A stretch of 63,686 nt of DNA, filler included, from Cirrosporium novae-zelandiae (Eukaryota), in the NCBI GenBank assembly GCA_026023565.1. It is 14 parts of 14 records of this genome, joined end to end, with 100 filler letters (N's around TTAATTAATTAA, not from the genome) between each part and the next. Parts side by side here need not be neighbours in the genome. Positions count along the whole stretch, not along the records: positions 15,556 to 18,023 come from JAPETS010000105.1; 13 more parts are not named here. One strand, given 5' to 3'. Position numbers and translations under genes: made by a program. Positions 1-63,686 of the stretch are shown in pieces. Under the pieces are notes generated by a model that had not been told where the DNA came from, ran no database searches, and saw only the letters and a list, made by a program, of their open reading frames with translations. The number at the start of each line of letters is the position of its first letter. Within the stretch, counting starts at the first letter, position 1.

Positions 1-3000
1 AAGCTCGGGTGATTAACCTCCCTGACTTTGATATGGTTTTAGGACTGTCTTGGTTACGGAAACACGATCCGTATATCAAATGGAGCAATATGACAATGGA
101 GATCAGTGACGATATGAATCGCAAACATCGGTTACGGATGACCAAATTCCTTGGGAACTGTTTAAACTACCTAGGGATAACAGAAGGATCGGAGGAACTG
201 GACCAGGATAACCGCCTTATGACGTTTCACGAATCGAAAAAAGGCCTTCTTAAACAACACCCCGGACCTCCTATCGCACACCTTATGATAGTAAAACCAA
301 TTACGAATACTTCCTGTTGCGAACATAAATTAACTATACTTTCCAAAGACAAACCCTTACGAACATTCGCGAATAAATACCAAGATATATTTCGCGAAGA
401 TCTTCCTCCGCAATTACCACCTGAACGTGATATAGTTCATTCTATAGATACTGGCGACGCAAAACCAGTAAACATTAACGCTTATCCACTGTCTCCTATA
501 CATCTCGAAGAGCAAGCCCGACAGGTTGCGGATCTACTTGAGAAAGGACTCATTCGCGAATCCGCAAGCCCTTGGGGCTTCCCAGTCCTCTTTGTTAAGA
601 AACCAGAGGGCAAATGGAGGATGTGTATAGATTATCGAGCACTGAACGCAGTTACGACTCGTAACGGATACCCTTTACCACGGATAGATGAATGCCTCAA
701 AGCATTAGGCAAAGCCAAATACATGTCAAAATTAGACCTAACCAACGGATACTGGCAGGTCCGCGTTGCGGATCCTGATATTCCTAAAACGGCCTTTAAC
801 ACTAGACAAGGTAAGTTCGAATTTACGGCTATGCCATTTGGACTCGCAAACGCTCCTGCGACCTTTCAGACAATGATGAACCGTATACTACGGCCTTATC
901 TTGATAAGTTTGTGACGGTATACCTTGATGACGTTGTCATATATTCGCAAACGATAGAAGAACACCGACAACATCTACAAACGATCTTTGAACTTTTACG
1001 GAAGTACCAATTATTCGCAAAACCCTCTAAGTGTATATTAGGTGCGACTACTCTAGAGTTTTGCGGACATTTAGTAGGAAAAGGCGAGATACGCCCGATA
1101 AATTCCAAAGTCCAAGTAGTATTGGATTGGCCTATCCCTAAAAACGTTCACGAATTACGTCAATTTTTGGGACTCGCAACCTACTACCGTAAATATATTA
1201 AAGGATTCGCAAAGATCTGTGTCCCCTTATTCGAATTGTTGAAAGAAACCGATCAAGAAACACGGAATCGTAAATTCCGCAAAATAACTTGGACTGCTCA
1301 ATGTCAGCTAGCTTTTGAATACCTCAAACAACGTCTTACGGAAGAACCAGTTTTGCGACAGCCAGATCTAGACAAAGAATTCTGGATCGCAACAGACGCA
1401 AGTGACAGAGCTATCGGAGCAGAACTACTCCAACATGACGAGAAAGGCAAACTTCATCCAGTAGCTTATGATGGCCGCAAACTAGTACCCGCGGAAATCA
1501 ATTATCCAGTCCACGAAAAGGAACTACTCGCGATCAAACATGCATTACATACATGGAACTCATGGGTCCGCGAAGACCGAAAAATTGTGGTCTTAACCGA
1601 CCACGACAGTCTCAAATATATGAACACGATGCGGCACCCTTCGAAAAGACTCGCGAGATGGTTAGACGAATTCCAACAATGGACTTTAGATATTCGTTAT
1701 CGCAAAGGAACAGAGAATATAGTTCCAGATGCGTTGAGCCGTAGACCAGACTTTACGGCTAGTATTAATGTTATTCGTGGATTCAACGAAGAAGAATGGA
1801 TAGATACAATAGTGGCATATTTACGAGATAACACGCCACCCCCAGAACATCTTGCGGAAGATATTTTACAGTCCGCAAAAGATTTTAGATGGTATCCAGA
1901 AGAAGGGCTACATTTCGTATACGAAGAAGCAGAAGTCCCTTACTTGGAACCATTATTACGAGCAAACTTCTTAGAAGCGATGCACGAAGAATATGGACAT
2001 CTGGCTTACCCAGGGCTTTTAGGAGTTTTACGGCTCCGCGGCTGGTGGCCAGATATAGCTAAAGACGTACAAAGGTACGCGCATTGTTGTCCACAATGTC
2101 AGATTGCCCAACGTTCGCAACCTGGGCTAGAACGAGAGCTCCCGCGAACATTCGCAAGCTCTAAACTTCAACCATTCGATAGGTGGGGTATAGATCTTAT
2201 AGGATTGCTCCCTACGACACCCAACGGGAACCGCTGGATTATCACAGCCATTGATTTTGCGACTGGATGGCCAGTTGCGGAAGCAGTACAGAATGCCACC
2301 GAGGAAAGAATAGCACAATTTATTCACGAAAGGATATTCATGGATTACGGACCACCTAAGGAGATTTTATCGGATAATGGAGCGAATCTGTTAGGTAAAG
2401 CTGTCAAGCGATATGTAGAACTAATGGGTACGAGACACCGCAAAACTACTCCTTACCATCCGCGAACAAATGGAAAAGTGGAAAACCTAAATGGAACGTT
2501 AGGCCGTATGTTAACTAAGTATCTGGTAAATAAACCTACCATACTGTGGGACCAATATCTCCCGCAAGCTTTGTTTGCGACTCGCGTTCGAGTACATGCC
2601 AAAACACAGCAAAGCCCATACTATTTACTTTACGGACGACATCCAGGATTACCAGGAGACCCCAATACCATTAAACCTCTTTCATTAGAAGTTTCCGCGG
2701 AAGAACATGACAAACGTATTGCGGATATGATAGATGCAAGAACAGCTGCCAATATTAAGCTTGTAGAAACAGCAGTAGCTAGAGGGAAGCTGAAAGCTGA
2801 ACTCGTAAAACTACCATCGTTTCGTAAAGGCGACTGGGTTCTTGTCCGCAACGAAGCTCCACAGAAATTCGAAGCCAAATGGTTCGGACCATATGAGATC
2901 ATACGTGTTATGGCATTAGGAACATATCAACTGCGCGACCCGCAAGGATACATAGTCAAAAATCTTGTGAATGGCCAACGATTAATAGCAGCTCAAATAC

Positions 3001-3244
3001 CTGCGAGAATGGAAATAAAGGATTACTGGCAGAGTTCGCGAATGCAAGCTTTGTCTCGAAGAATCAACCAAGCCCAAGCGTCCCAAGAATTCAATCAGGA
3101 ATTGGAGGTTGAAGTAGAAACACCAACGTTTGCGGAACTCGCAGACAGTCGACGTACAGGTGTACGTCCCCTTTTAGTAAGGGAGGAAGAGGCTAGGATA
3201 CAGCAACCGCAAAAAGCTGTAACGCTACCCTCAGTTGTGACGGT
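1..3244 (+). mobile_element. pol: Ty3/Gypsy LTR retrotransposon pol (RT-RNaseH-integrase), partial, uninterrupted
   Basis: RT motifs (WRMCIDYRALN, LDLTNGYWQ, MPFGLANAPATFQ, YLDD), RNase H (TDASD, EKELLA, TDH, DALSR), integrase HHCC plus DDE core (WGIDLIG, SDNG, NGKVEN) and GPY/F motif. RT-RH-IN order is Gypsy. The first 127 bp are identical to 30526-30652. Confidence 0.97.
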
Positions 3245-3344
3245 NNNNNNNNNNNNNNNNNNNNNNNNNNNNNNNNNNNNNNNNNNNNTTAATTAATTAA
3301 NNNNNNNNNNNNNNNNNNNNNNNNNNNNNNNNNNNNNNNNNNNN
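3245..3344. other. Artificial contig linker N-TTAATTAATTAA-N (first of 13)
   Basis: Same ~100-bp spacer with stops in all six frames recurs at 6500, 9620, 12626, 15456, 18024, 20445, 22731, 24973, 27199, 29319, 30653 and 31825. The contigs decrease in size. Confidence 0.99.
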
Positions 3345-5274
3345 CTATCCTGCGAAATGTTACTATGGCCAATGGTGCCTCTGATACAAAAGCGATGAAC
3401 CGTGAAACGTTTTGTCGTCTATTCCGAGCTATAATCCGTAACGCCGGATACTATGAGAATATCACCATTCATACTCTCCGTCGTGGTCTTGCAAATAAGG
3501 TTAATAGTAAGTGTGATTTTTTTCTAATTTAGAACAATTATTTCTAATGAGTTCTGTTGCTATTGTTTTTTTTTTTTTTTTCCGCTAGAAATTTTATTAA
3601 TGAATGAATTTCATAGAGGTTGCCACGGAATCAGAGCGGTCACAGATTTTAACCTACAAAGACCCCAACCTTTTTGGTAATGAGTATATCGCGCATCTTT
3701 CATCTATCGATGCACAGGCAATCTTTGTTGATGATATATCTAACACAGAATATATCAAACATTTTCAAAATGTCGGCAAATATCGTCAGATCGGTTTACC
3801 TTGCTATTTGCCTGCCGAACGGAAGGCAGCTCTCTCACAGGATCCGGATTTGCTCGATCTCAGGCGGCAGCTCCAGCAATTGGTCGAAAAAAATTCCGAT
3901 AAATGTGTCATCTCTACAGCCAAAAAACAATTTTTTGTTTATCAATCGCGTCTTAAGCCAGAGGCCCTGAAACAGTACCGCCAGAAATGGATTCGGACTC
4001 GGTTGGAAAGGGAGGTGCTGTCTTTTACGACCGGCCCTCCTGATGATTTTGTCAATACGGATTTTGTCGAAAACTTTTACCTACTTATACCCGAACGTAA
4101 ACGGCTAGCTATAACAATCAACTCGGAGAAAAGACTATCTTCCGAGGAGAAATTACAAACCACACAAGATTTGCTTTCTCTCTGTGTTCGAAATTTCGAT
4201 ATTATATATCGGCCAGGGGAACAACCCTCCCAGAGAACCTGTCCGGTGAACGGGTATAGCCTTTCATTAGACCGGTAACGTTGTCATCAACCCAGAGATC
4301 CGTTCCAGACTGACAGTCGTAGTATTGCGCGCTCTCGCCGCAGTAGCCATATTCATTTTTGCCGGCGCCGGGAATTTGCTGTCGTACATGGTTGTCCGGA
4401 ATGTGAGCTGCATTACTGCTTTCAGTGTTTCCAGTGGTACCACGAGGAAAACCAATGGGAAGCTCATTGCCGAGAATATCTTTCTTCGACTATTACTCGG
4501 CGGTGTGAAATTAGTACCTATTGCCACATTTTCATCCGTCCGGCATACTGTCCCATCTGTTTGGGGGACGAGAATATCCCTGCAGCGTCTCGGATGAAAT
4601 CGTGGACCCGAAATAGTGACTTATGGAAACATCTGAATCAGTATCTTCAAACTATTCAGTCTCGATGGCCCGCTTCCTGTCCTCACCCTCGATGTGATTG
4701 CCAGGTCGTCGACGAACAATCATTTCGCTATCATTTCAGTGATGTCCACGGCCTGCGACAGCGTTGGGGTGCCCAACAACACGAGCCGAAACAGAATGAG
4801 ACTACACCAGTTTCTATCCCGGAAGAGATCTTCGATCATGCTCCCGTGGAGCCAACACGGAAGCGGAAACGGCGGGAAAAACCATCATCTGAAAATTCAG
4901 CTCCTGATTCGGAATTTCCGAAACCGAGAAGGAGTCGAAGGATCGCCCTTATATTGAACAAAAAAAACATAAGCTCTGCTTCAAGCTCATCCTCTGTCGA
5001 TCAATCGCATAATCCTGGTCCCAGACTCTCTCTGGCCACTATAACTGAAAGCGGGTTTTCTGAGACGATGCCGTATTATCCAGATAATTTCACCACTTTG
5101 TCATATACCCCCACTCCTGATATAGTTTCTTCCATATCAGAATCCTGTTCTTCTATTGAAAATAATATCCAGAATATACCCGGATCGCCTTCTATGGCTG
5201 AATCACCCCTAACTGATATCTCGATGGATTCGATTCCAATTGACCCCCGCCTACTGCTGGAATTTAAAGAATAA
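3345..5274 (+). pseudogene. DUF3435-type tyrosine recombinase (Starship captain-like), 3' part, RIP-mutated copy
   Basis: Spliced translation ...AGYYENITIHTLRRGLANKVN|KVATESERSQILTYKDPNLFGNEY..., followed by Cys/His-rich zinc-finger-like blocks. Differs from the 13526-15455 copy mostly by C>T/G>A; the putative catalytic His is CAC>TAC at 3655. Confidence 0.72.
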
Positions 5275-5543
5275 CAAATAATTGGCTCATCTAGAATCCA
5301 GATGTATCTATCCTGTAACAATTTGCCTTTTTATTTTTATCTAGTTCTCTTTTTAATACCGTTAAACATGTTGCTTATCAGGCCAGTAAGTTTTGTCCAT
5401 CTAGACTGGGACTATAGTCTTATATAAACGAAAGTTTTCTGCCACGGGCGGGGTATAGCTAGTACAACCACATATATATTGTTTTTATGAAATATCTTCT
5501 ATCTATTTGATTTTGTTTCATATCTAGACCTGACTTAGTTCAG

Positions 5544-6150
5544 TTTAACGAATTTATAGAATGGAGATCGGGCCTTAAAATTCCTAATTGGGCTATCGTC
5601 TCATCAATTCCTGATGAGCATTGAAAAAGTATATTTTTTAAATACTCTTTTTCCGTTATATATCTCTGAATTTCTTTTTGGAGTTGTTGAGTTTCTTATG
5701 TTTTTTGATCAATAGTTAGTTTTGCAAATTAGTTCAATCTCGATTCTACTGAAGCTCGCTCTTTCTATTGCTGTAATTCGTTTATTAATCGATTATTATC
5801 GTTTTCCAATTCTTGGATTCGTGCTGCAAAACTAACACCAGGTTGGGTGAGACATATCTGTTCGGGAAAAAATCAGATCAAAATTCATGAGGACAGAATC
5901 ATGATGAATCTACTTTTATTTCTGAGGAATTTTCCGGACAACTGTCTTCATTATTCAGTTTTTGAAAACCTTTTGAGGCATCTGCCGGTACTGCCTCAAA
6001 CGAGACTCCCATTTCATGATATAGTGTTTTGTATACTCCGATTGAATATTTGCTCATATGTTGCTTAAAAAGATGCATTTTTTCAGGGAGAACGGCCCAT
6101 GCGTAAGGATCATTGGGTCGAGGAATTAGGCGTATTTCCGATAGCTGCAC
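5544..6150 (-). pseudogene. Small coiled-coil hypothetical gene convergent with the recombinase, RIP-mutated
   Basis: Homologous to 12726-13260 with C>T/G>A changes that create stops. Confidence 0.5.
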
Positions 6151-6599
6151 GGTCAGTCCTAATTGCTTTTCTTTTTGTTTTTATCAGTAATCTGGGTCTT
6201 TGTTAGGATTTCATTGATTATACCAATATATTTTGATAATTCCACTCGGCATTTATTTCTCCACTCGGCACGCTGCTTATTGCATGGTCGCGGTATAACC
6301 ATTATCTAAAAAGAACAATCCTAGAAAAAGATCTAGCTTCTGTCTGTTCTTAAGGATATATAACTTAGTTATTTCCGGAACAACAAGGAGACTTTTTGGC
6401 AAAACAATTTTGAGAAGAAAGAAAGATTATAAATTTGAAAAATAACCAGAAATTTACTAGGAAATTATGAGAATAAAAATAACCGGCCATTCATGAGGGN
6501 NNNNNNNNNNNNNNNNNNNNNNNNNNNNNNNNNNNNNNNNNNNTTAATTAATTAANNNNNNNNNNNNNNNNNNNNNNNNNNNNNNNNNNNNNNNNNNNN

Positions 6600-7001
6600 G
6601 GAAGACCATTGCCGGAGGACTATGCTATCCGAGACCAAATATGGGCACAATGGTATTATCCTGATAATTGGTTCGAAAAAGATGGAAAGCCTAAAGTTGA
6701 CGAGGAAGAGCGCTCTTTTGATCTTCTTTCCATGGCAGAACCTCGTCTGGAACGGATCCTATACCTGGCTTTTCGAATTGCCTCTTTCAAAAAGTGGTTG
6801 ATTTACGACAAGAACTCGACCCTGTTCTCAGTATGTATACACGATTCTGATTCTCGGTCCCGGTCCAGCGCCACTGGGGAAGGAAAAAATGATACCACTA
6901 TAACAGGGACTGACGAACCTCAACAAAAAATAGAAATATCTATCTTTACTTTTCCTACAATCAATACCGGATATATAACCACTCATATTGAATCAAGCTA
7001 G
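6600..7001 (+). CDS. C-terminal fragment of a fungal Est1/Ebs1-like DNA/RNA-binding protein, degenerate downstream
   Basis: PLPEDYAIRDQIWAQWYYPDNWF...DEEERSFDLLSMAEPRLERILYLAFRIAS resembles the conserved PLPED..RG..W...ERILWL block of fungal Est1-domain proteins (from memory). Confidence 0.5.
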   Translation, partial: GRPLPEDYAIRDQIWAQWYYPDNWFEKDGKPKVDEEERSFDLLSMAEPRLERILYLAFRIASFKKWLIYDKNSTLFSVCIHDSDSRSRSSATGEGKNDTTITGTDEPQQKIEISIFTFPTINTGYITTHIESS

Positions 7002-7184
7002 ACAAACATTGAAGAGGAACTTCTTCGATCCCAAAATGACGATAGGAACGCGCTAATTATTACTCCTTTTATTATATTCTGGTTATATTCCTTTCCCTTT
7101 AACCGAGATAATAATTTAACGGCAGCCCCACAACCATTTTTATTGGAAACAGAGTATAATTCGAAAACGGTTCCAGAATCCCCT

Positions 7185-7668
7185 TAAAAATAAGACCTTA
7201 TCCTGATTTTGTTGGTTTTTCGGTGTAGTATCAAATCTGTAAGTATCTTTTTCTCTAAAGGGTGGAAGCCTTGTTTAGAGTAACGTTGGATATTTTGTCT
7301 CTCGTTTTTTGTAGGAGTTCGGATTCGTGCTGAGACTATGAGCGAAAAATACAAGAAGTGAGGCGTTATATTATCTGTCGCTGGTATTTGGTCGGCATTA
7401 CTGTTTTTAATATATTTTGATTGGACAAGGTCGACGGGGATTCGTATTATTGTCAAAGCTTCTGTATATCATTATTGAAAGGCTGGGGACTGTAACACCC
7501 GAGCTCCGCAAGTAATGTTCGATGAACCTCGGCAGGGATAAAGTCAATCGATTTTCCGCTGAACCAATGAATTAGGCTCTGGCTCTCGAGTAGCGGGTAA
7601 CAACGGCCGCAGGTCGGATAATCCGTTCCGCGGGCAACGACCCGAATCTCGAGCAAATCAGAAGCCAT
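7185..7668 (-). pseudogene. Hypothetical ORF broken by multiple stops (RIP-like)
   Basis: MASDLLEIRVVARG... keeps reading as plausible protein through several TAA/TAG/TGA stops. Confidence 0.3.
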
Positions 7669-8062
7669 ATTTAACCGAGACTTTCATTAATTCACAAACT
7701 CTCCCTTAGACTTCCTATGCTTCTAGTTCCGTTTGGCCATCCGTTGCATATTTTTCCAGTGCTCTATTTCCTTGCAGAGGCCTAGCAATCTTAGTACTAT
7801 TACCATAGTTTCCATCCCACTGTCCTTCAGTCCTTGATTTAATATACAGTGGCACTGATCCCTGACACTGCTGTTTGGTGCAACAGAATATCGTCATATT
7901 TCTTCTCTCTCGCTAGCATATATTCTGTGGTATATAAGGGAGTGAGCCTACTTTGCTATATAATAGCCTTTATCAATTTTATATGCAACACAGCTTTAAC
8001 TCTTTTGTAATATTGCCTCGACACGAAATAATTGAGCAGCAGTAATAGAAACTGTAAACTCA

Positions 8063-9325
8063 ATGACTTTCAATATGACCCTCCAACCGATGAACTCTGC
8101 TCCGCGCAGAATGACTGTTTGGGATCTTAATCCAAACATGTCTTACTTCTCTAATATTTCTACACCAACTTCCCTGTCCGTTTGTCCAATCCCGCATTCA
8201 GAGACTGACTTTTTCGTGAATACTGCGAATATGGTAGCCCAGGACAACACTGTCATGGCAGGATACCAATCAATTGAGGAACCAACGATGTTTACACCCC
8301 CAAGTATCATTGGCGGAGTTTCACAAGTATCCGAGACCAAGGACGCAGTAGTTCATATCTCTCGATACCTGCCATTGAAGCACGAAAACCAATCTCCTGT
8401 CTATTCAGTTCCGCCGCAATGGGAGACCTGTTGGGCTCCTCACACCAACGGAACTTCGATCTACAGGGAAACTCAATTCAATACCGAGGTCGACACATTG
8501 ATGAAAGTTATTCAATCTAAGATAAAGCCTGGGAGGTCGGCTCCGCAACAGACAATAATGGCTCCACAAACTGATGTTCCTTTCAATCCGAGTATTCAGG
8601 ACACCCAAAACTTTACCACCTTCACTCGATTTCAGAACGATAGAGGGCAAACGAAGTATCACTGTACATTCTCTAGCTGTGACAGAAAATTTTCTCAGAA
8701 GACGCAGCTGGAGATTCATATGCGAGCGCATACTGGAGAAAAGCCGTATGTGCGTTGACCAAATTTCAGATGCTCTGGATCTGGACAGAATGGACTAACC
8801 ATTCTCTTCCAGTTTTGTAGGGAGCCTTCTTGCGGACAACGATTCTCCCAATCCGGAAACTTGAAAGTAAAGACTCCTTGACAGCTCCAAGGGTAAAAAT
8901 GCTGCCACTAATCTATATATGGTAGACACACGAAAAACGCTATACCGGTGAACGCCCTTACTCCTGTAAAATTTGTGGAAAACGGTTTGTTTAACGAGAT
9001 AATATTCGCGCCTATTATATCGTACACGAATAGTATAAACCTTTTACATGCAAACTCGATAATTGCAGGAAATATTTCATTCAATTAGGCAATTTCAAGG
9101 TCCTGGCTATTCTATTCAGTCATATCCAGTGTCCAAAGCTGATAGCTATTGTAGTCCCACTAAAATAAATTTTATAGGATCACCCTGCAATATCTTATTT
9201 GCAGATTTAACTCTATCAATCTAGATAATATTCTTTCTGCTCCAGATATAGAGTTTTGGGAATATTTCGCTAAACTTTATAAGAATAGCAACAAAGGTAT
9301 TATAGGCCGGGGGAAAAAAAATTGA
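8063..9325 (+). pseudogene. Azf1-like C2H2 zinc-finger transcription factor, 3' half RIP-inactivated
   Basis: Motifs FNTEVDTLMKVIQ, CTFSSCDRKFSQKTQLEIHMRAHTGEKPY, later TGERPYSC..CGKRF, CKLDNC..F.QLGNFK and terminal LYKNSNKGI.GRGK. His>Tyr and Gln>stop changes appear after ~8930; GT-AG introns. Confidence 0.8.
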
Positions 9326-9719
9326 AGCGTGAGATTAAATTAAAATGGCGTATGGAAACTATGGTTTATTGTTTTTCCGTGGTCGAGACTTTATCGTGAA
9401 CCCTTTGCAAGTTTAACGAAATCTCAGATTAGATTAGATGCAATATAAATATAATTTTCAATTGCTAGGCAAAATATTCTGCTTGCTGTACTATCTTACA
9501 GATTTGAAACTTCTTAAAGTGGGAGAGAAGAAGTCTGGAAGCAGAAATTCAAAAGAGAGTCGCGCGACTTTTCAGAAATCCTAGAAAACAGAAACCCTAG
9601 GAAAGTAGAAATCCCAGGANNNNNNNNNNNNNNNNNNNNNNNNNNNNNNNNNNNNNNNNNNNNTTAATTAATTAANNNNNNNNNNNNNNNNNNNNNNNNN
9701 NNNNNNNNNNNNNNNNNNN

Positions 9720-9935
9720 AAGGGTAAGTCACAGGGCCCTTGCCCCCAAGCGCTATTCTTGGAGCATAGAAGAAGAGTAGGGTCAATAAACCCCTACCCC
9801 CAGCCGCTGTTCTTGGAATACAGAAGATAGGTAGGGTCACAAAGCCCTTGCTCCCAAATGCTGTTCTTGGAGTACAGAAGAAGGGTGGGGTTAATATAAG
9901 CGCCGTTCTTGGAATATAGACGAAGGGTAGGGTCA
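9720..9935 (+). repeat. ~54-bp hairpin-containing tandem repeats (shorter variant of 27830-28170)
   Basis: Units TTCTTGGA..CAGAAGAAGGGTAGGGTCA..AAACCCCTACCCC..GCTG; two units fewer than the other copy. Confidence 0.8.
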
Positions 9936-10500
9936 TCATCTCAAAACGCCATGTTTGGAGGCCAGGGGAAGAGGTCGGGTCATAGGAAAAAAGAATCCCT
10001 AGAGGAATAGAAAGCAAGACTGAAATTAGAAAATATTACGTGATTTGAAGGTGGGTGAAGCGCCCATGAAAAACTCTGCTCCAACCAGAGCGAGCGTATA
10101 GTAAATATCAAATAAAATAGCATTGTAAATAGGATATTGCTGTAAATATAAAAGTCAGCCCAGTAAAAATCTAAAAGTAGTAAATCTTATTCTAAAGCGC
10201 CGGCGCTTAAGTTGAATATGATGTGGTTATTGGGCGGGACCTCAGTTGTGATGCCTCTATTGAATGGTGGCCACCAGCTTTCAAAGTACTGGGTGATAAT
10301 GGGCCCCTGTTCTGCATACAAAGTGGAATAAAGTTATGTTTTGATTAAAACGGCATTTATGTAATTAATGAATGATCCACCACCAAAAATACGCCGTACT
10401 ACAGAGTATTCTAAAACGGAAACCACTTAAATATTTGCTACTAACCTCTGTATTGTCGGCATGTATACCTGATTTCAAAATCTTTTACCATTTCTAGTTT

Positions 10501-12625
10501 ATGGTTGAACTCTCTACCAGCAATCTCGAAGCGATCAAGACTTTTTCTATCAAAAATGAGCTTACTCTTTTCTGTATTAAATCGAAATCGAAATATTTTA
10601 ACTCCCATGCCAGCTTTGAGGAGGCTATCGATCAAATCTTACGCGACAAATCCAGCTTAAGTACGTAACAACTCTCGGATTGACGACACAACTAATGAAT
10701 TGTAGATGGGAAAGATCTAGTGCTTGATTTTATTTTGGCCCTTCAAAATTCGTTGGTGACCAGATTTTTTATTAGTGATCTTTTCCGTTTTGGATCATAG
10801 GTTACCTCAAATACAGTTAATTTTGAAATTTTTGCCGTTCTTCTGAAGTCTGTCTTCATCGATACCGAAGATACGGAAATATGGGCGGCTTTTATTTATT
10901 TTATTACCCAGACAAGGCCGGCTCCACAGCCAAGAACCCCTCCACCGTTTCTTCCATTCTTCGTATCCTCCGTTCAGCAAACACCATGGTCCTTCAACAC
11001 AAGCCAATTTGCGAACACATCCGAATTTAGAGAACATATTGATCCTATACTCAAGTCGGAGATGGAAGGCAACTTAATAATCGATCATCCGCACTTTTTT
11101 GATGTATACTTCGGTGGTGTGACTCAGTTGAAGGAAATATCTCAAATGGTGTTTGAAATATGCAAAAATATAGAGCCTCCGTTATATACGGAAGATACCG
11201 GTTGGTTAGATTGGCCAGAGGGCTGTGCAGAGACAGAAGTGTTACGCTGGCTCCGGAAACAGATCGGTCAGTTTGTCCTATTTGCAAAAGACTATGGCTT
11301 CCAATCTCTAAGTTGCCGACGATGCTTTACCACACCAAATAAACCAATACATGGATCGGTCAATAAACGAAAACTAGATATAGGTATCAAATATGACCTA
11401 AAAAGTGGAGATTAAGATTGGCAAGAGGAGCCCGGAAATAATGAAAATGAGTTGAGCGCAGATTGGTCCAAGATTCTTGTGTCTGGAGAGCTGAAATCTA
11501 ATCCCCAAAAAAACAATCACAATAGCACCTGGTTAAATCTCACTCGATATATGCGAGAAATATTTAAAGCACAGGATACGCGCCGATTTGCCCTTGGTTT
11601 TACTTTTTGCGGATCATTACTGCGACTCTGGGAATTCGATCGACTGGGAGGAATTGCATCTCCATCGTTCGATATCCAGAAAGACGGTCTCAAGTTGGTA
11701 TCTGTCATATTAGGTTATCTGTGGATGGATAATAAAGAACTGGGATTTGACTCGAGTGTTTCCCGAGAAAACAACACCAAATATCTAGAAATTTCAAAGA
11801 ACAACTAAGTGGAACGGTTGTATCTGGAAATATTGATAATGCGCTACGCTGCTATGGTCGGTCGAGCAACGATCTGTTGGAAAGTTTATTTTAGTAAAAA
11901 CAAAATGCAGGTTCTGGCAGTTAAGGATTCTTGGTAATACGAGGAACGACCGGAGGAGGGTCTGTTGTTGAAGAAAGCAACTGAACTCGGAGTGATTAAT
12001 ATGGTACGATATTATTGTCATGAAACTGTGTACGTGGGAGGTGCTGTTGACGATATCCGCTATAATGTGCGAAAAGGGTTAAAAGAAGAAGATAGGAGGA
12101 GTGTATTCCGACAGCGACGGACGATCAAATCCGAAACTATTATAGGATCCATCACGCCTGGAGATTCAATGATAGAGAGATTCAAGAGCAACAGCAGCAG
12201 CAGGAGCAGAAATATCACCCGAAAACGGTTATTAAGCTCGCTCCAAATATCTATGCCACCGCCCCCAAAACGTTCATGTTCAACCTTTCCGGTCAAACAA
12301 GACCGAGCCCGACCGCAACAGAATCGTGTCCATCGTCGTGTGGTGATGCGTGATATTGGGAAGAGCATCTACTTAGCCAGCTTTCGAGTGGCGACGCTTA
12401 GAGGACTACTGGGGGCGATTAGAAGTAAATATATAAAAAATATTTTATAGCTTCACTAATGGGTTTAGGACATGAATCACTGTTGGATATCCATATTTTT
12501 CATCGCGATATATCAGCTGGCAATATTATGCTGAATAAGGCAGAGGATGACGGGTTTTTAATCGACCTGGACCTTGCCATTGAAACCAATCGCAAAGAGG
12601 CGTCGGGTGCACCGACTAAAACCGG
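10501..12625 (+). pseudogene. FunK1 (Pkinase_fungal) kinase, RIP-inactivated copy
   Basis: GELKSN, RRFALGFTFCGSLLRLWEFDRLG, HRDISAGNIML, GFLIDLDLA. Premature stops from CAA/CAG at ~10798, 11413, 11806 and 11936 relative to the intact copies. Confidence 0.9.
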
Positions 12626-12725
12626 NNNNNNNNNNNNNNNNNNNNNNNNNNNNNNNNNNNNNNNNNNNNTTAATTAATTAANNNNNNNNNNNNNNNNNNN
12701 NNNNNNNNNNNNNNNNNNNNNNNNN

Positions 12726-13260
12726 ACCTTTTTAAGCAACATATGAGCAAACATTCAATCGGAGCATACAAAACACTATGTCATGAAGTGGGAGTCTCGT
12801 TTGAGGCAGTACCGGCAGATGCCTCAAAGGGTTTTCAAAAACTGGATAATGAAGACAGTTGTCCGGAAAATTCCTCAGAAACAAAAGTAGATTCATCATG
12901 ATTCTGTCCTCATGAATTTTGATCTGATTTTTTCCCGAACAGATATGTCTCACCCAACCTGGTGTTAGTTTTGCAGCACGAATCCAAGAATTGGAAAGCG
13001 ACAATAATCGATTAACAAACGAATTACAGCAATGGAAAGAGCGAGCTTCAGCAGAGTCGAGATTGAACCAATTTGCAAAACTAACTATTGATCAGAGAAC
13101 ACAAGAAACTCAACAACTCCAAAAGGAAATTCAGAGATATATAACGGAGAAAGAGCATTTAAAAAATATACTTTTTCAATGCTCATCAGGAATTGATGAG
13201 ACGATAGCCCAATTAGGAATTTTAAGGCCCGATCTCCATTCTATAAATTCGTTAAACTGA
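12726..13260 (+). CDS. Hypothetical coiled-coil protein, partial, one predicted intron (~12887-12942)
   Basis: Open exons ...RIQELESDNNRLTNELQQWKERA...; conserved next to the recombinase in both copies. Confidence 0.5.
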
Positions 13261-13525
13261 ACTAAGTCAGGTCTAGATATGAAACAAAATCAAATAGATA
13301 GAAGATATTTCATAAAAACAATATATATGTGGTTGTACTAGCTATACCCCGCCCGTGGCAGAAAACTTTCGTTTATATAAGACTATAGTCCCAGTCTAGA
13401 TGGACAAAACTTACTGGCCTGATAAGCAACATGTTTAACGGTATTAAAAAGAGAACTAGATAAAAATAAAAAGGCAAATTGTTACAGGATAGATACATCT
13501 GGATTCTAGATGAGCCAATTATTTG

Positions 13526-15455
13526 TTATTCTTTAAATTCCAGCAGTAGGCGGGGGTCAATTGGAATCGAATCCATCGAGATATCAGTTAGGGGTGATTC
13601 AGCCATAGAAGGCGATCCGGGTATACTCTGGATATCATTCTCAATAGAAGAACAGGATTCTGACATGGAAGAAACTATATCAGGAGTGGGGGTATATGAC
13701 AAAGTGGTGAAATTATCTGGATAATACGGCATCGTCTCAGAAAACCCGCTTTCAGTCATAGTGGCCAGAGAGGGTCTGGGACCAGGATTATGCGATTGAT
13801 CGACAGAGGATGAGCTTGAAGCAGAGCTCATGTTTTTTTTGTTCAACATAAGGGCGATCCTTCGACTCCTTCTCGGTTTCGGAAGTTCCGAATCAGGAGC
13901 TGAATTTTCAGATGATGGCTTTTCCCGCCGTTTCCGCTTCCGTGTTGGCTCCACGGGAGCATGATCGAAGATCTCTTCCGGGATAGAAGCTGGTGTAGTC
14001 TCATCCTGTTTCGGCTCGTGTTGTTGGGCACCCCAACGCTGTCGCAGGCCGTGGACATCACTGAGATGATAGCGAAATGATTGTTCGTCGACGACCTGGC
14101 AATCACATCGAGGGTGAGGACAGGAAGCGGGCCATCGAGACTGAATAGTTTGAAGATGCTGATTCAGATGTTTCCATAAGTCACCACTTCGGGTCCACGA
14201 TTTCATCCGAGACGCTGCAGGGATATTCTCGTCCCCCAAACAGATGGGACAGTATGCCGGACGGATGAGAGTGTGGCAATAGGTACTAACTTCACACCGC
14301 CGAGTAATGGTCGAAGAAAGATGCTCTCGGCAATGAGCTTCCCATTGGTTTTCCTCGTGGTACCACTGGAAACACTGAAAGCAGTAGTGCAGCTCACATT
14401 CCGGACAACCATGTACGACAGCAAATTCCCGGCGCCGGCAAGAATGAATATGGCTACTGCGGCGAGAGCGCGCAATACTACGACTGTCAGTCTGGAACGG
14501 ATCTCTGGGTTGATGACAACGTTACCGGTCTAATGAAAGGCCACACCCGTTCACCGGACAGGTTCCCTGGGAGGGTTGTTCCCCTGGCCGATATATAACA
14601 TCGAAATTTCGAACACAGAGAGAGAGCAAATCTTGTGTGGTTTGTAATTTCTCCTCGGAAGATAGTCTCTTCTCCGAGTTGATTGTCATAGCTAGCCGCT
14701 TACGTTCGGGCATAAGCAGGTAAAGGTCTTCGACAAAATCCGTATTGACAAAATCATCAGGAGGGCCGGTCGTAAAAGACAGCACCTCCCTTTCCAACCG
14801 AGTCCGAATCCATTTCTGGCGGTACTGCTTCAGGGCCTCTGGCTCAAGACGCGATTGATAAACAAAAAGTTGTTTTTTGGCTGTAGAGATGACACATTTA
14901 TCGGAATTTTTTTCGACCAATTGCTGGAGCTGCCGCCTGAGATCGAGCAAGTCCGGATCCTGTGAGAGAGCTGCCTTCCGTTCGGCAGGCAAATGGCAAG
15001 GCAAACCGATCTGACGATATTTGCCGACACTTTGAAGATGTTTGATATGTTCTGTGTTGGGTACACCATCAACAAAGATTGCCTGTGCATCGACAGATGA
15101 AAGATGCGCGATATACTCATTACCAAAAAGGTTGGGGTCTTTGTGGGTTAAAATCTGTGACCGCTCTGATTCCGTGGCAACCTCTATGAAATTCATTCAT
15201 TAATAAAACTTCTAGCGGAAAAAAAAAAAAAAAACAATAGCAACAGAACTCATTAGAAATAATTGTTCTAAGCTAGAAAAAAATCACACTTACTATTAAC
15301 CTTATTTGCAAGACCACGACGGAGAGTGTGAATGGTGATATTCTCATAGTATCCGGCGTTACGGATTATAGCTCGGAATAGACGACAAAACGTTTCACGG
15401 TTCATCGCTTTTGTATCAGAGGCACCATTGGCCATAGTAACATTTCGCAGGATAG
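13526..15455 (-). CDS. DUF3435-type tyrosine recombinase (Starship captain-like), 3' part, apparently intact
   Basis: HxxR (HTLRR), then H (ILTHKD) and Y (FGNEY) in tyrosine-recombinase order; VDAQAIF; C-terminal YCFQCFQW..HC..HL, CPICLG and CPHPRC..HL.DVH blocks; two GT-AG introns. Confidence 0.75.
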
Positions 15456-15555
15456 NNNNNNNNNNNNNNNNNNNNNNNNNNNNNNNNNNNNNNNNNNNNT
15501 TAATTAATTAANNNNNNNNNNNNNNNNNNNNNNNNNNNNNNNNNNNNNNNNNNNN

Positions 15556-18023
15556 GGGTTGGGTCATCCATACAGAGCCTTGTTGAATCTGCTCCCAACT
15601 AACAATTGTTTCACGCCTTGACCAAGTTATGCTTAATCCTCCAGTACAAATGCTAGCTGCAGCTCCACTGCGTGTTCTTCGTCACTATGACTCGGTAGTA
15701 ACTTGACTGGATCTACAAAGATAGGTTTCCCCGATGCGGTGGCCGTCCTGTAATTCAACTGCTCCACACTATGTTTGACTTTGGCTTTCACGTACTCGTC
15801 ATTCATATCTCTTATATCCATTTTATTCCTCTTGCCTCCCACTCTCGAAAGCCTAAGAATCCCATCCGGATTATCACCTATTCACATACAAGCCTTGCTG
15901 GAAGCCGTCTGGTAATCATACACCACTCTACCTTCCATTCTCACACTACTGGGAATACTCTCTTTTCTCTCCCCCAGTCATCACCGAAGTGCATGGGATA
16001 CGAGATCCAATAGTATTTCACTTCAGCTTATTAGTTTCATTATTCTTGACCCCAATATCTGCGTCATGTAATCTGTTCAGTATTTGGTCATTAATCAGGA
16101 GTCTTTCCGGATCTCTCATTTTCAACCGATATCTTTCGCTTCTTCTATTCCAAAGTCATAGTTCTTGCCGACGATTTTGTTGATCTCGGCTAGCGTTACT
16201 TCTCCGTTGATATCTAGTGATCCGGCGTCGTTTTTAAGTATCCCTTTGTCCATGTCCAGTTCTGAGCCCAGCCATACTAGTCGGTCTGTTGCAACCTTCG
16301 ATTTTTGTAGAGAGATGTGGATTCCCGTTCCTAGTAATACCGATGATATTCTCCGGTGTTCCTCTGCTAGCCTTTTTGGAGTGGCCTTGTCCACTGCCAC
16401 AATTAGGTCATCTGCGTACATAACACAGTCATCATTCAATACTCCGGAACGTTCTACTACTCAGGAACATAGTAGAGGTGCCCATGGAGAACCTTGGGGA
16501 AGTCCCCATTTTCTCACATGATACTGTACCACATTACCTATTATAGAATATTGCTCCTCTATTTCTCCTTCTCCTTGTCTGAATCTCTCGCTCTTGTCTT
16601 TCATTATCGGGAAGGATACTTGAACTAGTAAGTTTATGTACGATGCCAGTGCCGGATTGACTGCATCTAGCCCGTCCTTTACTGCTCTAGGGCTTACCCT
16701 GTTAAAGAATTTCTCTAAGTCTATGCTCAGAAATTCCTTCCCTTGCTTATACTTTTCAATTATCTCCATCCAGGCTGTCCCTATACCTTTCCCTCTTTTG
16801 AAACCATGTTGTTGCTGGACTCTTTCCGGGCTAATTCACATTTCCAGGTAATCATTTAACATTTTACCCCAGATTCTTCATGCCAAACGTGGAGCTCCAA
16901 TCGGTCTCATCTTTCCGTTTGGTTTGGGCACATAGATTCTATATGTCACCTGGGGGGCTACTCACCTGTTTATAATAATGTCTAGTTCTGCCATTATATT
17001 TTCTAGTCTTTCTAGACTACAGTTATAATATCAGCCCGAAATGACCTTATTCAGATAGTATGTCCGGTAGGCTCGCGAATATCTACTTAAGGTTTGAAAG
17101 ACCACGTTAGCGGTCTTATCATCTCCTTTCTGAACCAGTTTCCTAAGCCTTCTCTCTTGATGTGACAGGTATCTATTCCCTCTGCTTTTCTTACGACCTC
17201 CTCGACCAACTAGGATGTCTGGTATATGCCAGACAAGTCGATCACACTGCGAGTTTGAGGGTTCCCTACCCGGTTCGATCTTACCAGAAGTTTTGTCTCT
17301 TTGCTCTACGTTCATCAGTCTTTAAGGTGTATAAATTGCAGGTTCATTTGTTTTCGACCTGTATGCCCTATATGCCACCTAGGTATTTAATGCTTGGCTT
17401 CGCCGCCGGTCGTCTTCTCTGCAGCACCCCGGCTTCCTAGTCACTGACCTCCTCTTGTCTCTTATTTGAGTTGCACTTACTCCTTCTTTAAGATTGGTTC
17501 GACCCTAGCTTCTAACTTAGTGAGGAATTGTTTATTCAATCCTTTCATTGCTCCATATCCCGTGAACCCAAGCGCGGGGTATCGCACATTATTGGCTATT
17601 GAAAGTCGATTATCTTTTGGAAGTAAAGCTGTATCACGTCAGCAATTTAATACACCGGCAAAGTACCTATCTTTGTCGGGCGGTTTGGTCTATTGAAACG
17701 CCGTAGTTCCTTCATGGAATCAGGCTGTGACCACGTTGATATTTATGTCTCGATCCCGGTTGTTCTCGAGGCAATTTATCGAAGAGGCAATTTAATCAAG
17801 AACCGGTGGACCATGAGGCTCAATTGGGTCGCCTACGCAAGTAGTGCGACATATTGGGCCTTTAATCCACCCGGCAATGCGGTTTTGGTACTTAGATCGC
17901 GGCCGTGGGTTCCTCGCAATCCTTTCCTTGTTTCGTTTGTGCCGTTTTCACGGTACTCTCGAAATTTTGGAAATTTTTTCTGAATTAAAATTTCAGAAAT
18001 TTTGGATTTACGGGAAATCTCAC
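15556..18023 (-). mobile_element. Putative mitochondrial retroplasmid (2468-bp contig)
   Basis: A single code-4 RT ORF fills most of the contig, with a structured non-coding leader, no host genes and no RIP damage. Confidence 0.82.
15633..17315 (-). CDS. Retroplasmid-type reverse transcriptase, 560 aa, mould mitochondrial code (TGA=Trp)
   Basis: Manual translation gives ATG 17315 to TAA 15633 in one frame with 13 TGA and no TAA/TAG. Motifs: YRIYVPKPNGKMRPIGAP.LAWRIW, QHGFKRGKGIGTAW, SIDLEKFF, GLPQGSPWAPLL, YADD, ISLQKS, WLG. Confidence 0.93.
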
Positions 18024-18123
18024 NNNNNNNNNNNNNNNNNNNNNNNNNNNNNNNNNNNNNNNNNNNNTTAATTAATTAANNNNNNNNNNNNNNNNNNNNN
18101 NNNNNNNNNNNNNNNNNNNNNNN

Positions 18124-19880
18124 CTATTTGCAAAAGACCATGGCTTCCAACCTCCAAGTTGCCGACGATGCTTTACCACACCAAATAAACCAATACATGG
18201 ATCGGTCAGTAAACGAAAACTAGATATAGGCATCAAATATGACCTAAAAAGTGGAGATCAAGATTGGCAAGAGGAGCCCGGAAATGATGAAAATGAGTTG
18301 AGTGCAGATTGGTCCAAGATTCTTGTGCCTGGAGAGCTGAAATCTAATCCCCAAGAAGACAATCACAATGGCACCTGGTTAGATCTCACTCGATATGTTC
18401 GAGAAATATTTAATGCACAGGATACACGCCGATTTGTCCTTGGCTTTACTTTTTGCGGATCATTGCTACGACTATGGGAATTTGATAGACTTGGAGGAAT
18501 CGCATCTCCATCGTTTGATATCCAGAAAGATGGTATGAAATTGGTATCTGTCATGTTGGGCTATCTGTGGATGAATGAAGAAGAACTGGGGTTTGACCCG
18601 AGTGTCTCCCGAGAAAATGACACCAGATATCTCGAAATTTCGAAAAATAACCAAACGGAGCGGTTGTGTCTACAAATATTGATAATGCGCCACGCTGCCG
18701 TGGTCGGTCGAGCAACGACCTGCTGGAAAGCTCATCTCAGTAAAGACAAAATGCAGATTCTGGCAGTCAAGGATTCTTGGCAATACGAGGAACGACCGGA
18801 GGAGGGTCTGTTGTTGAAGAAAGCAACTGAACTCGGAGTGACTAATGTGGCACGATATTATTGTCATGAAACTGTGTACGTGGGAGGTGCTGTTGACGAC
18901 ATCCGCCATAATGTGCGAAAAGGGTTAAAAGAAGAAGATGGGAGGAGTGCATTCCGACAGCGACGGACGATCAAATCCGAAACTATTATAGGATCTATCA
19001 CGCCTGGAGATTCAATGATAGAGAGATTCAAGAGCAACAGCAGCAGCAGGAGCAGAAGTATCACCCGAAAACGGTTATCAAGCTCGCTCCAAATATCTAT
19101 GCCACCGCCCCCAAAACGTTCATGTTCAACCTCTCCGGTCAAACAAGACCGAGCCCGACCGCAACAGAATCGTGTCCATCGTCGTGTGGTGATGCGTGAT
19201 ATTGGGAAGAGCATCTACTTAGCCAGCTCTCGAGTGGCGACGCTTAGAGGACTACTGGGGGCGATTAGAGGTAAGTATATAAAAAATATTTCATAGCTTC
19301 ACTAATGGGTTTAGGACATGAATCACTGTTGGATGTCCATATTCTTCATCGCGATATATCAGCTGGCAATATTATGCTGAATAAGGCAGAGGATGACGGG
19401 TTTTTAATCGACCTGGACCTTGCCATTGAAACCAATCGCAAAGAGGCGTCGGGTGCACCGACTAAAACCGGCACCAAGATTTTCATGGCGATCGGTGCAC
19501 TTTATGGTGAACAGCATAGTTTCGTACATGATTTGGAATCGTTTTTCTGGGTTCTATTCTGGATCTGTGTTCATTGCGTCGAGCCAGGGGGGAAATACCG
19601 GAAGACCGAATTCGAATCTTGGAATTACACGCCAATCGAGAGGCTTGCAAGAGAAAAAGCAGGCCTTGTAACCCAAGAAATGGACTTTGTTAGGATCATG
19701 AATGAGGATATTACGGACTACTGCAAACCTTTTGTCCCATGGCTTACGGAACTACATCATGCTGTCTTTCCCAATTATCAAAGGCGGACAAGTGAAGATC
19801 GAAGTTTGTATTCTATGATGAAAATGGTCCTTCAGCAGGCTCTGGATGACCCAGAGGTTCAGGCTCAATGGGTTCCGTGA
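18124..19880 (+). CDS. FunK1 (Pkinase_fungal) kinase, 3' part, intact copy; intron 19271-19314
   Basis: AVKDSWQYEERPEEG, HRDISAGNIML, IDLDLA, GTKIFMAIGAL, HDLESFFWVLFWIC; no stops. Confidence 0.92.
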
Positions 19881-20289
19881 GCCCGATCAGATGTGATTAT
19901 ACAGTGACTACGATAATCTAGGATCTTTAATTAATTGGATTAAACATATTGTTCGACTTCTGACACTGGAGCCCAGCCAACCTAATATATTCGGGGTTTA
20001 GTTTCAACTATATAGCTGTAATGGAATGGGCCTTTGATGAGGAAATGATGACGAAGACTGGTAGACTTAGCTTTCTAGAAGTTCTTTGTAAATTTCACAC
20101 GCCTCTTTTATCACCTGCTCTCTTGCTGGACTATAATTTTAGGTGCCAGCGAATACTGTTTTCTTATTCATTTTGCCTATCCTGCTCTACTCTATAGCTC
20201 TTTCAAAGCCTATCGATGCCTCGAAGTTCTCAGCGACTGAAGACGAGTTGACGCATTGAATATTATAATTTTGGGGGACATTTTGCATA

Positions 20290-20440
20290 CCATGGGGAAC
20301 AGAACGCCCATGGGGAACCACATCCCCGGTGGGATGCGCTACCGCGTGGTGATTATCGCCCATGTGGGAGGCAAATCCCATGAGGGTTGCAATTCCTTAT
20401 GGGATCAGGTAGCCTGTGGGATTTGTGGCCCATAGGGTAG
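20290..20440 (+). repeat. Degenerate 17-18-bp periodic array with palindromic CC(C)..(G)GG cores
   Basis: Cores at ~20290, 20307, 20324, 20341, 20359, 20377, 20396, 20413 and 20429; the first two read CCATGGGGAAC. Confidence 0.6.
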
Positions 20441-21644
20441 GAAGNNNNNNNNNNNNNNNNNNNNNNNNNNNNNNNNNNNNNNNNNNNNTTAATTAATTAA
20501 NNNNNNNNNNNNNNNNNNNNNNNNNNNNNNNNNNNNNNNNNNNNACCCCACAACCCCCCCCCCCCCCCCCCCCTTCCTTTTACCACCACACCCAAAAACA
20601 AACCAAAAGCAAATGATTAAAAGTTTTTAACCCTGACTCATCAATATATGATGATCAAAAAAACGCAACAACTAAACACTCTAATTTTTTAATGATGCTC
20701 TTAAATGTTTATCCTCTTTTGAATGATACTGGTTTTCTATTTCATGTGGACTGTGTGGGCTAATGACTTGTGTCTTTGGAAGGTGATGGTGGTATTTAGG
20801 GCTGAATTCCTTTTTTGAAGATTCAGAAATAGAAGAAGAGGGGGGAGAGATGTACTGTACGTAGTCTACGAAAGAATACTATGGGATGGGGATAGTTCCT
20901 ATTACAGATGGACTTGGACCTTGAATATATAGATTCTGGATTTAAAGGAAATCGACGTTGGTATTTCAACATGACAAAACACACGTAATATTTAGATAAT
21001 AAACATCCAAGACTCCCCAGTCTTTTTTTCGGATATATATTCTATTGCCCGGGCTAGGGCTTCAAGAACAGAACCGATTAGCAGGAATCCGGAATTATAG
21101 TAAAGTCTTCTTCGATTCTATCGTTGTTAACCCAGCATTTAGCATATACCTACAGGCACCTTAATAGGCACATTTATCGTGGAGCGGAAGATAGCTTTCA
21201 GTGAGGCAAGGAGACCCCAAGTCGACGACGTCAGTGGCTAGGATTGTCAACTTACCTAGGTAGTTTATGCTAAATAAGTTAAAACTATCAATGATTGATA
21301 ACGGGAACAACGGCTTCTGGAGTACCGAATAAAGCAGTCTACTAGGTATTTTTTCTCTGTAGATAGGATACTACAGTTTTAACGGCATCATAAATTCCAC
21401 AAACCCTTTCTATTCGGGTGCCTTGTTTACTATATACTCGAGTAAATCTTGGCGTTCCCAATATCAACATCAGGCGTGTCAAGGAAAGGCAGTTTCAAAA
21501 TTGTGAACACAGACCGCGTTGTAGGTCAAATAGCAACTGTCAAACTTTACCGCTAGGCATCGGTAATAGGCATGGATACCTCAGCTTGAGCTGGAAGCCT
21601 GTATACAGTTTCCATTGAAAGCTTGAAAAAAAAAATTGCACAGG

Positions 21645-22730
21645 TTAACTTAAGGATATTAGAAGATATATGTTTAGACCCTCCTTTTTGTCAATCATCA
21701 CCTCTATGGCGGAGACGAAATGAAGCCCCGACTTAAATTCTGGAAGGTTGATTGGTTTAGATACCCCTAGATTTAGCCGCCAGAGAATACTCGTTATAAA
21801 GCGGGATTCGCCTAGAACTCCATCCAAGTGGTGTTTTAAACCAAAATTACAATTCAAGGGAACAAAGGCTTGAATAGGTTTTTCATTCAATTGATGTTTA
21901 AGCTAACCATGCTTCCTTCGCTTTAGCCCCTCCAAGTCCAGCTCGTCCTCCAAATCCTCCCCCAGTTGCATCGACGGAAGTCGCAAGCTCCTATCCCTAG
22001 AAAAAGAATCATCGTTCGGGTGAGTTGTCGGATCCCATATAAAAGTTTGGCGTCTGCGTCTCTGTGGAACCTCGGTCCTTTGGCTCGATTGCTGTGGACT
22101 TTGTTGACTTGCACTTGCCCTGATATCCCCCCCCAAACGATCTGCTTCTCTCGATGAACCTTGATGGAACCGATCCCGAGCAAGCTCCAAATCCTTTAGA
22201 GTGATTGCTTGTAGTTTTGCAGTCCGGATGTATTTCATATTCTCGACTCGGTTTTCTCTAGCATCTAAAACAGCCTCTTGAACCACCTCTTTTTCTACTC
22301 CTGTCATAGACTTCAAAACTTCCAGCATTGCCCTTGACCAGTGTTCAGGAGCATGTTCAGAGAAAAGGTCCTCGGGTCTGCAATTCCATGCACTATGTAC
22401 TTCTTTGATGGCTCTTAGCCCGCGAGTATCAGACTTCTCAATCGATGGCAACACAGATCCGGCTGGGCTATCCTATATGCACATTTTAGAAAGATGATCA
22501 TATCAATTTAATTCCAAGAGTTTAGATCATACCCTTTGTTGCCTTTGATTCCTTTGGAGATCTGTCATGGTCTGCGACTGTAGAAAATCCTGTCTCTGCT
22601 GCTGCTCCTGCTGCTCCTGCTGCTCCTGCTGCTCCTGCTGCTCCTGCTGCTCCTGCTGCTCCTGCTGCTCCTGCTGCTCCTGCTGCTCCTGCTGCTCCTG
22701 CTGCTCCTGCTGCTCCTGCTGCTCCTGCTG
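21645..22730 (-). CDS. Hypothetical intron-containing protein with N-terminal QQE repeat, partial
   Basis: 183-aa open exon (21903-22454) linked by a plausible intron to a QQE-repeat exon; no recognisable domain. Confidence 0.4.
22597..22730. repeat. 9-bp tandem repeat (CTGCTGCTC)n
   Basis: Perfect 9-mer array running to the contig end. Confidence 0.95.
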
Positions 22731-23422
22731 NNNNNNNNNNNNNNNNNNNNNNNNNNNNNNNNNNNNNNNNNNNNTTAATTAATTAANNNNNNNNNNNNNN
22801 NNNNNNNNNNNNNNNNNNNNNNNNNNNNNNTAAGATTATTGATACATACCGGTTTGTTCTGGATATAAGGTTTTCGATATCCTTTGGATTTTTGGCTGGG
22901 CTCCAACCACGTGCATCATTTGGAGTATAATTCGCATCACTTTTGTCAAGTTCAATTATTTTTTTTTTCAAGATTTTTAGATCTACAGCCAGTGAAGGGA
23001 ATAGACCAGACCAGACCGGTCTGATTATTGCGTTGTCGAAAATATTAGGTCCAGGCCATGGAAAAACTTGATTACAGGAGACCACATGTGAGGAAACATC
23101 AAAGAAAGATTAACAATGGTTTGTAGGAGCATAGGAAATATTAATCAAAATCTCGGGCATAATTCAACATGATAATATCTAAGCTTCTCTAAATAGAAGA
23201 CACAATCATATATTCGGACTAACAATCTCGGATAGTGAAAAGAGGAAGATTATAGGAGATATCAGCTCCAAAGAAGCAAATGGAAGCCCAGCTCGGCTGT
23301 AATTTCTGGGAGATTGAGATAGCAATTGATATCAGGGTCTGAAATTATAAAATGGTGCTACAAAAGTGAAGACATTGTTCTACTTCGATAGAATACATAT
23401 TAATATAGCTCATAAACCAACG

Positions 23423-23919
23423 ATGGTATCTCTCAATCTTGGGTCTTCTGGTATGAATGGTTTTGAAAGCTTCTTTAGCATCCACTTACACTTGCAGATA
23501 AGTTCAAACGCTGTCCAAGGCGTGTGCTGTCACCCACCTTAAGACGTGCCCTGCTAGGTTTTCCACAGCCCGAGCGCCCACTTGCCCAAATTCCTACAGG
23601 CCCCACGCTATACGCAATCAACTTACCCGAGGAAATTACTGTTGGAAAAGAAGTCGAGATCACCATCGGTATTTCGGGCTTTAAGGATAATAAAGATGTA
23701 GCGGACTTCTGGATTAAAATATCACCAAAAGGAAAATCTGAATCAAAGAAACGATATGATAGTATTGATCCAAACGCGAATGGAGGTCGACAGGTAACAG
23801 TATGGTTCAAACTATTGAAAGTGGGCCTTATTACCGTTGAGGCAGCATTGTTCTACGGGAAAAAAATATTAGTTTGCCAAACGATTGGTACAGTCCGTGT
23901 GTTGGGATTTAGGAATTAA
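23423..23919 (+). CDS. Small hypothetical protein, beta-rich C-terminus; intron 23451-23497
   Basis: ATG 23423 and a GTATGA...CAG intron join in frame with ORF 23524-23919. Confidence 0.45.
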
Positions 23920-25142
23920 ATCTTTGATCAAGATATCATAAGGTACAATGAACTAGAATATGATGGATGATCTACACACGGGATAGACTAGATGATGAAG
24001 AGGATGATGGGTAGAAAGACAATGAGAGAAAGCTTTAGGGAAGAAATTTGCGGGCTTATAGATTGATTGAACATAGAGATTGTCTGAAGAAACAAGCTCG
24101 AGCGGACAAATGCTATCTCGTGGAATATTTAAAAATGGACATCAGGTAGACAAATTTCAAAGAGATCGTATCAAGAAGGTGGGTAAAATGGCGAAATAAT
24201 ATGACACAAGATGTTTGATCCGGATTGTGGACCTTTGCTTTTAGACAAACGCTACATTGGAGTCACTAACACTTTCTAACTTAGCCAACTCCGCCTCATC
24301 ATCGGGTCTTTGTGATGTAGGCAATCCCTTGCACCTCAGATTGAAGCCACCACCCCTCTTAATTTTCGCATTGAATTTGTAAGCCGGCCAGCGAACAGCA
24401 CATAAACTAGCGCATACGAGAAGGATCTATAATAACGGTTTCAGTATTCTATTCGGATCCCTGATCTGGTCTTGAGCTTACCAAAAGAGAAGGCCGTATT
24501 CCGCCATCGATTCGGCCTCCCCAGTACAGCCCCAAAAATATTCCTGTTAAACAGGCCACCAACAGACATAGACAGGCACTGTATTGACATATTAAAAGGG
24601 GACTATGATTTTAGGAAGAAAATTTCAAGGAAACCAGAAAATAACCAATACTGATGAAAGTATATGCACTACAATCAACAAGGATCGTCATTATAAAAGC
24701 GACTTTTGATTGGATAAATGCGATACTGCATATTGGTAAATATCATCCGTGATTAGGGTGACTCAGATTGACGTACCCAAAAACAATAATTTCAAGGAAG
24801 ACTGTTAGACCCAATAATATGAAAACAGCTGACAGTTTTTTGTTAAGGCATTGGTAGGTGATATCCCAAAAAATTTTTACCTTTCGAATAATTAGCTTCA
24901 GTATATCACTATCAATGACAAAGAAGTGTCATACTTCATAGAATAACAGTATTGGTGTGTAAACTAGTAACANNNNNNNNNNNNNNNNNNNNNNNNNNNN
25001 NNNNNNNNNNNNNNNNTTAATTAATTAANNNNNNNNNNNNNNNNNNNNNNNNNNNNNNNNNNNNNNNNNNNNCCCCCCCCCCCCTCCAAGGCCCCACGTC
25101 GAAAGCAGGATGCTTCGTCTGCTCTTTTTTGTTTCAACGATC

Positions 25143-25185
25143 ACCCCCGCTCCTCAGCATTACTGCTGAGGTAGCGGGGGGGGGT
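25143..25185. repeat. GC-rich palindrome CCCCGCT-CCTCAGCA..TGCTGAGG-TAGCGGGG, second copy at ~27137-27180
   Basis: Inverted repeat seen directly, present near both contig ends. Confidence 0.85.
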
Positions 25186-25410
25186 CAAAAAAAAAAGCAG
25201 CCGGGGGCTAGGTGGGTAGTTTTCTCTTTTTTTCTCTTTTATTTTTTTTGTTTTTTTTTATTAGAAAAAAAATATAAAACTCAGGGAGGGGAGGGGGAAC
25301 AGGAGCAGAAAAATATTTAATATCAAACACTTAGGAACTTAATTACTAATTAAGAAAGGAAAGTTCCAATTGTCAGATTGGATCATATAATAAGATCCAT
25401 ACTGACTTAA

Positions 25411-25483
25411 GCTCGTGAAGCTCAATTGGTTGAGCAAAATATTGAAGCTATTTAGGTTATAAGTTCGAATCTTATCTCGAGCA
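25411..25483 (+). tRNA. trnF: mt tRNA-Phe (GAA)
   Basis: Acceptor GCTCGTG/CTCGAGC, anticodon arm AAATA-TTGAAGC-TATTT, T loop TTCGAAT. Confidence 0.92.
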
Positions 25484-25691
25484 TGTACATATATGTGTGT
25501 ACAATCTTTTAACTCTTTTTAATAAGTAATAGTACAAGTGTGTTTATGCTTCTACTATTACTACAATAATCAATGAAAGCAATATCCGATTATTGCTATA
25601 AAAGATTCTTCTTAGCCCTAGCCCCTTTTTTTTTTAAAAAAAGGGGCTTGTACAGAGTCGTACGGAGTCGCGAACAAAAAAAAAGGGCTTA

Positions 25692-25773
25692 AAGGTAGTG
25701 ATGGAATTGGTAGACATGAATAGCTTAGGACTATTTGATTAAAATCTTATCCGTTCAAGTCGGATTTACCTTA
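25692..25773 (+). tRNA. trnL: mt tRNA-Leu (TAG)
   Basis: Acceptor AAGGTAG/TTACCTT, anticodon arm AATAG-CTTAGGA-CTATT, long variable arm, TTCAAGT. Confidence 0.9.
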
Positions 25774-25882
25774 CGTAGTTATAAATAACAACTCGGCCCC
25801 TACCGACTAAGTTTATGCAGAAGCCCCTCCTTTAACTTCGTCGATTAACTTCGTAGGGGGTGCTCGACTCGCCTCTACAGGG

Positions 25883-25952
25883 TACGGAGTACGGAGTACG
25901 GAGTATGGAGTACGGAGTACGGAGTACGGAGTACGGAGTACGGAGTACGGAG
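25883..25952 (+). repeat. Heptamer tandem repeat (TACGGAG)x10
   Basis: Ten units, one variant TATGGAG. Confidence 0.95.
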
Positions 25953-26016
25953 TACCGAAGGGAGGGGGGGGGGGTACTTGCATGCTCCTATGAAATATAG
26001 CCTAAAAAGATATAAA

Positions 26017-26089
26017 TATGTTGTAGACTAACCGGTAAGTCCTAAATTTTTGGTATTTATTATTGAGTGTTCGAGTCACTCCAACATAA
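26017..26089 (+). tRNA. trnQ: mt tRNA-Gln (TTG)
   Basis: Acceptor TATGTTG/CAACATA, anticodon arm TAAAT-TTTTGGT-ATTTA, TTCGAGT. Confidence 0.92.
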
Positions 26090-26097
26090 TCTTCTTA

Positions 26098-26171
26098 GGT
26101 GGATATAGTTCAATAGGTAGAACAACTGTATGTGGCACAGTCTGTTCCCTGTTCGAGTCAGGGTATCCTCC
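26098..26171 (+). tRNA. trnH: mt tRNA-His (GTG)
   Basis: Anticodon arm ACTGT-ATGTGGC-ACAGT, T arm CCCTG-TTCGAGT-CAGGG. Confidence 0.92.
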
Positions 26172-26178
26172 TTTTTAC

Positions 26179-26251
26179 GCTAGGATAGTTCAATAGGATA
26201 GAACATTAATTTCATGCATTAAGAATGAGAATTCAAATTTCTCTCCTGGCT
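26179..26251 (+). tRNA. trnM: mt tRNA-Met (CAT)
   Basis: Acceptor GCTAGGA/TCCTGGC, anticodon arm TTAAT-TTCATGC-ATTAA. Confidence 0.88.
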
Positions 26252-26252
26252 T

Positions 26253-26410
26253 GTGTTAATTATAACTTTATTTGCTATTTTATTATCTAATGTCGTCTTT
26301 TTGAGACGAGATAAAATTATCTTATGTTCCCGTATAGCTGTTTTGCTGTTTCAATTCTCCGCATATATTGCTTATGATAGTTTATATGTTACACCTTTAA
26401 ATAATGGGTT
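26253..26410 (+). pseudogene. nad2: nad2 5' fragment (~52 codons), truncated
   Basis: VLIITLFAILLSNVVFLRRDKIILCSRIA matches the ascomycete Nad2 N-terminus (LLSNAVTLRRDKSILFNRIA type) and sits directly after trnM; similarity is lost after ..LNNG. Confidence 0.75.
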
Positions 26411-27514
26411 TGCTTGCTCTGCCCTCCCCCCCTCCTTGTGGTTTATTCCAAATATCTCCTTGTGTATATCTTTGTCTTCTTTTTATAGATCGTGAAGCTA
26501 TTAAGTTGTTGAATTACGATAAGTTATTCAAGCCTCCCCTACCTAGTGTTAAAAAAACCGCTCCGCAGAGAAAACAATCCAAGCCCCCACTCGTAGAGTG
26601 GGGGCTTTGGGGGCTTTGTGTAATGGTAAATATCTTAAATAAATTTGTGCATGCTCCTATGAAATACAGCCTAAAATCTATATTCTTTTCTTTACGGTTT
26701 AAGTTTTATTTTTTTTTTATCTTTATAGTATAGTAATTAATCAAAAATTTTCTTTATTTGTTTATTGACTCCGTAGTGGGTGCTTATTTAAGCTTAATAT
26801 TCCAACCGGTGTTTTCTATATTTAGTGGTTTATTATTATCTGTTGCTTTGTGTTTATGGGTATTCTATGTCTTTCCTGCGAACAGGGATATTTTCCTATT
26901 CTTGTTATATTTAGCACTCTTTCTGTTTTTAGTCTTAGCTGGTTTTGTTCTTATAGCCCCTTTTTCTGCGGAGCGGTTTTTTTTTAGTGTTTGTTTTTTT
27001 TCTGCGGAGCGGTTTTTTTTTTTAACAAGAAAAAACTGCTCCGCGCTCCGCGCTTCGCGCTCCGCACTAGCCCCCCAAAATTTCTTTGGGGGCTAGGGGC
27101 TTAAAGGATTCTTAGGTTTATATAATCTTTTAATATCCCCCCTCCTCAGCATTACTGCTGAGGTAGCGGGGGGGGGGGGGCAAAAAAAAACAAGCAAANN
27201 NNNNNNNNNNNNNNNNNNNNNNNNNNNNNNNNNNNNNNNNNNTTAATTAATTAANNNNNNNNNNNNNNNNNNNNNNNNNNNNNNNNNNNNNNNNNNNNTA
27301 AATATAATTTTCAACTGCTAGGCAAAATATTCTGCTTGCTGCACCATCTTACAGATTTGACACTTCTTAAAGTGGGAGAGAAGAAGTCTGGAAGCAGAAA
27401 TTCAAAAGAGAGTCGCGCGACTTTTCAGAAATCCTAGAAAACAGAAACCCTAGGAAAGTAGAAATCCCAGGATAATAGAAACCCCAAGGCAACAAAAACC
27501 TTAAGGCAGAAGAG

Positions 27515-27769
27515 GTCCTAGGGGAACAAAAGTCCTAGGGGAACAAAAGTCCTAGGGGAACAAAAGTCCTAGGGGAACAGAGGTCCTAGGGGAACAAAAG
27601 TCCTAGGGGAACAGAGGTCCTAGGGGAACAGAGGTCCTAGGGGAACAGAGGTCCTAGGGGAACAAAAGTCCTAGGGGAACAGAGGTCCTAGGGGAACAAA
27701 AGTCCTAGGGGAACAAAAGCCCTAGGGGAACAGAGGTCCTAGGGGAACAAAAGCCCTAGGGGAACAAAA
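27515..27769 (+). repeat. 17-bp minisatellite (GTCCTAGGGGAACA[AAA/GAG])x15, with degenerate flanking units from ~27428
   Basis: 15 units counted; each has a palindromic CCTAGG core. Confidence 0.95.
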
Positions 27770-27829
27770 ACCTTAAGGCAGAAGAAGTCCTAGGGGGAAC
27801 ACGAAATTAGAAAGCCCTTATTACAAAAC

Positions 27830-28170
27830 GCATTCCTTGGAGAACCAAGGAAGAGGTAAGGGTAAGTCACAGGGCCCTTGCCCCCAAGCGCTATTCTTGG
27901 AGCATAGAAGAAGAGTAGGGTCAATAAACCCCTACCCCCAGCCGCTGTTCTTGGAATACAGAAGAAGGGTGGGGTCAAAGAACCCCTACACCAAAGTGCT
28001 GCTCTTGGAGTACGGAAGGGTAGGGTCAATAAACCCCTACCCCAAGCGCCGTCCTGGAATACAGAAGAAAGGTAGGGTCACAAAGCCCTTGCTCTCAAAT
28101 GCTGTTCTTGGAGTACAGAAGAAGGGTGGGGTTAATGTAAGCGCCGTTCTTGGAATATAGACGAAGGGTA
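27830..28170 (+). repeat. ~54-bp degenerate tandem repeats with an internal hairpin (GTAGGG..CCCTAC)
   Basis: About 6-7 units seen directly. Confidence 0.85.
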
Positions 28171-28754
28171 GGATCATTATCTCAAGGCGCCATGCCTGGA
28201 GGCCAGGGGGAGAGATCGGGTCATAGGAAAAGAGAATCCCCAGAGGAATAGAAAGCAAGACTGAGATTAGAAAATATTGCGTGATTTGAAGGTGGGCGAA
28301 GCGCCCACGAAAAATTCTGCTCCAACCAGAGCGAGCGTATAGTAAATATCAAATAAAATAGCATTGTAAATAGGATATTGCCGTAAATATAAAAGTTAGC
28401 CCAGTAAAAATCTAAAAGTGGTAAATCTCATTTTAAAGCGCCGGCGCTTAAGTTGAATGTGATGTGGTTATTGGGCGGGATCCCAGTTGTGATGCCTTAA
28501 TTGAATAGTGGCCACCAGCTTTCAAAGTACTAGGTGATAATGGGTCCCTGTTCTGCTATTACTCATGTAATACAAAGTGGAATAAAGTTATGTTTTGATT
28601 AAAACGGCATTTATGTAATTAATGAATGATCCACCACCAAAAATACGCCGTACTACAGAGTACTCTAAAGCGGAAACCACTTAAGTACTTGCTACTAACC
28701 TCTGCATTGTCGGCATGTATGCCTGATCTCAAAATCTTTTACCACTCCTAGCTT

Positions 28755-29318
28755 ATGGCTGAGCTCTCTGCCAGCAATCTCGAGGCGATCAAGACTCTTC
28801 CTATCAAAGATGAGCTTACTCTTTTCTGTACTAAATCGAAATCGAAATACTTTAACTCCCATGCCAGCTTTGAGGAGGCCATCGATCAAGTCTTACGCGA
28901 CAAATCCAGCTCAAGTACGTAACAACTCTCGGATTGACGACACAACTAATGAATTGTAGATGGGAAAGATCTAGTGCTTGATCTTATTTTGGCCCTTCAA
29001 AATTCGTTGGTGACCAGACCTTTTATTGGTGATCTTTTCCGCCTTGGATCACAGGTTACCTCAAATACAGTTAACCTTGAAATTTTTGCCGCTCTCCTGA
29101 AGTCTGTCTTCATCGATACCGAAGATACGGAAATATGGGCGGCTTTTATTTATCTTATTACCCAGACAAGGCCGGCTCCACAGCCAAGAACCCCTCCACC
29201 GTCTCTTCCATCCTTCGTATCCTCCGTTCAGCAAACACCATGGTCCTTCAACACAAGCCAATTTGCGAACACATCCGAATTTAGAGAACATGTTGATCCT
29301 ATACTCAAGTCGGAGATG
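28755..29318 (+). CDS. FunK1 kinase gene 5' part, intact copy (intron ~28915-28959)
   Basis: MAELSASNLEAIKTLPIKDEL...QQTPWSFNTSQFANTSEFREHVDPILKSEM; non-RIP counterpart of 10501-11065. Confidence 0.8.
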
Positions 29319-29418
29319 NNNNNNNNNNNNNNNNNNNNNNNNNNNNNNNNNNNNNNNNNNNNTTAATTAATTAANNNNNNNNNNNNNNNNNNNNNNNNNN
29401 NNNNNNNNNNNNNNNNNN

Positions 29419-30150
29419 GAAATTGAGAACTACCTTCATTACTACGAACGATACGATCTCTTGAAACTGGATTCTGAAAAACTCGAACTCGCAACATCCT
29501 ACCTTACGGACAAAGCTGCCGAAACATGGTACACGTACTGCGTAACAACGGGACAACAGTTGACGGCACCGGTTGACACCTTTAGAAAGTTCAAGGAATG
29601 GATAATTACGAATTTCGAAGACATCAACTACAACTGGGAAGCATTAGACAAATATAACAAATGCAAACAGACAGATACGGTCCGCAATTACTATATTAGA
29701 TTGAGCGAGTTGCGAACCGCGTTACCAAATACGTTGAGTGATAACGATTTTCTGAACAGCTTTAGGTTAGGACTAAAGCCAGAGATCCGGATAGAAATGG
29801 AAAAGAATATCGAAACTCGTACGATGACGTTGAAACAATATGCGGAACAGGCGATTGTTTACGAAGGCGTACTCAACTACGTCAAAACTCTACAGTCAGG
29901 AACAGGCACTATCAATACTTTAGGAACTACCCGCGAGGAACTCGCGACTAACAGATCATCAACAACTAAAAAGGATCCGCGTCCAAAAAAGGATTCTTCA
30001 GAATGGTCAGGATGGTGTAGACGGAATAGAGCTTGTTACTATTGCGGACGTAAGGGACATTCGCAAAAGACTTGTTACACTAAAGGGAAAGATAAAGTAA
30101 AGAAGCAGGAATCTACGGAAAGAAAGACCGAGGAAAAAAATCAAGCTTAG
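29419..30150 (+). mobile_element. gag: Ty3/Gypsy gag (partial) with CCHC zinc knuckle
   Basis: Retrotransposon gag-like core (YLTDKAAETWY, QTDTVRNYY, FRLGLKPEIR) and CYYCGRKGHSQKTC. Confidence 0.92.
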
Positions 30151-30196
30151 CCTTTACGGAGGAAACGACTAAGCTAGATCCACAGGCCTCCGTAAA
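30135..30196 (+). promoter_or_regulatory. -1 programmed ribosomal frameshift: slippery A AAA AAT plus H-type pseudoknot
   Basis: Heptamer 30135-30141 is in gag phase. Stems AGCTTAG(30144-50)/CTAAGCT(30169-75) and TTTACGGAGG(30153-62)/CCTCCGTAAA(30187-96). The -1 frame is open into the protease. Confidence 0.8.
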
Positions 30197-30652
30197 CACT
30201 CTTATCGACCCAGATGAACTAGTACAATTCATGGGTTGGGAACGAACAGATCGCTACGGACATCTTTATTCGCAAAACGCTACGGAATTATATATTTTGC
30301 GAGCCACAATATTAGCTCATAGACAGCACATACCTCTCAACATCCTTATCGACTCGGGAGCGGACTCCCAATACGTATCAAATACGATAGTTAGGAAGCT
30401 GGATCTTCCTATTACGACTCGTAAAGACGGACCAAGACGAACCCGTTTGGCCAACGGTAACTTGGAACAGATTATAGGATCCGCGACAATGAATTTACGA
30501 ATCGACGAGTACTGTGAGACTGTACAAGCTCGGGTGATTAACCTCCCTGACTTTGATATGGTTTTAGGACTGTCTTGGTTACGGAAACACGATCCGTATA
30601 TCAAATGGAGCAATATGACAATGGAGATCAGTGACGATATGAATCGCAAACA
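30141..30652 (+). mobile_element. pol: Ty3/Gypsy pol 5' part (aspartic protease)
   Basis: LIDSGA active site and DMVLGLSWL; continues into contig 1 through the 127-bp overlap. Confidence 0.93.
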
Positions 30653-30752
30653 NNNNNNNNNNNNNNNNNNNNNNNNNNNNNNNNNNNNNNNNNNNNTTAA
30701 TTAATTAANNNNNNNNNNNNNNNNNNNNNNNNNNNNNNNNNNNNNNNNNNNN

Positions 30753-30946
30753 TTTTTTTTTTTTTTTTTTTTTTTTTTTTCTTTTTTTTTTTTTTTTATA
30801 CCCCGTTCTTTTTTTTTATTTTCCCCGTTTTTGCTTTTTCGACGTTCCTACTAATTATATTTCAGATTTTTTTTTTTTTTATTTATTTTTTTGTCTATTA
30901 CTATCACTATTATTATTATTATTATTACTATTATTATTATCGTCAC

Positions 30947-30978
<32 letters not shown>

Positions 30979-31163
30979 TTTTTTCGCGTTTTTTTTTCTC
31001 CGTCCTTAATCCTATTGCTACTGTTCGTGGCGCTTTTTTTTTCAGATCTATATATCTGAAGTGTTTCTGGCGTTTTGCGGCAAACCTTTTTTTCGTATAT
31101 TCCTAAATACCTGGCCGTTCCTGTAGCGTCTGTTATAAATAATATAAAAAATATTTCGAAATT

Positions 31164-31204
<41 letters not shown>

Positions 31205-31824
31205 ATTTATTATTTTTCCAGATTTTTTTTATTCTGGTGTTTCGTTTAAACCGCCTATTTGCGTAGACCGATATTATCGTTTCCGCCCGTTCTAACAATA
31301 TTAGTGCCGTCTTTCATAAAAAGTTTTTGGTTTCGGCCCGTCGTTTCCACCGTCGGATTATAATTATCCGTCGATTAAAACGTATTACGTTATTTGATTC
31401 TCGCGCCCGTATTAATCAGTTATTATTTAAAATCAATTAATCTATTCGGTAATTAGATTAGATATTTACGGTTATTATATATATTTTTTTTATTTTCGTA
31501 CGTTTTTTGATTAATCTTGAATAATATAACGTAAATATCGATAATAATAAAAAAAAGAATAATAACGATAATATAAATTATTTTTTTTATAATTTTTTTT
31601 TTGACGACGTTTTTATGGGTACTAATATTAGTATTAATTCGGTTTCTAGAAATAATAAAAATTCTGGCGTTATTAGGAATATGGTCGGTGTTTAAATTTT
31701 TATATAATTATTAGTATTTGAGTATTTTTTATTACGGATTATATACGTCTAAAATACGTTTTTTTTTTCGATAAATATTCCGTAATTTTTAAAATCGTTA
31801 ATAAAATTTTTTTTTTTTTTTTTT
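30753..31824. repeat. Extremely AT-rich, RIP-saturated relic
   Basis: Poly-T and TAT runs, very few CpA/TpG, CpG retained; no credible ORF. Confidence 0.65.
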
Positions 31825-34800
31825 NNNNNNNNNNNNNNNNNNNNNNNNNNNNNNNNNNNNNNNNNNNNTTAATTAATTAANNNNNNNNNNNNNNNNNNNN
31901 NNNNNNNNNNNNNNNNNNNNNNNNGGGGGGGGGGGTGAGGAAAAAAAAGATATTCTCACGAGTAAGAATTGACCAGAGGGGAAAACTCGATAGGATGAGA
32001 ATTGTAGATAGTTACTACTAGAGAAGAGTTTGGACCGAAAGACGAGGCGATCCATTCTCCGCGAGCCGGAACGCGGGCACAGGGCAGCATAGTAAAATGC
32101 ACTGGGCACACGGTGGACAGAGAGGAATTGGATTGACAAAGTAGAATAATTGGTAGGAGATGATTTTTTGGAAAAAAGACATTGTATCATTGGATGCCCT
32201 TTGTTCAACATCGCGTTGGGTACACATGCAGCTGTCCCATCGCCGGTCGGAGAGAGGGGGGGGAGGAGGGGAGACATGGTGGTGGGTGCTTCTTTTTTCC
32301 TTTTTCCCTTTTCCCTTTTGTTACTTGAGTATAACCTTTTTTTTACCTCTTTTTTTACCTATACACCCATCCACCATACACTATACATAGAAAGATGTCC
32401 AGTTTTACACTTGTTTCCACGGGCTTACACCTTTTCTGTACTATAAATTCACTATATATACTCTATTTTCAATTATATAGACACCAATCAACGAACTAAG
32501 TAATCGACTAACCCCTTACAGAATTAGCGACAGTAACTGCAAAAGCCACCGGAGAGGATCCCAAAAGTCCAAAGCTTCCCAAAGAACCACCCCAAAAACA
32601 CCCAAACCCAAAGAATCAGCCCCCAAAGAGACCGCCAAAGCACCACTGAAGAACCAGCTTCAAACCACCACTGACCGTACGTACAAGCCACCTCCCATCG
32701 CAATCCTCCTAAACCTTAGCAATCGACCCCTCCGCGCTTTGGAATATTCTTACCTATCTTTGATACACACTCTCTACCTTACCGACCTTACCTGAAGGTA
32801 CCTTACTCTTACATAGTACATACTACACAATGTTCAGACGCCTAGACCCATTAGGAATACTCTCTCCGATTACCCTCTATTCTTTCCCCCCCCCCACCAA
32901 GCATTGACATTGGCATCCCTCTTTGAGCAATGCGCATGGTGTTTGATATGATTATTCAAACCGTTGAACAAATCTGAAGGAATTGTCGGAAACCCCTGTC
33001 AGATCCCAAGATCCTGTTTCCTGCGCTTCTGCCCGTTTGTCGGCCAAGCGCAATGCGTAATCCATTCACTCAGGCGCTGGAGGGCTTGGGGGGTTGCTGA
33101 GCCATGGTCATGGTCTAGATTATAATTGGATTGATTACTCTCATACAAAGGATTGGAGAACTAAGAGAGCTTCAACCCTCAGCTGGTAATCAGTGGGTAA
33201 TGATGGATTGTCATTAATACAAAAAATTATTATAAATTTTTATGGGTGCTATGAAGGAGATGTTGTTGATGATACAAGATGAGTTCATTGGTTCTTTTGA
33301 TATGTGAGGATCAGAAGAGAGAGAAAGAAAGAGAGGGACTTGAAGCCAAGAATGGAACCGGATAACCGCAACTGACGCATTCCACAATCTGCAACCTCTG
33401 TATCTTTCTCCCAGTAGCAGGCTTCCACCAAAGGAACTTTCTACCCACACCCCACCCGGCTTGTCTGTCATCCCCCCCCCCCTTCTCCCTCCCGCTTGGC
33501 CTCGTTGAAAGTGTATGGCTACGAGCGCCTGACAGGAACTGAAGGACTAGGGAAATAGTGAAGATGACCTTTATTTATTTTTTTTACTTCTTCATGGTGC
33601 GGTGCCTGCTTGCTCCTGGCATATTTTAGTATGTACTTCGGGCCTTCCTCACGAGATACACGACCTATGGAGAGAGATCTCTCAAATAAGGTTGCGTCGA
33701 AAGGAGACATGATTCTGTTTTAGTTGTACGTACAGATAACTTCAGTCTCCATTTTCGCCCTGCTACTATTCTACTATGGCAAAACGGAGACTTGATAGCC
33801 ACCCAGGTACCCTAGTGTGGCACAGTAGTACATAAGTGGACTTGTCAAATAATAGAAGAAGACAGAAAAGGCCATAATATCCATTGGGATTGACCAGTAA
33901 AGATGGATGAAACTACAGCCTCGCAATTTGGATGTTTTGGAATTTGAAGAATTCAACTGAAACAAATTAGGAAGAGAAGGCTACAGAGGCTACAGAGGCT
34001 ACAGAGGCTATCCAAGTACAAGAAGAGTCCCCGCGGTATCAAAGGCTAACAATTGCAAAGTTAAGGCCTGAGGCCCGTCCCGGGGATTCCAGAACAAAAC
34101 TAAACCTTTTTGGGTTGTCGTCTGGCTTTTCGACTTTTCTACTTTTTCTTGTTCGTTCGGATCGACATACACAGATGACCAACTTCTTCAAGCATATACG
34201 ACGAGTCCCACGACCTTGTTTTTTGTCTAAAATTTCTCAAATAGAACAGATGAGGCAGCAGTTAAAATAAAACAGTTAGTAGTCTGCTCCTTCACTACGT
34301 AAGTGTCCCTGTGTGTCTGTGTGCCTGTGTGCCTGTGTGTGTCTGTGTGTCTGTGTGTCAATGTGTATCTATGTGTGTTGCTGGATACATTTTTCCCACC
34401 AAACGTCAACAATCACATCATTTTCTTTGATACGTATACTCCCTAAAACTCCTCGCTCCCTCAATCCTCCCCCCTCTAACTCTACTCTTACTCCTACTCT
34501 AACGCTCTTGCCTCTTTTTCCTCGTACATGTAATCAAATCATTCAGCCTCAAAATACGCAAGGTAATTATCGGGACTCCCAGACCATCAAACCCAAAATA
34601 ATACCCTTATTGAAAAAATTCAACATGATCAATCCTCCAAAGTTTGTACACACAAATAACTCCACCAGATCCGATATTTCCCCTCAACCCAAAATACCGC
34701 CAATCATCACCAATCATCACCACCATTTTCTTCACCGCCACTTCCCCAATCCGGTTTGAACCATTTCCTATCTTTTTCCCCTCCAGAGATCCCTGACTGG

Positions 34801-37800
34801 GAACATCCGAGAAGGAGAGAGAGAGAGAGAGCGAGAGAAAGGAAAAGAAGACGAAACAAGAGATGATGCGGACTTTTTTCCTTGGGGGTTCCCTGTTTCT
34901 CCTGAAGCTCTGGTGTAACTAGTTTCCTCTTCAAGTGCTTCCATCAATCATTCCAACCCTTCTAGCGTATGTTTGATGATACCTATTCTACACCGTTTCT
35001 CGGAGAATATTCGCGTTTATTTTTTTTTCTATTTTTTTCTCTCTTTTTTCTTTTCAATTGTTTATCAATTAGTATGCAGGGACTTGTTGTGTGTGTGTGT
35101 GTGTGTGTGTGCGTGTGTGTGCGTGTGTGTGCGTGTGTGTGTGTACTGTATCTATCTATCTCTTGGTCCCACCGATGGGAACATCTTCCCCTCGGTTGGT
35201 CTCTTAGAGATCAATGCTTGTTACCAACTTCTGCATTGGAAGCATAGACGAAAATGCAAATGCAAGAAGTAAAGAAGAACAGATACACAAAGGCACACAC
35301 AGACAAAAAAGAGAAAAGAAAATAACTCTCATTGTAGAAGAAGAAAATCAAAAATCAAAAATCAAAAAAAAAAAAAAAAACAATTCCAAAGACAATGTTC
35401 AAAAAAAAGCCATTCTCCTCTCTCTCTCTTTTCTCTCTCTCTTTCTCTCCTTCTCCTTCTCTCAATTCGTTACACACATCAATCACCAATTCCACATCTC
35501 AAATCCATCCATCATCCATCCCTATCCAATCTCTCTCTTCCCCCCCTCCAAAAAAAATCTTCCCCCGAAAATCCGTTGGGCACCGCCATCTGCACCTCAC
35601 CGCCATAACACATAAATCACAACATCCGTTTCCCGATCCCGTACTCCCCGCCAAAACAAACAGTCCCGGTTCCCCCCTGGGGTCTCATCCATCCATCTAA
35701 AAATCAAGAAGGAAAGAAAAAAAAGACAAAAAGAAAGAAAATTTCTAATTTAATGCACTAAGCCACTGACCGACTGCGTCGCACCGACCGAGATCTGCTT
35801 CTGTTGGATAAATTACACACAAGCGCACACACTTTGCCCACGCTAGGTGCAAATCTGGAAGATAAAGAGAGAGAGAGGGAAGGAGAGGGGCAAAATGGAA
35901 ATAGAAATGGAGGGGTAGGGGGGTTCCGGCGGTAGGTAAGCAGGTAAGTAGATATGGATTTATGACCTACTTACCTACACTATCTGCAACCTACCTATAC
36001 CGTCTTATGGGCAACAAGCAATAGGCAACAAGAAACACAGCACGATAACACAAACCCCTGAAACCTGAAACAAACACTAGGAAGAGAGCGCCTTCAGGCG
36101 CCTACATGCATCCATTCCATCCCAATCCGGGCCGTTTCATTTTCTTCCTTCCCTTCTTTTGTCTTCCTTTTCGTATCCTTGGATCGATCTCTTTTCTCGG
36201 AAGTGTATTCTAGTTAGATAGTAACCCAATAACAACAGCAACAGCAACAGCAGCACCAAGAAGCAAACGCTGACCTCTCCTCCCTCCCCTAACTCGAGTA
36301 TCCAGGCACCTACCTACTTAATCCAACCTAACCTAACCTACCCACACCTCAAGTCCTAAGCACTCTACTCACAATACTGAACCCAACCAGCCAAGCAATT
36401 CTAGAACTTCTGACATTCTGGATCGATCGACCGATCCCCCTTGTTCCTGAATAATTGATTGAACTGGCTACACACACCCGCCCACATACACACAGAGGCA
36501 TTACACACTGAACAACGCGCACATGCACATGCACATGCACATGCACATGCGCACCTCGAAGCTGCAGGGCACCTAGACTAGCTACCATTTTTCTGGGTCC
36601 TCTGGAAGCCATGGAAGCCATGGAAGCTGGTGATGATAGATGATGGACCACTTATTTTTTTCTGACTCATACTTCTTTTTTTGCTTCAGCAAAGAATGGA
36701 TGGATAGGTGGAATAGGATGGAATAGAATCAATGGAGGGAAAGAAAAATAGATTTACGGTTGCGGATTGCGATTGCGATTGTGGTTTGTAATGCGCTTCT
36801 CCCTCTCACGCGCTATTTGCTATTGCTATTGCTATTTCTATTACTACCATTACCGCTACTGCTACCGCTACCGCTACCACTTCCGTACCCGTGTTGTGTC
36901 ATGTTCTATGGTGTTCCATCGTGTCTCTTGCCCCTCCTATCTGGCTCTCCCTCTCCCTTCACCCCCTTTTTGCCAATGTTCTAGTAAATTTGTGTCTTGA
37001 GGGGGGGAAATGAAGGGGCCAAACCAAATATAACCTCCAATTGAACTAAAAGAAGACTCTAGTTTACGGATCATTTCGTTACCGTTACTTCTCATTGTCA
37101 TTGCCATTACTATTATCACTCCTACTACTATAGCGATCTTAGATCGCCATGATGATTATAATAATGATGATGAGGGTGTGTATACTCCATCCCATACAAG
37201 CAGGAAAGAAGAACAAGAACAAGAACAAGAAGCGGTATGAATCAAACAGCGCAAACCAAGCAAGCAGCGCAAAACCAAACCAGACCAAGCAAAAAGGTGG
37301 ATAAAGAATCTCAACAATCCTAACAATCATAAGATACCTACCTAGGTAGATAGCCCCAGACAGCAAAAAGAGAAAAATCAGATGAGCTTGTTTTTTGTTT
37401 GTCCGCTCGTCCGTCCATTCTGGGAGTGGTCACGATGAGAAATGATGATGCTAATGATGACGACGTGGCACTCACTCACTCAACCTCCCTGCCCTTACCT
37501 TATTCTTTCCTTTCTTTCCCCTACATATACCCTGCATAGCTAGGTGGCCGGGTGGGTACATGTGGCAAGGACAGATAGGGCAGGGAGAGGGGGGGGATAG
37601 GAATGAGAATGGGAGTAGGGGTAGGGGTAGGAGTAAGAGTAGAAGTAAGAGTAGGAGTAGGGGTAGGAATTGGGGACAGGAACAGAAGTGGGATGGGATG
37701 GGATGAGATGGATTAGGGGTAGATGACTATTCCATTCTTCTTCTATTCTTCTATTGTTCCTTCGTTTCTTCACCGTCTACACATCCCTTCAACCTCCTCA

Positions 37801-40800
37801 ACCTCCTCAACTCAAACATCCCAATCCAATTCAATTACAATCCAACCAGACCCTTCATATACCCCTCCCCTTTCCTTCCTTCCAACCAGCCCATTCTGCT
37901 CCCCCCCCCCTTCTTTTTCTTTTTCTTTTTGGGTCTTAGGGAAAGAGGGAGAGGGATGGAACGGGATAGGACACATTAATTTCAAGAACAAAGCTAAACA
38001 AAGCTGAACAAAACTGAAGAAATAATAAATAATAATCAAACATAATTAATAAATAGGAAGAGAGCAAGAGTAAGAGCAAGAAGGTCGGAAGAGGTAGGGT
38101 AAGGAGAGAGGTGGACAGATGAGGAAAACTCAAACCCGAACCAACTTACCTACGGTACCTACCCAAGATTGATGGACTGATTATACTTAGATAACAGGCA
38201 ACTGGAATTATGGTATGTTATACTTCGGTATGGAATGGCGCAGCACGATCAAAAATAGCTACATAATCATCCAGGCACCTCAACCCCCCCCCCCCAAAGG
38301 ACAGAAAGAACCAAGAACTAAGAGAAAAAAAAGGAGGAAGGCTGTGTGCATGTGTAAATAATTAATTAATTAATCGTAGATAGCTCTAGGTATAGGTAGG
38401 AATGAATGGATAGATAGATTGATTGATTGATTAGATACCTGAGGACTTGAGATTGGGGTAATTTAGATGGATAGATAAATCCATCTCACCTACTTTTCCA
38501 CTTTCTACTTTCTACCCTTCTACCTTTCCATTTTTCTACCTTTTCAATTCCTTTCCAGTCCTTTCCGATCCCCCTCTAACTAGGTACCTAAGTAATTACC
38601 TTCCTAGCTACTTTTCTATTCTTTCTTTCGCTCAGCCTCAGCCTCTTAATCTCAGCCTCAGCTTCACCTCTACTCTACTCACCTCTCTTTTACATGGACC
38701 AATCAGCAACCACCCAGAAACGCAAAGAAACGATCAATTGAAACAAGGGCCCAAAATCCTGAAACATGAAACTTGAAACCCCGCTGCTTATAAAATGGAA
38801 ATGGAAATAAAAATAGAGTAGGTAAAGGCTGCGGCTGAGGTTGAGGTAGGTAGTTGGGAGGGTTTTAATTCTATCCCATCCCATTCTATCCACTTACCTG
38901 GGCTTAGTTACTTACTTACGTACTCAGGTACTTACTAACGGACAATAGGAGAGAGGGATTAGAGAGAGAGAGAGAGAGGGAGGGAAAGAGAGGGAAGATA
39001 GACCTTCCATTACCATTACACATCTAATATTATACTCTATTTACCTAGGTACCTAGGCATCTACCTACCTAGGGCAGGCCTTAATCGAATAACACACATC
39101 CATAAACCACCAAATCCAAATCCAATCCTCCCTTCCCCAAAAGCTCAAAGGAGGTTTCGTTTCGTTTCATTTTCGCCACTCTATCCATGATCGATCGATC
39201 CATTAATCGGAGGGGGGGGTCGGTTTCTCTTCTCTCATCTCTGCTATCCTTTTTCCCACTCACTCACCGCCTCTTTCGATGGGATCGAATGGGGGGGATT
39301 GAATAGGGTAGTGGATATGGATGGGGTAATGGGTCCGTTGGGGATATGTTAGTTAGGGTAGGTTAGGTTGAATGAGTGAGTGAGTGGATGAGTCCCTTTC
39401 TTGTCTCCTTTTTTTGTCTTTGTCTTTGTTTGGCTTGTCAGGCATCTGACATGTCCTGTTTGGTATGTCTGCACTCCCCTCCTGCACTCCTTCTATCAAT
39501 CCATCCATTCTCCATCTCTCCCCCTTTCCTTCCCAACTTCGGCTTCAATTTCAACTCCATCCCTCAACTCTCAAACCTCAAAATCTCAAATCTGTTATCT
39601 TACTTACCCACTCACTTACTTGGTATTCATCCATCCACCCATTGGGGAAAAAGTCTTTCGGTGAATAGGGATTAAAGGAATCATGTCATGCTGGATGGAT
39701 GAGTGGATGAGTGGGTAGGTAGGTGGGAAAGTAGGTAGAGGATAGTAGGGTGGTTACTTACTTACTCTATGATATATATGTGTAGGTATCTTGCTGGGCG
39801 GTGAGAGATTAGGGTTTGGGATGAATGAATGATGGGGATCTAGGGAATGAGGAATGAGGAAAGGGAAAGGCAATGCTTGTCATTGTTTACCCTATCTATC
39901 TCTCTACCTATCAACTTAGGAGTTGTAGGTAGGAAGAGAGAGAGGTCAGAACCAGATGCACGAAGAAGAATAAAAATAGGAAAACAAAATGGAAGAAAAG
40001 GGCACAAGACCAGAAAGTGTTAGAACCCTCGTATGTATGTCTCTAAAACAACCACACAACCATCTTGACTTCCAAATGCAATACAACAAACAGAGACAGA
40101 AAGAACCCCAGTTCAAAAACATTGTAAAACATGTATATGTTTGTATGTTCGTTCGTTCGTTCATGCTTGCTCACTTTAATTCATTCTCCTCTCAGAAATT
40201 CTAATTTAGGAAGGGGGCTTAAACTAATTTTTTTAATCTTTAACTGTGTGTCTCGTCTCTGTCTCTGTCGTTCATTCCTTGTGTTCGTTGTTTGTTGTTC
40301 ATTTATGTGTGTTCACTTTCAAATAAAAATCAAAACCAAACTACCGAAAAAAGAAAAGAGAAACCCGCCCTTTTTTCCATCATCATCATCATCATCATCG
40401 ATCCCTATATATATATGTGTGTGTGTGCGTTTGTCTTGTCTTGTCTGTCTCTTCTTGGTTGAGAGATAGAAAAAAATGGGGAAAAAAAGTAACAAGGAGG
40501 AGTGAGTAGGAGGTTTCAATCTTGTCTTGTCTTTTTTGCTCTTTGTATTTCTTTTTGTTCTTGTTTTCTTCTTTTCTTGTTTCTTCTTATCATGAAAATG
40601 ATTATGATGATGATTGATGGAATGCCTTGATCGTGATGTTAGGAGAGAGAGAGACGATTAAAACAATTGGAAAAAAGGGGGTTCTTTTCTTCTTTTTTTC
40701 TTTTTGGATTGGTTGGTGGTCGGCAAGGGCAATCTACAAGGTTTTCGCCAATGCAGGGAAAGCACAAATAACGAAAATTTGGAGAGAGAAAAAGTGAACG

Positions 40801-40850
40801 CCTGAAAATTCGACCTCAATTTCCCTTTCTCCTTTGATGTGAAAGCTCGC

Positions 40851-42703
40851 TTATAATGCCGAGAAGACAAATAACTAGTCACATCATGTTAGCTTTTTGG
40901 TTATTCTAGGTTCGGGAGGGTTTGACTTGCGTTGTTTGTCGCAGCGATGGCTATGCTATCCTCAAATGGATGCCAGCTCATATGAAGAATCTTCTTATTG
41001 AAATCAATCTGATCGGCATCCGTTTCCTTCCTCATCCGCGCTCCCTGACCCTGTGCCGCAGGACTTCCTGCCCTTGATCCGCCCTTCTTGCTGTTTGTGG
41101 GACTTGTAGAGTTGATGGGTGTTGGTACTCCGACCTTCTTTGCCTTGAAAGCCGATTTATCAGCTTGCAGAACCACTTCTGTTTCCTTCTCGGGGTCTGA
41201 TGGATAGATCATGAAATTGTTATTGTAACTTCCAGTCATGACATTCTTGGCATCACCGGAAAAGACCACTTCAAATTTATCAAAGATGCTGTCATTCTCA
41301 TAGGTATCGCAAAGCCGGGGTCTCAGATGCTCGTGGATGGGGATAGTCTTGACGGGGGTCCTTTCCATATTAACATCCCAGATCTTGACAGTAAGATAAT
41401 CTCGAGAGAGTATGTAGCGACCATCGTAGGAAAACCTGACGTCGGAAATGGAAGATATAATCTCAGAGAAAAAGGATCGTGAGGATGGATCTTCCTCCTG
41501 CTCGAATTCTAGAAAAGAAATTAGCTTTACCAACAACAGCTTCTACAGATACTTACGTTTTGCATGTACATCACACAGAGCACTCTCTCTCATATCTGCC
41601 AACTTAATAGTTCCCTTGGAGCTTGCGTACATAAACCAATTGCAACTGATGGGATGAAATTCGGCGGCGGTAATTACCTCAGTCAATTCTTCCATATTTG
41701 CCGGCTTGATGTCGACGATATTAAAACTTTGATCTTGTATGTTCAAGTTCCAAAGATTTATCCGCAGGTCATCACTACTGATGAAGGTCTCTCCATCACT
41801 GTTTACAGAAATGCTATTGATGTGATAGGCATGAGCATTGGCATACGTTCGGCGAGGCACAGCTGCAGTAACAGTATCATGGTGGGTTAGTCGAGGTAGC
41901 TTTAGATCAGTGCCAGCCTTGAAATGCATAGGCGGTCGAGGTGCACCACCCCCTCCGACAGCACCCCCAGGAGTAAGATCTAGTGAGAGATTGTTCTCCG
42001 CCACCACCCTCAATGTCTTTTCGAAAACTTTCCATAACTTTATTGTTTTATCGTTGGTCGAAAGAAGGTAGTGAGAAGCGTTTTGCCGCCGGCACCATTT
42101 GATCTTGTTGATCTTCTCTTCAATCTCTAAGGATTTCAGGTAATCGAACTCCGGTTCATGCGATTGGAACTCGGTGTGGAATTTGTACTCGCAGGTTTTT
42201 TTCTGGTTCTCTTATCAGCAAAAGCTTCTCCCGCGCCTAGGCAGAGTGAAGGCCTTACTGATTCATTCCGCTCAAAGAGAACCACTCGCCCTCCCTTATC
42301 CCCGGTCGCGAGATAGTTTCCCGTGTGATCAAACTCGACAGTTGAAATGATATCAGCTTTGGTTAAATAGTCAGCTCATGCCCTATGATGACGCATATCA
42401 CCAAATGCTTTATCTAAATAGTTGTAGGATTATTTGTCAGCGTACCTTCTGTGATATCCTCTACATCTCCTTTATCGCCGAAGCATCTAGGAAGAAAAGT
42501 TAGTAGGGGTTTATCGGCAGTCAAATCGGGGTAGGTCGCAATATTTGCGGGGTATAGCGAGTGTCGCTCTCTAGCACATCCCACATTCATTTCGAGGGGT
42601 TTAGCGATGAGTCGCTGTGTTGTGATAAACTATGAACCATCGGGAAAACATCAACTCACTGTGTGAACTTCCATGTTGGAGTGTTCTCTGCTCCCTCCAC
42701 CAT
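40851..42703 (-). CDS. CDC55: Protein phosphatase 2A regulatory subunit B55 (multi-exon)
   Basis: [96 protein letters not shown]. Confidence 0.97.
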
Positions 42704-44876
42704 CTTTCCTAACCCCAACAATTATTTGTCTGGTCCCCGAGCCTTGCAGTTCCCAAAAGGCCGCTCTGTACAACAAGCGGGGCACGCTTTCCGTAGACCG
42801 CTTATGAAGGCTTGAGACTCTTCCGAAGTATATCTGTAGGAAGAATAGATGTTGGATGAGCTTGATATTTGAAGCTCCGATCTTAAAAGGACGTGTGGGC
42901 TGACGTCTAAAGCGCGTAGATATCTTCAAGTCAGCGAACGGTGTGATAGACTCGGGTAGTGTTGTGGTGGGAGAGGCAATTTACCTCTAAATAGCCGATT
43001 ATAGAATGTTGTTGAGGCGGGATGGAGTTGGGAAGTCTTTCTGTTGAAGATCTGGGTTATTTGTGGTTGGTGTTTGGTCTGTGGTCGTTTTCGCTTTGAG
43101 GAAGCTGTTCTTGTTCCTGGTCCTCAACGTCACCCAAAGTAGGGCGACACAGGCGATTACAGAAGAACAACGCCAAGACTAAATTTATTCTTTGATACTA
43201 TTCAAGTAATCCAAAAAACCCTTCCAGAGACTTTTGAGGCTGACTTATAAATATTAATATTTCTTATAGATAAGAGTGTCACAGAGGTGAATGCAAATAC
43301 TGAGTTGGTTCCCTTGGTTCTACGGATCCAGTTCAGAGGAAGAAGAGAGAAAGCACGTGCAGTGATTTGCTGCCTTATCCTCAAATCCCGATGAATCAAC
43401 GTCTTCGTCTTACTCTTGAAACAAGGACCAACCCCCAAGCCGTGAATATGCAGATAATGATGTGGCTATCTCACACAGAACCAAGTAATGAATCAAGGGA
43501 AACCATGAAGTCTTCCAGCGCGCGCAACTTGGATCCGCACAAACCCCCTCCACGATCGCACATATGAAAATTTCATCTACTTTTTTATTCTAGTTTCCGA
43601 ATTCCAACCAAGGTCCTTCCCCGTTGCCTTGCAAACTTCGATTGGTATATTGGGGCTGCCTTGCATGGCGAATGAAGATGGGACTTGGGATCCTGAGTTT
43701 AATTATCAAAATGGATAGAAAATTGGACATAATATCAACAAACCTTAAAGAAACGTGATGGTAGTGTGGGGTAAGGGAAATAAACAAGAGCAGGATCAAG
43801 AATTGACCAGGCTGTGCGCAGATTAACCGTCAGTTTGTCATTCCTTCGACATGGCTGAATATTAGCAAGGAGAAGTCTGAAGGTGGCCAACAATCCCACC
43901 GCTTTTATTACTCCTTTCAATAAGACATGCCCTTCCCTAGAGACAGACCTTTCGATACTGTCCTCGCCCTGTTAACGTCCCTTGAACGGCCGACTAATAT
44001 TCCCCTACTGCATGCAAAAAATGGAAATGATACTTGAGATGCAGGGACTACCGATAGGGACCAATGGCCTTACTTGTGTTGGAGCACAGTGTCCTCTATA
44101 ACTTGACCTATAAATGGTATTCGGGTTTGTCGAGAGGTGTTACGCATACAAATGGTCTATGGAGCAAGGCTAGGTGACGATGAATGATACTACTTGGGGT
44201 GTAATTCAAGAAGTCCCTGACTTGTATTACTTGGTAGAACTTTGCTTTGTGACGATAGAGCATTCTATCGGAATGTCTTGCATAGCCTTGACCAGGCTTT
44301 TGTTCCATTTTCCGATGCAGCTGCTGTGAAGATTCATGGTTCATTGCATTTTTCAATGCATTAGTAACAGGGCATATAAATTGATGATGCATGGCTTGCG
44401 AGATCGGCCGGAGTGTAGAGATCAATGTAGAGATCTCTTGGCCTCTCAGTTTAATTACTCAAAGTGGTCCGAGGCCGAAATTTCCTTATCTATGCTTTAT
44501 TATCGAGCTTATTATTTTTCTTGACCTACGGATATCAGATAAGTTTCTAGTAATTGTCATATTATCGACCTTGTGGTTGTTCCTACTTGTGGCAGGTCAA
44601 TTATTGAATTTGTCGGGTTTGGTCTGCCGATCGGAATGTTTTCCCCATGCGATACCAAAGTACCTGGATCCATCAATATCAGTACCTGATCTACATGAAA
44701 TAAATCTCCCAAGGTCCAATTCTTATCGCAACCGGACATCTACCACATTCCATGATCTTACGATAGGCATTTCGGAGGCACTATCAGGTCTCCATATAAG
44801 AAATCAGTCTGCAATTCCAATATGATGGTGCTATTCAGGAATCGGAGCTCAGTTCTCGAGCCTGCATTTGAGCATC

Positions 44877-47167
44877 ATGTGTATCTTTTTTCGTCCTGGC
44901 AATGTGCTTTCTATCACAATTGCTTTATTTCATTTCTGCTCTCTTGGCATAGCATCATTGGTTTCTACAGGTCGAACGGTGACTCTCAATGGCATTCCCT
45001 ACTATATTCCCCCAAATGCAGTTACAAAGCTATCGTCTCAACTCGACGGCCTCTCCAGTGAAGTTGATCTGGTTCCAGTGACTGTGATCAAGACAACATC
45101 ATTAACTTTCACCACTGAGCTTTACGAAAAAGCAATTGCTGGCTATACGGAAGATGATGATGTTTTTCAAGTCGGATTCCTAGAAGGTCTGCCATATCTA
45201 CGATCCTAAGATTTTGTGACCCTCTCTAATTATGTTTAGCTGTTTATGTCAAATATACTGGACGCCTGCCCTCGACAAAACGAACCCCCTTCCAGATTTC
45301 TGTCAACTCCTCCGCCAAGGCCAGCTATGGAAGTACATCAGTAACACAAATCACAGAAAGCATCGCTCCAGGACCTTATTTCCTATCGACGTCGACTGGA
45401 TCCCTCTACCAGGCCTACCGACTCTACTCGGACGTTCAAGCTGCTTTCACTGAAGGGTTGATTGCTATATCCAATGGTTCCTACACCGTCCTTCCAGCAG
45501 CTATTCCTGGTATCCAGTCCCCAACAATCGGCGTTCCGAGTCGGCTCTACTATCCCAAATCGAACGCGCTTCCTTTGAATGGGGTTCGCTTAGGTGTGAA
45601 GGTACATATATTTCTTCCCAGCTATCTAGAATACAGCCCCAAAACTAACCTACGTGAAAGGATATATACGACATTGCCGGCGTTCGAACGGGTTGCGGAA
45701 ACCGCGCGTACTACAGCCTGTATCCCGAAAAGAATTCTTCTGCAGTTGCAGTGCAAAAGCTGATAGACGCTGGAGCCATAATTGTTGGAAAAATGAAAAC
45801 CAGTCAATTTGCCAATGGTGAAACCCCAACGGCCGACTGGGTGGATTACCATGCACCATTCAATGCTAGAGGGGATGGCTACCAGAACCCATCTTCTTCG
45901 TCCACCGGTCCTGGCGCAGGTGCTGGGTCGTATTCTTGGCTAGATTTGACGCTTGGTTCAGACACTGGGGGCAGCATTCGAGGGCCTTCGCAGCAAAATG
46001 GTCTCTTTGGAAACCGTCCCTCGTGGGATATGGTCTCTCTCGACGGGGTCATGTCCCTTGCACCAGAGCTAGATACCGCCGGGTTCCTATGCCGAGATCC
46101 CGAATTATGGAAAACGGCTGCAGAGGTACTGTACAGTGGAAGCTCGCTCAAATTCAACTTTACCACGTTTCCAAAAAATATCTATACGTATGACTTCCCG
46201 ACATCTGCAGACAGTGAGGCCGATTCAATCATCATCAACTTCCTAGAAAAACTGAAGGCCATAATGGGAGCGAACGTATCTTCCTTAGATTACGACGCCC
46301 TCTGGAATGCGTCGAAGCCAGCATCCGCGCCATCAACCCTAGACGGCCTCCTAAATCTCACATACACAATGCTCATCGGAAAAGAGCAAATAAAACTCGT
46401 CCGAGATCCTTTCTATGAAGCTTATGCCGAGAAGCACGACGGACGCCTTCCATTCGTCAATCCGGCCCCACTAGTCAGGTAAGTGAAAAAAGTAGCTTGA
46501 CGCTATTCAATCTCTCATAACATCATCATGGGCCCTGCTAATCACAAGAGCACACACACAGATGGAACTTCACTGAATCTTACCCGGACTCTGCCCTCGA
46601 CGAAGCCGTCACCAACAAAACTATATTCAAGAATTGGTGGAACACAAAAGTATTCAGCAACGACAGCATGACATGTTCAGATAGCTTGATGTTATATGTC
46701 GGCAGCGACGGTGACACCAGCTATCGGAACGAGTATATAGAGTCAGTCCTCCCCCCCTCCCCCCCTACCAATCCTTTACTAGCAATCCAAATTCAAATCC
46801 AAACTAACATACATCTCTACCACCCCTCAGTGCCCCCACAATCCCAACAGGTTTCTCTATCTCCCGCGTCTCCAACTTTGCCGAAGTTCCTGATTTCGTT
46901 GTTCCTAGTAAGCTCTTCCCTCCCCCCCCCTTCCTCCCTCCCTTCCCCACTCACTAACCCCACCCACCCCACACAGTCGGCGAAACAACCTACACCTCAA
47001 CAATAACCTCCCACAACGAAACCCTCCCCATAACAATCAACTTCGTAGCGGCGAAAGGATGCGACGGGATGATATTTTCGCTGGTGCAGAAGATGGTGAA
47101 GGAGGGGTTGGTTATGGAGGTTGGGGTTGGGACGCATTTGTATGGGGATAATGAGATTTTGATGTAG
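44877..47167 (+). CDS. Secreted amidase-signature protein (GatA-like), multi-exon
   Basis: Hydrophobic N-terminus, [61 protein letters not shown]. Confidence 0.9.
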
Positions 47168-48121
47168 TTATGATGATGATGATTGTGAATATTATTATTA
47201 TTATGTCGTATTATTTACTAGCTATGAGCTTATGGTAATATAAAATCATATGGGGATGCCGTTGACCATGATGAATTTTAATTATGCTGCTATTGGAGTA
47301 GGTCTCTAGATTCATCATATAGATATAGATCCCAATTGTTGTCGAATACTTCACCCAAACCACTCGACCAACTACCTGCCTACCAAAGTTGCCATCCATA
47401 CTTTCTATTTCCACCACCCTCTCTCCAATTATTTACAGAATACACACATTTAATTCAATTTTATTTATTAATTAATTAACGAAAGTTCATCGTAATCATA
47501 CAGAAACAGCTCGATCCATCTTTCTGGAGAGCAGGTATCACAGACCCAAAAACACCGAGCGCTAGCCAAACCCACAAATGCAATGCCCCAGTTTTAATAG
47601 TGTACAGGTCCAATTTCGCAAAACAAAACTCCAACCTCTATTGAATCACAATGCACCATTGCTTTTTTTCGTCGTTGCCAATTTCATGAACCCATCCTGA
47701 GCGACCCTTTCCCAAAGCAAAACCACCAGATATGCCATTTCCAAAAACCACAAAACTCCATGTCTGACCCAATCAATCTGTGCTTTTCCACCATTGTCTG
47801 TCAAGCTCCGCCGCCTAAACAGTTCTACGAAGCAGCAAACCCTTTCAGGTGGCAAGCTTATCAAAAGACCAGCCCGTCCAAAAAACATACTCTACCAGAG
47901 AGTAGCCCTAAGGAAAAACCATGCTTTTAGAAAAACAAGCCCTCCCTCCGAGGTGGCCCTTCCATGCAAAAAACAAAACAAAGTCCAACCTTCAAGTAGG
48001 AATCCATTTCGAAAAGCGAGCCCGTTAAAAAAACAATCCCTCACAGAGAGATGGCCCTTAAAAAAAGCGAGGTATTTCGAACAAGAGGAAACGAGCTGAA
48101 AGTGCATAGCCGACCTTGTGT

Positions 48122-50719
48122 TTATTTCTTTGTCACATGCTTGTAGCGATAAATCTGTTTAGGTTTCTTCTCGCCAAACTGATCCTTGCCCCAGAGACGG
48201 AGGAGTTCATTGGACATGATCTGGCGTTCATTGGTGATATGGGCTAGAAGGGTATCCCAGTCTTTGCCAGCCGCATCTTCTCCATAAATCTGCACTAGTT
48301 GCTCCTTCATGGTGGCAATCTCCAATTTGTAATGCTTCTGAAGAGCGGCTTTGTATTCTTTAAAGGCCTGCTTGTACACACGTTCTGTGGCTGATTTGTC
48401 CTCGTCGAACCTTTCTTGGAGTTGCTTGATGGTGTCCCAACGAGAGTCCTTTGCTTTAGAGACCTCGTCTTGAAGCTGCATAAGGGTATCTAGATGTGTG
48501 TATTCTGCTGCCTCGAGCTTGTCTTGGAGCTGCATAGCAACATCCTGGCGTGCATACTCAGATTCGAGGAGTTTGTCCTGGAGTTGCATAATGACATGCC
48601 GGTGCCCGCGTTCCGAGGTATCAAGTTTTTCCTGGAGCTGTTTAACAACATCCTGGTGAGAACTTTCTGCTTCGTTGAGCTTTATCTCAAGCTGTCTAAC
48701 GACAGTCTGATGCATATATTCCGAGGCGTCGAGCTTGTCTTGGAGTTGCTTGATAGCTTGCTGGTGTGCATGTGCTGCTTCATCAAAGTTGTCCTGAAAT
48801 TGCTGAACAGACTTCTTGTGAGAATGTTCTGCTCCGTTGAAGAGCTCTTGAAGATGATTGACGGTGATCTGATGTGCGTGCTCTGAAGCATCGAGTTTAT
48901 CTTGGAGTTGCTTGAGGGCTAGCTGATGCTCATTCTCTGAAGAATCAAGTCTTTCTTGAAGTTCCTTGACAGCGTCCTGGAGTGCAAGATCGGCCTCCTC
49001 GAATGTTGCTTGAACTTGTGCATCTTTCTGTTTAAGGAGCTCATCCTGTTCATTGAGACGTTCTCGAAGGTCCTCTCGACCATGAGTTTCAAGTAGTTCA
49101 TTTGCTCGTGACAACTCGGAGTCTAGCTTTCTAATCGCAACCTGATGTTGAAGTACCTCTTGGTGAGCATGTTCAAGTGATATTTTGAACTGCGCAGCAT
49201 CCGAGTGCTTTCTCCGTCGAAGCGTTGCCATCTCCTTGGAAGTCTCCTCGTTGTCCTGATGAGCTTGATCAATCGATTCATTGAGGATCATGATATCTGC
49301 GTCTTTCTTTCGAAGTTCAACCTTTTGGGTGGAAATTTCCCTGCGAGCTTCTTCGAGAAGCTCATTGAGTCTTTTGATCTCTGCATCCTTCTCCTCAAGT
49401 GCACCTTGTTTGGAGGAGGCTTCTTGGCAAGTGTGTTTGAGCATCTCTTTAAGATGTAATAGCTCGGTGTCATTCTGTTGACGTTCGGATGCTGATGGTG
49501 TCGTCCATTGTGGTAAAAAACCGGTCAGGTCTTCAGGGCCTTCATCATCAACTCGTGCATGAAGATCTTGTGAAGAGACCTTTTCTGGAACATATTCCTG
49601 GGCCTTGGAGGCTCCGGCATCTTTTTTGAGGTCCTCGGACTGTGGTGACTGTGCATCTTTCATATACTTCTCCAGATTATCGGTGAAGTCAGATGGACCA
49701 CCATTCTCGTTATCATCATGAAAAGGTAGGTCGAATATGGGGGTAGTAGTGAGATGAAGAGGAGAGGGTGGTGCGGATTGTGTAACAGGCTGCTTCTTGC
49801 TCGAGCTGAGCCATTGCTCCATGCCCTCAGTGAAATTTGAAGGACCTTCTGGAGAACTGTTGATAGTCTGAACCATGCGTGGGGACACCTTAACCTTAGG
49901 AGATGGAGAACCATTGATAGTCCGGATCATCCGTGGGGGCGGCTGAGCCTTAGAAGATGGAGTAAAGCTAGTCTCGGAGCCATTGATATATTGTTCCATT
50001 CCCTCAGTGAAGTTCGAAGGACCTTCTGGAGAACTGTTGATAGTCCGGACCATTCGTGGAGGTGGCTGAACCTTGGGAGATGGAACAGGGATTGCATTGC
50101 CGTTGATATATTGGTCCATGTCTTGGGTGAAGTTACCAGGACTACCGGGTGATGTAAGCCGGAGATAGAGTGCTTCTCCGATGGGCATCAGTGGAGAAGT
50201 AGATGTGAGAGTAGGTGCAGACTGTGGCCGTAGTGAGGTTGTAGAGTCATTGGTGCTCGTGATTTTAGCAGGATCGTTTTTGAATGAGACGCCATCTGTG
50301 GACTGAGCCTTAAGAGCAATAGTGGGCTTTATGGTAAATGTAGTAGGTGAAGGTGTGCAATCTCTGGCTCTAGCTGCAACGGATTTTGGGACAAGCTTGG
50401 CACGATGACCTTGGCGGCTCTTGAGGATGCCATTGCCTAGGGTGAAGGTGGCTGTAGAGATCGGGCCAGTCCCAAAGATATAATCGCCGCTGTCAACGCT
50501 GCCGCTTCGAACGCTTTTAGAAGCAAGTGGGGATTCTTCCAACAGAAGGTGATGTTGATTGGTGCGTTGGGTTGAAGTTGGCATAGGAATCCTATTTGTG
50601 CCATGAAACTTCCGATTGCCATTGAGGTCAAATGGAGTAGATGAAAAAATGGAAGAACTATCGAGCTCAAAGTCTGCTGCCCATTGGATGGACATGTCGG
50701 GTGGTTGCGACCCAGACAT
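48122..50719 (-). CDS. Coiled-coil protein, spindle-pole-body SnaD-like
   Basis: Long single ORF; repeated GPS[N/D]FT..ME motif, long heptad region and C-terminal LWG..FG...QIYRYK. The SnaD resemblance is from memory. Confidence 0.65.
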   Translation of the reverse strand: MSGSQPPDMSIQWAADFELDSSSIFSSTPFDLNGNRKFHGTNRIPMPTSTQRTNQHHLLLEESPLASKSVRSGSVDSGDYIFGTGPISTATFTLGNGILKSRQGHRAKLVPKSVAARARDCTPSPTTFTIKPTIALKAQSTDGVSFKNDPAKITSTNDSTTSLRPQSAPTLTSTSPLMPIGEALYLRLTSPGSPGNFTQDMDQYINGNAIPVPSPKVQPPPRMVRTINSSPEGPSNFTEGMEQYINGSETSFTPSSKAQPPPRMIRTINGSPSPKVKVSPRMVQTINSSPEGPSNFTEGMEQWLSSSKKQPVTQSAPPSPLHLTTTPIFDLPFHDDNENGGPSDFTDNLEKYMKDAQSPQSEDLKKDAGASKAQEYVPEKVSSQDLHARVDDEGPEDLTGFLPQWTTPSASERQQNDTELLHLKEMLKHTCQEASSKQGALEEKDAEIKRLNELLEEARREISTQKVELRKKDADIMILNESIDQAHQDNEETSKEMATLRRRKHSDAAQFKISLEHAHQEVLQHQVAIRKLDSELSRANELLETHGREDLRERLNEQDELLKQKDAQVQATFEEADLALQDAVKELQERLDSSENEHQLALKQLQDKLDASEHAHQITVNHLQELFNGAEHSHKKSVQQFQDNFDEAAHAHQQAIKQLQDKLDASEYMHQTVVRQLEIKLNEAESSHQDVVKQLQEKLDTSERGHRHVIMQLQDKLLESEYARQDVAMQLQDKLEAAEYTHLDTLMQLQDEVSKAKDSRWDTIKQLQERFDEDKSATERVYKQAFKEYKAALQKHYKLEIATMKEQLVQIYGEDAAGKDWDTLLAHITNERQIMSNELLRLWGKDQFGEKKPKQIYRYKHVTKK

Positions 50720-51315
50720 CGCGTCGTGGAGTCGCGGTTGACTGATGTAAACAAAGAGCTGATACAAGTAAAGTAGAAGTAGTTATGGAGGTGATGATAT
50801 CAATGAAGAATCTGGAAGAATTTGATGAGTAGCAATAAGTACTGATGCAAATATAATTGATAAGAGCAATCTTGCAGTTCTGTACTGATGCTGGAAGGAA
50901 AGAAAAGAAGATGGGGAGGAAGGGACAACAGTTATGGGGTGAGCAGGTGGTCCGTGCGAGCAAGAGTTGGGGAGATCTGTCCAAGCGTTAGATCTGTGCG
51001 ACATCAAAACACGCTAAAGCTAATCAACAAAGCCCTATGCTTGTCGCAGAGCCTCATCACTTACTAATATGTACCAAGTATAATCGAGTATAAGAGGCTA
51101 TCAAGTATCTAATTGGCATGATACTCATAAGTATTTTCAATTAACAGTCCCAATACATTTACGTAGTTTGATATTTGACACCTAACCCTTCCTATGGCTT
51201 GTAACTGGATCGTGGGAGGCTAGAGGACAGATTTAGATTTCGTAAATCAACGGAACCTGCCACTGCTTGGTACGGATAGATAGTCCACAATCAAAGATTT
51301 TATTCTGGATTTTCC

Positions 51316-52476
51316 CTATAGTTTCGATGGTGTCTGTAATACTTCTAGCCCACCATTCTTTACAATAAAATTCCTATCTCTTTGCCAGCCAATCCACTCA
51401 CTCAACACCTTTTCACCACCAATACCAGGGGATAACGCTTTCCCTGTCCAGCCCTCCTTTCCAAAGTCTAGGCCTGGCGATTCTGACAAAGTAACAGCAG
51501 CCCTTTGTTCAAACCCACTCTTTTCCAGTTCCCTTTGTTCAAACACCGGGGTGCAGCAAGCATCTTTCCCATCGAAGACTGCCTCCCATTCCGTCCTGGT
51601 CTTGCTTTTGAATTTCTTCTCAAACAGAGACCGCATCCCAGGCCATGTCTTCTTATCCTCTCGACTACCACCTAGTTGTTCAACTCCAATCTGGAGGCCA
51701 TTTAGTAGTTCTGCAAAGAATTGAGGTTCCAGAGCCCCGACAGCCATGACTTTCCCATCTTTCGTTTCATATGTTCCATAATACGGGCATCCACCGTCCA
51801 AGAGATTTGTTCCATGTCTGCCATTCCATGTCGGTGTCTTTGTCAGTAATCTGGGGAAGGTCGTCAAATAAGCAGATCCGTCAACCATGTTTGCCTCAAC
51901 AACTTGCCCCTTTGCCGTGGTATTTCTTGAAACCAGTCCGAGCAGAATGCCCAAAAAACACATTGCGCCCCCGCCAGCAAAATCGCCTAGAATATTTGCT
52001 GGCGCATAAGGTAGCGAATTAGCAGGCCCAAGCATGGAGAGAACACCTGAGACGGCAAGATAGTTTATATCATGACCAGCCATATCTTTATACTTTCCAT
52101 CTCTTCTAAATCCGGTCATGCGAGCAATAATTAACCTAGGATTAAGCTTTAGCATCACATCCTGAGGACTCAATCCTAGTTTCTCGAGAACACCAGGTCG
52201 GAAGGGATCTATCACAATATCGACATGGGGGAGAAGAGATTTGAAAAAGGAAAGACCAGCTGAAGACTTTAAGTCGATGCAGATGGACGATTTGTGCCGA
52301 GTCAAAAGATCACTAGTTGGAGGAGGAGGAGATGATGTGTGAGCGGAGGGATGAGGGCGATCGATACGAAGGACGCTGGCGCCATAATCTGAGAGGAGGA
52401 GGCCTGCGAAGGGACCAGGTGCTAAGCCTGCAAATTCGAGGACGCGGAGGTCGGTTAATGGAGACACAGATGACAT
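51316..52476 (-). CDS. Alpha-methylacyl-CoA racemase (CaiB/BaiF family), peroxisomal
   Basis: [53 protein letters not shown]-terminal SKL. Confidence 0.93.
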
Positions 52477-53995
52477 TGGGTCATGAGTTCAGCCAGGTTG
52501 GTTCGAGGACGTGAGAATTGGGAAGAGATGAAATTGACGATTAATGATGTAGGCCATTTGGATCAAAAAGTGGGTTACAGTAAAGGTTGGTTTGATTATA
52601 TTAAACGGCCTTGGTGGGGATGGATCTTGGATCTCCCACTCTCTCCGCAACTAGCTATTCGTTGTGCCTCGGTAGTTTTAAATCATCTGATCTCACGTGA
52701 TCAGGCGATGGTGGACGCGGCATGCTAACCGTGTTAAAATCCGGAAAAATCAAAATCCCGAAGGTAAAGAAAGTAAACAATCGTCATTCTGAAGCATTAC
52801 ACCTGATCCTCAATTTTCGTCTCCATAAAACCGAATGCCACTACCATGGCTGCAGAAATATTGGCTCTGCCTGATGATTCAGCTGCACAATCTAACCAAA
52901 GCGTTCCCCCTCCTCTTGCTCCACCAAACAGCATTCTAACTGCTTATTGTCCTTAATTCCTAAGCTCTTCCCAACTATAATATAATATCGTTATACGCAA
53001 GGAATTCGAGGTCACATTTATGTTTTTAGATGCTTAGAATTAAAAAATTTAGTCAAATATTCAATAATAAAATACTTAGTAAAATACCTAATAGAATGCT
53101 CAGTATGAGCCTCAGTAAATAATCAGGGGGCGCAACGGGTGGGGTATTTGGGGTCACATGGGGGGGAGGTAGATTAAATATCCCTTTTTGGCTTTACTGT
53201 AAATTAAACCTAAAATTCAAAAACTCCGAACTCCGACATCCTCCAAACTCCTCTAGATATTTACATAGGTACAGTAGACTACCTGGAAATATACAGTAGG
53301 CATCCCCTAAAGCTGTTAACAGAAATACAAGCTGTCAAGTACTGTATACCTTTTTCCTTTATTCTTCACTATGGTCCAGAAGTCTTTCGTACTCATGACC
53401 GAGTTGCTCTGGTGAAATTTCTCTCTTGGAAATCTTGTAATATTTATCCTCGGTGTCCGAATCTGCTCATTATGTTTCAGTCCTAAGGTAGCAACACCTC
53501 GGTCTCCCTTACGTTCTCGGCTACGCTTTGTAGCATTCCATCTACAATACTTAAACATTCCAACCCTGGCACTATCAGGCTTTTCTTTCCTCCCTTTTCC
53601 CTTGGAATTACCTTGTTTGGATCATTATATTGGTGGCTGGTCTCTGGAATCCATTCAATACGTGCCATTCGCGCATCTCTCGCGTTGAGAGGCTGCATGT
53701 CTGCGTAATGGCTCACAGGAGTAATGATGGACATGCGAAGCTTCTCCTGCCCTTTGCCCTGCCAACTTGAATGCTTTTGCCTTGAGGCCGTTCGCCTTCT
53801 CTTTTTCCATTTCTTATCTTTCTATCAAATCTATAATATTCTCATTCTTCTTCTTCCCGCTTCTTTCAATATCTCTTCAGGGAGTGATATATGCAAATTC
53901 ATCCCATCTTGCGGATGCTCTTTGCACGGTATAAGGGAAGCCTTGGCCTAGGACAAAAATCATATCCTCGAACTTGAAATCAGATTGGGTTGAAT

Positions 53996-55561
53996 ATGGC
54001 ATATGGACGAACCAGTCTTCGTTTCCTCGTCATCTCGCTCCACCTGCTACTCTGGCTCAGTGTTGCAGAGTGTGTTTTGTGCATGTATCTCGGGACCATT
54101 AGCGGTGTTAACAATACCACACTCGCCAGTATCATACTGATTCTTATCAGCGTACGAACTTTGCCCATCCCTCTATATCGCCACGTCATCAAACTAACCC
54201 ATACGTCATAGTCTATGGTAACCTTCCTCTATATATATTTACACACAATCGAGTCTCGACGTCACTTACGTTTGGTTCCCCCATCCTCCCCCACTGGCCG
54301 CAGTACATTCAGTTTCATAGTCTCAGGCATTCCGCGCCTTCTAATTCTACTATGGATAGCCTCATCGGCCGTTGGTCTCGTTGTAGCGTGCCGACAGCCG
54401 TTTTGTTTAAGCTCAGATGCCCAAGCCCCAGCTTGGAGAAAGGGGATGGTCTGTATCGCTCATAGGATAACTGTTGGATTAGCCCTTTGCGGTTTGTACG
54501 GGCACCCCCCTTCTCCACTATTCCTACCGCTCTCAAGGTGGTTTATTAAACAACTAATGTTGAAATCCAGCATCCTTTCAATTGCTCTCTTCACAACTAT
54601 CGAGCTCTCTGGTCGTCCCTATATCGTCTCACTAACCGGTGTCCACGACCCCTCTCCACCAACAACGCCCACAATGCCCAAATCGACCCTCACATCTCGC
54701 ATGGCCAGTAGAAATTCTTCCACGGGCTCCCATTCAACGGTCCCCTACGCCTACCTCTCCTCCTCCACCAGACGCTCTCTCATAACAGCTTCCTCCTCCT
54801 ACGACATAGAATCGTATCCGCTATCCCACTCGGAGCTACAAAGTACCTACTCCCTCCGGGGGCGAATGTACCCAAATCCAAGTCCCTACACGCGCACTTC
54901 CAGCAGCTGCTCCAGCATTCTTTCCACGCGCCCAAGCACGGTAAGAATAAACTCCCTCCCACCCGCAGTCGTCTCCCGAACCTCGGTCTGCGGAACAGCG
55001 ACATACCACCAAAGCCCATCAACGACTACGCGACCCTTGAGCCACTCGGCCTCGATCGGCTACGCTGGCAGCCTACGGGAATTCACCACCTCCCCTTCTA
55101 AGGAACTCATCCCCCCAATCTACAACGGCAGCACATCACCAAGCCGTTGCAGCAGCTGCAGCTCCATGGGCCCGTCCCCCCTAAGCACAATGCGAAGAGC
55201 CACAGCCCCCGACGTACCCATAATCCCCGATCGCTTCCTCCGTCCCGCCATTTCCTTTCCCTTCGACCAGTCCCACACTGATTCCAAACCGAACACCACC
55301 ACCAAGAACAGCAGCACCATCATCGCACAGGGACAGGCGGGGGGTAGGAGAACCCGTAGCGTAGCGGGATTGGGATTGGGGCGTCAGAGTACGGGATCTA
55401 TGGCTCCAGTGTTGCCGGAAATCGGTTGCGTGAGTCATGAGTTGGGTAGGATGTTGAGTTTGGCTACTTTGCAGGGGGGGGCGGGGGATTTGCATGTGTA
55501 TAGAGGGGTTAAGGGATTGCAAGTTAAGAAAACCAGGAGTAAGAAAGGGGAGGGGAGGTAA
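53996..55561 (+). CDS. Hypothetical membrane protein with Ser/Pro-rich tail (introns predicted)
   Basis: Several hydrophobic segments followed by a long low-complexity open frame. Confidence 0.6.
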
Positions 55562-56394
55562 TGGTGGTGGTAGAGGAGGAGGGGTAATGCGATAGAATTT
55601 TGGAATCTGGATGGGATGAGAGAGACTGTGGGTTCTGGAGTTATATTAAAGGACGGAGCGGGAGAAGGAAGAGGGAGAGAGGGAGAGGGAGAGGGAAAGG
55701 AAGAAGAAGAGGATATTATTCACGAAATCATGCCATGTATAAGTAAGTAATTAGGTAGTTAGTTAGCACTTGCTTTTCGCCACGTCTAAATCTATGATCA
55801 TGATTCGCATGCATTTATCCATCTTTATAGAAAAAGTAACATTGCACTTTTCAGCTATTGTGGTCTATGTATGTATGTATGTATGTATGGGGGGATTAGC
55901 GTATACGAAAAGTTATCATTACCTTGTCTACTAAATCAATCATCTCCCTTAAGGTTAACTTTCCTTTTCCTTTTTTAGGATTTCTTATTCCCCCCCTTCC
56001 TCTCCCCCTCCCTCATTCCCTTAAAATTAAAACGAGGCCTTTTTCTTCTTTTCTTCAAAGCAAGGACGAACCCAACAAGGAAAGAAAGAAAGAAGAAAAT
56101 AAAAATAAAGTTAAGTTACTAATTCTTAAATTATCATAACCCTCCATTCGCTCCAGGGGCCCCAAACAGGCATGAAAACGAATAGATGTCTGTTTGTGTG
56201 GTGTTGTAGTAGGAAAACATATGTACAGATGCATACTTCTGCAGACTTCATCCTCCAGCGTCCCCCCTATGCAGCCTATACGATCGATGTCATCACGAAC
56301 AGGAGAAGTGAAAAGCAAAGTAGAAAAGGAGCAAAAAAGTGTCCCTTGATGCATTGCGGTGGATACCACTGCCAATATATAACGCATTTAATAT

Positions 56395-59300
56395 CTAGAA
56401 ACCGAAAGGATTTTGGGGGGCTACGGAGTGAAAGATGATTAGTTAATTATCGGCTCTAACAAAACATGACTTTTGGGGCAAATAAATATGGTTACTTACT
56501 AGCTTGCGCCAAATTAGCTCTCCGTCCCGTCGGTTGCGGGACCAATTTCTTTGTGCCATCAACTCCAAACTTCACAGGTGGAGCCGGCCCAGTCCTTTGC
56601 GCCACCAACGGTGCAATAGTCGGTTGCTGTGGGATTGGAGGAATGGGAGGTGCTGAGAAGTTTGTGCCGTTGCCAAACCCGTTGGGTGCGCCTGTAGGCT
56701 GGGGCTGCAATGCTGGTGGGAGCATAGAGTTGACAGCTCCGGTCTGCATAGGTGCCTGGTAGCCTGGGTTGAAGCCGGTCTGTTGTGGGGCAAGCGATTG
56801 AAAGCCAGTAGATACCATTGAGAGAGGACGTGGATCGGAGAAGGGACTTCCTGCTTGCTGGCCGGTGTTGAATTGATAGGGTGGTTGAAAGCCATATGGC
56901 TGTTGCCCAAAGCCTGTTGGCTGTGGTTGAATGCCGTTGGGGAATTGCCCATATCCTTGCGGCGATTGACCCATTCCCGTTTGTTGTGGCTGAATACCAT
57001 TAAATTGTTGCTGCATCCGCATTTGGCTCATATCCTGCAAACTTGGTCCAGGTGGACCGGTTGATGTGGCAGAATGAGGAGCACCAGTAAGTTGAGGCTG
57101 AAGTGGTCCGGGCGGCGCAAAATTGCTCTGTTGAGCGAAATTCTGTGGCGCTGAGAAAGGCCTTGGGGGTGGTGGAGGTTGGATAGCACCACTCTGCTGC
57201 GTAATCTGCGGTGCTGCCGGACGTTGCCTTGAAGTTGGCTGTTGCGACAAAGGTTGTAGTTGGCCAAAACCAGTTTGCTGTGGCATGAACGGGGGTTGGG
57301 ATCCCGAATTTAGAGAAGCTTGAGGCATCCCTGTTTGCTGCGGTGGAAGTTGTGAGAAAAATCCCGGAGTGGCACCTTGTTGTTGCGGAGGCTGTGGTTG
57401 AGGTGCTGGAATCGGAACCGGCATTTGAATGGTTGGTGCTGGTTGTTGGGCTGGCGCCGTGCCTGTAGGCTGTGCAACCGCCGGCTGGAGAGCGGGTGTT
57501 AAGAGAGAGAGTTCAGCCATTGAACCCGTCAAAGTAGGCGCCGCAGGTTGTACAGGCGCCGTTGTTACTGGAGTTGGAGCTGGGGCTGAAACAGTTGCAG
57601 GAATCGATGGTGGAGACGCCTGTGTAACTACTTGTGCTGGTTGAGACGGTGCAGCGGGTTGCTTGGAAGGCTTGACGTCCCAAGCATCATCTTCGAAACC
57701 GGCGGGCTTTGATGGAGCTGGAGCAGAAGCCAAAGGAGTCTCTTTCCCGTCTAAAGGAGGAGCCTTCTCAGAAGTAGCAGAATTTTGCTGTTTCTCAAAG
57801 GCTTTCGGGTCAATGGTATCATTGGTTTGGACAGGTGGTGCAGGCCTGCTTTTCCGTGTGTTGTTTTTCAGAGCACCACCTGGACCGGAAAATATACCAG
57901 TTTCCCCATCTTCTTCGTCTCCTGCAAAACTAACATTTCTTAATTTTGACCTGTTACCTGTACGTCCAAACTTGTTGTCAAGGAATTTCATGACACGTAT
58001 AATATCGCCTTCCTTCAGGCCAAGAGTGCGGCATAACTCTGGAGTGATGTCGGGCAGACTGGTTTGGTCCATTTGGTCCTTTGCGAAATTTGAAGCGTAC
58101 CGTTCGCATTGATAAGGTCCCACGCCACATTTGAGGAAAAAATCAAACCAATCATAAGTAGGCTCGGTTGGATGTTGTACAGCCGCTCCTGCATGCCCTC
58201 CATTCTGCATTTTCTGCATGCCTTTACGACGAATATCCGAGAGTGGCTTGTCTTCATCTAGGGACGTCCCGGTAACCTTTTCGACATATTCCAGATCTTC
58301 GACAGACATTTTCGAAACCGGAACCGCAATCTTGACCCCATTGAGTTTGTGTAAGTGTATCTTACCCTCCTTGAGACCAATGAATTGAGCATCGACTTTG
58401 AATGAGCCTGTCCGGTCGGTCCACGTTCTAACCTTTGTAGGGTCTGGTTCTAATGTAAAAGCTTAGCAGCTGATAGAAAGTGGGAAGGCATAACTTACTA
58501 GGCTTAGACGATGATGATTTCCCACTACCATCTCGTTTATGACGCTGTGAATATCGACGGTTATTATGATGACCTTTTGACAAACTGCTGCCTCTTTCAG
58601 GAAGAGAAACTCCGGGGCCGGTAGATACCTGTGAACCTCTTGTGTCACTACTTCCTCCTGACTTCCGAGCGGCTTCCTTCGCTAGTCTTTCTTCCTCTAT
58701 TCTATTCTGCTCAACCGTTGAGCGGCCAGCGTTGATACCGTGGCTAGTGGTCTGGACCGTGGTTCCAGTTATCTCGATGTAACTGCTAGGAACAACCCCC
58801 TCTTTTCCATTCTTCATCCTTCGAACCATCCACCATTCGTCGCTCTTGGTGTCATCTAATATTATCACCTCATCGCCGTCGGCAACAGTAACCTCATCAT
58901 CCCCCTGGGCCATAAAATCATAGAGGATCTTTCCTTGCTTATGGCCTCCTTGTAACCCGGTTCCTGCTGCAAGGACCTCCCTTAGACCTTCAGCTCTGAC
59001 AGCTCCAGCCATTTCACCTAAAGCGGAAACAATTTCTTCGGCCGTGTCTTTGGCACCGGCATGAAAATCAATGCTTTTACTAGGCCGAACAAGCTCCATA
59101 AAAACATGTTTTCCTTCAATAGAATAGTGAGTAAGTTTCTCTGCTGTCCACTCTTGTTGTGGTCCATCTCGAGACTTCTCCGGCGCTATCATAATTGTTC
59201 CTGTGGCAATATTGATACCTAAAGTAGTAGGCAATTTCCGTCTCTTCCCCATGTACGATACCATTTCGTTAATGTTGTACAGGTGGTATCCACCAGGAGA

Positions 59301-60314
59301 CCTGGAACCTCTCTCGCCGTCTGGAGGTACAGCACGATTGTATGGTGGTGATTCAACAACACCGGGCGGCGATGGCGATCTTATGGCAGGTGCATAAGTC
59401 GTTGGAGAAGGCTGTGAGGGAACTTGTATCGATTGCGGTCGTTGGGGAAGTGCGGGTGACGGCTGGCCTGATCCAGTATCAGACTCCTGGGCGGAATAGG
59501 TACTGTTCCGTGCTGGTAAGGGAGGAGAAGCAACAGTTATAGGCGGAGGAGGAATCGAGGGCGCAGATGACTGTTGCTTGTGAAGGAGACCTGCTAAAGC
59601 AGCAGCGGGGCTTTGGGTAGGGCTGCTAGATGACGGGAGGGCTGAAACTTGCTCAGGTTCAGGTTCAGGTTCGGGTTCGGGTTCGGGTTCAGGAACCCTC
59701 TCTGGACTTTGAGCAGAAGGAGGGGACTGGGGTGCTGGAGAATGTGCAGACTCTGTTGGGCCATGTAGTTCAATATAATTGGCAGGGGCAAATCCGTAAT
59801 CGCCATTGTATCCAACGAGTGTCCAGTCGGAGTCACTTGTATCGTAGACGTCGAGAGTTGCATCTTCTGAGAACGAAACCTCCTCGTCGGTTTGCCTAGT
59901 ATAATCATAAAGAGCTTTCGCTTGGGAAGTTGGGTGAGCCTACAATATGGATGCTATTAGCGCTGTACATCAAATTTTGCCAATCTATTATCAAGATCAG
60001 AGCAAGGATGATTATCAAAAAGACTCCACCCCATTGCAAACCCTACAAAAAGCGAAGGACAATAAACCGCGGAGACGCGGTAATGTCAAATATTTAGATA
60101 GTGAAAACAACCATACCTCCTCAACGTAATTATTTGGAATCAACCCGACGGGCTCGTCTGCCTCATCATTCGGTGCCTTTTTCTTTGCTTTCCACCAATC
60201 ATCATCCGAACTCTTTTCTAAAAGATATAAAAGCTCCCCTTCTCGAATAGCTAGCTCATTCTCCCCTTGCGGCTCATAATCGTATAACGCGGTGTAGACT
60301 CCAAGAAACCCCAT
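56395..60314 (-). CDS. SLA1: Actin cytoskeleton-regulatory complex protein Sla1 (multi-exon)
   Basis: N-terminal SH3 (ALYDYEPQGENEL..DDWWKAKK), further SH3s, SHD1 (RTWTDRTGSFKVDAQF), SHD2 (YDWFDFFLKCGV), QPTG repeats, terminal PQNPFGF*. Confidence 0.96.
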
Positions 60315-61434
60315 TATTATTGGACTATCGATAACGATCTTGGCGGCGATGCTCTAGTCGGGAAAATCAAAGGCAAATGAAGGCGGAATCTCTAGCAACG
60401 GGCAGACAGAGCATCGAGGAAGCCCACTGCTAGATGGGAGGGAAGGAATGTGCGAAGTTAGGTCTTGTTGGATAGGGGTTTGATCCGCAGTTTCCCGACG
60501 TTGGCTTGCTGGGGTCGTAGTGATACACGCTGACATTAAAAGGCTCGAGAAGAGAGAATAAAATAATAGTAAGGTATAAACACTTGGAGCGACTGATGTT
60601 TGAGTAAATATTACTCTGTACCTGCGGAAGTTACAAAGTGGTTCCAAGGTTGTCAGACGGACTTCGGGGCTTGGCCGCATCTAGGATCCTTGCTACGAGG
60701 GCGGAGGGCTCACTTTGATATGAGCCTCAAATTATGCATAAATCCCGAGTAATTTCGCACATTTAATTATTCTCAACTTATGCTTTATATTTATGACATG
60801 GCATGTATATTGAAATGGTATTTATTATTTCATTTTTTTGTTTTTGTTTTTGTTTTTGTTTTTTGTTGTTGTGAAAGGGTTTGGCTGTATAATTGTGCAT
60901 CTAGGCATCTTGAAGCCTACAGATTGGCTACCATATCTTAGTTTTTACCACTTAATCGCCTAACCTTCCAGCTACGTATCTAGGTACCTAATCAATCCCC
61001 AGGATCCTCATCAAAAGTCTGGCCTTCCACGCCTCCTCCCACCGCTATACTCCAACACAATGATAACGGCCCAAAGAATGCAAAGATGACGAGTTCGACC
61101 AGCACAGTGTCTGCTAATGAACCATCTCCACATCCCCTCATGATTCCTTCTCATCTGCTGACAACACACTTGAATTTTGAGACAAAATACTTGTCCATGC
61201 TTCTTCATTATCCGCACCGTGCAGAAGGGTATATCACGTGAACGTGTGATCCAATGATCTCACACCTCCGGCCCCGGAATCCGATAGGAAAATATATTCC
61301 CCGAATATGACGCCATTACAAATCAAGAATTTCCAAATTATCCCGTGATTGTTCAGCAATTCAGAGCTGGATAACGGTAAAATATCCCCGTTGCTTGAGA
61401 TGATAAAATCTTCGCACCATTTCAAAACATCGAC

Positions 61435-62431
61435 ATGTCCCTTGATGGTGTGAAGCATATTGTCCTGGTATATAAAGCTGCCTTTTATTCTTAATGATCT
61501 GACCGGCTGATCGTCATTACAGGTTCTCTCTGGCAAAGGTGGTGTGGGGAAATCTTCTACGACCCTACAGCTAGCTCTATCTCTTTCTAATCTCTCTCGA
61601 TCTGTGGGAATCCTCGACATCGATCTTACTGGTCCTTCGATTCCTCGTCTTACTGGTCTTGAAGGTGCCAAAATCACCCAAGCTCCTGGAGGATGGCTTC
61701 CTGTTCAAGTACACCCTTCCGCTGAATCAGCGGAACCTATGCACCATGGACAGAATTCACAGTCGCAAGCTAGAGGAGAGCTAAGATGTATGAGCCTTGG
61801 ATTCTTACTTCGAGATCGAGGTGATGCGGTTGTCTGGCGCGGTCCTAAGAAAACTGCCATGGTTCGCCAGTTCCTGAACGACGTTCTCTGGGGCCAACTT
61901 GACTATCTTCTCATTGACACTCCGCCCGGAACATCAGATGAACATATTGCGCTCGCTGAGACGCTGCTTTCCTCCGCTAAACCAGGACAGCTGGAAGGTG
62001 CAGTCGTGGTCACAACGCCACAAGCGGTAGCAACGGCAGATGTGAGAAAGGAGCTGAATTTTTGCTCCAAGGTTGGTATCAAAGTGCTGGGGGTAATCGA
62101 AAATATGGCTGGATTTGTATGTCCTTGCTGCGGTGAGATCAGTAACGTTTTCTCAAAAGGCGGTGGGGAAGTCATGGCGAAGGAATTTGGGGTGCGTTTC
62201 TTGGGCAGTGTTCCTGTGGATCCCCAGTTTGGAGTTCTGGTAGAAGAAGGAAAGCGACCAATATATGAAGTTGATTCTCAGGCTGAAAATGAGGCTGAAG
62301 GTGCTCCTGGAGTTGGCGACGAAGGCCTACTGGTTGAGAAATACAACAGTTGCTCCTTATGCCCAGTTTTCAAGGGCTTTGCGGTAAAGATTGTGGAACA
62401 CATCGAGGCGTCTAAAAATGGCGATTTGTGA
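61435..62431 (+). CDS. CFD1: Cytosolic Fe-S cluster assembly factor Cfd1; intron 61468-61522
   Basis: [55 protein letters not shown]; lacks the Nbp35 N-terminal Cys cluster. Confidence 0.95.
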
Positions 62432-63686
62432 TCTATATGGAGTCACTAGACCATTGACATGACTGCACGTACTTTGTACAAATTAACGGGTTAACGGGTA
62501 TGATTTCATGATGATAGATATAAGGCATACATGAGGACAGCTTGTCCAAATGAATAGCTCGTGTCGGTAGATAACTTTTGGCTGGAAATGGCGGCTACAG
62601 GTGGTGCCACTTTTTTTCATTTTTTTTTTCTCAATTAGATGCATGGGCTGGAATCCATCATTATTAAGAAAAATGACCGACTCCCTACTCGTTCGAGCAC
62701 GGTGCAAAGGAAAATGAGTGGCAATATTCCCGCAATGAAGCTAATGCAGATATATCTTGTAATCTAAGGGGCAAACATCTCATTGTCGGGAGTTAGATGT
62801 ATTAATAGTGGATTAGAGTAATTGGATAAGAGTCGGAGTTTGGGGTTCTGGAGAGGACTGGGAATCCAAGGTAGCTTTTGGTAACTCTTCCACTATGGTG
62901 TTTGGTCGAATAGGGAGGGATCCAGGTCACCCATGTTGTGGTCGTAGATGGTTCGAGGTAACGTCTTTTAATCAAATTGTTCGGGAGGCATTTAAACGAT
63001 GCATAGCCGTGGTGAGGTTTACAGTATGTTTAGGATGTTTAGGTGATATTAGGAGGTTTAGGTGGTTAGCTTATGCATGAACAACACACCTGCTTGCCGG
63101 GGTGGTCCCACGCAGCACCACCACGACCACCAAGAACTTACCATTGTCCAGCGAAGCTCAGGGCTATACAGAACTATTCAGAACTATTCAGAACTAACTA
63201 TCCTCCATATCGTGTACTCCAGACTTTCTAAAACCATCTGGAAGTCTGGGAAAATGAGGAACTGGCAGAAGTGCCGACGTTAAAAACTTGTTCGGATTCT
63301 AAGCTTCTGCTTTTTTTACTTCTACATAGTACCAAACAACGTGGCCCCTTGGAATGATCTGCGACCGCAATAGTGACCGCAGCGACTTGTAATATAGATG
63401 AGCGAATCGTCTTGTTGGAAAGGCTGTGTAACAGTAAATTTATTTGTTGTCCCTCTCCTAGTAAGAGTCATCAAAGAGTCATCATTTCACGACACCTGAT
63501 GCTCACACCTTCCTTTGACTATAATTTCTCCGATGAATTGGTTGGATATGGGGATTAGTTGTCTATCTGGTTCTAATTAATCTGATTAAGCACAGAAGAT
63601 GGGTAGCCAGTGGAAACCGGGAAAGACGGGGGTTCGGGGGGGGGGGGACATAAGAGAGAGAGGGGGGGAAAGAGGGGGAGGGGGGG

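Follow-up and report, generated by a model that had tools for sequence, protein, structure and literature searches.

Does a reverse transcriptase (RT) gene that lies hidden in the genome assembly of Cirrosporium novae-zelandiae (GCA_026023565.1) belong to a mitochondrial retroplasmid, or to a piece of some larger chromosome? The question is raised by one small contig in the window, by which we mean the whole stretch of 63,686 nucleotides that was analysed. Retroplasmids, i.e. small multi-copy extrachromosomal DNAs with a reverse transcriptase as their only gene, are among the simplest known retroelements. We consider it likely that the contig represents a mitochondrial retroplasmid, probably in an almost complete copy, and that its host is an ascomycete fungus (Pezizomycotina).

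A reading frame open only in the mitochondrial code

The first-pass annotation had joined several short reading frames at 15633-17315 of the minus strand into one frame of 560 codons, interrupted solely by TGA. Translation with genetic code table 4 bore this out. The 560-residue product contains no internal stop, and it differs from the table 11 translation at 13 codons, every one of them TGA and located at the 13 positions originally listed (17031 to 15882). The tryptophans encoded in this way are W95, W118, W146, W160, W285, W398, W400, W407, W413, W431, W445, W446 and W478. Altogether, the ORF occupies 1683 of the 2468 bp of the contig (Table 1), while under the standard code the longest reading frame there is only 102 aa. 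The public record shows only a 110-aa standard-code fragment of the gene, on a contig of likewise 2468 bp, and the case shows how standard-code annotation hides retroplasmids.

To our knowledge, TGA is read as tryptophan in fungi only in mitochondria (table 4). Openness under table 4 alone would not be evidence, since two control frames of the window that are open only under this code (48351-50168 with 26 TGA and 56931-58115 with 11 TGA) gave no Pfam match. The TGA codons of the RT frame were compared with 25 aligned relatives, in which tryptophan occupied the corresponding column in 25/25 (W95 and W400), 22/25 (W398), 18/25 (W431) and 10/25 (W146) sequences. A family profile matched a single one of the 745 stop-to-stop table-4 frames of at least 50 aa present in the window, namely the RT frame; the profile contains the query RT, whose own profile score is thus obtained by construction.

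Table 1. Features of the RT-encoding contig (positions along the window)
Feature	Position	Strand	Evidence
Candidate retroplasmid, whole stand-alone contig, 2468 bp	15556..18023	-	linker map; unitig depth
Non-coding leader upstream of ORF, 708 nt	17316..18023	-	repeat and fold analysis
Reverse transcriptase ORF, 560 aa, ATG to TAA, 13 TGA=Trp and 6 TGG	15633..17315	-	table-4 translation; RVT_1; conserved Trp columns; codon counts
Family-specific helical N-terminal extension, residues 39-117	16965..17201	-	alignment; model
RVT_1 domain, residues 129-352, fingers and palm; catalytic Asp of SIDLEKFF (D199) and YADD (16407-16418)	16260..16931	-	Pfam, conservation
Helical C-terminal thumb-like region, residues 375-481, W.W motif (W398 and W400, both TGA)	15873..16193	-	Pfam, alignment, model
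Tail downstream of stop codon, 77 nt, ends ...GACCCAACCC at contig end	15556..15632	-	sequence

The contig and its ends

The linker map showed that the window does not represent a single molecule, but a series of short assembly contigs strung together through artificial linkers of 100 bp. Linkers of 44 N, TTAATTAATTAA and another 44 N border the 2468-bp contig on either side, and the RT gene is alone on it. As the gene has a contig to itself, its neighbours in the window are uninformative about it. An inverted repeat adjoining the ORF (3245-6072 / 12728-15555) was rejected as a part of the element, as it belongs to separate contigs. No DNA similarity was found between the 2468-bp contig and the rest of the window, and the contig carries no chromosomal or mtDNA flank. 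For a small contig standing alone between artificial linkers, the assembly by itself cannot prove physical independence.

Small hairpins are located in the leader close to the contig end (inverted repeat 17962-17977 / 17987-18002). When the first 140 nt were folded as DNA, a free energy of -20.4 kcal/mol was obtained (z -3.2), and 0/200 shuffled sequences were as stable. A 133-aa table-4 frame on the opposite strand had no Pfam match. At the other end, the 3' 125 nt folded as RNA no better than shuffles (z 0.15) and did not form a tRNA-like fold; likewise, no tRNA or tRNA-like gene was found anywhere on the contig. Tandem repeats were absent from both contig ends, the 3' end having no short repeat array but only the terminal ...GACCCAACCC, and no terminal direct overlap, terminal inverted repeat, long terminal hairpin or 3' CCA was seen. 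Loose ends in contigs of the source run, which were considered as plasmid termini, turned out to be library adapter sequence and were rejected.

Depth and host

In the source run, the type of which is only guessed as DNA, the main unitigs of the element reached a k-mer depth of 14,364-22,213; contig depth should not be equated with copy number. Its sequence was fragmented into 949 pieces, of which 751 were at least 99% alike, as a consequence of the extreme depth acting on the unitig graph. No RNA run was listed as containing the element, which says nothing about its expression.

These values bear on the possibility that a formerly mitochondrial element has been inserted into nuclear DNA (NUMT-like), or that the contig is a dead copy of another sort, its frame having stayed open by chance or youth. 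Such an origin would agree with the nature of other small contigs, which are nuclear repeats (Ty3-type pol, gag, a fungal kinase family and DUF3435), and with the long branch and four deviating near-invariant columns of the RT described below. However, the depth of about 2x10^4 is far above that of any nuclear repeat fragment of unique sequence, nuclear flanks are absent on both sides, and the catalytic residues are intact. Moreover, the chance of 560 codons without TAA or TAG at 44% G+C is about 2e-10, as estimated from base frequencies. We therefore regard a nuclear or dead copy as very improbable.

The neighbouring contigs encode Pkinase_fungal, DUF3435, Ty3-type pol and gag, and SLA1, and one carries the Afu_298 snoRNA, from which it follows that the host is a fungus. 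The SLA1 protein is 71-76% identical to proteins of Lecanoromycetes. The assignment of the element to this host is by co-assembly only, and it could thus be a genuine retroplasmid-like element of another organism in the sample, be it a further fungus or some other eukaryote in whose mitochondria TGA codes for Trp. Two further observations fit with this: the closest nuclear relatives are found among lichen-forming fungi, which inhabit mixed communities, and the relatives of the RT all come from metagenome, metatranscriptome or Logan contigs. Nevertheless, the contigs of the source run total only 35.7 Mb, approximately one fungal genome, and the over-representation of the element is hard to square with a minor contaminant. 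The element was also not found in two other runs of the same study, although this is no proof of its absence there. A foreign origin is thus unlikely in our opinion.

Properties of the encoded protein

The RT motifs quoted at the outset were all recovered in the 560-aa product, i.e. YVPKPNGKMRPIGAP at residues 128-142, HGFKRGKGIGTAW at 170-182, DLEKFF at 199-204, LPQG at 272-275 and YADD at 300-303. RVT_1 (E 2.2e-20) is the sole Pfam domain of the protein. Residues D199, D302 and D303 do not vary among the 26 sequences of the family alignment. The N-terminal extension carries NRYL..Q.RRL and an invariant GWY, the tryptophan of which is a TGA codon; N47, S80, W95 and Y96 are conserved in the family alignment, and helices are predicted across the whole extension with pLDDT 86-95. 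No Pfam maturase domain was detected in the C-terminal region.

The AlphaFold model (pLDDT 76.6, pTM 0.79) was compared with known structures by Foldseek, and it matched whole RT structures of group II introns, G2L4, R2, LINE-1 and retrons with E values of 1e-11 to 1e-8. With whole group II intron RTs, the alignments spanned 420-490 columns.

The RT deviates from its family at four columns that are at least 90% conserved, where E197 is replaced by S, S279 by A, G304 by L and F348 by W. The catalytic box accordingly reads YADDL, as opposed to YADDG in the family. In view of these four near-invariant columns and of the long branch of the protein, its reverse transcriptase activity is not certain as judged from sequence.

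Relatives of the window RT

Among 1.84 billion cluster representatives, 415 were related to the RT at E<=1e-10. Identity to the nearest relatives was 29-34%, with no cluster representative above about 33-34%. Pfam analysis of the 149 best relatives revealed RVT_1 only in 145 cases, no domain in three and RVT_1 with GIY-YIG in one; neither GIIM nor Intron_maturas2 occurred in any of the 149. In 29/29 of the relatives' clusters inspected, the longest contig measured 1,697-3,183 bp, and none of the 29 contained a member named as retroplasmid, the labels being only 'hypothetical protein' or 'retron-type reverse transcriptase'. The number of representatives, the lack of maturase domains in the 149 scanned proteins and the lack of retroplasmid names in the 29 clusters show that in sequence space the family is a large one. 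Retroplasmids are not as small or as rarely reported a group as initially stated, given the 415 representatives and the more than 124 whole-genome-shotgun contigs from Botrytis cinerea alone that are mentioned in the accessible text of PMC12737674.

A metagenome scan, run with an alignment of eight sequences, provided seven relatives with DNA, and all seven were whole contigs of 1.7-2.3 kb. Their longest table-4 ORF has 8-13 TGA codons; under the standard code, the longest ORF is 85-152 aa. Other searches were less productive. Word-indexed homology search returned five matches for the protein and 20 for the family alignment, most of them generic RTs of the group II, RT-Cas1 and non-LTR types, since generic RT words swamp the index. 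A query of the ESM Atlas with one database relative gave generic RT clusters only, and a scan of viral contigs gave 46 pattern matches with no confirmed relative among them.

The phylogenetic tree covered 75 rows and 230 columns. The window RT grouped with the other RT-only rows, 63 in all with it, in a clade (stem 0.81, SH-aLRT 97) separate from seven group II and three RT-Cas1 RTs; the alignment was made by hmmalign to the family profile, which may favour the family when aligning outgroups. The Ty3 RT of the first contig was left out, as only 79 of its columns aligned. The branch of the window RT was 1.38, compared with a median of 0.67 in the family.

Group II introns and the mitochondrial chromosome

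Group II intron RTs resemble the window RT most among described enzymes. They include the closest solved fold (GsI-IIC RT, 7k9y_A, Foldseek E 1.5e-11), they are the closest named sequence families, and they share with it an N-terminal extension and a helical thumb. Unlike them, the window RT lacks maturase X/GIIM, Intron_maturas2 and HNH domains in its 560-aa product, as searched by Pfam. It scored 68 bits with the group II maturase model TIGR04416, well below the cut-off of 300 bits, and no group II intron RNA of Rfam was found on the contig at the gathering threshold or at E<=10. As maturase domains are missing also from the relatives and the RT falls into a separate clade, the protein is not a group II maturase.

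This lowers the probability that the contig is a piece of the mitochondrial chromosome, representing either i) a group II intron ORF, or ii) a copy of a retroplasmid integrated in mtDNA and split off by the assembler. TGA coding for Trp would fit any mitochondrial gene, and the closest solved structures as well as the only named sequence matches are group II intron RTs. As for ii), retroplasmid RTs that have become integrated in mtDNA or have decayed there are described in the accessible text of PMC12737674. Against such an origin stand the intact ORF, the lack of any mitochondrial gene or tRNA at the contig ends, the fact that the relatives are consistently whole contigs of 1.6-3.2 kb, the missing domains and intron RNA, the low TIGR04416 score and the separate clade (SH-aLRT 97). 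Taken together, we find a mitochondrial-chromosome origin unlikely.

Two outcomes had been named in advance as contrary to a retroplasmid: grouping of the RT inside group II maturases with intron flanks, and linkage of the contig to chromosomal or mtDNA sequence at single-copy depth. Neither was observed: the RT lies outside the group II clade with no intron RNA on its contig, and the contig has very high unitig depth and no chromosomal or mtDNA flank.

Comparison with known retroplasmids

We thus return to the retroplasmid as the likely identity of the contig. According to the accessible text of Huang et al. 2025 (PMC12737674), retroplasmid contigs have an ORF of more than 100 aa only under the mitochondrial code, with RVT_1 alone, while group II introns have Intron_maturas2 and HNH. 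The contig corresponds in both respects: its single ORF is an RT without another enzymatic domain, and this ORF is readable only with TGA as Trp. Its features agree with the working definition published for retroplasmids, as far as it is given in the accessible parts of PMC12737674 and PMC3035579. The first-pass annotation had arrived at the same reading, which is now supported in part. The RT-only ORF with TGA as Trp, the free-standing contig, its depth, the lack of a maturase domain and of group II intron RNA, and the RT-only clade, whose other members are likewise single-ORF elements of about 2-3 kb with TGA as Trp, all fit a mitochondrial retroplasmid. A putative kinship to the RTs of pFOXC, pThr1, Mauriceville and Varkud is suggested by shared features and the literature.

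The plasmids pFOXC1/2/3 of Fusarium oxysporum, as described in the accessible text of Galligan, Marchetti & Kennell 2011 (PMC3035579), are likewise small, with a single ORF encoding an RT without RNase H or added domains. Their RTs have 497-527 aa and the plasmids measure about 1.9 kb (PMC3035579), compared here with 560 aa and with 2468 bp including a 708-nt leader. The pFOXC groups are less than 40% identical in conserved domains (PMC3035579), which is comparable to the 29-34% identity of the window RT to its nearest relatives. The pFOXC type is marked by a hairpin at one terminus ('clothespin'), by ATCTA or CAA repeated 3-5 times at the 3' end, and by a protein linked to the 5' end (PMC3035579). 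These hallmarks were not seen on the contig, where neither the terminal hairpin nor the 3-5 short 3' repeats occur and the hairpins close to the 5' end are only small ones; the hallmarks may have been lost in assembly. Since short-read assembly could lose the true ends, their absence weakens but does not exclude membership in the pFOXC type.

The Mauriceville and Varkud plasmids are circular, with a size of about 3.6 kb, an RT of about 710 aa and a 3' tRNA-like CCA end. They are larger than the contig, which has no 3' tRNA-like structure, no CCA and no overlap suggestive of a circle, and thus shows neither of the features of the Mauriceville type. These mitochondrial plasmids of Neurospora encode nothing but one RT and are replicated by way of a transcript of full length (accessible parts of PMC3035579 and PMC12737674). 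The contig likewise has one RT gene, and a similar location and cycle may apply to it.

The identical working definition applies to the retroplasmids of Botrytis cinerea and to pThr1 of Trichoderma harzianum (Huang et al. 2025, PMC12737674, accessible text). They too are RVT_1-only single ORFs on small shotgun contigs, missed by standard annotation, and 12 retroplasmids along with the whole-genome-shotgun contigs mentioned above are reported for B. cinerea (PMC12737674). The hosts differ: Botrytis and Trichoderma belong to Leotiomycetes and Sordariomycetes (PMC12737674), while the present host is from Pezizomycotina with its nearest nuclear matches in Lecanoromycetes. The element is a very divergent addition (at most 34% identity) to the known retroplasmid kind and not a new kind of system. 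It provides a divergent new example of a retroplasmid, the host group of which is probably new. Such examples are of broader relevance, as most of the diversity of retroplasmids is said to be unknown (PMC12737674, accessible text) and their RTs have figured in discussions of how telomerase, non-LTR elements and hepadnavirus-like protein priming arose (PMC3035579, accessible text).

A possible replication cycle

We infer that the element is autonomous and located in mitochondria. By extension from the models for pFOXC and Mauriceville, host mitochondrial RNA polymerase would transcribe the plasmid end to end. Mitochondrial ribosomes would then translate the transcript into the 560-aa RT, decoding the 13 UGA codons as Trp, and the RT would copy its own transcript from the 3' end into cDNA. 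Synthesis of the cDNA could be primed by a protein, following pFOXC, or could start de novo from a 3' CCA, following Mauriceville. Finally, the cDNA would be made double-stranded, restoring the plasmid.

It is also conceivable, though doubtful, that the element founds a deep unsampled lineage of retroplasmids in a fungal class without described retroplasmids (lichen-type Lecanoromycetes or a neighbour). If so, it could use a third way of priming and end maintenance. Such a possibility is brought up by the combination of at most 33-34% identity, the doubled branch length, the YADDL box, the 708-nt leader and contig ends that are of neither the pFOXC nor the Mauriceville type.

Reverse transcriptase frame and its contig

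The reverse transcriptase (RT) stands alone on a contig of 2468 bp (15556-18023), whose parts are summarized in the table. Under the mitochondrial code (table 4, TGA read as Trp), a single frame of 560 residues runs from ATG to TAA, and exactly 13 of its codons, all of them TGA, differ from the standard code. The first-pass annotation had proposed a single frame with 13 TGA interruptions; our translation is open through all of them, the coordinates agree in every case, and each of the RT motifs it quoted is present in the protein. RVT_1 is the sole Pfam domain (E 2.2e-20, residues 129-352).

Parts of the 2468-bp contig carrying the RT
Feature	Position	Strand	Remarks
Leader	18023 to 17316	minus (RT sense)	708 nt; small hairpins close to the outer end
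RT ORF	15633-17315	minus	1683 nt
Tail	3' of the RT ORF	minus	77 nt; ends ...GACCCAACCC

Openness under table 4 alone is not evidence for a gene. Two further long frames of the window, taken as controls, are also open under table 4 only (605 aa with 26 TGA, 394 aa with 11 TGA), and both run antisense to genuine standard-code ORFs, with no Pfam match. The RT frame is considered real because of its homology and because its TGA codons fall on Trp columns of its relatives. When aligned with 25 relatives, the TGA-encoded W95 and W400 correspond to Trp in all 25, W398 in 22, W431 in 18 and W146 in 10. Altogether, 13 Trp codons of the RT are TGA as opposed to 6 TGG. Among the 745 table-4 frames of at least 50 aa in the window, the family profile matched this RT alone. 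A public standard-code entry (P0007) is identical to residues 288-397; as it comprises 110 aa of 560, the deposited annotation caught a fragment only. The public contig from which this entry comes also measures 2468 bp.

On the 2468-bp contig, neither terminal overlap nor terminal inverted repeats were found, and tandem repeats at the two ends and a tRNA-like element were looked for and not seen. No significant fold was present at the 3' end. At the DNA level, the contig resembled neither the remaining window nor any of seven related metagenome loci.

Relatives of the RT

An exhaustive HMMER search yielded 1128 cluster representatives at E<=1e-3, of which 415 passed E<=1e-10 and 19 passed E<=1e-30. 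The best genuine matches span 470-570 aa and are 29-33% identical to the RT. Among the best 149 matches, the Pfam scan detected RVT_1 only in 145, RVT_1 with GIY-YIG in one and no domain in three, while a maturase domain was found in none. In the clusters of 29 relatives, the longest contig of each measured 1,697-3,183 bp. Each of the seven metagenome loci is an entire contig (1.7-2.3 kb). Under table 4, the longest ORF of each spans 373-649 aa with 8-13 TGA; under the standard code, the longest reaches just 85-152 aa. The family is large, nearly unannotated and composed of elements of roughly 2-3 kb that carry an RT only and read TGA as Trp.

The 3' end of one locus (L006) carries a poly(A) run followed by sequence resembling a T7-promoter/adaptor type. 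If so, this contig would be cDNA from a transcriptome library, and at least one family member would be present as RNA.

Relation to group II intron RTs

Identity as a group II RT/maturase was rejected, the NCBIfam equivalog scoring 68 bits against a cut-off of 300. A maximum-likelihood tree was computed by quick search from 75 rows and 230 RT-core columns; a Ty3 outgroup was left out because too few of its columns aligned. All 63 RT-only rows, the window RT among them, grouped in one clade (SH-aLRT 97, stem length 0.81), separate from seven group II and three RT-Cas1 RTs in an alignment made to a profile built from the RT's own family. Against a retroplasmid, the first-pass annotation had set a position inside group II maturases with intron flanks; what was found is this separate clade, and even at E<=10 Rfam detected no RNA of group II introns along the 2468-bp contig.

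Within the RT-only clade, the terminal branch of the window RT measures 1.38 (median 0.67); the RT is without marked close kin, and its top core identity is 34%. It deviates at four columns of the alignment with the 25 relatives that are at least 90% conserved: S replaces E197, A replaces S279, L replaces G304 (giving YADDL) and W replaces F348. The catalytic Asp are retained. The AlphaFold model (pLDDT 76.6, pTM 0.79) predicts fingers and palm, preceded by an N-terminal helical extension and followed by a helical thumb-like region, and is closest in structure to the RTs of group II introns, G2L4, R2, LINE-1 and retrons. Judged by this model, the RT is of the non-LTR type, to which retroplasmid RTs are also assigned in a published account (PMC3035579).

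Comparison with known retroplasmids

According to Huang et al. 2025 (PMC12737674), Botrytis retroplasmids have ORFs >100 aa under the mitochondrial code only and possess one ORF with RVT_1 only, while a group II intron carries Intron_maturas2 and HNH. They were found as small whole-genome-shotgun contigs, with 12 retroplasmids and >124 contigs in one species. The 2468-bp element fits the general definition applied there, and is most likely a mitochondrial retroplasmid overlooked by standard annotation. The retroplasmid reading of the first-pass annotation is supported in the main, except for the supposed rarity of the group, which is less rare than assumed.

As for the pFOXC plasmids of Fusarium, Galligan et al. 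2011 (PMC3035579) describe them as linear and about 1.9 kb long, with a hairpin at one terminus, ATCTA or CAA repeated 3-5 times at the 3' end and a protein linked at the 5' end; their RTs have 497-527 aa and less than 40% identity between groups. End structures of pFOXC or of the Neurospora Mauriceville type were not seen on the element, whose short-read contig may have lost them. From the features shared with them, we infer its membership in the pFOXC/pThr1 (Fusarium/Trichoderma) assemblage. The element would be a new, very divergent member of this known kind rather than a novel type of system, and its host group is probably one without a described retroplasmid.

The contig was present in one public run, where it was split into 949 unitigs. 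The main unitigs had k-mer depths of 14,364-22,213 and minor variants 32-81, contig depth itself not being equal to copy number. At extreme depth, sequencing errors are expected to form unitigs of their own and so to give such a pattern; it is a strong hint of high copy.

Composition of the window

The window is not one continuous molecule: 13 linkers of 100 bp (44 N, TTAATTAATTAA, 44 N) divide its first 31.9 kb (1-31924) into 13 small contigs of decreasing size, and any synteny or repeat crossing a linker is a concatenation artefact. The motif TTAATTAATTAA also occurs at 38362 and 47468 without adjoining N, as natural sequence. The inverted repeat adjoining the RT ORF (3245-6072 / 12728-15555) belongs to two contigs separate from that of the RT. 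These contigs (3345-6499 and 12726-15455) are mutual reverse complements, 97% identical over 2828 nt including linker Ns; each encodes a 224-aa DUF3435 ORF and a 237-aa ORF without Pfam match, and the pair probably represents two copies, or two alleles, of a fungal repeat element.

The contigs near that of the RT are fungal nuclear material, with Ty3-type pol, gag and protease, Pkinase_fungal, DUF3435 and SLA1, the N-terminal part of the latter being 71-76% identical to proteins from lichen-forming Lecanoromycetes and 65-72% to those from other Pezizomycotina. This makes the host an ascomycete of the Pezizomycotina, with Lecanoromycetes as the nearest, though not certain, class. An open standard-code frame of 1097 aa (3-3296), running past the window start, is a Ty3/gypsy-type pol comprising RVT_1, RNase H and integrase; it represents a nuclear retrotransposon in standard code, whereas the RT of the 2468-bp contig depends on TGA. 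Pkinase_fungal (PF17667) is near-intact at 18298-19880 and in pieces at 11062-12450, and the two contigs share 300 nt at 95% identity (11278-11577 and 18124-18423). An Afu_298 C/D-box snoRNA (20609-20697; 64.6 bits, gathering score 40), located on its own small contig, is a nuclear marker of the ascomycete host.

The 2.1-kb contig 25073-27198 contains five tRNA genes within 850 bp (Phe-GAA, Leu-UAG, Gln-UUG, His-GUG and Met-CAU; two of the five reached the Rfam tRNA threshold), G/C-run palindromes at 25145-25196 that recur as a copy at 27137-27188, as well as repeats of TACGGAG type. It looks like a mitochondrial DNA fragment, or possibly a tRNA-bearing mitochondrial plasmid. Finally, the 1.07-kb contig 30753-31824 (about 28% G+C), with long T runs at both ends and ATT/TAT microsatellites, may represent repetitive AT-rich DNA or an intergenic stretch of mitochondrial DNA.
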